From Terriglobia bacterium (GTDB lineage Bacteria; Acidobacteriota; Terriglobia; 20CM-2-55-15): 64,000 nt of DNA. Each line of letters begins with the position of its first letter. Positions within the stretch are counted from its first letter, which is position 1. The stretch spans positions 320,001 to 384,000 of the forward strand of contig CAXWPJ010000010.1 of assembly GCA_963664115.2 (NCBI GenBank). The letters are read 5' to 3'. The position numbers were made by a program, and so were the translations under genes. Below, piece after piece: positions 1-64,000 of this stretch. The notes beneath the pieces are model-generated. The model saw nothing but the letters and a program-made list of their open reading frames with translations. It had not been told where the DNA came from and ran no database searches.

Positions 1-281
1 CGATTCACGAACATCCTGTCTTCAAGAATGAGCAGATGGGCATCGATCAGAGTTGTCGAGTCGCCACCGTGGGACTGCTCCAACTTAAGCTGCATCTTTC
101 CCAACTGCGAGCGGGATTTCTCTATCGAACGCCGGAAATTCTCTACATGGGAGTCGACCTCCTCAGCTTCCAAAGAGTAATTGAGCGTAACCAACTCCGG
201 GTCCCACGCCGTTACCGCGTGGCCGAACGCGATCCCCGGGGACGCTGCAATACCTTCCAGTTTCCGTTCCACACCGGTCAT
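1..281 (-). CDS. ptsI: Phosphoenolpyruvate-protein phosphotransferase (PTS enzyme I), N-terminal part; runs off the window edge
   Basis: Manual translation MTGVERKLEGIAASPGIAFG...LIDAHLLILEDRMF matches the EI N-terminus; follows HPr. Confidence 0.85.
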   Translation of the reverse strand, partial: MTGVERKLEGIAASPGIAFGHAVTAWDPELVTLNYSLEAEEVDSHVENFRRSIEKSRSQLGKMQLKLEQSHGGDSTTLIDAHLLILEDRMFVN

Positions 282-305
282 AGTTGAGCCTGTCCGATTT
301 AACGC

Positions 306-569
306 TTACCCTTTCAGGTAGTCGCAAATGGCATCCATTGCCAATTCCTCGTCTTCGCCCTCGGTCTGAACCCTGACCCGGGTTCCCTGGCTCGCCGCCA
401 GGAGTAATATCGCCAGGATGCTCCTGGCGTCCGCGGGCTCACTTCGATTTTTATCGGCCCGGGAAATGCTGATTTCTGAGTGGAACTGTCCTGAAAGTCG
501 CACCAGCTTGGCTGAAGCGCGCGCGTGCAAGCCCAACCTATGGCCAATGACAACTTCGCGTGTTGTCAT
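306..569 (-). CDS. ptsH: HPr phosphocarrier protein
   Basis: GLHARAS (His15) motif and ARSILAILLLAA (Ser46 region). Confidence 0.95.
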   Translation of the reverse strand: MTTREVVIGHRLGLHARASAKLVRLSGQFHSEISISRADKNRSEPADARSILAILLLAASQGTRVRVQTEGEDEELAMDAICDYLKG

Positions 570-976
570 GATTCGGATCGGGGAGAGAGCAGCTTGCTGG
601 CGATGTAAATGTTGTTCTGCCCGTTCTCGCCCACCAACTTTGCCGCCTCAGCCAGATCGACCTCAGCTCCAATCTGAATGAGCTTAATGAGCATTGGCAG
701 GTTGACCCCCGTAACGACTTCGATCACACCCTCGTCCAGAAAAGTCGATGCGATATTGGTAGGCGTGCCGCCAAACATGTCGGTCAGTACCAACACACCG
801 GACCCGGTATCCACACGCCGGATAGCCTTTTCCACCATGGACGATGCCATGGCTACGTCGTCGTGCCAACCGATCGACACTGCGGCAACGTTTTGAATAT
901 CGCCAACGATCGCTTCAGCCGCATTCAGCAGCTCGATCGCGAGCCTGCCATGAGTCACGATAAGGCCGCCAATCAT
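566..976 (-). CDS. PTS mannose/fructose-type EIIA component
   Basis: LIVTHGRLA, LTDMFGGTPTN and GVNLPML motifs. Confidence 0.92.
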   Translation of the reverse strand: MIGGLIVTHGRLAIELLNAAEAIVGDIQNVAAVSIGWHDDVAMASSMVEKAIRRVDTGSGVLVLTDMFGGTPTNIASTFLDEGVIEVVTGVNLPMLIKLIQIGAEVDLAEAAKLVGENGQNNIYIASKLLSPRSES

Positions 977-1042
977 GGCTCGATTCTAACACTTATTGCC
1001 ACCGCACTAGCCCAACGCAAGGCTGACTGCAACGGTGATCTT

Positions 1043-1134
1043 TCAACACAAAGACACGAAGTTCACGAAGTTTTTGTCTTCATACCTAATAACCTTCGCG
1101 AACTTTCGTTAACCTTCGTTCTCTTCATGTAGAG
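1043..1134. repeat. Family-B palindromic repeat (AACACGAAG...CTTCGTGTT type), degenerate copy
   Basis: ACGAAG subunits on the left and CTTCG subunits on the right; similar to 9326-9424 and 36903-36986. Confidence 0.6.
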
Positions 1135-1138
1135 ATCT

Positions 1139-1999
1139 TTATTTTTCGATGTCGCGATGGATTATTTTCAGGCGGCGTTTGGGGTCGGCCAGCGACGCAG
1201 CTTCATTGACGATCATCACAGAGCGGTGGCGGCCACCGGTACAGCCGATCGCGATAGTCAGGTAGGATTTGCCTTCCTTCTCAAACTGGGGCAGGAGGAA
1301 GTTCATCATCGATTCCAGGTGCTCAAGAAAATCTCGTGTGGTCTCATGGCCCTTCATGAATTCGACCACCGGCTGGTCGGAACCCGTCATAGTCTTCAAA
1401 TCGGGAACGAAGTAAGGGTTGGGAAGGAACCGGACATCAAAGACCATATCGGCATCGATTGGAATCCCGTACTTATACCCGAAGCTGACCAAGGTAATGA
1501 GGAGAGGCACTGGGCCCTGCTCCGCAAACAACCGGTCCGCATGAGTCCGGAGTTCGTGAATAGAAAAGTGGGAAGTATCGACAACATGGTCGGCCATCGC
1601 CCGGATTGGAGCGAGTTGCTCCCGCTCCAGAGGAATTGCTTCCCGAACCGGGCGCGTCGAATCGTATGGGTGGGGCCGGCGGGTTTCGCTGTATCGGCGC
1701 ACCAATGCATCATCGGAAGCATCCAGAAAGTACAGCGACACGGCGAGGCCCGGAGTCGCTTTCAGGTGTTGATAAACATCGGGAAACGTGGCCAGGACCT
1801 CGCCTTCACGCACATCGACAACGAGCGCGCCACGCGGCACCTCTTCGTCTGATTTGAGAAGCAGTTCAGAAAATTTCGTCAGAAGTCCGACCGGCAGGTT
1901 GTCGACACAGAAATAGCCACGGTCTTCAAGGGCTCTCAGCAGAGTTCCCTTTCCGGCGCCGCTCGGCCCGGTGATGATGACGAGAGATGAGCCCTGCAT
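1139..1999 (-). CDS. rapZ: RNase adapter / P-loop NTPase RapZ
   Basis: GPSGAGK Walker A, DVRFLPNP and GCTGGRHRSV motifs. Confidence 0.95.
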   Translation of the reverse strand: MQGSSLVIITGPSGAGKGTLLRALEDRGYFCVDNLPVGLLTKFSELLLKSDEEVPRGALVVDVREGEVLATFPDVYQHLKATPGLAVSLYFLDASDDALVRRYSETRRPHPYDSTRPVREAIPLEREQLAPIRAMADHVVDTSHFSIHELRTHADRLFAEQGPVPLLITLVSFGYKYGIPIDADMVFDVRFLPNPYFVPDLKTMTGSDQPVVEFMKGHETTRDFLEHLESMMNFLLPQFEKEGKSYLTIAIGCTGGRHRSVMIVNEAASLADPKRRLKIIHRDIEK

Positions 2000-2104
2000 G
2001 TACGCAGATTAAATGACACGGATTCCACGATTTGTCACGGATTTCTCGAATCCTGGCCGTGGAATCTGAGGTGATTCGCCTAGCCCGCCGAACGATAGCC
2101 GCAG

Positions 2105-2322
2105 CTATTGATCCGGATCAATCCAGCCGAAGTTGCCGTCTTCTAGACCTACAAAGCGACGTTCAACCTGTCGGATTTGGAATTGCGGAACAAAAAGAAG
2201 CCCTTGTCCGATGCGGAATGTTCCGTAGCCGCATCATCAATCTCGAGTGGTTTAATTTCCGACTGGTCGGTTCGGTTGATTTCGGGAAAGCGCCTTACGA
2301 CTTCCGTGTCGACCTCCCCCAC
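2105..2322 (-). pseudogene. Decayed C-terminal domain of long-type HPF, downstream of the premature stop
   Basis: After the TAG at 2323-2325 the frame continues ...IKPLEIDDAA...GFFLFRNSKSDRLNV, then after a 1-nt shift EDGNFGWIDPDQ*. Confidence 0.7.
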
Positions 2323-2649
2323 CTACTCTGCATCAATTACGCGGGGATTCGCAGCAGTCCTGCGTTGCTTAAGGTACTTTGATTTAGACTTCTGCACCTG
2401 CTTCTCGAGTTTGTCCAGCACCGAGGCGATGGAGGTGTACAACTCACTGGTAGTGTCCGTGCAATTGTGAAAATCGTCGCGCGTCTTCAGATTCACTTCG
2501 GCGATGTACCTCTGATTGTTCTCGGAGGTCAGAATGAAATGGACATCTATTATGTCGGGCAGCGACCGCATCCGTTCCAGTCTATCCAACGCAAACTTTC
2601 GAATGGGTTCAGTAACTTCAACATGCCGTCCAGTAAACTCCACATTCAC
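2323..2649 (-). CDS. hpf: Ribosome hibernation promoting factor (N-terminal domain only)
   Basis: MNVEFTGRHVEVTEPIRKF...LYTSIASVLDKLEKQV; downstream of rpoN. Confidence 0.88.
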   Translation of the reverse strand: MNVEFTGRHVEVTEPIRKFALDRLERMRSLPDIIDVHFILTSENNQRYIAEVNLKTRDDFHNCTDTTSELYTSIASVLDKLEKQVQKSKSKYLKQRRTAANPRVIDAE

Positions 2650-2666
2650 AGAATTCTCTCCAGTTC

Positions 2667-4196
2667 TCAGATTCTCAATCTTCGTTGGTGGGTGCTGGGA
2701 ATCTTCAGATCTTCCCGGTACTTGGTGACGCTGCGGCGCGTAACCGAGATACCATCTTCCTGCAACAAAGCCGCAAGTTTCTCATCCGTGAGTGGTTTGT
2801 GGGCATCCTCACTCTCGACCAATCGCTTGACCTTCAATTTGACCAAGGTGAGGGATGTGTCCCGTCCGTTGGTGCCTTTGACAGCTTCAGAGAAAAAGAA
2901 TCGCAGCTCGCACACTCCCTGGGGTGTGTACGCAAACTTATTGGCGACAGCCCGGCTCACCGTCGACGGATGCACCCCCACTTCTTCAGCAACATCTTTG
3001 ATCATCATCGGTTGCAACGCATCGATTCCGTGATCCAGGAAATCATGCTGGTGTTTAACGATGGCCTCGCACACCTTGACGATGATGTTCTTCCGCTGTT
3101 CGATGTTCTTCAAAAGCTGGACCGCTGACTTGAACCGGTCTTTCACATAGTTACGAACTTCCTTATTGACCTCCGCTCCCTTCTGGAGCATTTTCCGATA
3201 CGTCTGGTTGAGTCGAAGTTGCGGAACTTCGTCCTCGTTAGCGACGACGGTATATTCGTTCCCTACTTTCACCAGATACACGTCCGGTTCAATATGCCGG
3301 GCGTCGGGCTTATTGTATTTCTGGCCAGGGCGTGGATCGAGGGTCTGGATGAGTTCCAGTGCAGCCAGAACCTCCGGCATCGGCCGGCCCAGCGCCTTGG
3401 CGATTTCTTTGTATTGATGGTTCTGAAGTTTCCGCAGATGATCGGTAACGATCCCCATAGCGGTCGAGTTGTCTTCAGCGAGAAGAGCAAGCTGGATGAG
3501 CAAACACTCCCGCAAATCCCGAGAACCGACACCAGGGGGATCGAAGCTCTGAACCCTCAGCAGCGCCTTTTCGACCGCTCCGATTGTGTGAGGACCCGAG
3601 ATCGCAATTTCCTTGAGAGAAATAGGAACTTCAACGCCCTTCTCGTTAACCCCGGCAAGATATCCGTCCTCATTGAGATTACCGATAATCGAGGCACAGG
3701 CCTCCCGCACATCCGTATCGATGACCACGAGACCCAACTGCCATTCCAGGTGATCGTTCAACGTGGACGGACGTGCCAGAAAGTTTTCGAAGGAAGGCCT
3801 TTCAAATACCTCTGTTTCCCGCGGTCGGGAAGCCCCGTCGCTGAGGTATTTCTCGAATTCCTGAAGATCGAAATCACGGAACTCGTCTTCCTCAGGGGCC
3901 TCGGGCTCGGGTTTTTCGACGGTCGGCTCCGCATTTTCCTCGCGTTGTTTCAGCAGTTCGTACTGCGCGTCGGCCCCATCCCCCGGCTCGGGATTTTCTT
4001 CGAGAGATTCAACTTCCTGCTCTTCGACAATTTCGGTAGCTTCCTCCAACACGGGGTTTTCCACAAGCTCTTCAGAAATCATGTCCACCAGTTCCAGCTT
4101 ATTAAGAGCAAGGAGGCTCACCATCTGGACCAGGCCCGGAGTGAGGACCTGTCTCTGGGTCGTTTTGAGGGCCAGCCTGTGTTCGAGATATGCCAT
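2667..4196 (-). CDS. rpoN: RNA polymerase sigma-54 factor
   Basis: HPSTVSRA HTH and RpoN-box-like RRSVTKYRE. Confidence 0.96.
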   Translation of the reverse strand: MAYLEHRLALKTTQRQVLTPGLVQMVSLLALNKLELVDMISEELVENPVLEEATEIVEEQEVESLEENPEPGDGADAQYELLKQREENAEPTVEKPEPEAPEEDEFRDFDLQEFEKYLSDGASRPRETEVFERPSFENFLARPSTLNDHLEWQLGLVVIDTDVREACASIIGNLNEDGYLAGVNEKGVEVPISLKEIAISGPHTIGAVEKALLRVQSFDPPGVGSRDLRECLLIQLALLAEDNSTAMGIVTDHLRKLQNHQYKEIAKALGRPMPEVLAALELIQTLDPRPGQKYNKPDARHIEPDVYLVKVGNEYTVVANEDEVPQLRLNQTYRKMLQKGAEVNKEVRNYVKDRFKSAVQLLKNIEQRKNIIVKVCEAIVKHQHDFLDHGIDALQPMMIKDVAEEVGVHPSTVSRAVANKFAYTPQGVCELRFFFSEAVKGTNGRDTSLTLVKLKVKRLVESEDAHKPLTDEKLAALLQEDGISVTRRSVTKYREDLKIPSTHQRRLRI

Positions 4197-4317
4197 AACT
4201 ATTTCAGACGGGACATAACTTCGGTCTTCCGGGGATGTTACGGGATGGACACGGTACTCCGCAAATCAGAAATCGCCACGTATCAGGAAAACTTACGGCG
4301 TCTCCACTCCCCGCAAC

Positions 4318-5043
4318 TCAATTCAAACTGAAATGCTCGCCCAAATAGACCCTCTTAACCTCTTCGTCGCTGCCCAGTTCGGCCGGAGTTCCGGAACGGA
4401 AGATTTTGCCGTCGTTAATGATATAAGCACGGTCGGTTACCTGCAAAGTCTCCCGGACATTGTGGTCCGTAATGAGGATACCGATCTGCTTGTTCTTGAG
4501 GTGCTGAATGATCTTCTGGATCTCAAGAACAGTGATTGGGTCGATTCCTGAGAAGGGTTCGTCCAACAGGATAAACTTCGGAGAAATCACGAGGGAACGG
4601 GCGATTTCGACCCTGCGGCGCTCGCCACCGGAGAGAGTGTCGGCCAGGTTCTTGCGAACATGCGTGATGCCGAACTCCTCAAGCAGTTCCTCCAAACGAT
4701 GACGCCGTTCCTGTCCTGACAGCGGGAGAGTCTCCAGAATCGCCATGAGGTTCGCCTCGACAGTCAGCTTACGGAACACCGAAGCTTCTTGTGGAAGATA
4801 GCTGATGCCGTTGCGCGCCCGGAGATACATCGGCAGCTCTGTGATGTCGTTTTCGGCCAAACGGACAGCTCCGGAATCGGGCTGGGTCAATCCAACGATA
4901 ATGTAGAAAGTCGTCGTCTTTCCGGCACCGTTCGGCCCAAGAAGACCGACCACCTCTCCCTGTGACACGCTGACATTCACATCGGACACGACAGTACGAT
5001 TCTTATAAGATTTTCGTATATTGACAGTTTCTAAAGCGGCCAT
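4318..5043 (-). CDS. lptB: LPS export ABC transporter ATPase
   Basis: [21 protein letters not shown] and [13 protein letters not shown] motifs; upstream of rpoN. Confidence 0.95.
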
Positions 5044-5048
5044 TGCCT

Positions 5049-7064
5049 TTAGTTGTTTACTACGCGCCGACTGACAACGCGGCAATCATCATCACTCTCC
5101 ACTGTGGCGTCTCTGGTTTCAACGTCGAGCACCAAACGGCATCCGCTGACGGCGCCATTGACAGAGTCTGAAACTTCCGCATCCTGCCCTGTCAGCGTAA
5201 TCGTCGCGCTCGAACGGACATAGATAGCGGCGTCGCCCCGGCCGTCAAATTCTGGCCCCTGAATACTCACATTTCCGGTCGCGACGACTTCGTCGGGTTC
5301 CCCGTCAATCAATCGTACTTGCAGGTCCGCGGCATGCAGTTCAACTTCGTCGAACACGGCGCGGACACCCCCAGAGTGATACAGAGTCCCGCCTTGTTCG
5401 TCGAATTCCATCCGGCCCGACCAGAAACGAAGATCATCGATCATCGAGACGACTTCGTCTGTCGCCACAAAACTGCGCCGCGTTGGATCGACATCGATCG
5501 TAGACGCGCTGACATGGGTATTGCCACTCCACAATTCTGCTGTTTCAGTAAAGGTGATCCGCGTTTCATTTCCTTCGGCCTGACCACTGAGGACCAAAAC
5601 GGGTTCTTCGCTATCGGTCCACAACGTTCGCACCGTTCCCACGGCTCGAAACGATCCATTCTCCTGATTGAGAAGGATCTCGGCGGCATTTACTTGAAAC
5701 GCAGCATCCTCTATTCTGGAATCACCTGCCATAAGAACCCGGCTCCCGCCTTCTTGAATTTCAATGCGTTGGGCAGATCCCGTCCTGCCGTCCTGTACAA
5801 ATTGAACATCGCCATTCTGAACGAGGCTGATCAACGTGCCTGTGTCCGGATCAAACTGAGCCTCGGTCCGGCCCCCTCGCAATAATCCGGCAGGCATCGC
5901 TATCGAGGCTGGTCGATCGGTCCGGAAAGTTATAACGTCCCCCTGTTGAACGACGAAATAGCTTCCGTCCAAACGGTATTCACCCAACTGCAATACGGAG
6001 TCTTCCGAGGTCGAGATCGCGCCCGAAAATTCGTTCCGAATCGACTGAGACTCAAGACGTTCTCCACCCTCGAGCCGCATCTGTCCGTTTCCCCGAGCCT
6101 CAACCGACTGAATGCGGCCCGACTCGTCAAAGGCCGCGTCAAGCGTGTCCCCAGTTAGCAGTCGAGCCGTTTCTCCCTCCAGAGATTCCAGAACCGCATG
6201 GCCATCGGCCCGGGCTCCGATCACTCGGCGCTGGGACATTCGGACGGCCAACTCGTTCGCCGTCAGCGTCAACAGGCTCGAAGGAACGGACAGTTGGGCC
6301 CGAACATCGCCTGAAATCCTTATCAGCCGCGGCTCCAGTGTCTGCGGATTCAATTCAATTTCCGCCTGGGAACCCGTAACTGTCCCCTGGGTGTTCGTCA
6401 TTCGCAATCCATCCGCCACCCGGATCAGGTTTGCATTCTGGTCATAACGAGCGGTTTCAGTTTCCAGAACAGCACCGTCAGCCATAACGATGCGGACGCT
6501 GCCGCTGACCTCAAGGACATTGTCTTCAATGTGGAGACTCATGCGATCTGCGCGGCCCTGGAATGCTCCTGGCCGCGCGATTTCGGTAGCGGACAAAGCC
6601 GTGATCGTCCGACTCTCGTGGCTGTAGGTCATGGCAGCAGTTCGGCCAGACGTGAGCCCATCCAACTGCATTTCCACGTTCCCGTCACACTGAATATTGT
6701 TGGTTCCCTCATCGTATCCACACCGGTCTCCGTGTATCCGGCGTTCGGGAATGAAATCGTCATCGCCATAGAGAACCACCGTCACATCTTCGAGCAGGTT
6801 CCGCCCGTCGGTAAATCCAAGGTTCGTGCGGGCCTCCACCGTAAAAGCCGTTCGTCCACCTTCGGTCTGCGAGAACTTGATCTCCTCGGCCAATTCCGAA
6901 ACGTTTTCAACCAACTTTGGCGGGGGTGGCAGGCGGGCAGGATCGTCGCTCGAACGGTCTAGATAGTTCCAGATGGTGACGCTCATCAAGGCGAGGAGGA
7001 CAACCGGAATCGTGACCCTCAACACACGCACCACGTGGTACGCGTGAATCCTCTCCAAACGCAT
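5049..7064 (-). CDS. LptC/LptA (OstA-like beta-jellyroll) multidomain LPS transport protein
   Basis: N-terminal TM anchor, repeated beta-strand segments (ATGNV-like), adjacent to lptB. Confidence 0.7.
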
Positions 7065-7099
7065 GTTCAGATCGTATCATGTAAGGAAGGAAGAGGGAT

Positions 7100-7551
7100 T
7101 CACCGCAAAGACGCAAAGGGTAGGAAGGAATAGCTTGTCTGAGATTCGGCGGGATGAACTCTGCTGGATTCGCAATCACAGTGTCGCTAAGCCATCTATT
7201 TGTGATTGAAAGAGGCACCGGCAAGGCAATCTGCCAGATTGCAAGTTCGTGAGATCGGATTTCGCTCGGTCGTTCAATCGGCTGACCATCTCTGTCGCGT
7301 TCCACGCGTGGGCCGAACGACCGTCGACCCTCTCCATCATCCTGATGGAGAGGCTTATTGGGAATTACGGGATGTCGTAGAAACTGGTCCCAGACAAAAC
7401 CCGCAGCGATCCTCGCTGCGGGTGAACAACGAGGCGGAAGCCGAGGCGTTTAGGGTAATAAGATAATTGGATCAATCAAGCGACATCGCTCGGGCGACAT
7501 TGACGACGGACACAAGTCTATCTCTTCTTGACCTTTGCGCCTTTGCGGTAA
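7100..7551. repeat. Family-A inverted-repeat element copy 1, expanded by a nested structured element
   Basis: TCACCGCAAAGACGCAAAG ... CTTTGCGCCTTTGCGGTA termini. Confidence 0.8.
7258..7449. ncRNA. Multi-hairpin structured element copy A (TCC loops on +, GGA loops on -)
   Basis: Homologous to 13757-13936 and 19931-20096 with compensatory stem changes; may instead be a DNA element. Confidence 0.6.
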
Positions 7552-7561
7552 AAATCCCGAT

Positions 7562-9286
7562 CTACTCGTTGTTCACGAAAACATCGAGTTCCGCCCCCAG
7601 GTCCCGGGCGGAAGGTGTGACTATCGTTTGGGCGTCGATGATGATCTTGATATTGGCGGCGGCAGCGGTGCGGACGTCATCTTCACTGACGAACTCCGCA
7701 GGAGTCGGAGGTGCGGAAAGCGGCGTTGCTACCGATGGCTCCAACTGCTCGTAGTTCGCCAGCGGAGGCGCTGTAGCCACCGGTTCGGGCGATACCGCCG
7801 CTTGCCCGACTGCGGCTTCCGAGCGCCTGCTTGGAGTTTTCCTCTCCAGCCAGCTATCGACAATTGACGCAATTTCGCCCCGCTCGATCGATACCGGCTG
7901 CGGGGGTTCGGGCACCTTGACCCCAGAATCCGTCGATTCCACCTCACGAACGCCGAAAGCGACACGCTTCAGGTTGATCAGATGCAGCGGTGAAATGTTG
8001 TCTGAGGTGATGTTGCCCCCAAAGGCCCCACAGCCCAGAGTCATCGAAGGAAAGAGATTCGTCGTGTAGCCGACGGCACCGAGTGCTGCCGGCGTGTTCA
8101 CACAGATACGATAGGCGGGCTTTTGCAGTGCAAATTGGCGGATGATTGCATCGTCAGTCGAATGCAAACCCAGCGTATGCCCCAAGCCTCCAAAATTCAG
8201 GATGTCCATGCACTGCTGACATCCTTCTCTCCAGTCCTTGACGCTGTAAAACCCGAGCACCGGGGAGAGCTTTTCCATTGAAAGCGGGTGTTGGCGCCCG
8301 ACACCCCGGGCCATTCCAACCAGTGCACGCGTCGCGGGAGGAACCTCGATACCGGCCATCTCCGCAATGCGCGTTGCGGATTGCCCGACAATATTGATGT
8401 TGAGAGTCCCTGCGGGCGTCTGAATCGCGCTCCCGAGCTGCTGGCTTTCGGCATCGCTACACACGTAGGCGCCCTGCAAACCCAGTTGGGCGAGGACCTC
8501 GTCGCGGATCGCATCGTCCACGATCAAGCTTTGCTCGGAAGAGCACAGCGTACCGTTGTCAAAGCACTTACCGGTCAGAACGTGAGCGACGGCACGCGCC
8601 ACGTCCGCAGACTGCTCGATATACGCGGGGACGTTACCGGGGCCGACACCAAAGGCCGGCTTGCCCGCGCTGTAAGCGGCCTGAACAAGCCCCGGCCCAC
8701 CGGTTGCCAGTATTACGGCAGTCTGGGGGTTCTTCATCAGCTCATGGGTCCCCTCCAGAGTCGGCGTTTCCATTGAAGACAGTACTCCCGGCGGGGCCCC
8801 GGCCTCTTCAGCCGCCTCACGAAGGATTCGCACCGTTTCATTAATCGATCGGACGGCTGCTGGGTGCGGACTGAAGACGATCGCGTTGCGGCCTTTCAAG
8901 GCAATCAGTGCTTTGTAGATCGTGGTCGAGGTTGGATTTGTCGAAGGAATAATCCCGGCGATCACACCAACGGGGCTGGCGACTTCTATGATCTTCTTCT
9001 CTTCGTCTTCGCTGACGATTCCGACCGTCTTCAGGGGTCGGATCGCAGCGTAAACGTCACGCGCGCAGAATAGATTCTTGAGGGTCTTGTCCTCAACTCG
9101 ACCGAAGCCGGTTTCCTCCACTGCCATTTCAGCAAGAGCGCGGGCATGGGCAATGCCCGCGCGAGACATGGCCTCAAGGATAGTTTCGACCTGCTCTTCG
9201 GAGAACTCTTCAAACGTCTTCCAGGCCGTGTGAGCTGAGGCGACGAGTCGTCGCGCTTCCTGTATGGATTGAAGATCTTTGTCCAT
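7562..9286 (-). CDS. Acylating aldehyde dehydrogenase (EutE/PduP-like, BMC-associated)
   Basis: PSTNPTST, ATGG, GVGPGN, FDNGTLCSSEQ and EKLSPVL motifs; C-terminal extension; next to a BMC shell gene. Confidence 0.9.
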   Translation of the reverse strand: MDKDLQSIQEARRLVASAHTAWKTFEEFSEEQVETILEAMSRAGIAHARALAEMAVEETGFGRVEDKTLKNLFCARDVYAAIRPLKTVGIVSEDEEKKIIEVASPVGVIAGIIPSTNPTSTTIYKALIALKGRNAIVFSPHPAAVRSINETVRILREAAEEAGAPPGVLSSMETPTLEGTHELMKNPQTAVILATGGPGLVQAAYSAGKPAFGVGPGNVPAYIEQSADVARAVAHVLTGKCFDNGTLCSSEQSLIVDDAIRDEVLAQLGLQGAYVCSDAESQQLGSAIQTPAGTLNINIVGQSATRIAEMAGIEVPPATRALVGMARGVGRQHPLSMEKLSPVLGFYSVKDWREGCQQCMDILNFGGLGHTLGLHSTDDAIIRQFALQKPAYRICVNTPAALGAVGYTTNLFPSMTLGCGAFGGNITSDNISPLHLINLKRVAFGVREVESTDSGVKVPEPPQPVSIERGEIASIVDSWLERKTPSRRSEAAVGQAAVSPEPVATAPPLANYEQLEPSVATPLSAPPTPAEFVSEDDVRTAAAANIKIIIDAQTIVTPSARDLGAELDVFVNNE

Positions 9287-9325
9287 TGCATTGCTTGCAG
9301 AAGATCGACCTAAGCGAACTTATTT

Positions 9326-9424
9326 TTCAACACGAAGGTAACGAAGAAGACGGAGGGCCACGAAGAACCTGAAACAATACAGATGATATACCCGGACTAG
9401 ATTAACTTCGTGTCTTCTTGTTAA
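9326..9424. repeat. Family-B palindromic repeat
   Basis: TTCAACACGAAGGTAACGAAG ... CTTCGTGTCTTCTTGTTAA. Confidence 0.65.
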
Positions 9425-9436
9425 AAAGAACGGACT

Positions 9437-9739
9437 TTAAGCCTTCGGCACGTCTGTCGATTGTCTTCCAATCAGCTCGCCCACATCCCCGTATGGCATC
9501 GCAATAACGTGGACACTGACAAGTTCGCCCACCCTCCGGGCTGCGGCAGCACCTGCATCCGTTGCGGCCTTGACGGCGCCCACGTCCCCACGCACCCATA
9601 CGGCAACATAGCCGTTTAAGAGATACTCCTTGCCTTGGAGCGACACATTTGCGGCCTTCAGCATGGCATCGGAAGCCTCTATGGCACCCGTAAAACCAAT
9701 AGTTTCAATTAGACCGAGTGCTTCGCTGATTTCGCCCAA
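9437..9739 (-). CDS. Bacterial microcompartment hexameric shell protein (BMC-H, EutM/PduA-like)
   Basis: EALGLIET...[14 protein letters not shown]...[13 protein letters not shown]...VHVI. Confidence 0.92.
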
Positions 9740-9901
9740 GGGAATGCGCCTTCAATTTTCATGCGATGAAACGATTCTTTCGCCTGACGGCCTCGCGGCC
9801 GCGGGTACGGTAGCAGAAACTATAAACAAAAGCAATTGACTCCTAAGTGTCTAATTTATAAGATCCTTGCTACCCACTGATACAGGAGTATTCGCGCAGA
9901 C

Positions 9902-10705
9902 ATGTCAGGGTTCGGAAACAGCTTCAAGTCAGCACGCGAGTCGCAAGGCCTCAAGCTGGAAGAGATTGCGCAGGAAACGCGCATTAGCGCGCGTTTTTTG
10001 CGTGCCATTGAGGAAGAGAAGTTTCGCGACCTGCCGGGCGGCCTGTTCAATCGGGGCTTCATTCGCACGTACGCCAAACGCCTTGGAATAGACGCGGAGC
10101 AAAGCGTCTCCGAATACAAAGCACTCGTTAAAGAAGCTAACACGGACGAATCGGAACAGATGTCTAAGGTCTCCCTGGAGAATTCAGAGGGCCACGTACT
10201 GCCGATCGCTATTGGCACTCTTGTTGTACTCGTGGTTCTGTTCTACGTGTTTGCGAGCGACCCCGGGGTGCCAACCGAAGCGGCCGCCCCTCGGCTCGAG
10301 GAAAGCGAGGTTTTGGCGAGGAGAGAACCGGCACCAATCCCACAAGTTGCCCCGGAAACGCTCGAGCGCATAAACCTCCCCGCTCGGATTGCAACCCCGG
10401 CCTCCCCGACAGCACAAACAGAGCTTACGGACAACGCCACCGGTTTTGACGTGCGGATCGACGTCCACAACGATACGTGGGTCTCCGTGCAATCCGACGG
10501 AGAAGCGGTCGTCGAAGGCGTCATTCTGGGAGCCGGCACAACGCGACGATACTCGGCCATCGAAGCACTGGAATTGACGATCGGCAACGCCGCGGGACTG
10601 ACACTGAGTATTAACGGCCGCGAAGTTCCCACCCTGGGCCGCGACGGGCAAGTCCGCATCCTCACGATCACCCCCAACAACATCGAACGCCTCACCGGCA
10701 GTTAA
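9902..10705 (+). CDS. rodZ: RodZ-like protein (HTH, TM, DUF4115-type domain)
   Basis: N-terminal HTH with LRAIEE..LPGGLFNRGFIRTYA, one TM, C-terminal IGNAAG. Confidence 0.85.
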   Translation: MSGFGNSFKSARESQGLKLEEIAQETRISARFLRAIEEEKFRDLPGGLFNRGFIRTYAKRLGIDAEQSVSEYKALVKEANTDESEQMSKVSLENSEGHVLPIAIGTLVVLVVLFYVFASDPGVPTEAAAPRLEESEVLARREPAPIPQVAPETLERINLPARIATPASPTAQTELTDNATGFDVRIDVHNDTWVSVQSDGEAVVEGVILGAGTTRRYSAIEALELTIGNAAGLTLSINGREVPTLGRDGQVRILTITPNNIERLTGS

Positions 10706-10711
10706 GCCCTC

Positions 10712-10885
10712 TCACCGCGAAGGCGCAAAGACGCAAAGAAGAATAAGAGGAGATAGGCTGTGTAAATTGCAGCTAAATGAACCTCTGCGTGTTCCCACAA
10801 AATTCTTGCTAATCCTGTCACGTCGGATCGAGCTAGAGGTATGCAGACCTATCCCGTCTTTTCTTCCTTTGCGCCTTTGCGGTCA
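10712..10885. repeat. Family-A inverted-repeat element copy 2
   Basis: Family termini plus conserved internal core. Confidence 0.85.
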
Positions 10886-10916
10886 ACACTCCCCTCGTGA
10901 GCTATACTTCGGGGTT

Positions 10917-13703
10917 ATGGCCAAGGCCCTGAAGCCATCTGAGGAAGAACGTATCGTCGTTCGCGGCGCCCGGGTTCACAACCTCAAGAACATCGATTTC
11001 GAAATCCCTCACAGTGCACTAACGGTCGTGACTGGCGTCAGCGGTTCGGGCAAGTCGTCGCTGGCTTTCGATACGATCTACGCTGAAGGTCAGCGGCGCT
11101 ATATCGAGTCCCTCTCCGCCTACGCCCGCCAGTTCCTGGAAAGGATAGAAAAACCCGATATCGACGATGCAACGGGCATTGCTCCGGCCATAGCTATCCG
11201 CCAGAGAAACACATCCCGGACACCGCGTTCCACGGTCGGGACTTCCACCGAAATTTACGACTATTTGCGCCTCCTCTTTGCACGCGTGGGTATCACCATC
11301 TGCAGACAGTGCGGGAAGATTGTGGAGCGCGATACCGTCGATCAAATATTCGCCGCCCTCGCCCGCTGGCCCGAAGGCACACGCTTCTACGTGCTGTTCC
11401 CGATCCCCCGCCTGGAGTCCGAGAGTGAGATTGCGGATTGCCTCGGAGATCTGAAGAGACGCGGCTTCGGAAAGGTGTATCAGGACGGTCGGACATTTGA
11501 ATATTCCCGGCCGGAATCCTTAATCGATGCGGACTTCACTCGCACAAGTTTCGTGCTTGTAGACCGTCTGACTGTTACACCGGACATGCGCCAACGGCTG
11601 ATCGACTCCATCGAGATCTGCTTTCATGAAAACGACGGTGAAGTCGTCATTCAGGAAGCTGCTCCCGAAGGCGGCACCCGTCCACAGCAGCGCTTCAGCG
11701 AACGTTTCGAGTGCAAAGTTTGCGATATTCGATGCGAAGATCCGGAACCCAGGCTATTTTCTTTTAACAATCCCTTTGGTGCGTGTTCGCGTTGTCAGGG
11801 ATTCGGCAACACGATCGACCTGGATATGAACTTGGCGGTGCCCGACAGGGGGAAGACTCTGGCGGAGGGCGCGATCGTGCCATGGACGAAGCCTCGGTTC
11901 CGTCGCTATCTGAACGACCTTAAGAAGGAAGCTCTCGAACGGTCAATTCCCCTGAACGTGCCCTTCCAGGAGCTGAGGGAGGAACATCAGTCTTTGGTCA
12001 CCCAAAAGATTCGTTCGTTCTTCGACTACCTCGAAACAAAAAAATACAAACTCCACGTGCGGGTCTTTCTCAGCCGCTACCGGGGCTACACCGTGTGTCC
12101 GGAATGCAAGGGAGCGCGCTTGAGGCAAGAGGCGCTCGATATCTTCATCGGCGACAAGAACATTGCTGACGTTTCCCGAATGTCTACCGCAGAAGCATTC
12201 GATTTCTTCAGTGCCCTGAAACTCACTCCGACCCAATCGGAGATCGCCGAACGTGTTCTTTGGGAAATCCAGACGCGCCTCCGCTTTCTGAACGACGTGG
12301 GGCTGCAATACCTGACCCTGGACCGTTTGTCGTCAACCCTGTCGGGTGGCGAAGCCCAGCGGATTCAGTTGGCAACTTCATTGGGCTCTACACTCGTGGG
12401 TGCTCTCTACGTTTTGGATGAACCGTCGATCGGACTCCATCCCAAAGACAGCGTCCGGCTGATCAACATCCTGAAACAGCTGCGGCAACTGGGAAACACG
12501 GTTCTCGTTGTAGAACACGACCGCGAAATGATAGGCGCCGCGGACTGGATCATCGACCTTGGACCCGGAGCCGGAGAAAAGGGTGGGAATCTTGTGTTCC
12601 AAGGACCGCTGGACCTGCTCGAAAAGACTCCGGCATCGCTAACCGGAAAGTACCTTAGCGGCGAACTCAAAATTCCCCTCCCGCGTCAAAGACGTAAACC
12701 TGGAAAACAGAAGCTGATCCTCCGTGGGGCATCCAAGCACAACCTTAAGAATGTTGACGTCGACATTCCTCTCGGACTGATGACTACAGTCACTGGTGTT
12801 TCCGGCTCCGGAAAATCCACACTTGTACACAACTGCCTCTACGAAGCTCTGCGAGCCTATCTCCAGGGAACCGAGCCCGATGGGGCGTCCGGATCGATCG
12901 AAGTAAACCCGAAATGGCTGGCAGATGTGGTACTCGTGGACCAGAGTCCGATAGGACGGACACCGCGATCGAATCCCGTGACTTACATCAAGGCCTTCGA
13001 TCAGGTCCGGGACCTGTTTGCATCGACGGAACGATCCCGGTCCCGCGGCTATACGGCCGGAAGTTTTTCCTTCAACATCCCCGGAGGACGTTGCGAAACA
13101 TGCCAGGGAGACGGAACCGTGACGGTGGAAATGCAGTTCCTCGCCGATGTCCATTTGGTGTGCGAAGAATGCAAGGGCATGCGCTACCGAAACGGCGTTT
13201 TGGAGGTTCTGTACAAAGGGAAGAATATTTACGATGTGCTTCAAATGACGGTTCGCGAAGCGATTCGCTTTTTCTCAGGCGCGGGGCGCATCGTGAAGAA
13301 ATTGACGATGCTGGACGAAGTGGGCTTGGGATATCTGCGCCTGGGACAGTCCGCAACAACGCTTTCTGGTGGAGAAGCCCAACGAATAAAGCTAGCATCT
13401 CATCTAGCGAAAGATACGAGCCCCAAGACCTTGTTCATTCTTGACGAACCGACGACGGGTCTTCACTTCGACGACATCAACAAGTTGCTGACCGCGTTCC
13501 GGCGTCTGATTCGTGCGGGAGCCTCGGTGTTGATCATCGAGCACAATCTCGACATCGTTAAATCGTCAGACTGGATCATCGATCTGGGACCGGAGGGCGG
13601 AGACGGCGGCGGAAAGGTCGTTGCCGTCGGAACACCTGAACAGATAGCGCGGTCGCGCCGATCAGCCACCGGTAAATTCCTGAAACCGATGCTGAAGGCT
13701 TAG
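10917..13703 (+). CDS. uvrA: Excinuclease ABC subunit A
   Basis: GARVHNLKN, two GVSGSGKS ABC modules, zinc fingers, LSGGEAQR twice; start moved to ATG 10917 because the longer ORF begins in the repeat. Confidence 0.95.
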   Translation: MAKALKPSEEERIVVRGARVHNLKNIDFEIPHSALTVVTGVSGSGKSSLAFDTIYAEGQRRYIESLSAYARQFLERIEKPDIDDATGIAPAIAIRQRNTSRTPRSTVGTSTEIYDYLRLLFARVGITICRQCGKIVERDTVDQIFAALARWPEGTRFYVLFPIPRLESESEIADCLGDLKRRGFGKVYQDGRTFEYSRPESLIDADFTRTSFVLVDRLTVTPDMRQRLIDSIEICFHENDGEVVIQEAAPEGGTRPQQRFSERFECKVCDIRCEDPEPRLFSFNNPFGACSRCQGFGNTIDLDMNLAVPDRGKTLAEGAIVPWTKPRFRRYLNDLKKEALERSIPLNVPFQELREEHQSLVTQKIRSFFDYLETKKYKLHVRVFLSRYRGYTVCPECKGARLRQEALDIFIGDKNIADVSRMSTAEAFDFFSALKLTPTQSEIAERVLWEIQTRLRFLNDVGLQYLTLDRLSSTLSGGEAQRIQLATSLGSTLVGALYVLDEPSIGLHPKDSVRLINILKQLRQLGNTVLVVEHDREMIGAADWIIDLGPGAGEKGGNLVFQGPLDLLEKTPASLTGKYLSGELKIPLPRQRRKPGKQKLILRGASKHNLKNVDVDIPLGLMTTVTGVSGSGKSTLVHNCLYEALRAYLQGTEPDGASGSIEVNPKWLADVVLVDQSPIGRTPRSNPVTYIKAFDQVRDLFASTERSRSRGYTAGSFSFNIPGGRCETCQGDGTVTVEMQFLADVHLVCEECKGMRYRNGVLEVLYKGKNIYDVLQMTVREAIRFFSGAGRIVKKLTMLDEVGLGYLRLGQSATTLSGGEAQRIKLASHLAKDTSPKTLFILDEPTTGLHFDDINKLLTAFRRLIRAGASVLIIEHNLDIVKSSDWIIDLGPEGGDGGGKVVAVGTPEQIARSRRSATGKFLKPMLKA

Positions 13704-13756
13704 CAGTTCATGATTAACGTCAAAGCCGGCAGCGCTACGTCGCGCCGTTCGCAAAA

Positions 13757-13936
13757 GATTTCGCTCGGTCGTTCTTACGGCCATCCTGGCCGAACGACCG
13801 GCGACCCTCACCATCATCCTGATGGCGAGGCTTATGGGGATCAGCGGAATGTCGAAACCGTTCCCGAAAAGGTCTCGCACCGGTCCGACGGTGCGAGTGG
13901 ACGGCTTTCAGATTAACGAAGCGGTAGCCGAGGCGT
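13757..13936. ncRNA. Multi-hairpin structured element copy B
   Basis: GATTTCGCTCGGTCGTTC...GAACGACCG, CCATCATCCTGATGG, CTCGCACCG...CGGTGCGAG, GCCGAGGCGT. Confidence 0.6.
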
Positions 13937-13948
13937 CAGAGTAAGCGG

Positions 13949-15184
13949 ATGATCGTCCAACTTCTTCTAGTCCTTCTCGTTCAAACTGCGGCAGTTGACA
14001 CGCCGAATCCGCTAGAGGAACTCTACGCCGAAGCCATGACAGCGATGGAGGCCGGAGACTGGACCGAAGCGATATCCAGGCTCGAGGCGATCTTGCTCGA
14101 GGACCCGTCTCACGTCAGCTCCCGTTTTAATCTCGCTGTATCGCTCGGCGAAGCGGGGCAAACGGACCGTGCTCTGGAGTCGTACCGCGCCATACTTGAT
14201 GCAGACCCCACGATCTTCGAGGCCCGGATGAACCTAGCCATCCTCATGCACGAACATGATATGTCCGATGACGCGATCGTGGAGTTTAGCGCAGCGGCCC
14301 GCCTGCGGCCGGAAGACCCGCTGCCTGCGCTGTACCGGGCACAGCTGCTCGACCAGAGCGATCGCATCGACGAAACGATCCAGGCATATGAGGTCGTTCT
14401 CGGCATCGATCCCGAGCTTGTGGAGGCGCACGAGCGATTGGGATTCATTTACCGGGACATGGACGACACCGATCAAGCCATCCGGGAGTTCAGTGAGGCG
14501 ATACGCCTGGGATCGCTTGCCCCAGCAATGTTTGTAGCGGCCGGAGATATCGAATCCGATCGAGACAATCTGGATGCCGCGCGCGAGTACTACGAAAGGG
14601 CCGCCGCACTCGTCCCAGGTGACGCCGACATCCGGCTTCGGCTTGCGCTGGTCCTAAGAAACCAGGAACAGCTGCCCGAAGCGATTGCGATCCTTGAGGA
14701 CCTGGAAGAATCGGACCCTGTTCTGGCTGAGGCATACATGGCGGCCGAGATGTACGCCGAAGCGGCTGCCGTGTTTGAGCGTCTGACGGCGCAGAATCCC
14801 GAAATCTCAGATTATTGGTACATGTTGGGCCGGGCGTACTTCCTGACAGGTATGAGCGAGCAGGCAGAGTTCGTCCTTCAACGAGCCATGAGCATCGAAC
14901 CGGAACGGGTCGCGGGTTGGGGAACACTGGCGGCAATCTACATGGAGCGCGAAGACTGGCAGAGTGCTGGCGTCATGCTGCTCCAGTACGTCACTTTAGA
15001 GCCGGATCACGCGCCTTCCCACTTCGCAGTCGCGCTCTGTTTCGACAATTTGGGAGAATTCGAAAGGGCATTGATGCACTATAATAGGTTCATTGAGCTC
15101 GACGACGGATCGGACGATGTCCGGTCTTTTCAGGTCAGACAAAGGGCAGAATCACTTGAGCGCTATCTCAGTGAAAACGAATAG
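13949..15184 (+). CDS. Secreted tetratricopeptide-repeat protein
   Basis: Signal peptide and multiple TPR-like helical repeats. Confidence 0.85.
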   Translation: MIVQLLLVLLVQTAAVDTPNPLEELYAEAMTAMEAGDWTEAISRLEAILLEDPSHVSSRFNLAVSLGEAGQTDRALESYRAILDADPTIFEARMNLAILMHEHDMSDDAIVEFSAAARLRPEDPLPALYRAQLLDQSDRIDETIQAYEVVLGIDPELVEAHERLGFIYRDMDDTDQAIREFSEAIRLGSLAPAMFVAAGDIESDRDNLDAAREYYERAAALVPGDADIRLRLALVLRNQEQLPEAIAILEDLEESDPVLAEAYMAAEMYAEAAAVFERLTAQNPEISDYWYMLGRAYFLTGMSEQAEFVLQRAMSIEPERVAGWGTLAAIYMEREDWQSAGVMLLQYVTLEPDHAPSHFAVALCFDNLGEFERALMHYNRFIELDDGSDDVRSFQVRQRAESLERYLSENE

Positions 15185-15686
15185 CTCGCATCTAGTCAGA
15201 GCGTTCTTCGCAGGTATTGCACTCCTCGGATTGATCGGCTGTTCGAGTCGTCCAAACGTGTTCACCGAATCGCTTGACGAGCGTTTGCGGCGGCTCAACG
15301 AAGAGCGGACCCGACTCGAGACCACGACCAACCCTGTCGCGCGGACGCGCATCCAGATTCGTATTTCAGACTTGCTGATCAGCTTCGTAGGAGACGCCGT
15401 GGACCTGGGCGATGTGGAACTCATCGACGAACGTGTCCGTGAGTACACAGAGACCATTGTTGACGCGAGAGACACGATGGTGAATTCCGGGCGGAACGCT
15501 GTAAACGATGCCAGCGGTTACAGGGAACTGGAAATAGCGTTACGACAACACATCCGACAGGTCGGCGACATCGGTGCACAGCTGAACTTTGAGCGCAGAC
15601 AGGTTCTGGATCAGCTCATCATCCAGATATCCGATATACGTGAAGAAATGCTCGACATGCTTTTCCCGGAACAAGATGCGATTTAG
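15171..15686 (+). CDS. Hypothetical helical lipoprotein
   Basis: GTG start overlapping the upstream gene end; lipobox LIGC. Confidence 0.65.
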   Translation: MKTNSSHLVRAFFAGIALLGLIGCSSRPNVFTESLDERLRRLNEERTRLETTTNPVARTRIQIRISDLLISFVGDAVDLGDVELIDERVREYTETIVDARDTMVNSGRNAVNDASGYRELEIALRQHIRQVGDIGAQLNFERRQVLDQLIIQISDIREEMLDMLFPEQDAI

Positions 15687-16284
15687 TAAGGCGGCCGGAC
15701 TCATCGTCCTCCTGCTCAGCTTGTCCCCTGCCACAGGGGCCTTTGCACAGGACTATTTCACCGACCTTGAAATAGACGAGATTCGTGGAGCACAGGAAAT
15801 TGACAAACGTGTCGGCATCCTCCTTCAGATCGGCCAGGTCCGGCTAGCACAATTGGGACTGGTAGAACTGGAAGAGGAGGTCCAGAGCACGACCGGAACC
15901 AGCCGTATCACTCGAGCCATCGTACGTGTTCTGAGTCGCGGCACTGCCGATGAGTTGGACAAGGCCGAAGAGGAGCTGGAAGTTTTCGACAGCGATCTCT
16001 CCCAATTCGATAGGACAGAGCTGCTTCGAGGCTATTTTCAGGCGCTGGAAGAAACGATGGACAACATCGACGACGCCTACGAGCAGAATCGGGGCGACCT
16101 CCGGGAGCCTCTCGACTCGCTGAAGAATTTTACGGAGCAGTCGATTCCGCTGCTCCGGGAGTTTGAAGTGGAAAACGAATCGGAAGAGATCGCCCTTGAG
16201 GATGCCATCGCACAGGCCGAACTGGCCCTGGAAGGCGCAGAGGCCGCCATCGAGATAATTCCGAAAACCGAAAGAGACCGGTGA
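15676..16284 (+). CDS. Hypothetical secreted acidic helical protein
   Basis: Signal peptide ending AFA-Q; overlaps both neighbours. Confidence 0.65.
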   Translation: MRFSKAAGLIVLLLSLSPATGAFAQDYFTDLEIDEIRGAQEIDKRVGILLQIGQVRLAQLGLVELEEEVQSTTGTSRITRAIVRVLSRGTADELDKAEEELEVFDSDLSQFDRTELLRGYFQALEETMDNIDDAYEQNRGDLREPLDSLKNFTEQSIPLLREFEVENESEEIALEDAIAQAELALEGAEAAIEIIPKTERDR

Positions 16285-16967
16285 CCGAGCTTGAGTGCGC
16301 CGTCCGAAAAATCCACCACGAACTGAAACCACGCACGGCCCTGCCTACAATCGAAACAGAGTTTTTCCCATCCGTTGGAGCCAACCATTCGGCGACGCTT
16401 GAAGAGGGTGTCCTCCGGGTACGGGTCAGCGATCTGTTTGCCGACGCCCCCCTCGAAATCCTCGAGACGGTCGCAATTATTCTGCTGTCGAAGCTTTACC
16501 GGAAGAAGATTGATGCCGAGCGCCAGAAGGACTACCGTCGATATACGATGAGCCACCGCATGTTGGAGCGTAGCCGTCGCTTTCGTTCTGAAAGAGGCCG
16601 GCCCACCCCGACAACCTCCCCTCAGGGGCGGTGCTACGACCTCGACACTCTCTTTGACGCAATCAATGTCAGCTGCTTCGACGGTACGCTCCCGAAACCC
16701 CAACTCTCATGGACACGGAGAAAAGCCCGGTCCACTCTGGGCCGCTACGACTTCGAACAGGACGTAATATTCGTCAGCCGGTATCTCGATTCCGACACAA
16801 TCCCCTCACACGTCATCGAGTACATTCTGTTCCACGAAATGCTCCATGTGAAGCACGGCACCGAAATCAAAGGTCTCCGGGAGATCGTTCATACGCCGGC
16901 CTTCCGCCGAGAAGAGAAACTGTTCACACACTACCAGGCTGCCAGTGACTGGCTGGCGAGCCACTAA
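16281..16967 (+). CDS. SprT/YgjP-like zinc metallopeptidase domain protein
   Basis: YDLDTLFDAIN...LGRY...YILFHEMLH...HTPAF. Confidence 0.8.
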   Translation: MTELECAVRKIHHELKPRTALPTIETEFFPSVGANHSATLEEGVLRVRVSDLFADAPLEILETVAIILLSKLYRKKIDAERQKDYRRYTMSHRMLERSRRFRSERGRPTPTTSPQGRCYDLDTLFDAINVSCFDGTLPKPQLSWTRRKARSTLGRYDFEQDVIFVSRYLDSDTIPSHVIEYILFHEMLHVKHGTEIKGLREIVHTPAFRREEKLFTHYQAASDWLASH

Positions 16968-17020
16968 AGAAGACTGACGAAAAGACCCGCGGCCAAAGCC
17001 TCTTTCCCCGTGTTTTGCAG

Positions 17021-17170
17021 CTTTCCACAGAACTTGTGGAAAAGTCTGTGCAAAAACCTGTGCCGTCTATCGCTAAGCGTGCCTAAAACTATAGTTTATA
17101 GCGTTTTGCACCTTTTCCTGTCACCAGGGCAACTGTTGAAAAAACGGCAATTTTTTCAAATAAAAGGAAA
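17021..17170. promoter_or_regulatory. Cluster of DnaA-box-like 9-mers in an AT-rich intergenic region
   Basis: CTTTCCACA 17021, TGTGGAAAA 17035, TGTGCAAAA 17047, TTTTGCACC 17104, TGTTGAAAA 17134 versus consensus TTWTNCACA/TGTGNAWAA. Confidence 0.55.
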
Positions 17171-17193
17171 AATCTGCATCAGGAATTCAAGTC

Positions 17194-17372
17194 TCACCGC
17201 GAAGGCGCAAAGACACAAAGGGAGGAGGAAGAAAATAGATTGCCTTCGCCCATTCGACCGGAAGCGCCAGGATGAGCGACGCCGCTGTTGGGAATCCCTT
17301 AGATTCAATCCCAATCGATCTTATCCGGCCTATGGCTCCTTCCCCCTTTGCGTCTTTGCGCCTTTGCGGTTA
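17194..17372. repeat. Family-A inverted-repeat element copy 3 (overlaps hflX 3' end)
   Basis: Family termini; encodes the HflX tail NRKGAKTQRGKEP*. Confidence 0.85.
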
Positions 17373-18412
17373 ACGCTTCCTTTCCCTTTCGGGATCGCTT
17401 CCAGTATCCGGCCTTTCAGTTCCGCAATGCCTTCTCCCACAAGCGCAGAAATTGCGATGTCGTGAGATCCAAGCTCAGGTTTGTGATCAATGTTGTCACA
17501 CTTGTTATAGACGCGAATCTGGGGATGCGTTTCACACGCCAGGTCCGTGAGAACCTCATCGACCGCTCGGATCTTGTCCGGATGATCCGGATCGGAGGCG
17601 TCGATGACGTGCAGGATCAGGTCTGATGCGGTCACTTCTTCCAGAGTGGCACGAAAGGCCGTTACCAGCTGGTGGGGCAGCTTCCTAATGAAACCTACGG
17701 TATCGGAAACCAGAACCTCGGTTCCGGCCCCTAGCCGAATCCGTCGAACGATGGGGTCCAGGGTTGCGAAGACCTGATTCGAAACAAGCGTGTCCTGACC
17801 CGACAGCCTTTCAAATAGAGTCGACTTACCGGCATTGGTATATCCAACCAGCGAAACGGTCGGCATATGGCTTCTCTTTCGCTGGGAACGGTGCAACTGG
17901 CGGTGTTTACGAACCTGCTCGATATCCCGGCTCAACTTGGACATCCGGCTCCGGAGGCGGCGGCGATCCACTTCGAGCTGGGTTTCGCCTGGCCCCCGCG
18001 TCCCGATACCTCCACCCAGCCTCGACAACAATTCGCCACGACCTGCCAGATGCGAGATGCGATAGCTCAGCTGAGCCAGTTCCACCTGGAGCTTGCCTTC
18101 CCGAGTCTGAGCGCGGCGGGAGAATATGTCCAGGATCAACCCGGTCCTGTCGATTACTTTCGTCTCGAGGAGACGCTCCAGGTTACGAACCTGGCTGGCG
18201 CTGAGTTCCTCGTCGAAAACAACCAGGTCGGCCTGTACCAGCAGGACTTCATCACGGACTTCAGCCGCTTTGCCTTTACCGACGAAGTACCGAGCGTCGG
18301 GCTGGTCCCGGTGCTGGACGAACTCGGCCACAACGCGGCCACCCGCGGCTGTAGTAAGTTCCCGGAGCTCGTCGAGGGACTCCAGTCCGACCAGAATCGC
18401 GGTTTCGCTCAT
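17330..18412 (-). CDS. hflX: GTPase HflX
   Basis: GGIGTRGPGETQLE, GYTNAGKST, DTVGFI and NKCD motifs; downstream of hfq. Confidence 0.95.
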   Translation of the reverse strand: MSETAILVGLESLDELRELTTAAGGRVVAEFVQHRDQPDARYFVGKGKAAEVRDEVLLVQADLVVFDEELSASQVRNLERLLETKVIDRTGLILDIFSRRAQTREGKLQVELAQLSYRISHLAGRGELLSRLGGGIGTRGPGETQLEVDRRRLRSRMSKLSRDIEQVRKHRQLHRSQRKRSHMPTVSLVGYTNAGKSTLFERLSGQDTLVSNQVFATLDPIVRRIRLGAGTEVLVSDTVGFIRKLPHQLVTAFRATLEEVTASDLILHVIDASDPDHPDKIRAVDEVLTDLACETHPQIRVYNKCDNIDHKPELGSHDIAISALVGEGIAELKGRILEAIPKGKGSVNRKGAKTQRGKEP

Positions 18413-18525
18413 AGGGGACGGACACTCCTCGCTACATCTTCACCTGAAGACGGGGTTAGGGGACGGACACTTCCCCCTACAGCTTCACCTGAAGACGACG
18501 TGTCGATTGAAGTTGTCCGTCCCCT
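18413..18525. repeat. REP-like element: two 45-bp-period direct units closed by an inverted repeat
   Basis: AGGGGACGGACACT...CTTCACCTGAAGACG at 18413 and 18458; TGTCCGTCCCCT at 18514-18525. Confidence 0.75.
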
Positions 18526-18526
18526 C

Positions 18527-18811
18527 TCACGGCGTCTCTTGCGGTGGAGGAGGCGGTGGAGGGGGCTCTCTCCGAGGTCCCTGAGAACGCGGAGGCGAAG
18601 ACCCCGGCCGGGAAGTCGTGACCGTCGAGATCGCGTGTTTGAAAATCAGCTGGTCCTGGTGATTCGCCTCCAGGATGACCGAGAACTTGTCGAAGCCCCG
18701 CAGCCGCCCCATGAGCTTCACACCGCTCATCAGAAAGATCGTCACGGGTATCTTTTCGCGACGCACGGTGTTGAGATAAACATCCTGGACATTTTGAGTT
18801 TTGTTTTCCAT
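18527..18811 (-). CDS. hfq: RNA chaperone Hfq
   Basis: QNVQDVYLN...[11 protein letters not shown]...FDKF...[11 protein letters not shown]; Pro-rich tail. Confidence 0.96.
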
Positions 18812-18859
18812 AAGGGAACCCCCCTAAAAAGTTGATCTGAAAAATCCGGAGATCGCGTC

Positions 18860-19852
18860 CTAATTCCCAAGCGATGGCTCGTTCAATTGCCTGGTCGTGA
18901 GAGACCCAGGAATCTGTCCGGAATTTCCAAATGCATGGTCAATATACCGATGGATTCGTTCTTTCATATCGTCTTCATTCCCGAATCCATCGAACCAGGT
19001 AACCGAATGTTGCTTCTTAAACCACGTCAGCTGGCGTTTCGCATACCGACGCGTCTCACGTCCAGTTAACATTATCGCCTCATCGAGTCCAATAGCGCCA
19101 TCAATGTATTCCAAAACCTGACGATATCCGATCGCTCGGAACGCGTTCGCCTCTGGCGCCACTCCACTCTCAAGAATCCGCTTAACTTCTTCAACCAGGC
19201 CAACTTTCCACATCCGCCGGACGCGTTCTTCTATCCGTTCATATAGGGCGGCGCGCGGTGGATCGAGACCGACGACACTGAAAGCGAAACCCTGGATAGG
19301 CCGCCGGGGCGCTCTATCCAAATGGGATGAAAGCTTCCGCCCCGTCGTGAGACGGACTTCAAGAGCGCGAATCACTTTCGGAAGATCCCGCGGTGCGATG
19401 CGCAGAGCCGTGGGAGGGTCCAGCCGTTCGAGCAGCGAATGGAGATACTCCCGCCCCTTTTCTCGAGCAATTACCTCCATGCGGTCACGCCAGTAGGTGG
19501 ATCGCTGCGGTCCGTCAAAAAGTCCCTCCATGACGGCCCTCAGATAGAGCCCCGTCCCCCCCACCAGTATCGGTAACTTGTTTCGCTTGCGAATGTCATC
19601 GAGGACCTCGCGGGCACGCCATTGGTATTCGCCGGCACTGAAACCCTCATCCGGTTCGAGGATATCGATCAGATGGTGAGGAACCCGACACTGCTCATCT
19701 TCCGAGGGCTTGGCCGTACCGATATCCAGATGGCGAAAGATCTGGAGGGAATCGTAATTGACAATCTCACCATCGAAGCCCTCGGCGAGGTACAGGGCGA
19801 GATCAGACTTTCCACTGGCGGTCGGACCCGCGATCGCTATCGCAGGATACAT
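18860..19852 (-). CDS. miaA: tRNA dimethylallyltransferase
   Basis: GPTASGKS, DSLQ...DIGTAKP, VGGTGLY and YAKRQLTWF motifs. Confidence 0.95.
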   Translation of the reverse strand: MYPAIAIAGPTASGKSDLALYLAEGFDGEIVNYDSLQIFRHLDIGTAKPSEDEQCRVPHHLIDILEPDEGFSAGEYQWRAREVLDDIRKRNKLPILVGGTGLYLRAVMEGLFDGPQRSTYWRDRMEVIAREKGREYLHSLLERLDPPTALRIAPRDLPKVIRALEVRLTTGRKLSSHLDRAPRRPIQGFAFSVVGLDPPRAALYERIEERVRRMWKVGLVEEVKRILESGVAPEANAFRAIGYRQVLEYIDGAIGLDEAIMLTGRETRRYAKRQLTWFKKQHSVTWFDGFGNEDDMKERIHRYIDHAFGNSGQIPGSLTTRQLNEPSLGN

Positions 19853-19930
19853 GCGAGTGTTCCGACTTAAAACTGCATTACTCGATAGATTTGCCATCTT
19901 CCGAACCGAAGCGATCATTTTATTCCACCG

Positions 19931-20096
19931 ACGCCTCGGCTCCGCCTCGTTGTCCACCCGCACCGTCGGACCGGTGCGGGTTGTTTTGGGAACTGCTTCA
20001 ATTTTCCATCGATGCCTATTGGCCTCGCCATCAGGATGATGGCGAGGGTCGCCGGTCGTTCAGACAGGATGTCTGATCGAACGACCGAGCGAAATC
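19931..20096. ncRNA. Multi-hairpin structured element copy C (inverted relative to A and B)
   Basis: Plus strand shows CACCGTCGGACCGGTG, CCATCAGGATGATGG and CAGACAGGATGTCTG. Confidence 0.6.
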
Positions 20097-20127
20097 TTAT
20101 GTCGCAAACTTCTGATTCGCGACACTC

Positions 20128-21870
20128 TTAATAGACCCTTTCTATCTCAATTCCCCGGTAGTAGGTCTTCAGAATTTCTTCGGCAGAAGCACCGTCGATC
20201 GCCATGCCATAGGCCCCTACCTGACACAGACCGACACCATGTCCCCAACCGCCTCCAAAGAAGCTCATTCCCAACAGCTCGCGATCGGCATTGCGTTCTT
20301 CGTCGATGTACACAAGGCTGTCGCGCAGACTGAAAAGTGTTCGCAGGCGGGAGCCTTCGATAACGCGCTCCCCATCCGTCCCTCGCACTTCGACCCGCAG
20401 GGCCCGGTTCGAGGGCCCCCGGGAAAGGATGACGATGTCATCCAGGTTCCCGATGTTGAGCGCACGGATTGCCTGATCCAGTTCTTCGCTGCTCCGATGA
20501 GTCTGCCAGTTGGCCAGGGGCGAGTAACGATCCGCTGCCGGACTCATCGGGCCGGAACGGTACACGAGTGCTTCGATCCGGTCGTCTATGATGCGCAGTT
20601 CCATGCTTTCACCGCCCAACCAAACCCCCTGATCCACAGGGATTCTCTCATCGCCAATTCTTCTGAAAACGGCCGCGTCGGGGGCCAGACTCAGTTGGCG
20701 GATTTCGGCACCGATGCGAGTTTCGAAAACTTCCCCATCCCAGTGGATCAACCGGGCATCCTGCCATTCGAATACGTTCTTTCTCAGCAGCAGCCGGAGA
20801 AGGACATCCTGCATCCGGTTCTCATCCGTCGTCGACAACACACCTTGTTCCTGCAGAAACAGGAGATCGGATTCGGCGGGTACGGTTGGAAAGAATTGGC
20901 TTTTGATGAATGACGCCAGCTCCTCCGCGCTCGTGCCGGAAGGAGAATCCACATTGGTGATCCCCAGGAACCGGCCTGCAGAGGCAAAGTCATCCACTCC
21001 GGCGATACCCAGCAAGCCCTCTTCCCAGTTTCTGTAAACAGTCGTCGACTCGAACGGTTGAGGGTCGGGATGTTCGTAGTGGCAGATCGTCGATACGAGA
21101 TAGGGCACGGCCTCGCCAAAAACGTTTTCCGCGTCCTCGGTCCGGCCACCGCAGGTCGAGCTGTACAGCGCGTTGATCGGCTCTCCCTCGTAAGTCGCAA
21201 TCTGGCCCCGCGTTTCTTCGATCGCCTGAGTGGCGAGAGGATGCTCGGTGTCGAGTCCTCCATAGACCTGGCAGAAATCCGTGTCACAGATATCGAATCC
21301 CTCGTCTTCGAATTGTCCAAGATTTCGGACGATGTAGGTTCTTGCCGCCACGGACTGAGCTTTCAGGGCCTCAAGCTCAGGAAAGGTATTCGGACCGAGT
21401 TCGTTGGGGACCACGCCCAGCAAATACGCCTCCAGGGGTAATTCATTGACGAGCGTCAGCGACCCGCGAGAAGTGCCCCGAACCTCAAGACCACCGCGAT
21501 AGGCACTACCGTCGACTCGGAGGGGGGCGTCACCGGGTTCGACACGGATCGCAGTCGAGGGGTCCATAGGCCGCAGGAATACGCGCTCGTCGTCGGTTTC
21601 GACCCCGATACGCGTTTCCAGGTCGTCTCTGTTGAACGGGCCCTCACCCTGAGCAAGGGCAATCACGATCAAAAATTCCGCCCGCCGTGTGGAGATCCCC
21701 TCGATCACAAAGGGAGCACTTGAACTCAGTGTGAATCCCTCAACGTTGCGCTCAATGCCGATCCGTACGGTTGGCTCCGCAGGTAGCGAGACCTGCGACA
21801 ACAGCACAAACCCTAACAACAACCGCAACCGGCCCAATCCCCCGATGCCTCTAACTTTCAACATTTTCAT
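20128..21870 (-). CDS. SpoIID/LytB domain protein (peptidoglycan lytic enzyme)
   Basis: LEAYLLGVVPNE, EALKAQSVAARTY, CQVYGG and GWGHGVGLCQVGA motifs. Confidence 0.9.
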   Translation of the reverse strand: MKMLKVRGIGGLGRLRLLLGFVLLSQVSLPAEPTVRIGIERNVEGFTLSSSAPFVIEGISTRRAEFLIVIALAQGEGPFNRDDLETRIGVETDDERVFLRPMDPSTAIRVEPGDAPLRVDGSAYRGGLEVRGTSRGSLTLVNELPLEAYLLGVVPNELGPNTFPELEALKAQSVAARTYIVRNLGQFEDEGFDICDTDFCQVYGGLDTEHPLATQAIEETRGQIATYEGEPINALYSSTCGGRTEDAENVFGEAVPYLVSTICHYEHPDPQPFESTTVYRNWEEGLLGIAGVDDFASAGRFLGITNVDSPSGTSAEELASFIKSQFFPTVPAESDLLFLQEQGVLSTTDENRMQDVLLRLLLRKNVFEWQDARLIHWDGEVFETRIGAEIRQLSLAPDAAVFRRIGDERIPVDQGVWLGGESMELRIIDDRIEALVYRSGPMSPAADRYSPLANWQTHRSSEELDQAIRALNIGNLDDIVILSRGPSNRALRVEVRGTDGERVIEGSRLRTLFSLRDSLVYIDEERNADRELLGMSFFGGGWGHGVGLCQVGAYGMAIDGASAEEILKTYYRGIEIERVY

Positions 21871-21874
21871 TTTT

Positions 21875-22046
21875 TCACCGCAAAGGCGCAAAGACGCAAA
21901 GAATAAGAACAGCTAGGCTGTGTACGTTTCAACGAAATACACTTCAGTGCGGTCCCAACAAAATTATTGCTAACCCAATAACCTCTGTCCGAGCTAGACG
22001 TACGCAGCCTAGTTCGATCTTTTCTTCCTTTGCGTCTTTGCGGTAA
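21875..22046. repeat. Family-A inverted-repeat element copy 4
   Basis: Family termini; inner stem CTAGGCTGTGTACGT / ACGTACGCAGCCTAG. Confidence 0.88.
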
Positions 22047-22059
22047 ATCTTCCCGTCCA

Positions 22060-23163
22060 TTAACTCATGTTGTAGAGGAACGTGAACTGCAACACGATCT
22101 GATTGTCGTCAAAATCGTCGGGTAAGCGCGGAAATGGATTCGAGGCTGTAATCGCTGCCGTCGCGGCGCGGTCCAGAGACAGCGTTCCCGAATCCGCCAC
22201 AAGTCGCAAATCCGTCACATCACCGTTCTCGGTGATCGTGAAGATCAATACGACCCGTCCCCGGTTTTGCCTCAACCGCGCGGCCTCCGGGATCAACGAA
22301 TACCAGTTCACTCGCACCCGATTGACAACCTGATTCATGTACGGCCCGAAGTCGTAGCCGCGCGTGTCCGACAAGATGGTCGGATCTTCGGTCGTAAAAT
22401 CGGGAATTTCAGGGACACCCTGTTGTGCTCTGGGACGGCGGCCATCGGCAGCCACGCGCCGTTCCTCGGCCAGGTTCTCTTCAACAATGCTCTCAGCGCG
22501 CTCCCTGAGATTAGGCAACAGGAGCGCATTGGGGTTCGTGTTTTCGGTGAGTTCAGTCAGGTCCTCTCCAGAGGCAATATCGGGCTCTCCGGCCTCAGCC
22601 TCCGCCAGAGCCTCCTCGATCTCCAAATCCCCGAATTCCCCCTCTTCAGCGGTCTCGCCCGCATCCGGATCGGTTTCAGCGATCACCAGATTGTCCGGAC
22701 GGTCCGGGGCTGGAGGCGTCAACTCCGCTTCAGGCACTGCATCTGGACGCGCCCCTTCAGTAATCACGTCGTCGGGACCGATGATTGGAGGCGGCGGTAT
22801 AGGGACTTCCGGCTGTTCTTCCGATTCCTCGGGCGGCGGGGGTGGCGGTGGGGGTGCGGCTTCCAGCACGGACGGGGCTTCGATTTCGGGTACGGGCTCA
22901 AGCTCCGCAACCTGGGGCGGCTCCTCCGGTGCCACGATGTCTTCGGGCGCCAGGATGAGGTCGTACTGTTCGAAGCGGTCGCGGTCAAACTCCTGGCCCG
23001 CGATACGGATGATGCGCAGCGGTGTGCTCCTCAAGAACTCAGGGTTGAAGAACACAAACAGAAACAGCAGCGCATGCACACCGATCGACAGACTCACACT
23101 TCGCCGCCGATCGAACCCGAATTCGGGTTTGTTCGTCAGCTGAAATTGGAGTTCATGTTTCAA
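22060..23163 (-). CDS. TonB/TolA family protein
   Basis: N-terminal TM with SxxxH, Pro/Glu-rich linker, TonB C-terminal domain (SG..LDRAA..AI..SNPF..LP). Confidence 0.85.
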   Translation of the reverse strand: MKHELQFQLTNKPEFGFDRRRSVSLSIGVHALLFLFVFFNPEFLRSTPLRIIRIAGQEFDRDRFEQYDLILAPEDIVAPEEPPQVAELEPVPEIEAPSVLEAAPPPPPPPPEESEEQPEVPIPPPPIIGPDDVITEGARPDAVPEAELTPPAPDRPDNLVIAETDPDAGETAEEGEFGDLEIEEALAEAEAGEPDIASGEDLTELTENTNPNALLLPNLRERAESIVEENLAEERRVAADGRRPRAQQGVPEIPDFTTEDPTILSDTRGYDFGPYMNQVVNRVRVNWYSLIPEAARLRQNRGRVVLIFTITENGDVTDLRLVADSGTLSLDRAATAAITASNPFPRLPDDFDDNQIVLQFTFLYNMS

Positions 23164-24107
23164 TTTCGCACGGCCGCCTCGGTTCGGGACCAGTGTGCCT
23201 GGATTTTATCAAGGACAGACATAGCCACGTCCAGCGCTTTCACTCCGTCGTCGCCACTGACACGCGGGGGTTGCCTGTCTCGAACTGACGAAGCAAACGC
23301 CGCTAACTGCAGCTTGAGCGGTTCGGCCACCTCCGGTTCGAGCTTCTTCTCACTGATACGTCCGCCGTCTAAAGAAAGGACGGAGCCTGTCTGAGACGCA
23401 TAATCGAGGGAAACATAGTCATGTGGCTGAAAAAAACGCAGCTTGCGGACCGAATCCGTGCTGACCCTGCTTGCCGTCATGTTGGCGACACAGCCGTCCT
23501 CGAATTCCAAGCGAACGTTCGCGATGTCGGCTTTGTCGGACAGAACCGGAATGCCAACGGCACGGATCTCGGACACCGGAGACTCGACGAGCGCCAACAC
23601 GATGTCGATGTCGTGAATCATCAGGTCGAGAACGACATCAACATCGAGGCTCCTCATGGAAAACTTGTTCAAACGATGGACTTCGAAAAACTGCGGCCGG
23701 GTCGCCACCTTGGAGGCGGCTTCGACAACGGGATTGAAACGTTCCACATGGCCGACCTGAAGAATACAACCCTTCTCATCCGCGATCCGAGTCATCGCCC
23801 GTGCCTGATCCCCGTCCCCCGCGATCGGTTTCTCGACCAACACGTCCAGACCACGCTCCAGACAATCAATCCCGATTGATGCATGCAGTTGGGTGGGTAC
23901 CGCGATACTGACGGCATCGACCTGTGACAACATATCTGTGTAATCGACAAAGGCCCGGGCTCCATACTGGGACCCAATCGATTCAGCTCGGTCGGCAAGC
24001 ACGTCCGCCACACCCACCAATTCGACATCGTCCAACTCAGAGTAAATCCGGGCGTGATGCTTACCCAGATGCCCAACCCCGATTACGCCAACCTTTAACA
24101 TATTCAA
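23160..24107 (-). CDS. Gfo/Idh/MocA oxidoreductase (GnnA-like)
   Basis: GVGHLG, VEKPI, GHVERFNP and DLMIHDID motifs; follows lpxI. Confidence 0.85.
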   Translation of the reverse strand: MNMLKVGVIGVGHLGKHHARIYSELDDVELVGVADVLADRAESIGSQYGARAFVDYTDMLSQVDAVSIAVPTQLHASIGIDCLERGLDVLVEKPIAGDGDQARAMTRIADEKGCILQVGHVERFNPVVEAASKVATRPQFFEVHRLNKFSMRSLDVDVVLDLMIHDIDIVLALVESPVSEIRAVGIPVLSDKADIANVRLEFEDGCVANMTASRVSTDSVRKLRFFQPHDYVSLDYASQTGSVLSLDGGRISEKKLEPEVAEPLKLQLAAFASSVRDRQPPRVSGDDGVKALDVAMSVLDKIQAHWSRTEAAVRN

Positions 24108-24125
24108 ACCACTACAAAGAGTTTT

Positions 24126-24307
24126 TCACCGCAAAGACGCAAAGGCGCAAAGGAAAATGAAGAGATCCACTGTGTAAAATTCCTCGAAATGAACCTGCCA
24201 TGGGTTCCCAACAACTGTGTTGCTAACCCAACTGTTTCTGGCCGAGCTAGACGTAGGCAATCTAGTTTCGTCTTTTCTTTCTTTGCGTCTTTGCGCCTTT
24301 GCGGTAA
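24126..24307. repeat. Family-A inverted-repeat element copy 5
   Basis: Family termini; core hairpin TGGGTTCCCAACAACTGTGTTGCTAACCCA. Confidence 0.88.
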
Positions 24308-24317
24308 AAACATCCGC

Positions 24318-25133
24318 TTACTCCACCGCCACGATGGTGATGTTGTTTTCGTCGGCGGTGCGGATCAGATCGTCGCGATCGATCATCAGCGTCTTGCGGG
24401 CTTCTATGGCCAGGGCTGTGACCTTTGATTCCACCATGATTGTCAGCGTGCCGGGTCCCACAACAGGTACGTCGAAACGCAGGTCCTGGTTGGGCTTCGC
24501 CAACTTCACTACGGCCAACCCCTGCCCGTTGACCAGCGAGGCCGCGCGTCGAATAACGGCGTCGGTGCCCTCCATAGCCTCCAGGGCCACGCACGCGCCA
24601 TCGCACACAACGACGGACTGCCCGAGATCAAGCCGCCCCAACTCCCGGGCAACACGAAAGCCATAATCCAGATTCTGTTGCTCGTCTCCGGAAGGGGCTC
24701 TCGCCGTCAATACCCCGGCGTCCGGCAATAAGGGCTCCAGAAATGCCGTTGAATCCATAAGCTCGATGCCCTCGTCCGCCAGAACACGCGCCACTCCCCC
24801 TATCAGGGAGTCCGTCGATTTCGTCGCCAACCCAGCCAACAGCTGGATCATTTTCAGATCGGGAACAATGCCACTGAAAATCTGCTTGTGCTTTACCTGA
24901 CCGGCCATCACCGCGCGGCTCACGCCTTCAGACTTAAAGGTCTTGATCAACTTACCCAACTGCCCAAGCGACATCCAATGAACGATTTGAGCCTTCTCTT
25001 CGATCTCCGGAAACGTCTCTTCCTTGATCGCTGCAACCACCATGGCGATGCCCTGACTGCGTGCCGCCTCCAGGACAAGGAAGGGGAAGCGGCCGTTCCC
25101 CGCAATGAGCCCGACCTTACTTGACGATCCCAC
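24318..25133 (-). CDS. lpxI: UDP-2,3-diacylglucosamine pyrophosphatase LpxI
   Basis: GLIAGNGRFP, DLGQSVVV, EAMEGTD and KPNQDLRFDVP motifs. Confidence 0.9.
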   Translation of the reverse strand: MGSSSKVGLIAGNGRFPFLVLEAARSQGIAMVVAAIKEETFPEIEEKAQIVHWMSLGQLGKLIKTFKSEGVSRAVMAGQVKHKQIFSGIVPDLKMIQLLAGLATKSTDSLIGGVARVLADEGIELMDSTAFLEPLLPDAGVLTARAPSGDEQQNLDYGFRVARELGRLDLGQSVVVCDGACVALEAMEGTDAVIRRAASLVNGQGLAVVKLAKPNQDLRFDVPVVGPGTLTIMVESKVTALAIEARKTLMIDRDDLIRTADENNITIVAVE

Positions 25134-25920
25134 GGTCCGACTTCTCGATGAAATCAATGACGATCTGCGCTTCAGCAGAATCAAGCTCGCGACCGATGGC
25201 CTCGACTGCCTGCGTGGTGTTCAACTTCGATTGCAGCAGCAGGCGGAAAGCTTTCTTGATGCTCCCGATTTGGTCGGGCAAAAAGCCCTTCCGCTCAAGA
25301 CCGATGGTGTTCACGCCGAACGCCTTGGTGTTTCTAGAGCTGACAGATTTCGAGAACGGCAGGACGTCCTTGGTAATGACGGAATACCCTCCCACGTACG
25401 CATGAAATCCAACGCGACAGTACTGATGGACGCCAGAAAAGGCTCCGATCGTGGCATGATCCTCTATCGTGACGTGTCCGGCGAGCGTCGCCGCGTTTGC
25501 CAGGATGATGTCGTTGCCCAAGAGACAATCGTGAGCAACATGGGCGTACACCATCAGAAAATTTCTATCGCCGATTCGGGTTTCTCCGCCGCCACCCGCA
25601 GTTCCTCGATGAAGATTGACGTATTCCCGGAAAATGTTGTCGTTCCCGATGGTCAAAGTCGTTTCTTCGCCACCGTGTTTGAGATCCTGAGGTTCGAGGC
25701 CGATCGTGGCGAACGGGTAAAACCTGTTGTTGGCGCCGATTTCGGTCGGGCCCTCGACAACAACGTGGGAGTCGAAGCGGCAACCGGGTCCGATCCTGAC
25801 GCCGCCGCCAATCGTCGAAAAGGGTCCGATGTACACGTCGGCGGCGATGACCGCGTCGGGGCTGACAACGGCACTGGAATGGATGTCGGGAGCTCTCTCT
25901 TGGAGGGGTCTGCTCTTCAC
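25117..25920 (-). CDS. lpxA: Acyl-ACP--UDP-N-acetylglucosamine acyltransferase
   Basis: Hexapeptide repeats, PQDLK, HRGT and HVAHDC motifs. Confidence 0.95.
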   Translation of the reverse strand: MKSRPLQERAPDIHSSAVVSPDAVIAADVYIGPFSTIGGGVRIGPGCRFDSHVVVEGPTEIGANNRFYPFATIGLEPQDLKHGGEETTLTIGNDNIFREYVNLHRGTAGGGGETRIGDRNFLMVYAHVAHDCLLGNDIILANAATLAGHVTIEDHATIGAFSGVHQYCRVGFHAYVGGYSVITKDVLPFSKSVSSRNTKAFGVNTIGLERKGFLPDQIGSIKKAFRLLLQSKLNTTQAVEAIGRELDSAEAQIVIDFIEKSDRGIVK

Positions 25921-26450
25921 GGCTGCTTCCCGACCGATGACAGCAACGTGGCTTCGGCCGCCAGCTCATCCCCGACATGAACCTGACCTCGCATCTTCCA
26001 TATCGTGGCTCTTCTCCGGATGATTTCGCCCGAGATGCGCAGTTGGTCCCCTGGAACGATGGGGCGGCGAAACTTGGCTCCATCGATACCCATGAAGTAG
26101 ACCAGGGAGTTTTCTATATCGGATTCTTCGAGCAGACCCAGAATTGCACCGACCTGGGCCATGCATTCAATGGTGAGAACTCCGGGCATGACCGGAGCGG
26201 TAGGAAAATGGCCGACAAAAAAGGGTTCGTTGATCGTGACGTTTTTGAGCGCCACGATGCGACGCCCCCGCTCGACCTCCACAACCCGATCAACCATCAG
26301 GAAAGGGTAGCGGTGCGGAAGGATCCGCATTATTTCGGCGATTCGCAGCTCCAAAGTTTCTCCTGACGCCCCCTCGCCTGTCTCAGTCCATCCGGCGTTC
26401 GGGTTCTGGGTATGGACAAATCGCTGGCTCTGCCCAACCCCAGCCTGCAA
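25917..26450 (-). CDS. fabZ: 3-hydroxyacyl-ACP dehydratase
   Basis: LPHRYPFLMVD, NEPFFVGHFP..PVMPGVL; start uncertain. Confidence 0.93.
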   Translation of the reverse strand: MQAGVGQSQRFVHTQNPNAGWTETGEGASGETLELRIAEIMRILPHRYPFLMVDRVVEVERGRRIVALKNVTINEPFFVGHFPTAPVMPGVLTIECMAQVGAILGLLEESDIENSLVYFMGIDGAKFRRPIVPGDQLRISGEIIRRRATIWKMRGQVHVGDELAAEATLLSSVGKQP

Positions 26451-26479
26451 GGCCAGCCACCCCGCAGCTAAAACCTTTC

Positions 26480-27046
26480 CTACGGTTGGGGCTCGGGAGT
26501 CACCGCCGGTGTCAGTGGAGGCGCCTCGGTGGTTTCTTCAGATGCCGCATCCATGCGTCGAATGATCTCGTTGGTGATGTCGATCGATGGAGCGGCGTAG
26601 ATCAACCCTGTCTGCTCTGCGGAGATATTGAAGATCAGCGTGTACTGCTGCTCATCCGCGTAGGCCTGAAAAACCGTCTGAGCCCTTTCGAATATCGGCA
26701 GCAACAGTTCATCGTTTTGAGCCTGCATTTCCAGTTGGGCGTCTTCCGAGGCGCGGGTGAGCCGTGTTTGCGTGTTCTGGATGTCACGATTGAGCCCGGC
26801 CAAAGCCGCCGCGGAAAGGACCCGCTCCTGAGTCGCCAACCGACCCTGCATCTCCTCCAGGCTCGCCTGCTGCACCTCCAGGTTCGCAGCCAATGAATTG
26901 TAATGCTGCTCCAGCTCTACACCGGCGGCACGGCCCTCTATGCTTTCGGCGACAACTCTGTCAAAGTTGATGACTGCGACTCTCTGCGCAAGAAGTGATG
27001 CCGGAGTCAACAGCGTCACTAGCAATACCAGCTTCAAGTACTTCAT
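26480..27046 (-). CDS. skp: OmpH/Skp periplasmic chaperone
   Basis: Signal peptide, VAVIN, coiled coil, DITNEII; follows bamA. Confidence 0.85.
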   Translation of the reverse strand: MKYLKLVLLVTLLTPASLLAQRVAVINFDRVVAESIEGRAAGVELEQHYNSLAANLEVQQASLEEMQGRLATQERVLSAAALAGLNRDIQNTQTRLTRASEDAQLEMQAQNDELLLPIFERAQTVFQAYADEQQYTLIFNISAEQTGLIYAAPSIDITNEIIRRMDAASEETTEAPPLTPAVTPEPQP

Positions 27047-27071
27047 CTTTCCTCCCACAAGTTCCTCCAAT

Positions 27072-29705
27072 CTAAAATGTCTTGCCAACGGTAAATTTGA
27101 ACCCCTTCTCCTGCTCCCTGAGAAAGAATTGCTGGCCGGAGTTGGGCGTCGTTATGGTCCGGTCAAGTCTCAAGGCATTGTAAAAATAAATCAGACGGAA
27201 CGGCGCATTAATCACCGGCATCAAGACCTGCAGCTCGGCCCCGGTGCTGACTCTGAGCCCGGAGTTCGTGCCCGGAATGAACTGGACATCGTCTATACGA
27301 ATGGATCCGTCGGGTTGAACAACCTCACGCTGCAACTGACTCGTATTAATTGCCCAGCTGTTTCCGATGTCGAGAAACGGCGCGAGAGTCAGCACTTGCC
27401 CTGCGATGGGAATGCGATACTCGATGTTGGCGACCGCCGTCGTATCGCCGCCCACATACGCAATGTCGTCGATCACGATCGGCTGACCCGTGAAATCATC
27501 AACCGATTCACGTGTAACGAACGCCATCGGGCTGATCGAGCGAAACTCGAAGCCACGCACATCGAAGTCCCCACCCATGAAATAGCGCTGGTAAAACGGA
27601 GTTCCCGTACCGGAGAAACCTCTGATGTGCCCGACCTGCAATCGAAACGCCAGCGTATTCCGGAAATTGTTCATGGGCTTATAGAACTGGTACTCGAAAA
27701 ACGGCTGGATATAGTTCGTGTTGCCGCCGAGGAAGCTGCCTGTGAAATTAAAACTCAAGCTGACGCTCTGGCCACTCTGCGGACGGTTGGGGTTGGATAC
27801 GGTGTTATACCTGTACGTCGAAATTATGGAACGCGTTTTAAAATCGCTGAAACTGCCGCCGGTCTGGACGAAGCTTCCACGTTCCGATTGGCGTACGTTG
27901 TCAAAAAAGGCCGACGTCGCCGGGTTGATCGCGTCGCTTGATGAATTGTCAAACTGAAAGGTCAGACCCAGGCGATGGAACACTCGCAAGGGATAGCTGG
28001 TAAAAACGTTGAAGCCTTGCCGGCTCTGTTCGTAATTGAGGCGGTTCTCGAAACCCAGACCGGTTGGCAGGTCGTCGGGATTGAGACCGAAAATGTCACG
28101 TGCCTGGTCAAACCGGTACTCGCTCTTGAAGATGGTAAAACCCGCCGAGATCGGCCGGTCCATCAGATATGGTTCTGTGAAGCTGAAGGAGAAGTTGGTC
28201 TGTCGGGTTCCACCCTGGGCCGTTACGGCCAGGGTCTCGCCAAACCCCAGAAAGTTGTTCGTTGAATAGTCGATACCCAGAAAGCTCCCGCCAATGCCAC
28301 TGACGCCACCGCTGAACCCGATTGTGTTTCCCCCGCGCTCTTCAACGTTCAGCGTGATGTCGACTTCCGCTTCGGTAGGGTTCGGCCGGATGTCGGCCGC
28401 ATCCGCGGTAATTTCCTCGAAGTAGCCCAGCTGGTTGAGCCGAAGCAGGCTCATATCCCAGAGCTGGGAGCTGAAAATCTTACCCTCTTCCAACATCACT
28501 TCCCGGCGTATGACCTTGTCGCGGGTGCTGGTGTTTCCGCGAAAGTTAATTCGGTTGACGAAGAACTGTCTATCCTCATCGACATTGATGGTCAGGTCCA
28601 CGATCCTGGCTTCATCGTCGAAATCATAGTTAGGCACCGGAGTGAAATTTACGTACCCGAAGTTTCCGTACAACTTTCCGAGGTCTTCAAACCCTTCCCT
28701 CAGCCGCGTCTCGTTAAACACCTCGCCTGAATTGAGGCGCAAAAAACTGAGCAGTTGCTCTTCGGTAAACTGCTCGTTACCGGTAACGTTTATGTCACGC
28801 AATCGATACTGGTCGTTTTCTTCAACCCGAATCTTAATAAAGAAACGGTCGACTTCCTTTTTCCAGAACGGAAGAGGAATTCCCCACGGGAACGAGGGTT
28901 TGATAAACGGGAGCGTCCGGCTGATTTTATGGGGACGAATCTCGACTTCCGGATCCAGGACAATGGCCCGAACGTAACCGTTCTCGCGAAATAGCATCTG
29001 GATGCGCGTAATGTCGTCGTTCATTTTCAGCGGGTGGTAGACGTCCTGGCTGCGGAACGAAGCAATCGGACCCGCTTCCTTGAGCAATTCCATCGCGCCT
29101 TTAATCTCGCCGTCGGAAAAGGCTACGTTGCCGAGGATTTCAATTTCCTCGATCTTGATCTTTGGTCCTTCATCGATCACGAAGGCCACACCGATGGCAT
29201 TGGGAGGAATCTCGTAGGTTTCGACTTCGACTGTCGCGTTCTGGCGGCCCTGTTCGGCCAGTAGGGACAACAGAACTGCTTTGGCCCGCTGAATCCGTGT
29301 CTCGTCGTATGGGATCTCTACGCTCAGACCCACCCCGGCGTCACGCAATCGTTCCAGAATGGACGACAGCGTAACCGAATCGTTTCCCTCGTAGTCGATG
29401 GCGCGGATGATGGGCTTCTCCGCGACTTCGAAAATCACGATCTTGCCGTTCTCGCCATCCTCTTCATCGACACGGATATCCTGGAAATATCCCAGGCCGT
29501 ACAGGACTCGAATGTCCCTCTGAATCACTCCCAATTGGACCAGCTCGCCGGGACGAGTCTGGAGATTGTATCGGATCGTTTCAGACGGAATCCTGCGGTT
29601 GCCCCGGACCTCGACGGCCTCGATTACATCCGGGACCGGCACCTCAAGGTCCTGGGGTTGAACGCCGTTGAGAAAAACCGCTAAAAAGACGGCGACAAGC
29701 TTCAT
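27072..29705 (-). CDS. bamA: Outer membrane protein assembly factor BamA
   Basis: POTRA repeats (GNTSTRDKVIRRE), VRGF motif, C-terminal Phe. Confidence 0.95.
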   Translation of the reverse strand: MKLVAVFLAVFLNGVQPQDLEVPVPDVIEAVEVRGNRRIPSETIRYNLQTRPGELVQLGVIQRDIRVLYGLGYFQDIRVDEEDGENGKIVIFEVAEKPIIRAIDYEGNDSVTLSSILERLRDAGVGLSVEIPYDETRIQRAKAVLLSLLAEQGRQNATVEVETYEIPPNAIGVAFVIDEGPKIKIEEIEILGNVAFSDGEIKGAMELLKEAGPIASFRSQDVYHPLKMNDDITRIQMLFRENGYVRAIVLDPEVEIRPHKISRTLPFIKPSFPWGIPLPFWKKEVDRFFIKIRVEENDQYRLRDINVTGNEQFTEEQLLSFLRLNSGEVFNETRLREGFEDLGKLYGNFGYVNFTPVPNYDFDDEARIVDLTINVDEDRQFFVNRINFRGNTSTRDKVIRREVMLEEGKIFSSQLWDMSLLRLNQLGYFEEITADAADIRPNPTEAEVDITLNVEERGGNTIGFSGGVSGIGGSFLGIDYSTNNFLGFGETLAVTAQGGTRQTNFSFSFTEPYLMDRPISAGFTIFKSEYRFDQARDIFGLNPDDLPTGLGFENRLNYEQSRQGFNVFTSYPLRVFHRLGLTFQFDNSSSDAINPATSAFFDNVRQSERGSFVQTGGSFSDFKTRSIISTYRYNTVSNPNRPQSGQSVSLSFNFTGSFLGGNTNYIQPFFEYQFYKPMNNFRNTLAFRLQVGHIRGFSGTGTPFYQRYFMGGDFDVRGFEFRSISPMAFVTRESVDDFTGQPIVIDDIAYVGGDTTAVANIEYRIPIAGQVLTLAPFLDIGNSWAINTSQLQREVVQPDGSIRIDDVQFIPGTNSGLRVSTGAELQVLMPVINAPFRLIYFYNALRLDRTITTPNSGQQFFLREQEKGFKFTVGKTF

Positions 29706-30022
29706 TATCTTCCTCCAAGCGACAAACGACAGAATCGTGTCAAATTGTACTACGACAACAGGTTAAAACCAATGGACAGTGCGGCATAACGCTTTCAGAG
29801 CCAGCCGGGCGCCGTCAGGTGATGCGCGAGCTTGCCAAAAGCCCCCGGAAACGCAATCCCGGCTCGGACACATCTCTCCAGCGGGGGCCAGACGCACGTG
29901 TCCTCAGACAGTTTTCACTTAGACTTTGGGGAAAGCGTTTCGGTGTAAAGAAGAAGTAAGAATCCGGAATTTCCGGGAACAGAGGGCCGGATTCCCTGAA
30001 TCGGGAGTCGGTTCAGAATTTC

Positions 30023-32461
30023 CTATATCGTCAATGGTACGCCCACTTCCTCATGATCTTTGGACCGATACCAGAGTTTTTCACCATCCCGATACACTTC
30101 AACCTGGGCAATACCCTCAAGGTTGCCCTGTATCAAAGCTTCCGACAACGGGTCCTCGATGTAGCGCTGAATGGCTCGACGTAAGGGCCGCGCTCCATAA
30201 TTCCGATCGTGGCACACTTTATCCAGTATCCACAGCTTGGCCTCTTCCGTCAGACTCACTTCCAGGTGCTTGTGCTCAAGGTAAGTGTTCAGCTGGTCGA
30301 TCATCAGTTCAACGATACGTTCCAGGTCGTTGTCGGTAAGCGAGTTGAAGATGATAATTTCGTCGAGCCGATTGATGAATTCGGGATTGAACAGCCGTTT
30401 CACTTCGACCATCACCGCTTCTTCCATCTTGGCCTCGGTGGCCTCCTCGCTCGGGGCCTGGAAGCCCAGGCTCGTGTGCTTGCTCAGGAAACGCGCACCG
30501 ATATTGGAAGTCATGGTGATGATGGTGTTCTTGAAGTCTATCGTGTTGCCCAAGCCGTCAGTCAACTGGCCGTCTTCGAACACCTGCAACAGTATGTTGT
30601 AGACATCGGGATGGGCTTTCTCGATTTCATCAAGCAGGATCACCGAATATGGATTTCGCTTCACACGTTCGGTGAGTTGGCCACCCTCCTCGTAACCGAC
30701 ATACCCTGGGGGGGAACCAATCAGTTTCGACACCGAGTGCTTCTCCATGAATTCGGACATGTCGAATCGAATCAGGGCTTTCTCGCTGCCAAAGAGGAAC
30801 TGGGCCAGCGCTCGCGCCATCTCGGTCTTACCCACACCCGTCGGCCCCAGGAACAGGAACGATCCTGCCGGCCGGTTCGGGGACTTTAAGCCTGCCCGGG
30901 AGCGGCGGATGGCACGTGCCAAGGCATCGATCGCCTTGTCCTGGCTGACGACCCTCCGATGCAGCTCTTCCTCGATTCGGGTGAGGCGAAGCATCTCTTC
31001 TTCCTTGATCGATGTCACCGGGACACCGGTCCACTTGGATACGACTTCTTCAATATCGGCCCGTGTGACGACTCCCATCGTGGCGGTTTCGCTGATGTTG
31101 AATTTTTCGCGAATGCCCTGGAGATTGTCCCGCTCTACCTGCTCCTGACTCTTGTAGTGCTCGGCTTTCTCGAATTCCTTGCTTGAAATGGCGCTTTCCA
31201 TCCGGGCCACGATGAACTTGATCCGGCGCTGGATATCGGTCATTTCAGACGGCAGTGTCGCCTGCCGTAGCTTGACCCGCGCACCGGCCTCATCGAGCAG
31301 GTCGATGGCCTTGTCGGGCAGGAAACGGTCAGGAATATATCGACTGGACAGGTGCACGGCCGCTTCGATCCCTTCTTCCGTGTAGCTGACCATGTGGAAC
31401 TTCTCGTAACGCGACTTCACACCGTGCAGGATGCGGACGGTTTCCTCCTCGGGGGGCGCCCCGACCTTAATCGACTGGAAACGCCGCTCGAGAGAGCGGT
31501 CCTTCTCGATGGACTTTCGAAATTCGGCGGGTGTGGTCGCACCGATACACTGGATCTCGCCACGCGACAGTGCCGGTTTTAGAATATTAGCCGCATCCAA
31601 CGAGCCTTCGGCAGACCCCGCACCAACCAGCGTATGCAACTCGTCAATAAAGACAATCGTGTTGGGGTTGTCCACCAACTCCTTCATGATGGTCTTCAAT
31701 CGCTCCTCGAACTGACCTCTGTACTTTGTTCCCGCAACGATCAACGAAAGGTCGAGTACGAGGATCCGCTTGTCGGCGAGGAAGGTCGGCATTTCTCCGT
31801 CGACGATTTGTTGTGCCAGTCCTTCAACGATGGCCGTCTTACCGACACCGGGATCACCAATCAGGACGGGGTTGTTCTTGGTTCTCCGGCAGAGGATCTG
31901 GACGACACGATCGATTTCGTTACCCCGGCCAACCAATGGATCGAGTAACCCATCTACTGCCGCCTGAGTCAGGTCCCGCGAAAACTCCGACAGGAGAGGT
32001 GTTTCCTTTGGCTTGACCAGAGTTTGCCTATCCACGACCGAACGGGCCAACTCCTCGCGAATGGCATTCAGACGCAGGCCGCGCTCGTGCAGGATTTCCC
32101 CCGCCACACACTTTTCTTCCCGCAGGATGCCGAGCAAGAGATGCTCGGTTCCGATGTGACGGTGATTCAAACGCTCGGCCTCTTCGGCCGCGTACGCCAG
32201 TATCCGCTTGCACTCGTTGGACAGGGGCAAATCAATGGACGTCGATACCTTCTCGCGTATCGTCGTCCGTCCTTCAATTTCTTTGCGGATGCTTTCGATG
32301 GAAGACTGGTTGCGCAGGAAACGGTTGGTAAGATTCTTGTCCTCCCGAATCAGCCCCAACAACAGGTGTTCGGTTTCTATCGTCGTGCTACCGAACTGGC
32401 TGGCTTCATAGCGCGCGAAGAAGATTACGCGACGGGCTCTTTCTGTATATCGTTCGAACAT
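30023..32461 (-). CDS. clpC: ATP-dependent Clp protease ATPase subunit ClpC
   Basis: [11 protein letters not shown], two AAA+ modules ([16 protein letters not shown]), GARPLRR. Confidence 0.93.
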
Positions 32462-32592
32462 GGTCTCGTCTTCAAGGTGAACCGAATTCCAGAAGGACTT
32501 CCGTTCTCAATTATCCAGTCGTTTCTTCCGGTTGTGCAACTCTATCGATTCTAAACGAAGGCCAAATTCAGAACAAGGCCCCGGGAAGGATA

Positions 32593-32741
32593 ACTCTTCC
32601 CCCCACACCAACTCTTCCCAATACTCTCTTCCCAATACTCTTCCCTACGCGAGGGGACAGGGCAGTCAGACCCCTTTTTCTGTGGGCTTTTCAGCTTATC
32701 TAAAAATTAAGCTGAAAAAGGGGTCAGACGGCCCTGTCCCC
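32593..32741. repeat. ACTCTTCCC tandem units followed by a REP-like palindrome
   Basis: GGGGACAGGGC..AGACCCCTTTTT...AAAAAGGGGTCAGAC.GCCCTGTCCCC at 32653-32741. Confidence 0.7.
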
Positions 32742-32746
32742 AAGGG

Positions 32747-33451
32747 TTACACCAACTTTCCCCTATCGATCTGCCAGATCTGGTCACACTGTGCCGCAAT
32801 CGTTTCGTTATGTGTCACGATCACTGAGGTCAACCCACGCTCGGCATGGAGTTTGCGTATCACTTCGAACACTTCGTCTCCCGTCTCGGGATCCAGGTTA
32901 CCGGTCGGCTCGTCGGCCAGAAGAAGTTCCGCATCTCCGGCCAGGGCACGTGCGATAGCAACTCTCTGCTGCTCCCCTCCGGAAAGCTCCCCGATCTTGT
33001 GTTCCCTCCGTGCTCCGAGACCCATTTGGTCAAGCAATTGGCCCCCGCGTGCCATGGCATCGTCCCGGGTCTCTCCCCTCACGATCAACGGCATCGCCGC
33101 ATTTTCGGTCGCGGTAAATTCGGGCAGAAGGTGATGAAATTGAAAGACAAAGCCCACATGGCGGTTTCGATACTGTGCCAGACGGATTGGATCCAATGAA
33201 AAGATGTCTTCCTCCCCGAACAGGACCTGGCCCGAGGTTGGAGAATCCAGGCCACCCAACAAGTGGAGCAACGTGCTCTTACCTGCACCCGAAGGTCCAA
33301 TTACGGCGATCAGGTCGCCCGAGGCCACACGCAGATTCAGCTCTTCGAAAACGACGATGTCTGAGGCGGGCGTAGGGTATATTTTCGTTAGGTTTACGGC
33401 CTCCAGCACTGCGGCAGAGGACGGAGAGCTATTTTCAGATTGTATCTGCAC
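32747..33451 (-). CDS. lolD: Lipoprotein-releasing ABC transporter ATPase
   Basis: GPSGAGKSTLL, GFVFQFHHLLPEF and ADEPTGNLD motifs. Confidence 0.9.
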   Translation of the reverse strand: MQIQSENSSPSSAAVLEAVNLTKIYPTPASDIVVFEELNLRVASGDLIAVIGPSGAGKSTLLHLLGGLDSPTSGQVLFGEEDIFSLDPIRLAQYRNRHVGFVFQFHHLLPEFTATENAAMPLIVRGETRDDAMARGGQLLDQMGLGARREHKIGELSGGEQQRVAIARALAGDAELLLADEPTGNLDPETGDEVFEVIRKLHAERGLTSVIVTHNETIAAQCDQIWQIDRGKLV

Positions 33452-33546
33452 AGCGTAGGATTATGACCCGTGCGACAGTTTGTCTGATCCAAAACGGGCA
33501 CACGGCGTTCTCACTGGGAAAAAATCGACCAGAACGTGCCCAAAGC

Positions 33547-34761
33547 TTACTCATACCGGAGAGCCTCCACGGGCTGGAGCTTCGAGGCCGCTCTGGAAGG
33601 GTACAGGGTGGCGGCGTAGCTGATCGCGACTGCCGCAACGGCCACGATAGCGGAGTCGGCTGCGCTGGTCTGGAAAGGAACGTATGCGATGGAATAAACG
33701 TCCTGGGAGATGCTGACCCACTGGTACCGGTCCGCCATGAAGCTGACGAGATTCCCGATGACGAGGCCCAAACTCGTGCCGACGACACCGATGATCACCC
33801 CCTGGGCGATGAAGACCCGCCGGATGTTGTCAGGGGTCGCACCCATAGCCATGAGCACCGCGATGTCGCGGGTTTTCTCCATAACCATCATGACGAGCGT
33901 CACCACGATGTTCAACGAAGCCACGAACACGATCAGACCGATCGTGATGAACATGACGATCCTCTCCAACTGCAATGCCTCAAAGATCGCCGAATTTTGA
34001 GCTCTCCAATCCGTAAACTCCAGGCCCTCGCCGGCGGCAGCGGCGATTTCGGGACCGAGTACTCCGGATTGATCGATGTCGTCAATCCGGACTTCTATCG
34101 AAGAAGCCATGTCGCCGGCCCCCAACAATCGTTGCGCAGCCTCCATCGGAACGTACACATAGCCGGCGTCGAATTCGTAGAGCCCTGAGCGGAACACGCC
34201 CGAAACTTCGAACGAACGGGATCGCGGCGCGGGACCGGCCGGAGTGAGTATCGTTTCCGCGCTCAAGGCCCGGACACTGTCCCCGACGAAAGACCCCATC
34301 GCCAGTGCCAGCTCTTCGCCGATCAGAATCGAACGGGGCCCAAAATCCTCCGGGCTGCCCTCAATGAGGCTTTCAAACACCTCAGAACGCTTCGCTTCCA
34401 GTTCGGGCACGATTCCCTTCATGTACGCAGGGCGGCTCTGAAAACCATTTGTCAGGAGCACCTGCTGGTAGAGAGCGGGCGCTGCAGCGTTAACACCGGC
34501 GACCGATTCCGCTCTTCGGGAGATCTCGATATAGTTGGGAATGCCCTCCCGGGTCGGCCGCAACAAGGTGATGTGGGCCTGTGTACCGAGGAGCTTTTCT
34601 TCAAGGTCCTGGCGGAAACCCGCGTTGATCGCGAGCGCGATGACCAGAGCAGCGACACCGGCCGTGACGCCGATAACCGAAATGATGGTAATCAGAGACA
34701 CCACGGCCTGCTTACGCTTGGCCTTCAGATACCTGAAAGCAACGATGAACTCGAACCGCAC
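33547..34761 (-). CDS. Lipoprotein-releasing ABC transporter permease LolC/E
   Basis: IAxRYL-type N-terminus, EKTRDIAVL and YPSRAAS..PVEALRYE motifs. Confidence 0.9.
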   Translation of the reverse strand: MRFEFIVAFRYLKAKRKQAVVSLITIISVIGVTAGVAALVIALAINAGFRQDLEEKLLGTQAHITLLRPTREGIPNYIEISRRAESVAGVNAAAPALYQQVLLTNGFQSRPAYMKGIVPELEAKRSEVFESLIEGSPEDFGPRSILIGEELALAMGSFVGDSVRALSAETILTPAGPAPRSRSFEVSGVFRSGLYEFDAGYVYVPMEAAQRLLGAGDMASSIEVRIDDIDQSGVLGPEIAAAAGEGLEFTDWRAQNSAIFEALQLERIVMFITIGLIVFVASLNIVVTLVMMVMEKTRDIAVLMAMGATPDNIRRVFIAQGVIIGVVGTSLGLVIGNLVSFMADRYQWVSISQDVYSIAYVPFQTSAADSAIVAVAAVAISYAATLYPSRAASKLQPVEALRYE

Positions 34762-34829
34762 GAAGGAAATTATGACACGGAAAGCGCCCGACACCGTATG
34801 GCACAGCAACTTGAGAGGTTTGATTTCTT

Positions 34830-35001
34830 TCACCGCAAAGGCGCAAAGACACAAAGAATAAAAAGAGATAGGCTGTCTGGATTTCGGCGGGATGACCCTA
34901 GTAGGTTCCCAATGACTATGGTGCTAAGCCAACTGAGTGTGAGCAAAGTAGACTCAACGAAACCCGGTCTTGTCTTTTTTTCCTTTGCGCCTTTGCGGTG
35001 G
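34830..35001. repeat. Family-A inverted-repeat element copy 6
   Basis: Family termini plus degenerate core. Confidence 0.85.
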
Positions 35002-35070
35002 AAAAGTAATCGATGCGATTGTGGCACAATGGAGGTTTGGACTGAGAACGGAAGAAGGAACTGACACTGA

Positions 35071-36879
35071 ATGAATCTTCGTAACATCGCCATCGTCGCA
35101 CACGTCGACCATGGCAAGACCACGCTCGTCGACGCCATGCTCTGGCAGAGTGGAACGTTTAAGAAGCACCAGACTGTGCAGGACCGCGTCATGGACTCGA
35201 TGGATCTCGAGCGAGAAAAAGGCATCACGATCATGGCCAAGAACACGGCCATTCGATATGGCGACATCAAGATCAACATCGTCGATACACCCGGACACGC
35301 TGACTTCGGAGGTGAAGTGGAACGCACTCTCGGGATGGTCGACGGCATCATGTTGCTTGTTGATGCAGCGGAGGGACCGCTGCCACAGACACGCTTCGTG
35401 CTGTCGAAAGCCCTGGATCTGAAGCTGCCCGCCATCGTCGTCGTCAACAAGGTCGACCGCAAGGATGCACGCGCCGCAGAAGTACTCAACGAGATCTACG
35501 ATCTGTTCATCGATCTCGACGCGACAGAAGGTCAAATCGATTTCCCTGTGGTCTACGCGGTGGCGCGGGAAGGCCAGTGCACTCGCACTCTCGGAGAACC
35601 GCTCACAGACCTGCGACCACTCTTCGACACGATCGTCGATCACATCCCCGCCCCAACTGGCGAGCCGGACCGGTCGTTTCAGATGTTGGTCACGACTGTA
35701 CAGCCGGACGACTACAGGGGACCGCTGGCGATCGGACGCATCGTTACCGGAACAATCCGTAATCGTCAAAAGGTCACCCTCTGCCACCGGGACAGTTCAC
35801 AGACTCAGGCTGAAGTGACCGAGCTGTTTGTTTACGAGGGCCTGGAACGCGTATCGACCGAGGAGGCCGGCCCGGGCGAAATCGTAGCGGTGGCCGGCAT
35901 GACGGGAATCGGGCTTGGCGAAAGCCTCGCAGACGGCGAAGATCCTCACCCCCTTGCACCGTTACACGTGGATGAACCGACGATGTCGATGGAATTCTTG
36001 ATCAACAACTCTCCCTTCAGCGGCAAGGACGGGGCCTACGTGACGTCGCGCCATCTGCGGGAACGCCTGATGAAGGAAGCGAGCAACAATCTTTCGATGC
36101 GGGTGGAAACCACCGATTCGCCAGACCGCTTTGAAGTATTCGGCCGGGGCGAGCTGCAACTGGCAATCCTGATCGAACAGATGCGGCGCGGGGGCTACGA
36201 GTTCTCGGTCGGAATGCCCCGCGTCATCACCCGGGATATCGAGGGACGCAAACACGAACCTTTCGAGCTGGCCCTGGTCGACACCCCGGAAGAGTATATG
36301 GGTGTCATCATGCAGAAGCTCGGGACGCGAAAAGGCGTGATGGGAAAGATGGTCAACCACGGCTCGGGTCGCGTGCGGCTGGAGTTCGACGTCCCCAGCC
36401 GGGGACTGATAGGATACCGGACCGAGTTTCTCACCGACACCAAAGGCACCGGCATCCTCACACATATCTTCAACGAGTTCCGACCGTGGGCGGGCGAGAT
36501 CAAACATCGGGCGACCGGAGCCCTGGTCGCTGACCGGGAGGGCCCCGTCACCGGCTTCGCGGTGATTAATCTGCAGGAGCGCGGTGAGCTCTTCGTCGCA
36601 CCTACCGATAAAGTCTACCGGGGCATGCTGGTAGGAGAAAACAGCCGGGACGCCGACCTCGACGTCAACATCACCAAGGAAAAGAAGCTGACGAACATGC
36701 GGGCGTCGGTCTCAGACACCTACGAGAAAATCGTTCCGCCCCGCCTGATGTCGCTGGAACAGTCCATCGAATTCATCCGCGACGACGAGCTGATCGAGGT
36801 CACTCCAAAACACCTCAGGCTCCGCAAACGCCACCTCGACCCCAACGACAGAAAGCAACACGCCGCACGGAATAATTAG
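35071..36879 (+). CDS. typA: Translational GTPase TypA/BipA
   Basis: [29 protein letters not shown] and GRGELQL motifs. Confidence 0.96.
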
Positions 36880-36902
36880 CGCTCATTAAAAGACTAAGAT
36901 TT

Positions 36903-36986
36903 TTAACACGGAGGTCACGAAGTTGAGATGTCTTCAGAAAAAGAAACTTCGTGTTCCTTCGTTACTCTTCGTGGTCTTCGTGTTAA
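36903..36986. repeat. Family-B palindromic repeat
   Basis: TTAACACGGAGGTCACGAAG ... CTTCGTGGTCTTCGTGTTAA. Confidence 0.7.
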
Positions 36987-37058
36987 AAACTCCCCTCTTA
37001 CTCCGGCCGGAGATGCGGGATGCTCTCCGTGCGTGAGTATATGTGATATATATACATA

Positions 37059-37364
37059 ATGGATCCGGGGGAACTGCTTACCAACTGCACCGGATTTGAT
37101 TGGGATGAAGGCAATCTGCTCAAAAACTGGGAGAAACATGCAGTCTCAGGCGCCGAATGCGAACAAATTTTCTTCAATCGGCCACTTGTCGCAGAACCAG
37201 TCGCCAAACATTCGGGTGGAGAAATACGGTACTACGTCTTGGGCCAGACAGATTCTGGTCGGCCGCTGTTCTTGGTCTTCACGGTTCGTGGCCAATTGAT
37301 TCGAGTGATTTCGGCTCGCGAGATGAGCCGCAAGGAGCGACGGGAGTACGAGAAACATGGCTAA
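37059..37364 (+). CDS. BrnT family toxin (type II TA ribonuclease)
   Basis: FDWDEGN..KNWEKH.V...E...IRVISAR.M..KERR.Y pattern. Confidence 0.9.
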   Translation: MDPGELLTNCTGFDWDEGNLLKNWEKHAVSGAECEQIFFNRPLVAEPVAKHSGGEIRYYVLGQTDSGRPLFLVFTVRGQLIRVISAREMSRKERREYEKHG

Positions 37365-37656
37365 CAAACTGAAGAAGGTTCCTAGACAGCGGAATGAGGA
37401 TCAGGAGCGGAGCTTTTGGGCAAAGGCGGATTCGACAGGCTATATCGATTGGAGTCGAGCGCGCCCCCTGCTCTTGCCGGGCCTCAAACCGACGCTTAAA
37501 ACCATTTCAATTCGCTTACCTGAACACATGATTGCTGAATTGAAACTTCTCGCAAACAAGCGGGATGTCCCGTATCAAAGCCTGCTCAAGCTCTACCTGG
37601 CGGAACGGATCGACAAGGAGATGAAGCACCTCGGCCCATCGAAACTGAAAGCCTAG
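37357..37656 (+). CDS. BrnA/CopG-type antitoxin
   Basis: ERSFW...TISIRLP...LK.LA.KRDVPYQSLLK; overlaps the toxin stop. Confidence 0.88.
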   Translation: MANKLKKVPRQRNEDQERSFWAKADSTGYIDWSRARPLLLPGLKPTLKTISIRLPEHMIAELKLLANKRDVPYQSLLKLYLAERIDKEMKHLGPSKLKA

Positions 37657-37665
37657 CCAGTCCCT

Positions 37666-37728
37666 GGCTCCGCAAACGCCACCTCGACCCCAACGACAGA
37701 AAGCAGCACGCTGCACGAAACGATTAGC
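37666..37728 (+). repeat. Direct duplicate of the typA 3' end (36818-36880)
   Basis: 63 bp; first 40 identical, 5 mismatches in total. Confidence 0.9.
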
Positions 37729-37764
37729 CTGATTGGAACAATTGAGCTAGTCCAAATGTTTTTT

Positions 37765-37944
37765 TCACCGCAAAGGCGCAAAGACGCAAAGGAAGATAAA
37801 GACAGGATAGGTTGCCAACGCCGAATTCGACCGGCACCAGTTGGGTTGGCAACACAGTTGTTGGAAACCCACAAAACTGCATGCTGCTCGAATTTAAACA
37901 GCCTATGCCTTCTTTTTCTTTGCGCCTTTGCGCCTTCGCGGTGA
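37765..37944. repeat. Family-A inverted-repeat element copy 7
   Basis: Family termini; core in reverse orientation. Confidence 0.88.
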
Positions 37945-37948
37945 ATTC

Positions 37949-39424
37949 CTACTCCGGGCGGAGATGGGGAAAGAGTATGACGTCGCGGATGGACTTGGAA
38001 TCGGTCAACAACATCGTCAAGCGGTCCAGGCCGATGCCTTCCCCGGCGGTGGGGGGCATGCCGTATTCGAGAGCATGGACATAGTCTGCGTCCATGGAGT
38101 GCGCTTCGTCGTCGCCCCGCGCCTGCGCTTCCAACTGGGCTTCAAAACGCTTCTTCTGGTCGATCGGGTCGTTCAATTCGGAATAGGCGTTGGCCAACTC
38201 CATCCCGGCGATATACAGCTCAAATCGCTCGACCAGGCTCGGATCGTCCTTCTTGGCCTTCGAAAGAGGCGACATCTCGATGGGGTAGTCGTAGACAAAC
38301 GTGGGTTGGATCAGGTGCTTTTCAGCTACGGCATCGAAAAGCTCGCCGATCAGGCTTCCCAGCCCGAGTTGCGGATTGTAGTTGGCACTCACCTTGTCCA
38401 GCAGAGCCTTCACTCGGTCAAGGTCCGATAACTCCGCTTCTTCGATCGCATCGCCCGGAAAATACTTAACGATGGCTTCCTTGACTGTGATCCGTGTCCA
38501 TTGATTGAAATCCACTCCAACGCCGTCGTAGGTGATCGTCCGGGAACCACAAACTTTGTCCACGACCCCGGTGATCATTTCCTCAGTGAGATCCATCAGG
38601 TCGGTGTAGTTGCTGTAGGCCTGGTAGAACTCCAGCATCGTGTATTCGGGATTGTGCTTGAATGATATGCCCTCGTTTCTGAAGTTGCGGTTCAGATCAT
38701 AGACCCGCGTCAAGCCCCCGACGATGAGACGTTTCAGGTACAGTTCCGGTGCGATCCGCAGGTACAGGGGCATGTCGAGGGCATTGTGGTGAGTCTGGAA
38801 CGGCCGGGCCAGCGCACCACCGGCGATAGGCTGCAGAATCGGCGTTTCCACTTCAAGATATCCGCGATCATCGAGAAAGCGCCGCAACTCGCGGATGATC
38901 ACGCTTCTCTTGACAAAAACATCCCGCACATCCTGATTGACGATCAAATCGACATAGCGGCGGCGATAGCGGATTTCGATGTCGGTGAGACCGTGCCATT
39001 TTTCAGGCAGAGACCGCAGGCTCTTGGCCAAAAAGGTCAACCCGGACGCCAGGACAGTCAGCTCGCCTGTGCGCGTGCGAAACATCACGCCTTCGGCTCC
39101 GATGAAGTCGCCGATATCGAGCAAACGATAGAGTTCGAAATCAAGTTCGGAGAGCTTGTCCTTCCGGGCGTAGACCTGGATCTGTGAGCCGCCTTCGGAA
39201 ATCGTCAGAAAACCAGCCTTCCCGAAAGGCCGTGCGGCAACGATCCGACCGGAAACCCTTACCGTCGTCGGTTTGGCTTCGAGCGTCTCCGCCGAGTCCG
39301 GCTCAAACTGCTCAACCGCCGCCGCAATCGTGTGGGTATAGCGGTAGCTCGTAGGATAGGGATCACACCCCAACGCCTCGATCTTCTGGAGCTTCTCTAA
39401 GCGTATTTCTTCAGGTTCGTCCAT
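37949..39424 (-). CDS. lysS: Lysine--tRNA ligase (class II)
   Basis: [26 protein letters not shown] and [16 protein letters not shown] motifs. Confidence 0.96.
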
Positions 39425-39433
39425 AAGATTTTT

Positions 39434-39603
39434 TCACCGCAAAAGCGCAAAGGAAAAGAAAACGTAGCCTGTGAAAGTTCAGGGCAATCAATTCTCATGG
39501 GTTCCCAATAACCGTATCGAAAATCCAACTGTTTCTGGTCGATTTAGATGTAGGCAAGGTGTTCAGTCTTTTCTTCCTTGGCGCCTTTGCGCCTTTGCGG
39601 TTA
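39434..39603. repeat. Family-A inverted-repeat element copy 8
   Basis: Family termini; the right terminus coincides with the nusB TAA stop. Confidence 0.85.
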
Positions 39604-40020
39604 GCTCTTCCTCTCTTCTTCGATTTCCTTGTAGATACTGTCGAGCAAGCCGTTGATGAACCGGGGGGATCCCAGGGTGCTGAAACGGCGCGCGATTTCA
39701 ATCGCCTCATCGATCACGACCGTCGCCGGTGTATCGGGTTCGTGCAACAGCTCCTGGGTGGCCATGCGCAGCAGGTTACGGTCGAGAGTTTCCATCCGCT
39801 CCAGACGCCAGTTCTTTGCGTGGCGCTCGATCAATGGATCCAGGGCTTCAAGATGTTCGACGGTGCCGTGTACCAGGCGGTCGGCAAAGGTGCGGACATC
39901 GTCTTCTGCTTTGTTCACTTCCCAGAACGTCGCAATCGACGTATCCAGGTTGTCGCGCCGGAGATCCCACTGATACAACATCTGAAGCGCATATTCTCTC
40001 GCGGCCCGTCGACTGCCCAT
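39601..40020 (-). CDS. nusB: Transcription antitermination factor NusB
   Basis: RRAAREYALQMLY, WRLERM..LDRNLLR and FINGLLD motifs. Confidence 0.95.
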   Translation of the reverse strand: MGSRRAAREYALQMLYQWDLRRDNLDTSIATFWEVNKAEDDVRTFADRLVHGTVEHLEALDPLIERHAKNWRLERMETLDRNLLRMATQELLHEPDTPATVVIDEAIEIARRFSTLGSPRFINGLLDSIYKEIEEERKS

Positions 40021-40023
40021 AGA

Positions 40024-40509
40024 TCAGAGACCCCGAAGCGACTGCACCATCTCGATGACAGCAATAGCCGCGTCGTAACCGCGGTTCCCGATCCCACCGC
40101 CGGCCCGCGCCAGGGCTTGTTCGACGTTATCGGTCGTCAGCACTCCGAAACCGATCGGGATGCCCGAATCCAATGAGACACGTTCCAATCCATGGGTCGC
40201 AGCCTGGCTCACGTACTCGAAGTGCGGCGTCTCGCCACGAATAACGCAACCCAGCGCAATGACCCCATCGCAGTTCTTCGCCAATCTCTGCGCGGCCAAG
40301 GGTAACTCGAACGCGCCCGGAACGCGGACGACGTCCACCCCATCACGACGGGTTCCGGTCTTTTCGAGCGCACTGAGCGCTCCTTCAAGGAGACGATCCA
40401 CGATCTCCTGATTGAATCGGCCCGCGACAATCGCGAAGCGATAGCCCTCTGAAGCGAGGTCCTCGATCGGATCCGGTTCTTTTTTACTTCCCTTTGAAGT
40501 TGGGGGCAC
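40024..40509 (-). CDS. ribH: 6,7-dimethyl-8-ribityllumazine synthase
   Basis: RFN..IV..L, VPGAFELP, LGCVIRGETPHFEYV; start uncertain. Confidence 0.93.
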   Translation of the reverse strand: MPPTSKGSKKEPDPIEDLASEGYRFAIVAGRFNQEIVDRLLEGALSALEKTGTRRDGVDVVRVPGAFELPLAAQRLAKNCDGVIALGCVIRGETPHFEYVSQAATHGLERVSLDSGIPIGFGVLTTDNVEQALARAGGGIGNRGYDAAIAVIEMVQSLRGL

Positions 40510-41263
40510 GTTTCTCCAGGAACGCTTCGGTCCCTTCTCGCACGTCTTCGGTCGCAAAGCACATCCCGAACAGAGTCGCTTCAAGGAACTGCCCTTCGGA
40601 CAAAGTCATTTCCATTCCACGATGGACGGCTTCGAGACAGTACCCGACGGCGAGAGGTGCGTTCGTCATGATTTTCCTCGCCAAGCCTTCCGCTGTCGAG
40701 AGAAGTTCAGACTGTGACACAAGGCGATTGATGAGACCCATTGCCAGTGCCGCTTCCGCAGAAACCGTCTCGCCCGACAACAGTATCTCGAGAGCCCGTC
40801 CTTTCCCGACCAGCCGAGGCAGGCGTTGGGAACCGCCGTATCCGGCAATCAGGCCCAGGCCAACTTCGGGCTGTCCAAAGACTACGTTCTCCGATGCCAC
40901 CCGCAGCGTGCATGCCATCGCCAGCTCACATCCTCCGCCCAGCGCGTATCCGTTGACGGCAGCGATCACCGGTTTGCCGAGTTGCTCAATAAAATTGAAG
41001 ACATCCTGTCCGGCGAGGGCATACTCGCGTCCGTCCGCAGGCGAAAGGGAGGCAAACTCTTTGATGTCCGCACCGGCAACAAAAGCCTTTGTGCCACTGC
41101 CGGTCAAGATCACGACACGCACTTGATCGTCACCCACAGCGGACTCGAAGGCCGTAACCAACTCCGACATCGTCAACTTGTCGAGTGCGTTGTGAACTCT
41201 CTCCCGGTTGACGGTAACGAAAGCGACACCATCTTTTACGTCATAGAGCAGATTTTCGTACAT
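40484..41263 (-). CDS. Enoyl-CoA hydratase/crotonase
   Basis: AFVAGADI, NGYALGGGCELAMAC, FGQPEVGLG and AFLEKR motifs. Confidence 0.92.
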   Translation of the reverse strand: MYENLLYDVKDGVAFVTVNRERVHNALDKLTMSELVTAFESAVGDDQVRVVILTGSGTKAFVAGADIKEFASLSPADGREYALAGQDVFNFIEQLGKPVIAAVNGYALGGGCELAMACTLRVASENVVFGQPEVGLGLIAGYGGSQRLPRLVGKGRALEILLSGETVSAEAALAMGLINRLVSQSELLSTAEGLARKIMTNAPLAVGYCLEAVHRGMEMTLSEGQFLEATLFGMCFATEDVREGTEAFLEKRAPNFKGK

Positions 41264-41290
41264 CAGCGCTTTTCTCTAGCGTCAAAGGAT

Positions 41291-41424
41291 TCACCGCAAA
41301 GACGCAAAGGAAGACAAGAAAGACATGGAATTGGGATATCAGGACAGTCGTTGAGAACCCTGAAGGGTCCAGTTCGCTGCACCTTTCACGGCCTATCCCT
41401 TTTTTCTTTGCGTCTTTGCGGTTA
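41291..41424. repeat. Family-A inverted-repeat element copy 9 (internally shortened)
   Basis: Family termini; partial core TTGAGAACCC. Confidence 0.8.
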
Positions 41425-41506
41425 GATCCCGAAGGGGAGATTATCTCATATACATGGACTGCAGGGATTCGTCGGCAGAATCCATTTCAATCTGTGTAAT
41501 CCGCAG

Positions 41507-42478
41507 CTAACGGTAGCGGACGGTGAAGTTGGTGTTGACGTTTTGGCCGGGATAGGTCTGGGACAGCGTGAAGACATCGCCTACGGCGAATGGCTGGCCC
41601 ATCGGTTCCGCGTACACAGTGTAGTTTCCGGGCGTCAATCCCTGGATCGTGAACACTCCGGTCGGATCTGTCACCGCGCTGGCAGCGGCCAGACCGTTGG
41701 GATCGAGCGCCAAAACCATCGCACCAAACACTGCGGCATTCGCCGTCGTGCGCACGGTGCCGCTGATGGACCCCAGCGCTGAGAAGGACGCGTCCGGATA
41801 GATCGTCGACAAACCAATCATGTCGTCGAGCGCTATCGTTCGGGGAAAACTGACACCTGGAAGAATCGTTGGGAACATGGCCGATGACAGTATGTTGGAA
41901 TGATCCAGTCCCAGAAGGTGGCCCACCTCGTGTGTTGCCACAGATTCCAAATCGAATCGGTCCGAAGGGGTCGTGGTGCTTAAGCTGAAGCTGACATCGG
42001 GGTTGAACATGATGTCCGCGTCAATGATTTGCCCGGCAAATTCTACTTCGGTTCCGGTCGTCATATCGGTTCCCGTACTGGTAAAGCTGAAAGCACCGGT
42101 CAGTCCGAGCGCCGTGGAATTGAAGTCGGACGTCGACACGTTCGTCGTGATGAGGTTCACCAGATCCAGGCCAGGCAACACCGAGGGATCCGTGACCTGA
42201 CCTTCGCTGAACGTCAGGTCTGAAGTCGTCACATCCGCCCATTGCTGGAACGAATTTCGAAACACATCGGCCTGTTCCCGGTCTCCGGTAACGTTGGAAC
42301 CCACGGTCGGGTTCATGCGCCAGGTGATCGGCATGAATGAATCGGCCCACTTCACTGCAATCACGTTCCCGTTTATATCCAGATTGGTTTCCGGAATGTA
42401 GGCCAGAAGCGGCACCGTCACGAGCACAAAGGCCGCGGCGACGACAATGCGTTTCCGCTTTGATGGCATCTGATTCAT
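41507..42478 (-). CDS. Secreted matrixin-like (metzincin) metalloprotease with C-terminal beta-sandwich
   Basis: HEVGHLLGLDH zinc motif plus Met-turn SAMFP; C-terminal GSISGTV...FTIQGLTPGNYTV. Confidence 0.88.
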   Translation of the reverse strand: MNQMPSKRKRIVVAAAFVLVTVPLLAYIPETNLDINGNVIAVKWADSFMPITWRMNPTVGSNVTGDREQADVFRNSFQQWADVTTSDLTFSEGQVTDPSVLPGLDLVNLITTNVSTSDFNSTALGLTGAFSFTSTGTDMTTGTEVEFAGQIIDADIMFNPDVSFSLSTTTPSDRFDLESVATHEVGHLLGLDHSNILSSAMFPTILPGVSFPRTIALDDMIGLSTIYPDASFSALGSISGTVRTTANAAVFGAMVLALDPNGLAAASAVTDPTGVFTIQGLTPGNYTVYAEPMGQPFAVGDVFTLSQTYPGQNVNTNFTVRYR

Positions 42479-43044
42479 CGACCCACTCCCGCGACCAACT
42501 CACGGATCTGGGCTTTGAACTCCTCAAGCCCCACTCTCCGGACAATCGAAGCACCCGTGACGAGCCCGGTTTTGGGGCTCACCAGATCCACGCCGCTGAT
42601 GTTCGCGGTCGCAAAATCCTCTTCGATCACATAACGGCCCTGGTTCAGACCCACGACGTGGAAGGTCCCGTTGCCTGCGTCCTTCAGGAACACGATGACG
42701 CTCGCGCCTTCATTGAATTCCGGCATACCCGGCACAGACAGGACAAGCGCACCGACCTGGCCACCCATCTGGCGTATCTGCAATGTCCGACGTCGCTCTC
42801 CTTTTAGAGGATCATCAACCCGGATCGTCGCATAGGTGAATATCAGTTTCTTTTCGCTGTCCCATTGGCTCGAGACCGACTCCACGACACCCTGGATGAT
42901 GCTGTCAGACTCGCTGACAAGATCTTCGAGATCCATATCGACGACGATGCTGCTCGCGACCGGCCTCGCCCACAGGAGCACTGCCAGTCCGAAGCAGAGC
43001 GTGAGGACGAGCGATTTTTTGTCGAGTTGGTTGCTATGCTTCAT
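42475..43044 (-). CDS. Secreted hypothetical protein
   Basis: Signal peptide; LEDLV..SD.II.G.V and GG.VG...V.GMP.F..G..VIVFL patterns; ATGA-coupled to both neighbours. Confidence 0.7.
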   Translation of the reverse strand: MKHSNQLDKKSLVLTLCFGLAVLLWARPVASSIVVDMDLEDLVSESDSIIQGVVESVSSQWDSEKKLIFTYATIRVDDPLKGERRRTLQIRQMGGQVGALVLSVPGMPEFNEGASVIVFLKDAGNGTFHVVGLNQGRYVIEEDFATANISGVDLVSPKTGLVTGASIVRRVGLEEFKAQIRELVAGVGR

Positions 43045-44525
43045 TTGATGATGATCCCTCCGGAAAGTACGGAAGTGTCCAGGTTGGAGTTCGTGACGGT
43101 CACGGTCCGGGGACCGAGCGACGCGTTGGCGGCAACGTCGATCTGAATGAATATGACGTTGCCCGAATAAGAAACGTTGGACAAGGTGATTCCGGTGCCA
43201 CTGACTGTAACGTTCGACCCATTCGCCTCGCTGATCCCCGTACCCGCCACGACAAGGTCCGTGGTCTCACCCTGTGAGACCTGAGCACTGCTGGATGCAA
43301 ACGAAATGCTTTCGAAACGATTTCCGACACCGATACTCGTAAAGTTGAGACTCCCGGCCGGCACCGGCACGTATATATCCACGCCCGTTGTCGTTTGCCC
43401 TCCCACAACACTGCTTGTGGTTTGGACAAGTTCGGTGGAGGAGCCGAACGACTCCGTGACCTCCAGAATTACGGAGGATGTGGAGGCCCCCGTCACCTGC
43501 ACGACAACCGGACCGCTGATCGCCGTGTCCGGCACCACTACCCTGAGCTCGGTCGGCGTCGCAGTATCGGGAGAGACACTCACGGTCCCCATTGCCGCAT
43601 TGAACACAACAGTGTTACTGGCCGCATTGGAATCAAAACCGCTTCCGTTCACCGTGAGCGTCTGTCCCCGTGAAACACGGGTGGGCGAAAGCGAATCCAG
43701 AGTCAGGGACCCGGACACCACCGAGCCATCCAGATTGAAAGACGGCAAGGCTGTGAAGTTTAGTGCACCGGAAAAACGCAGGGCAACCGCCACGACAGGA
43801 ATGTCGCTCGTAATGCGTAATGTTCCGACGAGTCCTGCTGTACCCTCAAAAAGAGTCGACAACGACAGCAACAATGCATGGGGGGCTGTGGCCGGCAGCA
43901 CCTGAGGGGGAGCCGTACCCAGCGAATTCGCCGACGCATCAAACAGCTCAAAGCTCACACTTGCGCCAGTCGTGGTCGAAGGATTTGCATACGCAATAGC
44001 GGTCGTGAAACCAGAGGTCTCATCCACAAAAATGTCTTGAATCGTCGCCGCCTCCGATCCCGCCATGGATGTTTCGTTGATCAAGGATCCCTGACCGGGA
44101 GTGCCTTCGAACAATGAAATGATGGCGGTCGCAGTGATCTCAGGTGTCGCATTCACAGTCGCCAGGGCCTGAATAAAACTGCCCCCTGAGGTGGAAACGT
44201 ACTTCTGACTCCCTCCAGCGGCAAGCGAGCTTGCGATCACACCTCCCGCACTCACCACGTTACCCGCACTATCTTCAAAGACCGCGCTAAACGGAGCGCC
44301 ATCCTGACCCACGAAGGTAATTGTCACATCCGCGGTTGCTGACGGGGAGGGATTCGCCACAAAGATCGTTGTTGTAAGAAAGAGCGAATCGCTCAGGGCG
44401 CCGTCAACAATCTCGGGGAAAAAGACCGTCTCAGTCTGAGCCGCCCCAACACCTGGCAAGGTGATGACCAAGGCCAGCAGTAACAGGACCTTTCCCAACG
44501 GTCCTCCGAACACTTTATCGCACAT
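43041..44525 (-). CDS. Secreted Ser/Thr/Gly-rich protein with IPT/TIG (Ig-like) domains
   Basis: Signal peptide; LSPTRVSRGQTLTVNGSGF...ELRVVVP IPT pattern. Confidence 0.75.
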   Translation of the reverse strand: MCDKVFGGPLGKVLLLLALVITLPGVGAAQTETVFFPEIVDGALSDSLFLTTTIFVANPSPSATADVTITFVGQDGAPFSAVFEDSAGNVVSAGGVIASSLAAGGSQKYVSTSGGSFIQALATVNATPEITATAIISLFEGTPGQGSLINETSMAGSEAATIQDIFVDETSGFTTAIAYANPSTTTGASVSFELFDASANSLGTAPPQVLPATAPHALLLSLSTLFEGTAGLVGTLRITSDIPVVAVALRFSGALNFTALPSFNLDGSVVSGSLTLDSLSPTRVSRGQTLTVNGSGFDSNAASNTVVFNAAMGTVSVSPDTATPTELRVVVPDTAISGPVVVQVTGASTSSVILEVTESFGSSTELVQTTSSVVGGQTTTGVDIYVPVPAGSLNFTSIGVGNRFESISFASSSAQVSQGETTDLVVAGTGISEANGSNVTVSGTGITLSNVSYSGNVIFIQIDVAANASLGPRTVTVTNSNLDTSVLSGGIIIK

Positions 44526-44679
44526 GGAAAATGCCTCCGAATCTCATTTCTCCGACGGATATTTTACTGTCTGGCCACTTTCGGCATCAATGTTCTTTAT
44601 TCGCGCAGGTCTCGGTCCTCGACTTCGCCATATGCTAGAATTTTCCTTCATTTACAAGAACCCGATAAGGAGCAACACA

Positions 44680-45273
44680 GTGAAACTACTATTGATCCTG
44701 GCACTGTTCGCCGTAGTCCCGATGGGTTTCGCCCAAAGTAACGGGAATCTGGGCCCCGGCGTTTACGCGCTCTTCGAAACAACACAGGGCGACTTCACCG
44801 TCAAACTTTACGATGATATGGCACCCAATACCGTCGAGAACTTCGTCGGCCTTGCCACCGGAACCAAGGAGTGGACGCACCCCGTCACGGATGAAACCTT
44901 CCAGGACACTCCCTATTACGACGGCATCCTCTTCCACCGCGTGATCCAAGGCTTCATGCTTCAGGGGGGAGACCCCAGCGGCACGGGAACCGGTGGCCCC
45001 GGATTTCGATACAACGACGAGTTCCATCCCGAGGCGCGGCACAGTAAAGCCGGCATCCTCTCAATGGCCAATTCAGGCCCCAACACCAACGGCAGCCAGT
45101 TCTTCGTCACCCTCGGACCGACACCCCATCTGGACAACGTCCACTCCGTATTCGGTGAGGTTGTCGAGGGCATGGATGTGGTCATGGCGATCGGCAACGT
45201 CCCGACCGGCGCCCGTGACAAACCTGTCGAAGATGTCGTGATGACTAGCGTTACGATCCAGACGGTCGAATAA
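44680..45273 (+). CDS. Cyclophilin-type peptidyl-prolyl cis-trans isomerase (secreted)
   Basis: FHRVIQGFMLQGGDP and MANSGPNTNGSQFF motifs; RBS AAGGAG before GTG. Confidence 0.93.
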   Translation: MKLLLILALFAVVPMGFAQSNGNLGPGVYALFETTQGDFTVKLYDDMAPNTVENFVGLATGTKEWTHPVTDETFQDTPYYDGILFHRVIQGFMLQGGDPSGTGTGGPGFRYNDEFHPEARHSKAGILSMANSGPNTNGSQFFVTLGPTPHLDNVHSVFGEVVEGMDVVMAIGNVPTGARDKPVEDVVMTSVTIQTVE

Positions 45274-45287
45274 AAGAATAAGAGTTT

Positions 45288-45470
45288 TCACCGCAAAGGC
45301 GCAAAGACGCAAAGGAAGAAAAGATAAAGACGGATAGGCTGCCTACATCCCGCTTAACTAGAGCTATTTGGGTTAGCAAGAAAGTTGTTGAGAACCCATC
45401 GAGCTTCGGTCAGCTGAAATCTCGACAGACCATCCCATCTTCCTTGTGCGCCTTTGCGTCTTTGCGGTAA
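45288..45470. repeat. Family-A inverted-repeat element copy 10
   Basis: Family termini; core TGGGTTAGCAAGAAAGTTGTTGAGAACCCA. Confidence 0.88.
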
Positions 45471-45474
45471 AAAA

Positions 45475-46893
45475 TCATCCTGCTGCTTCTGATCTAAGCA
45501 CTTCCAGGAATTCGGTGGCGCTGTATCCGGATCGGATCACCCGGATACCCAGTTCCCTTTCCACATCAGCGAGGGTCATATCGTCTAAGAAAAGGCCTTC
45601 CTCACCAATCATGGCCTCCGATGGCAGAACGACGAAGTCGCCATAGACCTTGTCCTTGAGGGCCGCTACGAAATCACTGCCCGTCAACAACCCGGCCACA
45701 TTGATCCCGGAGCCCCAGAACCGGTTCTCCACAACGACCGTCTTGAGATCCAGCCCCAGTCGGGCGACACATTCGGTAAGGTAGGGATGGAAGAGTCGCC
45801 CGGTACAGAGCGTTCCTTTGGAGACGGTGCCGTTTAAGGCCGCACCATCGAAGAAATCACTCACCGCATTCTCGAATTCGTCGAGAAAGGTCCGAACCAT
45901 TCCAACTCCGTTTTCAATCTGGGGAAACTCCTCATAGTGGTCACCGTCGGGAATGGCCTGACCGGCAAGAATATAGAATTCGTCGCCCAAAAAGACGAGC
46001 GGCGTCCCCAGGTCCATTTCGAAGCGCTGCTGGATCGGCGTAACGTGCGCTATCGTCCCGCGAGCATAGTCCGGCGTGACCGCTTCGAGTGTCGGAAGGT
46101 TTTCCCGATGATCGGTGAGTCCGACCGGAACCACAGCGACAGACCCTACAGACGGAAAGCGATGTGACAGATCCGCTATCGTTCGCTCCAGATGAGGGCC
46201 GTCATTCAAACCCGGACACAGGACGACCTGGCAGTGCAGGACGATTCCGGCCGCAGTCAGGCGATCGAGTTTGCCATCCAGCCCGTCGTAGGCCGTGTTC
46301 CCCAACAAACGTGTCCGAAGTTCGGGTTCGGTGGCGTGGACCGAAATATAGAGAGGCGACAAACGCTGTTCGATGATCCGGTCCAGTTCGGCGTCATCAA
46401 CGTTGGTGAGGGTCAGGTAGTTACCAAAGAGAAACGAAAGGCGATAGTCCTCGTCTTTGATGCGAAGAGATCGGCGAGCGTCGGGCCGGTTCTGGTGAAC
46501 GAAACAGAACACGCATTCGTTGTCGCACACCCATGGCTCGATGGGCTCCAGTTCAACCCCAAGACTTTCCCATTCTTCCCGTACGAATTCGTGGGTCTGC
46601 CGCTGGGTCCGCAGCGACACAGGCGCATCAAAAACCGCCATCTGGAACTGTAGGTCGATGACATCTTTGGGCGGTGTGCCGTTGACTTCTACGATCTCGT
46701 CACCCGCCTGAAGCCCGATTCGCGCGGCCAGCGATTCGGGTTCTACTCCCAGAATCCGCAAGGGAGCCGAGACGCCTTTATGCGTGGGCGGGGCATGCCG
46801 GTATTCATGCTGAGCCGACATTTTACGCGCGAGGTCCTGATCGTTGGCTTTACGGACGTAGGCGCTTGAAGAAAACTGCTTTTTCGCAGCCAT
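45475..46893 (-). CDS. PDZ + radical-SAM DUF512 family Fe-S protein
   Basis: N-terminal PDZ-like segment, CDNECVFC motif, KDEDYRLSFL.GNY.TLTN, QIENGVG. Confidence 0.85.
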   Translation of the reverse strand: MAAKKQFSSSAYVRKANDQDLARKMSAQHEYRHAPPTHKGVSAPLRILGVEPESLAARIGLQAGDEIVEVNGTPPKDVIDLQFQMAVFDAPVSLRTQRQTHEFVREEWESLGVELEPIEPWVCDNECVFCFVHQNRPDARRSLRIKDEDYRLSFLFGNYLTLTNVDDAELDRIIEQRLSPLYISVHATEPELRTRLLGNTAYDGLDGKLDRLTAAGIVLHCQVVLCPGLNDGPHLERTIADLSHRFPSVGSVAVVPVGLTDHRENLPTLEAVTPDYARGTIAHVTPIQQRFEMDLGTPLVFLGDEFYILAGQAIPDGDHYEEFPQIENGVGMVRTFLDEFENAVSDFFDGAALNGTVSKGTLCTGRLFHPYLTECVARLGLDLKTVVVENRFWGSGINVAGLLTGSDFVAALKDKVYGDFVVLPSEAMIGEEGLFLDDMTLADVERELGIRVIRSGYSATEFLEVLRSEAAG

Positions 46894-47487
46894 TCAATGC
46901 TCGAGAAGCCTGCGGCCAACGGCGAGGTACTGGAAACCCGAGACAACGGTGAGCAGACCGGTCAGGATGAACAAAAAATATATCCCACTCTCCTCGACGC
47001 CGATCCAATTGTAGAGGAGCACGGCAAACACAGTCAGGAATTGAAACACTGTGTTGGCTTTCCCGACAAGCGTGGGTGGAAAAACGCGAAAGCCGTAAGT
47101 AATGATGAACGCCAATCCACCAAGCAGTATGAACACATCGCGAAAAATCACCAGTAGAAGAAGCCAGATCGGAATAGGGTTCGCAAACCCCATCTGGGGT
47201 AGTGACAGCACAACGATGGAGCTACTCATGAGCAACTTGTCAGCGATCGGATCCAGGATCGCGCCCAGGGATGTTTTCTGCCGAAAGTGACGTGCAATAA
47301 GCCCGTCCATCCCATCGGTCACCGCGGCCACGCAGAAGGTGATCAGCGCCCAGCCCAGCCGGTTATAAGCGAGGAGAATAATGAACACCGGGATAAAGAC
47401 GATCCTCAAGAGCGTCAACTGGTTGGCTATCGTTAGAATGTTCGGCCGGTACTTCTCAACGGTACGGTCGGAGAGTCTGGTGGACAC
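46894..47487 (-). CDS. CDP-alcohol phosphatidyltransferase (PgsA-like)
   Basis: NQLTLLR and DGMDGLIAR...G.ILDPIADK motifs. Confidence 0.9.
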   Translation of the reverse strand: MSTRLSDRTVEKYRPNILTIANQLTLLRIVFIPVFIILLAYNRLGWALITFCVAAVTDGMDGLIARHFRQKTSLGAILDPIADKLLMSSSIVVLSLPQMGFANPIPIWLLLLVIFRDVFILLGGLAFIITYGFRVFPPTLVGKANTVFQFLTVFAVLLYNWIGVEESGIYFLFILTGLLTVVSGFQYLAVGRRLLEH

Positions 47488-47566
47488 GCTTTTTATCCTA
47501 AAATGAGGAAAGGACGCAATGACCTCGTCACTGCGTCCTTCAATTTTCGGCCGCTTACCGTGGAGC

Positions 47567-47995
47567 TTACTCCGCCGTCACGGGAACAACAACGTCCACG
47601 ATCTGGCGCGAGCAAAAACCGTCGGATTTGGAACAAAAGAAGTAAACGAGTTCGCCTGGAATCTCATACTCACCCGCCACGGCCGCTTCCACGGCAACAT
47701 TAAAAGCGGGCACGTCCACGTAATAATCGTCAGTCGATTTCGGATCTTCTGGAGGCGACTCCAGCTTGGCCGCATCGTGCGTCAACCCTTCAACAGGCTG
47801 CAGCTTCAACTGGATCGCCGGCACGCGGTTGATCACGTATCCGTCCAGGACGTCGAACGAGACGACAACCTCGCCGCCGGCGCCGGCTTCGATGGCATCG
47901 TCAGAATAGTTCGCTTCCATAACCTGCGGCAGTCCCCCTCCCAAAGTCAGGAGCTGGGAAAGAAGAAGGATGATTCCGAATCCAAAATTCACCAT
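47567..47995 (-). CDS. Secreted hypothetical protein, DsbD N-terminal-domain-like
   Basis: Signal peptide; C-terminal YFFCSKSDGFC. Confidence 0.55.
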   Translation of the reverse strand: MVNFGFGIILLLSQLLTLGGGLPQVMEANYSDDAIEAGAGGEVVVSFDVLDGYVINRVPAIQLKLQPVEGLTHDAAKLESPPEDPKSTDDYYVDVPAFNVAVEAAVAGEYEIPGELVYFFCSKSDGFCSRQIVDVVVPVTAE

Positions 47996-48072
47996 AATAG
48001 TCTCCTGCGATTGCCCGTACGGATGTATTCCTCACGACATCGAATGCGCTGGAAATCGTTCAGAATTATAAC

Positions 48073-49164
48073 ATGAGAATCATTTCCGTCGCGGGCGCCC
48101 GGCCCAACTTCATGAAGATCGCGCCCCTGGTCGCCGAGTGCAGCAGGGTCTCTGGAATCAACCACTTGCTGGTCCATACCGGGCAACACTACGACACACA
48201 GATGTCAGACGTATTCTTTCGGGATTTGTCCATTTCCTCACCCGATATCGATCTCGGTGTCGGATCGGCGTCCCACGCGGTTCAGACGGCCCGGATCATG
48301 ATGGAATTCGAAAAGGTCTGTACGCGGGAGCTCCCGGACCTCGTTATCGTCGTCGGTGACGTCAACTCGACGATGGCGGCAACCCTGGTAGCGGCCAAGC
48401 TCAACATACCGGTTGCGCACGTCGAAGCGGGCCTGCGCAGTTTCGATCGCGGGATGCCCGAGGAGATCAATCGCATCGTGACGGACCAGTTGGCGGACTA
48501 TCTGTTCACGACGAGCCGGGAGGCGGACGAGAACTTGAAGCGGGAAGGCGTGAACCCTGAGAAGATCCACTTCGTCGGAAACGTCATGATCGACACTCTT
48601 CTCAAGCACCGGGGGAAGGCCGATGGTCTCAACGTTGCCTCCGGGCTGGGAATCGACGGCACAGACTACGCTCTGATGACCCTGCACCGGCCGTCAAACG
48701 TAGACAACCCGGCCGTTCTTCAGGGAATTCTTACCGCCGTTCAGGACATCTCGACATCGCTCCCGGTGATCTTCCCCATTCATCCGCGTACATCGCAACG
48801 GATCCGGGAATTCGATCTCGACGCGATGGTCCACGGCAGCGTCCGTCTGACCGACCCCCTGGGATACCTTGAGTTTCTCAACTTGATGTCGGGAGCCCGC
48901 CTGGTCCTGACCGACTCAGGAGGCCTGCAGGAAGAAACGACGATTCTGGGCGTCCCGTGTCTGACGATCCGGCAAAACACCGAGCGCCCCGTGACAATCT
49001 CCGAAGGCACGAACGAACTGGTCGGGACGGATCCGGTCCGTATTCGGGAAGCTGCAGACAGGATTCTTGCCGGAAATTGGAAAACACCCCGCGTACCCGA
49101 ATACTGGGACGGCAAAGCGGCTGAACGGATTGTTGCGATACTCACCGCGAACGTTTCTGCCTGA
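48073..49164 (+). CDS. wecB: UDP-N-acetylglucosamine 2-epimerase (non-hydrolysing)
   Basis: GARPNFMK, HTGQHYD, HVEAGLRS, TDSGGLQEE and TERP motifs. Confidence 0.93.
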   Translation: MRIISVAGARPNFMKIAPLVAECSRVSGINHLLVHTGQHYDTQMSDVFFRDLSISSPDIDLGVGSASHAVQTARIMMEFEKVCTRELPDLVIVVGDVNSTMAATLVAAKLNIPVAHVEAGLRSFDRGMPEEINRIVTDQLADYLFTTSREADENLKREGVNPEKIHFVGNVMIDTLLKHRGKADGLNVASGLGIDGTDYALMTLHRPSNVDNPAVLQGILTAVQDISTSLPVIFPIHPRTSQRIREFDLDAMVHGSVRLTDPLGYLEFLNLMSGARLVLTDSGGLQEETTILGVPCLTIRQNTERPVTISEGTNELVGTDPVRIREAADRILAGNWKTPRVPEYWDGKAAERIVAILTANVSA

Positions 49165-49196
49165 ACTGCACAACTGTCGAAGAGAAGCCGAAGATT

Positions 49197-49378
49197 TCAC
49201 CGCAAAGGCGCAAAGACGCAAAGGAAGATGGGATGGTCTGTGTAGATTTCGTCTGATCGCAACTCTATGGGTTCTCAACGACGTTCTTGCTAACCCGAAT
49301 AACTCCAGTCGAGCGGGATGAAGGCAGGCTATCCCGTCCTGCTTTTTCTTCCTTTGCATCTTTGCGCCTTTGCGGTTA
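49197..49378. repeat. Family-A inverted-repeat element copy 11
   Basis: Family termini plus core. Confidence 0.88.
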
Positions 49379-49555
49379 ATCCCCTCTTAATTCTTCCCTT
49401 AAATGTCTCGAAAGCCCGGAAAAAGTGGGTCGTTGACCCGGAGGTTATGGGTCAGACGCCCATTCAGTTTCAATAGTTTAGTGGAGGACCATGACATGCT
49501 CAGTCGTCGATGGGTCGGTGACGATGATTACTCTGTTAACTTCGAGTGGGATAAA

Positions 49556-50101
49556 ATGGCACATATGGATACCAAGGGGCCGGCGACGATCGACGATCTC
49601 TATAACGTTCCCGAAGACGGGCGTAAATACGAGCTGGTCGACGGAGAGATTCTGGTGAGCCCGGGTGGGTTCCGCCACGGCCAAGTCTCCGTCCAGATCG
49701 GCTACCTGATCAAACGATTCCTGGAAGGTTCACCGATCGGCGTTGTCTGCGGCGCGGACCTCGGCATTATCTTCCCCAACGGCAACTTGAGATCTCCGGA
49801 CGTAACTTTCGTTCGTAACGAAAAGGTCCCAGCCGGGGAGGCGGCTGAGCGATTTCTTGAGGCTGTGCCCGACCTCGTGGTCGAAGTACTTTCTCCGGGC
49901 GACCACATGCGGCATGTCGCAGACAAGATCGGTGAGTTCCTGGAATCCGGTGTGTGTCTGGTCTGGTTGGTCGACCCTCAGCCCGAAACCGTCACGGTGT
50001 ACCGCTCGTTGACCGATACCCGCCAACTCCGGGGCGACGACCTCATCGACGGAAACTCTGTCCTTCCAGGCTTCAAAGCGAAAGTCTCCGACTTCTTTTA
50101 G
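49556..50101 (+). CDS. Uma2 family (PD-(D/E)XK-like) putative endonuclease
   Basis: YELVDGEI...RSPDVTF...PDLVVEVLSP...K..E..ESG..LVWLVDP...VLPGF. Confidence 0.9.
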   Translation: MAHMDTKGPATIDDLYNVPEDGRKYELVDGEILVSPGGFRHGQVSVQIGYLIKRFLEGSPIGVVCGADLGIIFPNGNLRSPDVTFVRNEKVPAGEAAERFLEAVPDLVVEVLSPGDHMRHVADKIGEFLESGVCLVWLVDPQPETVTVYRSLTDTRQLRGDDLIDGNSVLPGFKAKVSDFF

Positions 50102-50143
50102 CTTCAGCTGAACTGCAGATTACTCAGACCGAAACAAAATCTT

Positions 50144-50320
50144 TCACCGCAAAGGCGCAAAGGAAGATGGGTTGGTCTGTGTGAATTGCGTCGGACTGAA
50201 CCTCTATGGGTTCTCAACAGCATTCTTGCTAACCCAGACAGCTCAAGTCGCGCAGAACGTAGGCAGTCTTTCCGTCTTTCTTTCATTTTCTTCCTTTGCG
50301 TCTTTGCGCCTTCGCGGTGA
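50144..50320. repeat. Family-A inverted-repeat element copy 12
   Basis: Family termini plus core; flanks shared with copy 11. Confidence 0.88.
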
Positions 50321-50651
50321 ATCCCCTCTCAGTTCTTCCTAAAGAAGTCTCGAAAGCTGCGCCTTTGCGGGTCGCGGTTTTAGCGGTCTTTCACTTCCCC
50401 TCTGTTTGATTTCAGTGCGTTAACAACGGACCTCTCCGTGCACTTCTAGTCAGCGTTCCGGTGGATGGCGGGCTTGGGGGCTCAATTAACCGAAGGGCCG
50501 GTGCCTCCGACGTGATTCGCCGGAACTCATTCTCCAAATTCCTCTCGGCGGTTAGAAGGCGAGGCTGTGTATTTACAAATGGAAAGGGCCGCAGTTTCGC
50601 GGGCCGCCGGGAGGAAACACATCCAACCACTATTACCTCAAAGGAGGTTTC

Positions 50652-50957
50652 ATGTTTCGAAAAGCATTTGCAGCGACGCTCCTCTTCACGTTCCTGTTCG
50701 CCATGGCCACGATCGCGCCCCAGAGCAGTGAAGCTCAGTCTGCGACCACCATGGTCATCGATATCAATTCGGCTCCCCTGGCTGCGCTCCAAGGCATCGT
50801 TCAGGACGAGGGTCTCGCCCAGCGGATCATCGAAAATCGGCCGTATGCCAACAAACGGCAGTTGCTTTCACGTCAACTCGTGTCGGCAGAGCAATACGAC
50901 GAGATCAAGGACAGGATCATTGCTCGACGGATCGAGGATTCGGAAGACTCCCGGTAG
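50652..50957 (+). CDS. Secreted ComEA-like helix-hairpin-helix DNA-binding protein
   Basis: RBS AAGGAGG; signal peptide; IDINSA...LAQRIIENRPY...YDEIKDRI. Confidence 0.8.
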   Translation: MFRKAFAATLLFTFLFAMATIAPQSSEAQSATTMVIDINSAPLAALQGIVQDEGLAQRIIENRPYANKRQLLSRQLVSAEQYDEIKDRIIARRIEDSEDSR

Positions 50958-50964
50958 CGCGGCA

Positions 50965-51252
50965 ATGTACGCGCGCATGGTGATCGGCGAAGCAATCCAT
51001 GAAGATCAGGTTTCAGAGTTCGTTCGGATCTACGAGTCAGAAGTGCTTCCCAAGCTCCACGACGAACCGGGGTTCGAATCGGCGAACTTCATGGTCGAAG
51101 ATGGAGGCCGGATGGCGATTTCGCTCACGCTCTGGCAATCCCAGCAGGACTGCCTGAAATACCACTCCAGTATGGCTTACCGCCAGTTGGTGGAAAAAAC
51201 CCAGCATCTGTTGAAAGGCAGTTTCATCGTGCGGTTATTCCGTACCGTTTAG
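50965..51252 (+). CDS. Antibiotic-biosynthesis-monooxygenase-like (dimeric alpha/beta barrel) protein
   Basis: MYARM...VLP.L..EPGF...ISLTLWQS pattern. Confidence 0.7.
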   Translation: MYARMVIGEAIHEDQVSEFVRIYESEVLPKLHDEPGFESANFMVEDGGRMAISLTLWQSQQDCLKYHSSMAYRQLVEKTQHLLKGSFIVRLFRTV

Positions 51253-51285
51253 GCCCGAGACAGAAAGCGGGGGAGGCAAGAGACC

Positions 51286-51391
51286 TAACCGCAGAGACGC
51301 AAAGGCGCAAAGGAAGAGAGAAGAGTCAGTTTGTCTTTTCTGAAAATCATTTTTCTTTGTCTTCCTTTGCGCCTTTGCGTCTTTGCGGTTC
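51286..51391. repeat. Family-A inverted-repeat element copy 13 (minimal, no core)
   Basis: TAACCGCAGAGACGCAAAGGCGCAAAG ... CTTTGCGCCTTTGCGTCTTTGCGGTT. Confidence 0.85.
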
Positions 51392-51426
51392 AAACTTCTT
51401 GCCTCTTCATATCCATGCCTCTGCGT

Positions 51427-52443
51427 TCATTCTTTTTCTTTTCTGCGGTAGGGCCTGAAATCGACGTTGCATCGGTGGCGCCGCAGGAAGTCCATGAATC
51501 GCTTGTAATCGGTGTCGGGCATATTAAAGAGTCGGACGACCTTTCTGTAGCTACCGTGGGTTTGAACCAGGCCACGCCGGATGACGGCCTCGACCTGTCG
51601 CTTGGTGATCAGACGGTCGGTGTAGGGCCGGGCGACCGATTCCCAGAAATCGTCGACGACGACTGCCTCGACAGGTTCCCGAACCAGGGCATCCGTGGGC
51701 AGCGTGATCGCATCCGGTGCAATAATTTCTGTCTCCGACATGTAGTAGCTGCTTTCAATGACGTTCTGCAGTTCGCGAATGTTTCCCGGGTAATGATAGG
51801 CAAGCAACTTTTCCATGGCATTGGGCGACAGAGTTCTCTCTTCTCCACTGTCGGCATTCAGCGATGCGACGATATGACGCACCAGAAGCGGGATGTCGGA
51901 CCGGCGCTTTCGAAGCGGGGGAACTTCAATCGCAAATACGTTGAGACGGTAGAGGAGGTCTTCGCGGAAATCACCCGAACGCGCCATCGACCGAAGGTCA
52001 CAGTTGGTGGCGGCGATTATGCGGGCGTCGATCGGGCGGTCGACAACGTCACCGAGTCGACGCACCTGCTTCTCCTGAAGCACGCGGAGAAACTTCACCT
52101 GGAATCGTTTGGAAGTATTCGCAATTTCATCCAGGAAGAGCGTTCCCTGGTTCGCTTGCTCAAAAAGTCCGGGTTTGTCGCCGATGGCCGTCGTAAAGGC
52201 GCCACGCCGGTAGCCGAACAGTTCGCTTTCGACCAGTTCTTCCGGAAGGGCACCGCAATCAATGGGCACGAACCGGCGCTGGCGGCGGCTGCACTGATCG
52301 TGAATAGCACGTGCGACCAATTCCTTTCCGGTACCGGTCTCTCCCTGGATCAGAACCGAACTCGAAGTTCTGGCAGCGGCTTGAATTTTTGAGTGCAGGA
52401 GTTCGACCGCATCACTTTGTCCAATCATTTTTGTTCGCATCAT
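51427..52443 (-). CDS. Sigma-54-dependent transcriptional activator lacking an N-terminal sensor domain
   Basis: GETGTGKELVA, ESELFG..RGAFTTA, LFLDEI, FREDLLYRL and YPGNIRELQN motifs; starts MMRTKMIGQS. Confidence 0.88.
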   Translation of the reverse strand: MMRTKMIGQSDAVELLHSKIQAAARTSSSVLIQGETGTGKELVARAIHDQCSRRQRRFVPIDCGALPEELVESELFGYRRGAFTTAIGDKPGLFEQANQGTLFLDEIANTSKRFQVKFLRVLQEKQVRRLGDVVDRPIDARIIAATNCDLRSMARSGDFREDLLYRLNVFAIEVPPLRKRRSDIPLLVRHIVASLNADSGEERTLSPNAMEKLLAYHYPGNIRELQNVIESSYYMSETEIIAPDAITLPTDALVREPVEAVVVDDFWESVARPYTDRLITKRQVEAVIRRGLVQTHGSYRKVVRLFNMPDTDYKRFMDFLRRHRCNVDFRPYRRKEKE

Positions 52444-52464
52444 GACACTACAGCCGGAGCAGAC

Positions 52465-52992
52465 ATGGAAAAGGTCACTCAAAAATTGGAGCAAGGCAGC
52501 CCGGAGGTTCTCGAAGAGCTCGGTCGCGCAATCCGAAAGATCCATGGCACGCGCGATCCGGATCTCGAGCAGGAAGTCTTTCTCAGAACGCTCAAGGCGT
52601 TTCGGAAGGAAAGAAGGGTCGAGCATCCGCGGGCACTCATATGGAAGATCGCCAAAGACACGGTCGCTGACCATTGGAGGCTCAGGGCGCGGGACCGTTG
52701 GGACCCCCTGGACGAACTCCAGCACCCGGCCGCCCAGGACACGGATGCCGAACGCGACCTCGATCGAAAACGTCGTGTCGAACAATTGCGAAACGGGATC
52801 CTGCGACTTGGATGCGACATCCGGGGATCGGTCTACCTGTTTTACATGGAAGGCTATTCGGTTTCCTCGATCGCGCGGATTTATGGAAAGACGCCCTCCG
52901 CGGTCAAGATGGCCCTCTACCGGGGACGGCGGCAATTGGTGCGAATGTTTCGATCGGACGCGACTAACAAGTCGGGCTTCGAGCGACTTTGA
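52465..52992 (+). CDS. ECF-type RNA polymerase sigma factor
   Basis: DLEQEVFLR...IAKDTVADHWR (region 2); LFYMEGYSVSSIA...VKMALYRGRRQL (region 4). Confidence 0.85.
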   Translation: MEKVTQKLEQGSPEVLEELGRAIRKIHGTRDPDLEQEVFLRTLKAFRKERRVEHPRALIWKIAKDTVADHWRLRARDRWDPLDELQHPAAQDTDAERDLDRKRRVEQLRNGILRLGCDIRGSVYLFYMEGYSVSSIARIYGKTPSAVKMALYRGRRQLVRMFRSDATNKSGFERL

Positions 52993-53102
52993 GGCCCGCC
53001 AGAGCCGTAACTCATTGATCTCAAGACGGACTAAGAATGGAACCCCACGTGAAACAGTCTGAGTCGGGCACACGGTCCGCGATCTGGGAGGATCAACACA
53101 CA

Positions 53103-53285
53103 ATGAATCGACAAATTGTAACGCTCAGCAGCACAGAGCTCATGGGAACAGTCGGCGGTGACTGGAATTGGCACGATTTCTTTGCGGGGGCCACCTGGGG
53201 TTTAGGCGCAGGCTGCGGGATCAGCGGTCACCCCGTTCTGTGTATGGGCGCCCTGTTTACTGGCGGCATAACGATGTTCTTCTAG
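53103..53285 (+). CDS. Double-glycine-leader peptide 1 (class II bacteriocin-like precursor)
   Basis: RBS GGAGG; leader MNRQIVTLSSTELMGTVGG then a 41-aa Gly-rich core with two Cys. Confidence 0.85.
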   Translation: MNRQIVTLSSTELMGTVGGDWNWHDFFAGATWGLGAGCGISGHPVLCMGALFTGGITMFF

Positions 53286-53297
53286 GAGGAATGAACA

Positions 53298-53483
53298 ATG
53301 ACATCACACGTCCAAGACATTTCCGCATTGGAACTCCAGCAAATTGGTGGAGGTGACTGGTTTGAAACCACCTGGGGAATCCTGCTCGGCACGGGATTCG
53401 CTGCCGGCTTCCTCGGTTCGGGTGGACTGCTGACGATTGCAGGAATCGCCGGATTTGGCCTGATCTTCGGTCCCCCGTTCTAA
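53298..53483 (+). CDS. Double-glycine-leader peptide 2 (class II bacteriocin-like precursor)
   Basis: RBS AGGAGG; leader MTSHVQDISALELQQIGGG then a 42-aa hydrophobic GxxxG core. Confidence 0.85.
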   Translation: MTSHVQDISALELQQIGGGDWFETTWGILLGTGFAAGFLGSGGLLTIAGIAGFGLIFGPPF

Positions 53484-53576
53484 GCATTCAACCTCTTCAA
53501 CCCTTAGGTGCGCTCGAATGGGCGCACCTCGCATTCCACCTGGACCTGCGTGCCATGCGCGCACAAAACTAAATCA

Positions 53577-54317
53577 ATGGACGTCTTTCAACTCGAACAA
53601 GCCGTCAAAAAGCGCAGCGACGATTTTGTCCTGGGACCGCTCGACCTTCATCTCTCAGCGGGGGAAATCCTCGGTGTCATGGGCCCTAACGGTGCGGGCA
53701 AAACCACCCTCCTGCGATTGTTGTGGGGCTTTCTGCGTCCGGACGCCGGGCGCGTGTCTGTGTTCGGCAGAACACCCCATCTGGAACAGGTCTGGATTCG
53801 TCTACGGGCGGGCTACCTTCCCGAGTCGTTGAAGTTCTATGACTGGATGACGGTGGATCGATTCCTTGCGTTCATGGCCGGTTTCTATCCGTCCTGGGAC
53901 TGGGGCCATGCCCTTGAACTCCTGGAGCAGTTCGGAATAACTCCCGCCCGGACTATCGGGACCTTATCCAAAGGAAATCGGGTGAAGCTGGGCCTTCTGG
54001 CAGCGGTGGCCCATCGGCCAAAGCTACTGATCCTGGACGAACCGACCTCGGGTCTGGACCCCTTGATACGAATCGACATCCTCCATTTCCTCCGATGCTC
54101 CGCACAAGAAGACGGCACGGGAATCGTCCTGTCCTCTCATGTGTCCGACGATCTGGACCGGATTGCCGATTCCGTTCTGATGCTGAACGACGGCAAGGTA
54201 TTGGAGTATGCGCCGACTAAGGTTCTGCTCGACAAAACCAACGAAACTCAACTGGAGGCTGTGTTTTTGAATGCGGTCGGTAGGATTCCCACATCTCGCG
54301 TTCCACATCGCGCGTAA
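53577..54317 (+). CDS. ABC-2-type transporter ATPase (putative immunity/export)
   Basis: [13 protein letters not shown] and LILDEPTSGLDP motifs, SSH; start MDVFQLE. Confidence 0.88.
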   Translation: MDVFQLEQAVKKRSDDFVLGPLDLHLSAGEILGVMGPNGAGKTTLLRLLWGFLRPDAGRVSVFGRTPHLEQVWIRLRAGYLPESLKFYDWMTVDRFLAFMAGFYPSWDWGHALELLEQFGITPARTIGTLSKGNRVKLGLLAAVAHRPKLLILDEPTSGLDPLIRIDILHFLRCSAQEDGTGIVLSSHVSDDLDRIADSVLMLNDGKVLEYAPTKVLLDKTNETQLEAVFLNAVGRIPTSRVPHRA

Positions 54318-54906
54318 AGACTGGGCCGAAGCGCGTCATGTCGTGATCGCGCTGACCCTGGGTCTTATGGTTCCCGCCCTGCTCGTCCGCTTCGCTCCGG
54401 GCCGTTCGGACGACTTCGCAAAAGGTCTGCTGGCCGGCTTGCTCGCAGGTGCCGGTTTCGGCTACGCCCAGTTCTGTTTCCTGAACGAACGCCAGCGAGG
54501 CACACTGGAGTTTCTGCTCAGCCTTCCCATTGAGCCCCGACAGCTTGTCCTCGCCAAATTCGTCTCCCTGTACTCAATGGTCCTTTTCACCGTAAATGTC
54601 CCTGGCCTGCTCGTCCCAGACCTTCGGCTCGTCTACATCACCAACGCCGCAGCCCTTTCACTAGCAACCGTCTTCATGGCCACAACGGTCATCTCAGACA
54701 AGCCCTGGGCCTCGCAAATACCCATCTGGTTCCTTCTCGTCTTCATCCTCCCCATCCAACGCCTCCTCGAACGCTACTACCCCAACGGACTGCAGCTCTT
54801 CGAAACCCTCACCGCCAACCCCATTCTGTTAGCGACATTCGCCTTGCTCGTCAGCCCGCTCGTTGTCGCTGTATCCGTTTCGATTTTTCACCGCAAAGGC
54901 GCAAAG
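54271..54906 (+). CDS. ABC-2-type permease, read through in frame into the GxxExxY gene
   Basis: Multiple TMs with ERQRGTLEFLLSLPI.P..LVLAKF; no stop before 55284. Confidence 0.8.
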
Positions 54907-55392
54907 GTGAATGAGAACCCTTTGTCACGGAAGGTCATTGGGGCCGTAATTGAAGTGCACCGCATCTTAGGCCCGGGCCTACTAGAGTCGATTTATCAAG
55001 ACTGCCTCGACATTGAGTTCCGGCTTCGAAGAATCAGGTTCGAAAGGGAAAAGAGAATCCCTCTCATCTACAAAGACCAAGATCTGAGAGAGCGCCTTCG
55101 TATCGACTTTCTCGTCGCAGATGAAGTCGTAATCGAAACCAAATCCGTTCACTCGTTACTGCCCGTACATGACGCGCAAGTGCTCACGTACCTAAAGTTG
55201 ACCGGCTGCAAATTAGGTCTGCTGATCAACTTCAACGTCCCAGTAGCAAGAGACGGAATCAAACGCATCGTAAACCGCCTCTAGCCCCCCCCCTTTTCGT
55301 TTGCATCGACGCCCCCTTTGTTTCCCATTCGGATTCCCCCTCCCCCATATAGAATCGTCTTTCTTCTTTGCGTCTTCGCGCCTTTGCGGTGA
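54888..55392. mobile_element. Family-A element copy 14 carrying a GxxExxY gene (candidate autonomous copy)
   Basis: Left TCACCGCAAAGGCGCAAAG immediately before the GTG; right CTTTGCGTCTTCGCGCCTTTGCGGTGA. Confidence 0.65.
54907..55284 (+). CDS. GxxExxY family protein (PD-(D/E)XK nuclease superfamily)
   Basis: IEVHRILGPGLLESIY (GxxExxY), RIDFLV...VIETKSV, AQVLTYLK...GLLINF. Confidence 0.92.
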   Translation: MNENPLSRKVIGAVIEVHRILGPGLLESIYQDCLDIEFRLRRIRFEREKRIPLIYKDQDLRERLRIDFLVADEVVIETKSVHSLLPVHDAQVLTYLKLTGCKLGLLINFNVPVARDGIKRIVNRL

Positions 55393-55543
55393 ACCTCTTC
55401 ATGTCTTCGCCTTGAAGCTCTAAATTCCCCGCTTTATCTCCCCGTACCCACACAAACAAATCGCCGATCAAGCGTCTTTCCCATTCTTGGTCCTATGGTG
55501 TGAGCCGTTTAGCTATGGCCCCCCAACTGCCCTTTCTCCCACT

Positions 55544-57618
55544 GTGGCATACACCATCATTCACCAGCATGACGCCAATGACTGTGGCCCCGCGTGTCTG
55601 GCGATGGTGGCGGCGCATTATGGAAAACGTCAGTCCATTGCTCGACTCAGAGAAAAATCTGGAACCGACCGCCAGGGCACAAACCTCGCAGGGCTAATAC
55701 AGGCGGCCCAGGAAGTGGGCTTCGAGGCCCGTGGCGTCCGCGCCACCCCGGAAGGCCTCACCGAGGTCACGCTCCCCGCCATCGCCACTGGTCCGAAGAC
55801 GGGCGGAACCACTTCGTCGTCCTGTTCAAACAAAGCTCGCGGCGCATTACGATCGGCGACCCCGCCCTTGGTGTACGCAAGCTCACACCCGAAGAATTCG
55901 CTGCGCACTGGACCGGGATACTCGTACTTCTGAAACCCACCCTCAACTTGCGGGATCTATCCACGCCCTCGCTTTCGAAACTGTGGTCCCTGGTTGGCCA
56001 CCATCGAAAGCTCTTCCTGGATGCACTGCTCGCGGCAGTCCTCATGACGATCCTCGGCCTCGCCTCAGCCTTCTTCATCCAAGTCCTCGTCGACTTCGTG
56101 TTCCTTGTTGGAGCCGAACCCACCTTAAACTGGCTCGGCCTGGGCATGCTGCTCGTGCTGGGTGCGCGTGTCGCGTTCCACGGCCTCCGAGCCTATCTCC
56201 TCGCCCACCTCAGCCACCGGATCGATGCGGACATTGTGTTGGGATACCACCATCATGTCCTGGGACTGCCGCTTGATTTCTTCTGGACCCGCCGGACCGG
56301 CGAGATCCTCTCCCGCTTGTCTGATGCGATGAAGATCCGCCTGGCGATCAGCGGGACTGGCCTTGCCGTCATCGTCGACGGCATCACCTTGATTCTGACC
56401 GCCACCATCATGTGCATCCTTCATTGGAAACTGGCCATCGCTTCTCTCGCTCTTTTGCCAGTGCTCGTCGTTGTCCTCTATGGTTTGACGGGGCCTATGA
56501 AACGCGCCCAGCGGACGGCCATGGAGCGGGCCGCACACTTCGAGTCGCACACCGTAGAAGCCGTCAGCGCCATCGATACGGTCAAGGCGTTTCGGGCCGA
56601 AGACCGCATGCGGCTTCGCGGCGAAGTCCGCTTTGGTGAGTTGATCGACGCCACGTTCCGGGCCGAGATCTTTGCCTTGCACGCCTCCACCTTAACAACG
56701 TTTCTGACCGGACTGGCAAGCCTGACGCTGCTGTGGGTCGGCGGGCGCGAAGTCCTCGCCGGTGGTCTGAGCGTCGGTCAGCTCATGGCACTCTTCACGA
56801 TGTTGGGAACCGTTATTGGCCCCGTCGAACGACTGGCCAATGCGAATCAATCCATACAGGACGCATTGGTCGCTGGAGAACGCCTTGGGGAAATTTTTGA
56901 AATAGAGCCCGAAGAAAATCGGGAACCTCAGGAAAGATCGATGAAGGTCGCACGTTCCATTGAAGGTGCCATCGAATTTCAGAACGTGACATTTGGCTAT
57001 GGAAACCGGCCGCCCGTCATCAAAGATCAGAGCTTCCGCATTGACCCCGGCGAATGTTGCCGCATCGTAGGCGCAAGCGGTAGCGGCAAGACAACGCTTG
57101 CCCGGGCGCTGGGACGGTTTCTGAAACCCCACAGTGGGCGTGTCTTAATTGATGCCATCGATGTCAACGATTACACCCTGGAGAGTCTGCGCCGCCAGGT
57201 GGGCTATGTCTCCCAGGACGGGCACATACTGAGTGTCTCCATCGCCGACAACATTCGCCTGGGCCGGGCGGACGCTTCCCCTACAGAAGTCCGCCTGGCC
57301 GCGACCCAGGCCGGAGCCGCCGCATTTATCGAACACCTACCCCTGGGCTACAACTCGCTGGTCGGCGAGCGCGGCACTACCCTATCGGGTGGGGAACGGC
57401 AGCGCTTGCTCCTGGCACGGGCCATTCTTGTCAACCCGCCCATACTGGTTCTTGATGAACCGACCAATCACCTCGACCGGGCATCGACACAGGCAGTCCG
57501 GGAACTGATCGATCAGCGCAAACGCGACCACCGCACAACGATCATAATCTCCCACGACGAACTGCCCGCCCACAGAACGATTGCCATCGACAGCAACACT
57601 TATGCGCTGGCGAACTGA
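55544..57618 (+). pseudogene. Peptidase-containing ABC transporter (C39 + TMD + NBD) split by a 1-nt frameshift near 55786
   Basis: QHDANDCGPACLAM...LPAIA in one frame; HW...NHFVVL...IGDPA, GASGSGKTT and LSGGERQR in the next. Confidence 0.85.
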
Positions 57619-58771
57619 GCTTAACCTCGGCGGAAAGCCCCGCCTGGTGGGCGCGACGGTCTACGTCCTTGCCACTCTCCTGGCCATTGCACTCACATGG
57701 AGTTATTTCACTGAAGTGGACGTCGTCGTCCGTGCACCCGGCCTGGTCCGGCCCGATGGCGAAGTCGTTCGAATCACCTCCGAGGTCGCCGGAACCATCG
57801 AGGCCGTCCACGTTGAGGAGGGCGACGCAGTTCACACAGGTGACATCGTCGTCCGGTTGGACAACCAGCAGATCCGTTTGGAACGCGAAACGATAGAACA
57901 CCAAATCGCTCTCGCCGGGGAACAACTCCGGGACCTCGATCGCAGGATCGCGACCACGGCCAGAATCCACGTTCTGGAACTGGAAAAGCTCGACACGGAA
58001 ATCCGCTCAGCCCGTCAAGTCCTGGAACAAGGACACAGGGAACACGCGGCTCAAATGGAATCAGCCTCGCTTCGGCTGGAACAGACACGCCAGGAACACT
58101 TGAGGAACCAGCAATTGTTCGCGGAAGGACTCATCTCCCGGCAAACTTCGGATCGCTTCCGGAACGATTTCAATCTGGCCGAGGCCCAGCACCTGGAAAT
58201 CCTCTATCGGAAACCCACTGACGCATCCTTGCAATCGTTGCTGGAAACGAAAAATTTGATCGATGCGGAACTTGAATCACTCCAACAGGACCTTCGGATG
58301 GAATCCGTGCCGATCGAGGCCCAACGGACCGAACTCCGGTCACGACAACAGCAAGTCGATCAGGAAGCGGAGCGCCGCTTCATTCGCAGCCCGTCTACGG
58401 GCCAGATTACCCTGCTGCCCACAGTACATCCGGGAGAACATATTGCCGCCGGCACTCTGATCGCAACGCTGGCCCCGACACCGGTCCGTCCCATCGTCGA
58501 GGCCTGGGTCCCAAACGCCAAGGCCACGGACCTTCGGCCCGGCCATCCCGCCCGTCTCCGTCTTGACGATTCGGAAACCATAGACGGCATCGTCTTCGCC
58601 GTCAGCCCGGACGTGCGGTTTACCGAGTCCGCGAACGGCGCCTTCCAGGTCCTGATCGCCCCCGACACGCTGGGCCTCCGCCTCGGCCTGGCCGTCGACG
58701 TCCGCCTCATTACACGCCAGGAGCGAGTCCTGACCTTGCTGTTCAACAGAATCGAAAGGGCGTTTGACTAA
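57602..58771 (+). CDS. HlyD family membrane-fusion/secretion protein
   Basis: N-terminal TM, V.A.G.V.P, G.I..V.VEEGD.V..G, long coiled coil, IRSP..G. Confidence 0.88.
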   Translation: MRWRTELNLGGKPRLVGATVYVLATLLAIALTWSYFTEVDVVVRAPGLVRPDGEVVRITSEVAGTIEAVHVEEGDAVHTGDIVVRLDNQQIRLERETIEHQIALAGEQLRDLDRRIATTARIHVLELEKLDTEIRSARQVLEQGHREHAAQMESASLRLEQTRQEHLRNQQLFAEGLISRQTSDRFRNDFNLAEAQHLEILYRKPTDASLQSLLETKNLIDAELESLQQDLRMESVPIEAQRTELRSRQQQVDQEAERRFIRSPSTGQITLLPTVHPGEHIAAGTLIATLAPTPVRPIVEAWVPNAKATDLRPGHPARLRLDDSETIDGIVFAVSPDVRFTESANGAFQVLIAPDTLGLRLGLAVDVRLITRQERVLTLLFNRIERAFD

Positions 58772-58871
58772 CTAGTAATTCATACTCGGAAAGCTAACAC
58801 TGGCCTCCAACTGGCCCACATGACAATGCCCGACCCTTGACTCGACTTCTGGCCTACGCACAACGGGTGTA

Positions 58872-60728
58872 CTAGACCCAAAACAAGCGCATAACCAGTC
58901 CGCCGAGGCCCAGTTCGCGCCGATAGAATTCGAGGCATAGAATCCCGTTCCCGGATGGCCTGTTCCAGGTATCGAGTTTCTGTTGAATCTGTTTCAGTTC
59001 AGCCTCGCTGGTGTTGGACGGTTGACAGAAACCGGGACCTCGATCGCCCGGGCTCAGAGTCATGATCGGGTCAACATCGCAGAGGCTGACGCAACACATC
59101 CACCCCGCGGAACAAGACCGGCAACCACCGGTTCCAGGCCAGGATCCGGAACAGAATGCGCCGCCCGGTGCGCACGAGTTGGCACGGCACAAGCATGAAA
59201 GCGTTCAAGAAGGTTTTGAACTCCATGCGCAGCACGGTTTGCTTCTCAGCCTGATATTTTTGGCCCCAACGTCCGGTTTCGGGAAGCAGCAATGCAAACC
59301 ACGCTTTCAGTGTCCAGGCCAGTGACGCGATCACCATGTAGGCCCAGTTGCTGGTCTGATCTCCGACCGGCATCCGCAACGCCTGAACGCCGTTCTTCAA
59401 CTGCTCAATGAGATTCTCCTGATTGCACCGTTGATTGGCACGCATCACAATCTGGTCGGCCGGATCCGAACGGTTGGTAATGTAGAAGAAGTACCGGATG
59501 TCGTCAAACAACACCTGCTCTCCTTTGGCCACCGACAGATTCTTCCGCACCACGACGACACGGTAGTCCCGATCGCAGGCTCCGGGTCGATACCGAAACT
59601 CGGCCACATCCTCACCCTGCAAGCGGATATTGTCGAAACCGCGCTGCCGAACGATCTCTTCCTTCACGTTGTCGGGACGTTGGCGCGGTTCGGTCGCCAC
59701 GTCGTATTTCGCGGGCCGTTCCAGGCGCTTCCACTGGCGCGGCTCCAGTTCATCGGCCCGGGCCTTCAGGTTCGCCATCGCGTCAATCCCGAATATGAAA
59801 CCCACCTGCTGGTCGTCCCATCCGTCCAGATGCCGGGTCTGGCTGAAGTCCGTGTCCCCGCGCAGCAGGATCTGGCGAAACCCCGCATGCCGGCACAATG
59901 CGATGGCTTGGTCGAACCGGACCGCGGCTCCTTCATGCGACGGCCGGTTGCCGCTACGATTGACCAGATACAGCGGTTCGGCGGTGTTGGCCAGCGAGAT
60001 CATCAGCGGGTGATATCCCCACGTCCCGTCGTAGGCCACGTCCATCCCTTGCTTGCATTCCCCCGTGGTTTCGGCCAGTGTCCCGTCCGCGTCCAACACC
60101 GCTTCTTCGAAAAACGCCGCCGGTTGCTGTCGCCAGACTCCGAGCCGGACTTGATTGGTTGCCTCCATCAGACACTCCACGTCGTCGGCCTCGAATCTCC
60201 GGCAGAAGTCTCCCGCCGTCGTCGGATCCGGAATCCGTTGCGCTCCCAGCGCATCCAGATACACCGCATCGTTGCGCCGCAGTTCGATGTCTTCCAGGCA
60301 CGTTCCTCCGCTCAAGGCGTTGTAGGCGATGTTCAGCACGTGATCCGACTCGTGATACGGCAGGTGCCGCTTCAACACATGCACGCCCTTGTCGATGGCT
60401 TCGATCAGCCCGGTCCGCCGCGCCACCAGTTGCATCGTCCCGATACCACCAACCGATGTGCCCCGCGTCCGCTCTCCCATCTCGTACTGAATGTTGCTCG
60501 CCGAAAACATCGGCTCTACCTGATCCGTCCAATGCCGGTCCCCAAGCCGACGTTCGATTCGCCGCTTGCGGTTCCTCATGTTCTTGCGCGTATAATCGTT
60601 CATCTGAAATGCCTCCTTTTCCGAAGAATCTGTTCAAGGTTTTTTTCGCACGGAGACGGGGCATTTCGGGTACTTCCGCTCTTATTGCACTATCATTTCC
60701 TCGTCAATCACGCTTGTTCAGGGACTAG
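58872..60728 (-). mobile_element. IS1380-family insertion sequence
   Basis: Imperfect inverted ends CTAGACCCAAAACAAGCG / CGCTTGTTCAGGGACTAG enclosing a transposase. Confidence 0.85.
59071..60603 (-). CDS. IS1380-family DDE transposase
   Basis: PDPTTAGDFCRRF, LDADGT, GYHPL, RGDTDF and R..QENLIEQLK motifs. Confidence 0.9.
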   Translation of the reverse strand: MNDYTRKNMRNRKRRIERRLGDRHWTDQVEPMFSASNIQYEMGERTRGTSVGGIGTMQLVARRTGLIEAIDKGVHVLKRHLPYHESDHVLNIAYNALSGGTCLEDIELRRNDAVYLDALGAQRIPDPTTAGDFCRRFEADDVECLMEATNQVRLGVWRQQPAAFFEEAVLDADGTLAETTGECKQGMDVAYDGTWGYHPLMISLANTAEPLYLVNRSGNRPSHEGAAVRFDQAIALCRHAGFRQILLRGDTDFSQTRHLDGWDDQQVGFIFGIDAMANLKARADELEPRQWKRLERPAKYDVATEPRQRPDNVKEEIVRQRGFDNIRLQGEDVAEFRYRPGACDRDYRVVVVRKNLSVAKGEQVLFDDIRYFFYITNRSDPADQIVMRANQRCNQENLIEQLKNGVQALRMPVGDQTSNWAYMVIASLAWTLKAWFALLLPETGRWGQKYQAEKQTVLRMEFKTFLNAFMLVPCQLVRTGRRILFRILAWNRWLPVLFRGVDVLRQPLRC

Positions 60729-60783
60729 GGCGGAGTTTTCCGCTTACAGACTACTAAGAGGTTCTGCTTCGAGGAGGTGGGTC

Positions 60784-61191
60784 TTGGATATTCGGCGAAT
60801 ATTAGTTGTTGTGGCAGTTGTTGTGACGGTGTTCTCCGTGCTCGGTGGCGTGGCTGTGGCGCACCACGTCCGTGCCGCTTACAGCAGGGAAGATGTGACG
60901 ATGGAGGGAACCGTTACCGACTTCATATGGAGAAACCCGCACGCCCAAGTGGTGTTTGAGGTGAAGGATGCGGATGGAAAAGTCGTCGAGTGGAGGGGCG
61001 AATATTCGTCCGTGACCTCGATGATGGCAGCGGGCATGACTCGAAACACTTTCAAGCCGGGAGATGTCATCCGGTTCGAGGCGAGGGTGGCGACGTCGGG
61101 GGCGCCTTATGCTGTGCTGGGTGCAGCCTGGAGAGCCGATGGCACGCTGATTGTCCAGGGCGACTACACAGACCTAACTCGCGGAAATTGA
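60784..61191 (+). CDS. Secreted DUF6152-like OB-fold protein
   Basis: RBS GAGGAGG; signal peptide then AHH...GTVTDFIWRNPH...W.GE...FKPGD. Confidence 0.75.
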   Translation: MDIRRILVVVAVVVTVFSVLGGVAVAHHVRAAYSREDVTMEGTVTDFIWRNPHAQVVFEVKDADGKVVEWRGEYSSVTSMMAAGMTRNTFKPGDVIRFEARVATSGAPYAVLGAAWRADGTLIVQGDYTDLTRGN

Positions 61192-61296
61192 TTCGGTTGT
61201 TCTTCGGTACTGGTGTTGGTTCTGTCAACTTACGGTGCGAAAGTCGAAATTGTACCGATTAGGCAAGTGCCTTTTTGGGATACCCTCAGACGTTTC

Positions 61297-61359
61297 GGGA
61301 CAGTAGGTCGTTCGGCTTCACATGCAGGAAGTCATCGGTTCAAATCCGGTCGGTCCCAC
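61297..61359 (+). pseudogene. tRNA-Val(CAC)-like relic / att-site fragment
   Basis: Anticodon loop TTCACAT, T-arm ATCGG-TTCAAAT-CCGGT, acceptor 3' CGGTCCCA; D-arm missing. Confidence 0.6.
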
Positions 61360-61446
61360 TTTTGTGTTCAAAATAGGTTACCGGCACACAATGCATTCGC
61401 GAAAACCCCGCTTGTAGCCCGTCAAATCATTTCGTACAGAATCAGC

Positions 61447-61565
61447 TGAAACTCTAAGAGACACTTTCCTGATCGGAGGATCGAATGAACGAAAAAGTGT
61501 CTGCAGAAGATTGAGTGAGTGAGATTCGTCGAAAGACTCGAATGAAGTACTCGTCCGAGGAGAAG
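61447..61565 (+). mobile_element. IS3-family left-end relic
   Basis: TG-starting end, RBS, then MNEKVSAED*VSEIRRKTRMKYSSEEK (orfA-like N-terminus with a stop, truncated). Confidence 0.55.
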
Positions 61566-61693
61566 GGGACCTGTCAAGTCACTTCGTGAAGTTCTCGCTG
61601 CCCTCTACCAGCGCTAGAGTCAATCGACATTGTCCCAGCTCGGAACTACTGATATCGGACACTGCCAAAACGGACGGGATTGGCTTTGCTGCG

Positions 61694-61888
61694 TTACGCG
61701 CCCTTTGGTTCGGGGATCTCAAGATTCCGACAGATCTTGCGAACGAGGAAGTCGTTGATCTCGCGATGCCGGGGCACCGTAGACACCTTGCTCCGCGAGC
61801 GGTTCACATAGACCGAGTGATTTCCATCTTCGCGAAGCAATTCGCAACTATGTTGTTTCAAATGTCGGACGACGTCGCGGCGTTTCAC
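61694..61888 (-). CDS. HicA family toxin
   Basis: MKRRDVVRHL...REDGNHSVY...VPRH.EI pattern. Confidence 0.88.
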   Translation of the reverse strand: MKRRDVVRHLKQHSCELLREDGNHSVYVNRSRSKVSTVPRHREINDFLVRKICRNLEIPEPKGA

Positions 61889-62109
61889 TCAGACACGAGT
61901 TCGAAGGGTTCCCGGATGACGAGACGATTTTCGAGGCTCTCTTCGGCAAGTACGCGGTTCGTTTCAAGCACCAACTCTACGGCCTCCTGGAGATTTGATC
62001 GAACCTCTCGAAGAGTGGCCCCTTGCGTATTTGCACCGGGCAGTTCCTCAACGAACCCGATATAGCCCTCGGGCACTTTTTCGAAGATCGCCGTCAGTTT
62101 CAGAGTCAT
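61885..62109 (-). CDS. HicB family antitoxin (short form)
   Basis: GYIGFVEELPGANTQGATL.E...NL.EA motif. Confidence 0.88.
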   Translation of the reverse strand: MTLKLTAIFEKVPEGYIGFVEELPGANTQGATLREVRSNLQEAVELVLETNRVLAEESLENRLVIREPFELVSE

Positions 62110-62282
62110 GATGAATATCCTTGATCCATATTCTACACCCCAGCCGCGATCACTCCGTCATCGGCATCGCTCAATTTTCACCTAAACTACGAACCGGCAT
62201 TTTCCTGCCGCCTGCAAGCAATCAGCGCGTCCGCGCCGCCGAGCCGGGTATTTCCACCGCTCTGTGACCCTCCGATTTCCTC

Positions 62283-62615
62283 TTACATCCCCAAGCGATC
62301 CAGAAACCGGCGCATCCCCGCCGGGTGGATTCCAAGAACGATGGCTGCATCCCGGTGGTTTCCTCTCGTGAGTTCCAGGATGCCTCCGACGAACTTGCGC
62401 TTGGCCTGGAGGACGGCCTCTTCGAGTGTTTCGGGTTCGGTCTCCCGCACCTTGGGGCCGGCGAGCAGGTTGGCCGGCAGGTCTTCGACGGCGACAGGCT
62501 CGGAGGTGGCGAGCACCATCAGCTGTTCTATGACGTTCTGGAGTTGCCGCACGTTCCCGGGCCAGTCGTAGTTCTGGAACACCCGGAACACCTCCGGTGA
62601 CAGCGTGCGTGCTGC
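62283..62615 (-). pseudogene. C-terminal fragment of a sigma-54 activator (AAA lid + Fis-type HTH)
   Basis: RTLSPEVFRVFQNYDWPGNVRQLQNVIE...GN...AA..LGI; no ATPase core upstream. Confidence 0.7.
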
Positions 62616-62789
62616 GTCAGACCAGCGGCATCAGCCCACTTGATGCACTTCGCTACGATTGATGTCGGTAGTGGACAGAAATTGCGGAACCGTTTACAAC
62701 ACTGCTTCTTGAAAAAATGCGGGCGTGTGCCGCGTGGACGGTTCGCCGGTTAACCAGCCAGGCGACCTGCGTCATGACTCCAGGTTCCC

Positions 62790-64000
62790 CTAAGGCAGTG
62801 GGTGATCTCTTGGAACTCTGACGACATAGGTTCCGGCGATCTTGTCGTGCCACGACTGCCGTTCGGGATCTGTCAGGATCCAGAACCAGCCCAAGCCGAG
62901 TACCACGGCGGAGAAGATGCTTGAGAGACCGCGGACGAAAGCGTCCGTAAAGCGCAGTGGGTGTCCATCGATCCTGACAACGCGTAGTTGGCAGATGATG
63001 CCGCCGACGGTTGTGGTCTTCCAACTCCAGAACGCGATGTGGTATGCGAGCAGAAGCACGAAGAATGCCCCGCCGTTGCTGAACACCAGGAGGCTGTTTA
63101 GAATCGCGACCAAAAGCAGGTCGAGGACGAAGGCGCCCGCCCGGATCAGGAAGGTCGCGCGTGGGAATAAGGTCAGATCCGTCGCTGCGGTTGCCGCTTC
63201 GGAAGCGGGCGACTCTGAAAATGACGGGTCCGACTCTGTCGACCTCGTTTCATCTGTGTGGGGAGTTCCCTGAGGCTCTCGTGATATCCCTTCTCCGGGG
63301 GGTGGAGGCGGCGGACTCGTCAGATTGGGATTTTCGTTGCGCAGTCCATCGGCCAGGCTGATTGAAGCTGCGCCGACCGCGAAAACACCCAGGCTCGCCG
63401 AGGCAACAAATCCGATAATGGGGACCATGAACGCGAGAACGATTAACCCGAATCCTACAAGCATAGAACCCGCCGCCTGAAGGCGGTTTCCGCCCCCGTC
63501 GGGACGCACCATTGTGTCGCCAATCCACCGGGCAACGGCCACGCTGCCCAAAAGGCCGGCAGCGGCCAGCGCCGCCCAGAGGAAGGGAATGATCGCCAAT
63601 CCGATGACCGATACCATCAGGATGAACGACGCCGGTCCGATCAGAAGCAATACCAGCAAGCCAACGAGGAACGTGGTCAGCGGCTTCCGTCCGAGAGTCT
63701 GAACGCAGGCTCTTACCGGTCCGTCAAAGAGAAGGTTCAGGCCAAGATACAGGGCCAACAAGACAGCCACAAGACTCCAGACCCAGGCGAGTTCGGGGAC
63801 AATGAGTCTGCCCCAAAAAAGACCGCGGGTTACCCAGGGAACCGCGGCTGCAAGCAAAGCGGTGCCGCCGAAGATGTTACCCATGATCACCTGATCGCCG
63901 CCGGGCGCGAACCCGGCCGGGCTGTCGATCACGCCGGCGATGACCACCATATCGCCGGCCACGGTGGCCCCGGGGAGGATTGTGAGGTTTCCGCCTATCA
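62790..64000 (-). CDS. RDD-domain membrane protein; N-terminus beyond the window edge
   Basis: C-terminal RAGAFVLD...TVGG...LRVV...RQSWHDKIAGTYVV; multiple TMs. Confidence 0.8.
   Translation of the reverse strand, partial: IGGNLTILPGATVAGDMVVIAGVIDSPAGFAPGGDQVIMGNIFGGTALLAAAVPWVTRGLFWGRLIVPELAWVWSLVAVLLALYLGLNLLFDGPVRACVQTLGRKPLTTFLVGLLVLLLIGPASFILMVSVIGLAIIPFLWAALAAAGLLGSVAVARWIGDTMVRPDGGGNRLQAAGSMLVGFGLIVLAFMVPIIGFVASASLGVFAVGAASISLADGLRNENPNLTSPPPPPPGEGISREPQGTPHTDETRSTESDPSFSESPASEAATAATDLTLFPRATFLIRAGAFVLDLLLVAILNSLLVFSNGGAFFVLLLAYHIAFWSWKTTTVGGIICQLRVVRIDGHPLRFTDAFVRGLSSIFSAVVLGLGWFWILTDPERQSWHDKIAGTYVVRVPRDHPLP

Follow-up and report, generated by a model that had tools for sequence, protein, structure and literature searches.

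Double-glycine peptide exporters are already known in Gram-negative bacteria, and the basic logic of such systems is not new. The peptides of class IIb bacteriocins are usually cationic. A review of microcins describes most of them as hydrophobic, glycine-rich and either neutral or anionic, with export by a PCAT, an MFP and TolC, and notes that a small immunity protein is normally encoded alongside a class II microcin (PMC10233263). For AS-48 and the lantibiotics, self-protection via secondary ABC transporters has been described (PMC8538875). Here we consider a locus from Terriglobia bacterium GCA_963664115.2 (contig CAXWPJ010000010.1), for which a stretch of 64,000 nucleotides, the window, served as reference DNA. 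We consider it about evenly balanced (probability roughly 0.5) that the locus is an export operon, inherited within a family, whose products are unmodified, anionic, hydrophobic double-glycine peptides acting as class II microcin-like membrane toxins against other bacteria. Peptide B is then likely the core toxin and peptide A an optional second component.

A sequence-only reading had described a self-contained, class IIb-like two-peptide cluster in an Acidobacteriota host. The host assignment agrees with the Terriglobia label carried by relatives, and ORF and Pfam/NCBIfam profile searches recovered every gene on its list, in the order given, with no modifying enzyme in the locus. To the left lie a secreted-type helix-hairpin-helix protein (50652–50957, plus strand; PF12836), which synteny shows to flank the module on its left throughout the family, and an ABM-domain protein (50965–51252, plus; PF03992), a constant neighbour present in 28/34 family genomes. 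A sigma-54 enhancer-binding activator without an N-terminal sensor domain (51427–52443, minus; PF00158) is divergent from an ECF sigma factor (52465–52992, plus; PF08281, and TIGR02937 at 44.7 bits, over its cut-off of 42.9), which has no anti-sigma gene beside it. Downstream of the peptide genes are the ATPase (53577–54317, plus) and permease (54271–54891, plus; PF12679) of an ABC-2 (type V) pair, a GxxExxY (PD-(D/E)XK-like) domain (54907–55284, plus; TIGR04256, PF13366), the C39-peptidase ABC exporter or PCAT (55544–57618, plus; PF03412 in two frames) and an HlyD-family periplasmic adaptor (57602–58771, plus; PF13437, with TIGR01843 below cut-off). An IS1380 element 3′ of HlyD (58872–60728, minus; NF033539), one of 73 full copies in the genome, lies outside the system and bounds the locus. 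To call the cluster self-contained was an overstatement, because the RpoN gene (window about 2679–4160) and five TolC-family ORFs, all away from the locus, lie elsewhere in the genome.

The precursors of peptide A (60 aa; 53103–53285, plus) and peptide B (61 aa; 53298–53483, plus) are encoded 12 nt apart. As had been described, each has a 19-residue leader ending in GG and a core that starts with DW, the cores being 41 and 42 residues long with predicted masses of 4350 and 4247 Da. Leaders of this length lie in the 15–30 residue range of class IIb precursors. A genome-wide scan for the leader pattern (4.9 Mb) returned only A, B and their duplicate on another contig; the sole double-glycine precursors and the sole C39 exporter of the genome are those of this locus, and family profiles found no further member. 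Both genes were present without listed difference in four sequencing runs, and dN/dS was 0.11–0.48 in nine of ten peptide-gene pairs, the tenth being saturated at silent sites; on these ratios both peptides are judged to be under purifying selection. The ORFs are thus not chance ones, given their uniqueness in the leader scan, low dN/dS and constancy across runs. Leader position −12 was L, I or V in all 43 scored leaders. Net charge was −1 or lower in 44/44 family cores, only six of which contain any K or R. Typical cores run to 39–48 aa and include a hydrophobic, membrane-spanning segment (mean hydropathy over 19 residues up to 1.8), and they terminate in hydrophobic residues, without a C-terminal Ser/Gly siderophore tail. 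Core A carries a conserved cysteine pair (at least two Cys in 12/14 A-type cores), predicted to form a disulfide; core B is very hydrophobic with a glycine zipper, a kind kept in single-peptide operons. Each core has three GxxxG motifs, a weak test in cores that are 22–26% glycine.

The window peptides matched no Pfam/NCBIfam bacteriocin family at E 0.05–0.1, and no known microcin in the libraries scanned matched them in sequence. PF10439 (Bacteriocin_IIc/Blp) was matched by 4/26 B-type relatives (best E 5.6e-5), and such family-level matches may come from the leader alone. In the Atlas, the clusters closest to the peptides are those of Blp-type class II bacteriocins, at 0.92–0.93 for A (172–175 shared features) and 0.90–0.92 for B (149–158, where true family members typically share 170), a similarity to be taken as a lead only.

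In the window allele, a single-base frameshift near 55785 divides the exporter gene in two. This allele is real: across the four runs the site is polymorphic, being broken in one, intact in two and mixed in one. Because of the frameshift, the window allele is likely unable to process or export the peptides. An intact homologue aligns to PDB 4RY2 (E 3e-137), and the Q, C, H and D that we take to be the catalytic residues of the C39 domain line up. For intact alleles, leader cleavage and export are very probable.

The permease was found in 15/34 genomes of one Terriglobia family and in 0/366 others in the class; on this distribution the locus is judged to be inherited within that family. The earlier reading turned in part on whether homologous PCAT loci carry similar peptides, and they do. 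Among 30 tabulated loci, A and B occur together in 14, a B-type peptide alone in 14 and one short peptide in two. Several B-only operons (G019, L059, L065, L066, L068 and L071) are complete, with regulators, ABC-2 pair, exporter and HlyD intact, and an A-profile search of five single-peptide genomes (88–96% complete, fragmented) did not turn up A as a gene of its own. Frameshifts, IS insertions or deletions have disrupted many loci of the family; exporter and HlyD are both intact and adjacent in only 3/16 peptide-bearing loci, some of which end at contig edges. Between G017 and G007/G004b the peptides differ with dN 0.14–0.24 and dS 0.30–0.63, against dN 0.004 and dS 0.07 for the activator, dN 0.013 and dS 0.07 for HlyD and dN 0.022 and dS 0.17 for the permease, and this faster divergence of the peptides than of their neighbours suggests allele exchange.

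A small dedicated immunity gene was not found: the gap between B and the ATPase is 93 nt, and no conserved small ORF was seen at the loci of relatives. The 207-aa membrane protein near the peptides is the ABC-2 permease, fused in frame to the GxxExxY domain in the window, a domain that in relatives is separate, decayed or absent. The ABC-2 pair accompanies the peptides in 16/16 peptide-bearing genome loci, and in 29 genome loci the permease match is unbroken in 16/16 with a peptide against 0/13 without, a co-occurrence counted among kin at loci partly gathered with the permease as bait. The ATPase is broken in two of the 16 (G017, G007). The permease model (pLDDT 80) resembles NosY (E 6e-4) and, weakly, PmtCD (E 0.055), and the permease is predicted to be a subunit of a self-protection pump. 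We lean slightly towards self-protection as the role of the pair, which could instead be a second exporter.

Three DNA elements point to a regulatory cascade. On the minus strand, a predicted ECF-type −35/−10 promoter (52449–52478; GTGACC-N15/16-CGGCT) ends 5–6 nt ahead of the activator start, and the activator mRNA is predicted to be leaderless. At least 10 of the 11 motif letters are kept in 30/30 loci (shuffle mean 0.06), 13 of which were not used in choosing the motif, and the site here is the best in the genome when the window is excluded from training. An imperfect palindrome (ATCGCG-N5-CGCGAC type; 52969–52987), by spacing and conservation the predicted activator site, lies 67–71 nt upstream of the promoter-element GG in 13/15 dereplicated loci, and its conservation runs beyond the ECF stop codon in some. 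The predicted sigma-54 −24/−12 promoter of the peptide operon (53038–53053, plus) is degenerate at −12: when 19 dereplicated loci are aligned without an anchor, GG is present in 19/19, T(−14) in 19/19, G(−13) in 17/19 and the full GC in 4/19. In a published table, the Salmonella sigma-54 sites of pspA, pspG, hydN and glnH likewise lack the −12 C (PMC3844500). The activator loop reads GAFTTA, as it does in 35/39 loci with a match; each residue of GAFTGA is essential in model activators according to a review (PMC7057263). The cascade from ECF sigma through sensor-less activator to peptide operon is a new element of this analysis that we infer from conserved DNA elements, and we think it probable. 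ECF sigma and activator are both intact in five genomes without cargo in the stretch fetched, so the regulators may have other jobs.

Taking gene content, leaders, charge, conservation, co-occurrence and DNA motifs together, the operon that we favour would work as follows. The ECF sigma would transcribe the divergent activator, which, bound to the palindrome at the 3′ end of the ECF gene, would open the sigma-54 promoter ahead of the peptides. The C39 exporter would cut the leaders behind the GG and, together with HlyD and a TolC encoded elsewhere, secrete cores of 4.2–4.3 kDa. These would permeabilise the inner membrane of target cells, probably through a receptor, since the cores have no positive charge. 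The ABC-2 pair, rather than a small immunity protein, would clear peptide from the membrane of the producer.

Killing of other bacteria, by either a toxin with an optional partner or an obligate pair, seems a reasonably probable function. The class IIb-like label put forward earlier stands as regards the double-glycine leaders, the C39 exporter with HlyD, the unmodified hydrophobic glycine-rich cores and the likeness to Blp-type class II bacteriocins; as regards an obligate two-peptide system it is not supported, with B-type peptides alone at 14 loci, anionic cores and no small dedicated immunity gene found, and the system resembles Gram-negative class II microcins more closely than the class IIb bacteriocins of lactic acid bacteria. 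An obligate pair, with A and B joined via helices bearing GxxxG and neither killing without the other (ratio about 1:1), and with B-only loci as inactive remnants or a different system, would fit the class IIb definition (PMC2850506), has a Gram-negative precedent in CdzC/D (PMC5380434) and agrees with the adjacency of A and B in one operon in 14/30 loci, their separate lineages (98/93 support), GxxxG in 13/14 A and 14/14 B cores, and the constant company of B wherever full-length A is seen. The complete B-only operons, the single-peptide genomes in which no A gene was found, the anionic cores and the failure to find a dedicated immunity gene argue against it, and we regard it as unlikely.

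Double-glycine leaders with C39 exporters serve pheromones too, and a secreted signal, perceived by the cells and relayed to the ECF sigma or the activator as a measure of cell density, would account for the dedicated flanking regulators, the weak leader-level matches to BlpC and ComC models and the pheromone-sized shortest cores (19–20 aa; G219, G199). In the loci examined, however, neither a sensor kinase nor a receptor nor an anti-sigma gene was seen, the activator lacks a sensor domain, and the typical membrane-spanning cores are ill-suited to diffusion, making signalling less likely than antibacterial action and, in our estimate, distinctly improbable. Slightly less probable again are surface-retained glycine-zipper aggregates, for Cdz-like contact killing or as adhesive or matrix material. 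The cores are very hydrophobic and rich in glycine, and CdzC/D leave by a type I exporter, remain at the cell surface and aggregate, but the Cdz immunity protein is a small one of three helices, the Cdz precursors are 84–86 aa long, and the published search for Cdz homologues excluded zippers interrupted by Pro or Cys (PMC5380434), as that of peptide A is. Least probable of all is self-directed lysis, another non-competitive role or a largely decaying relic. The bacteriocin-like gonococcal Naps proved inactive as antimicrobials and promote autolysis (PMC11798529), breakage is common among the family loci, and the helix-hairpin-helix neighbour is a DNA-binding protein; yet Naps are cationic, the peptides here are under purifying selection while diverging faster than their neighbours, and intact exporter alleles persist in this species and its relatives.

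If the microcin-like reading is correct, it adds an antibacterial family in Acidobacteriota, of which we found no description in the literature searched, most subscription papers lying outside it. It would also give an instance of a diderm that is immune by means of a pump instead of a cognate protein, together with a compact cascade whose three DNA sites are exactly predicted. The natural series of one- and two-peptide operons offers a test of how two-component bacteriocins arise, and a candidate set is at hand in the short B-like sequences, about 68 of which are distinct at 50% identity. A broader picture of family-wide peptide warfare, with anionic microcin-like toxins, switching between one and two components, an undescribed cascade and alleles that swap freely because the producer is guarded by a general ABC-2 pump and not by cognate immunity, is tentative and rather doubtful as a whole.

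Among known systems, the class IIa microcins such as MccV (CvaC, Cvi, CvaB, CvaA, TolC) share the double-glycine leader, the C39 PCAT with membrane-fusion protein, TolC from elsewhere, the absence of modification save a possible disulfide, and the hydrophobic, glycine-rich, neutral or anionic core (PMC10233263). Here, by contrast, the cores of about 4.3 kDa fall slightly under the microcin range of 5–10 kDa, an ABC-2 pair stands where no small inner-membrane immunity protein was found, one or two peptides are encoded in a chromosomal, family-inherited locus of Acidobacteriota, and control is predicted to be by sigma-54 and ECF sigma. The class IIb, Blp and PF10439 systems of Bacillota likewise have their two precursors side by side, each with a double-glycine leader and GxxxG motifs, and Blp-type clusters are the nearest in the Atlas, whereas here the second peptide is optional, the cores are anionic, no dedicated immunity gene was found, and the diderm host needs HlyD and TolC and has no histidine-kinase quorum circuit. 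Caulobacter CdzABCDI, also from a Gram-negative host, likewise pairs two small hydrophobic proteins of glycine-zipper type with a type I exporter and draws its TolC from outside the cluster, and it differs in needing both peptides and in its small membrane immunity protein CdzI (PMC5380434), a gene of which kind was not found at this locus; the 60–61 aa precursors, the cysteine pair of A, the ABC-2 pair and the B-only operons set the present system apart. LanFEG, As-48EFGH and the PSM exporter Pmt also place an ABC-2-type ATPase and permease beside a membrane-active peptide, and the top model for our ATPase is the NCBIfam PmtA (below cut-off), with a permease fold like NosY and weakly like PmtCD; here there are only one ATPase and one permease gene, in a diderm and without a LanI-type protein. 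PspF and HrpR/HrpS are, like the activator here, AAA+ proteins without a cis-regulatory domain that work at −24/−12 promoters from an upstream site (PMC7057263, PMC3105312). No PspA- or HrpV-like inhibitor was seen here, and the loop is GAFTTA. HrpL is itself an ECF sigma, and where HrpRS act on hrpL, the present locus is predicted to place its activator under the transcriptional control of an upstream ECF sigma, which is the reverse order.

The gene order claimed in the sequence-only reading was borne out by ORF listing and family scans of the window. A sigma-54 activator of 338 aa without a sensor domain (51427–52443, minus strand) begins 21 nt from the start of an ECF sigma factor (52465–52992). 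Then come the double-glycine peptide precursors A (53103–53285) and B (53298–53483), an ABC ATPase (53577–54317), an ABC-2 permease joined in frame to a GxxExxY domain (54271–55284), a C39-peptidase ABC exporter with its C39 domain divided between two frames (55544–57618) and HlyD (57602–58771), after which lies an IS1380 element (58872–60728). Genome-wide scans returned four ORFs with the double-glycine pattern (A and B, plus the duplicate of each where contig C9 begins) and placed the sole C39 domain of the genome at this locus; family profiles found no further members of the peptide family in the genome. Since dN/dS was 0.11–0.48 in nine of ten peptide-gene pairs (the tenth was saturated), selection acts on the A/B family as coding genes. 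The reported feature is genuine, with an export logic of an already known kind; the locus is undescribed in the literature searched, which held few subscription papers. An 82-aa form of A starting at 53037 was rejected, as it would overlap the predicted promoter and a ribosome-binding site lies at 53086, and so was a 558-aa activator antisense over the ECF gene, whose open stretch is unconserved (227, 114, 139, 9 and 5 codons). A modified RiPP or circular bacteriocin was also set aside, as the locus has neither a modifying enzyme nor a circularisation gene.

Within 54889–55391 the GxxExxY domain, found in this genome at this locus only, has on either side, in inverted orientation, a short repeat present 108 times genome-wide at up to two mismatches, an arrangement that recalls REP repeats with their associated nuclease. 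Many relatives carry the domain behind the permease; in others it has decayed or is missing. Its fusion to the permease in the window reflects the absence of an 8-nt repeat unit relative to the related genome G007, and no indel is listed at this junction in four sequencing runs. The same repeats bracket (49198–50320) a Uma2-family gene (PF05685; 49403–50101), and Uma2 genes also lie near the locus in G017, G021, G013 and G016. IS1380 has 73 full-length copies in the 4.9-Mb genome, and other insertion sequences interrupt many family loci.

Our peptide table holds 44 precursors from 30 loci, with near-identical duplicates excluded. All 43 scored leaders have L, I or V at −12, and every one of the 44 cores has a net charge of −1 or below (in L022 the leader was trimmed too early, putting the core charge off by one with the same sign); six of the 44 contain any K or R. 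A-type cores begin DWxW, carry at least two Cys in 12 of 14 cases and separate from B-type cores with 98/93 support over 63 columns. A and B occur together in 14 loci, B-type alone in another 14 and a single core of 19–20 residues in two; these two short cores cluster with A, on long branches. The B-only loci include complete operons in G019, L059, L065, L066, L068 and L071 (three of them near-copies), where both regulators, the ABC-2 pair, the exporter and HlyD are all undamaged, and an A-profile search of five single-peptide genomes (88–96% complete, fragmented) found no separate A gene. An obligate two-peptide toxin of A and B, which the 14 paired loci might suggest, has to contend with the complete B-only operons, and we consider it improbable. 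The A profile found 24 proteins; the B profile, run against 1.84 billion representatives, picked up 69 (68 of them short), and both of those with an organism name among 20 looked up were Acidobacteriota. The weakest matches may fall outside the family. Folded alone, B gave pLDDT 65 and pTM 0.27, too weak for structure search.

The permease model (pLDDT 80) resembles type V ABC membrane domains, with a match to NosY at E 6e-4 and weaker ones to CcmB and PmtCD. Among 29 loci in 27 genomes an unbroken permease match was present in 16/16 with a peptide (two peptides missed by the length filter of the profile scan are counted) and 0/13 without, a pattern rather than a statistic, as the loci are kin and some were gathered with the permease as bait. 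The exporter alone is retained in two peptide-less loci; exporter and HlyD are intact and adjacent in three of the 16 peptide-bearing loci, some of which stop at a contig end. Peptide divergence between G017 and G007/G004b (dN 0.14–0.24, dS 0.30–0.63) is far greater than that of the activator (dN 0.004, dS 0.07), HlyD (0.013, 0.07) or permease (0.022, 0.17). This suggests that peptide alleles are swapped against a nearly constant pump, which would suit a protector that is general and not cognate. Portions of PMC8538875 describe self-protection through secondary ABC transporters for AS-48 and lantibiotics. G017 and G007 have a broken ATPase gene, which counts against a simple immunity role for the ABC-2 pair. 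We give roughly even odds (about 0.5) to a microcin-like antibacterial operon in which B would be the core toxin and A optional, the ABC-2 pump would provide the producer's self-protection and a three-step cascade would govern expression. The same exported peptides could be a signal, which we regard as less likely than the obligate pair, or an aggregate retained at the cell surface, slightly less likely again; least probable is that they serve self-lysis or that the locus is a relic, a view that the broken genes favour and the selection on the peptides speaks against.

The start of contig C9 (C9:1–14285, 14.3 kb) is a 99.9% duplicate of window positions 46445–60728, in frame near 55785 and with different indels in the ECF and exporter genes. 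A true second copy was rejected; similar duplication occurs at other contig ends, and this one is likely an assembly overlap or a second strain (haplotype). Nor is the frameshift near 55785 a mere assembly error. The exporter is intact in runs X2 and X8, present in both forms in X1 and broken as in the window in X3, there on a gap-free contig at depth 10, so the broken allele is real and polymorphic (one of the four runs may itself be the source of the window). Intact exporters of relatives are 687–707 aa long, and one aligned to PDB 4RY2 (E 3e-137) has Q, C, H and D, which we take to be the catalytic residues, in place. The genome has five TolC-family ORFs outside the locus. A plasmid search found no close copy (top exporter identity 38.5%).

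Immediately ahead of the activator ATG lies an element with −35/−10 geometry, GTGACC-N15/16-CGGCT, matched at 10 or more of 11 letters in 30/30 loci (13 of which played no part in motif choice) against a shuffle mean of 0.06 and maximum of 2; in the displayed loci with a 15-nt spacer it does not overlap the ECF coding sequence. When the window was excluded from training, the locus was the top site of the genome at 24.1, the next scoring 19.2; a wider ECF regulon was rejected, as no other site exceeds the shuffled-genome maximum of 20.3. A predicted sigma-54 promoter stands about 60 nt ahead of the first peptide. In an unanchored alignment of 19 dereplicated loci all have GG and T(−14), 17 have G(−13) and 4 have the complete GC; a stricter pattern, picked by eye, occurs in 15/19 against a shuffle mean of 0.8. 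The Salmonella sigma-54 sites pspA, pspG, hydN and glnH likewise lack the −12 C, according to parts of PMC3844500. A palindrome lies 67–71 nt upstream of the GG in 13/15 loci, and promoter plus palindrome scored 40.5 here (window in training) vs 24.4 at the next site, so a wider sigma-54 regulon was also discarded. So were a GGAAC element as the ECF −35, having no conserved −10 at 16–17 nt, and a conserved 5′-UTR hairpin masking the ribosome-binding site (RNAalifold gave no pair in 8 sequences). Within the predicted 5′-UTR, 15–19 nt past the promoter element, the loci share a conserved CCCGGCCC-like motif (window ~53070–53090 and homologues).

The simplest reading of these elements is a cascade in which the ECF factor would transcribe the activator, the activator would open the sigma-54 promoter and the peptide operon would be expressed; the order is opposite to that of HrpRS and hrpL in the portions of PMC3105312 and PMC7057263 concerned. 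Two observations weigh against it: the activator loop, GAFTTA in 35/39 loci, may fit a sigma-54 role poorly, and activator and ECF are kept in five genomes without the peptide operon as cargo. The genome's sole rpoN lies at ~2679–4160 (minus strand), and C9:892871–895561 encodes a sigma-54 activator of 896 aa with the same unusual C-terminal domain and 47.6% identity over the activator.

The permease profile matched 15/34 genomes of the same family and 0/366 in a sample covering 13 other families of the class; a species-genome scan found eight loci, in records titled Terriglobia or Acidobacteria, and a metagenome scan 32. Helix-hairpin-helix gene, ABM gene, activator and ECF make up a left flank that is family-core: the ABM gene is present in 28/34 family genomes, with activator and ECF behind it even where cargo has been lost. 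Throughout the family the secreted-type helix-hairpin-helix and ABM-domain genes (50652–51252 in the window) stay the activator's left neighbours, also where the peptide operon is gone. On the midpoint-rooted activator tree, which gives no order of events, the peptide-less state requires four or more changes on starred branches, as would fit repeated erosion of an ancestral locus. Tandem partial duplications of the ECF end, peptides and permease occur at L039:8880–13300 and in L038 (G006, G016), and their decayed, divergent peptide copies are a possible source of new alleles. Elsewhere the peptide pair now lies behind the permease, its promoter element having moved along (L051:600–1194, L056:810–1460, L058:880–1460).

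How does the locus compare with known systems? No Pfam or NCBIfam model matched the window's A or B at E 0.05–0.1; PF10439 matched 4/26 B-type members (best E 5.6e-5), and the remaining profile matches are weak and probably due to the leader. Both peptides have Blp-type class II bacteriocins as their nearest Atlas clusters (A: 0.92–0.93, 172–175 shared features; B: 0.90–0.92, 149–158 shared features), which serves as a lead only. PMC2850506 defines class IIb systems as those with two precursor genes side by side, GG leaders, GxxxG motifs, an adjoining immunity gene and activity that depends on both peptides. The class IIb assignment of the sequence-only reading holds for the first three and fails for the immunity gene; the need for both peptides is doubtful in this family. 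Sections of PMC10233263 describe microcins as exported by PCAT, MFP and TolC and as hydrophobic, glycine-rich and mostly neutral or anionic, and class II microcins fit the locus better than class IIb save for size and immunity protein. Neither class IIb nor class IIa microcin is a proper label for the locus, because the immunity gene that both call for was not found. In its mode of action it is nevertheless likely to resemble a class II microcin. Passages of PMC5380434, PMC11798529 and PMC10333792 place such loci, with differing functions, in Gram-negatives: CdzC/D, Naps and Mcc17978.
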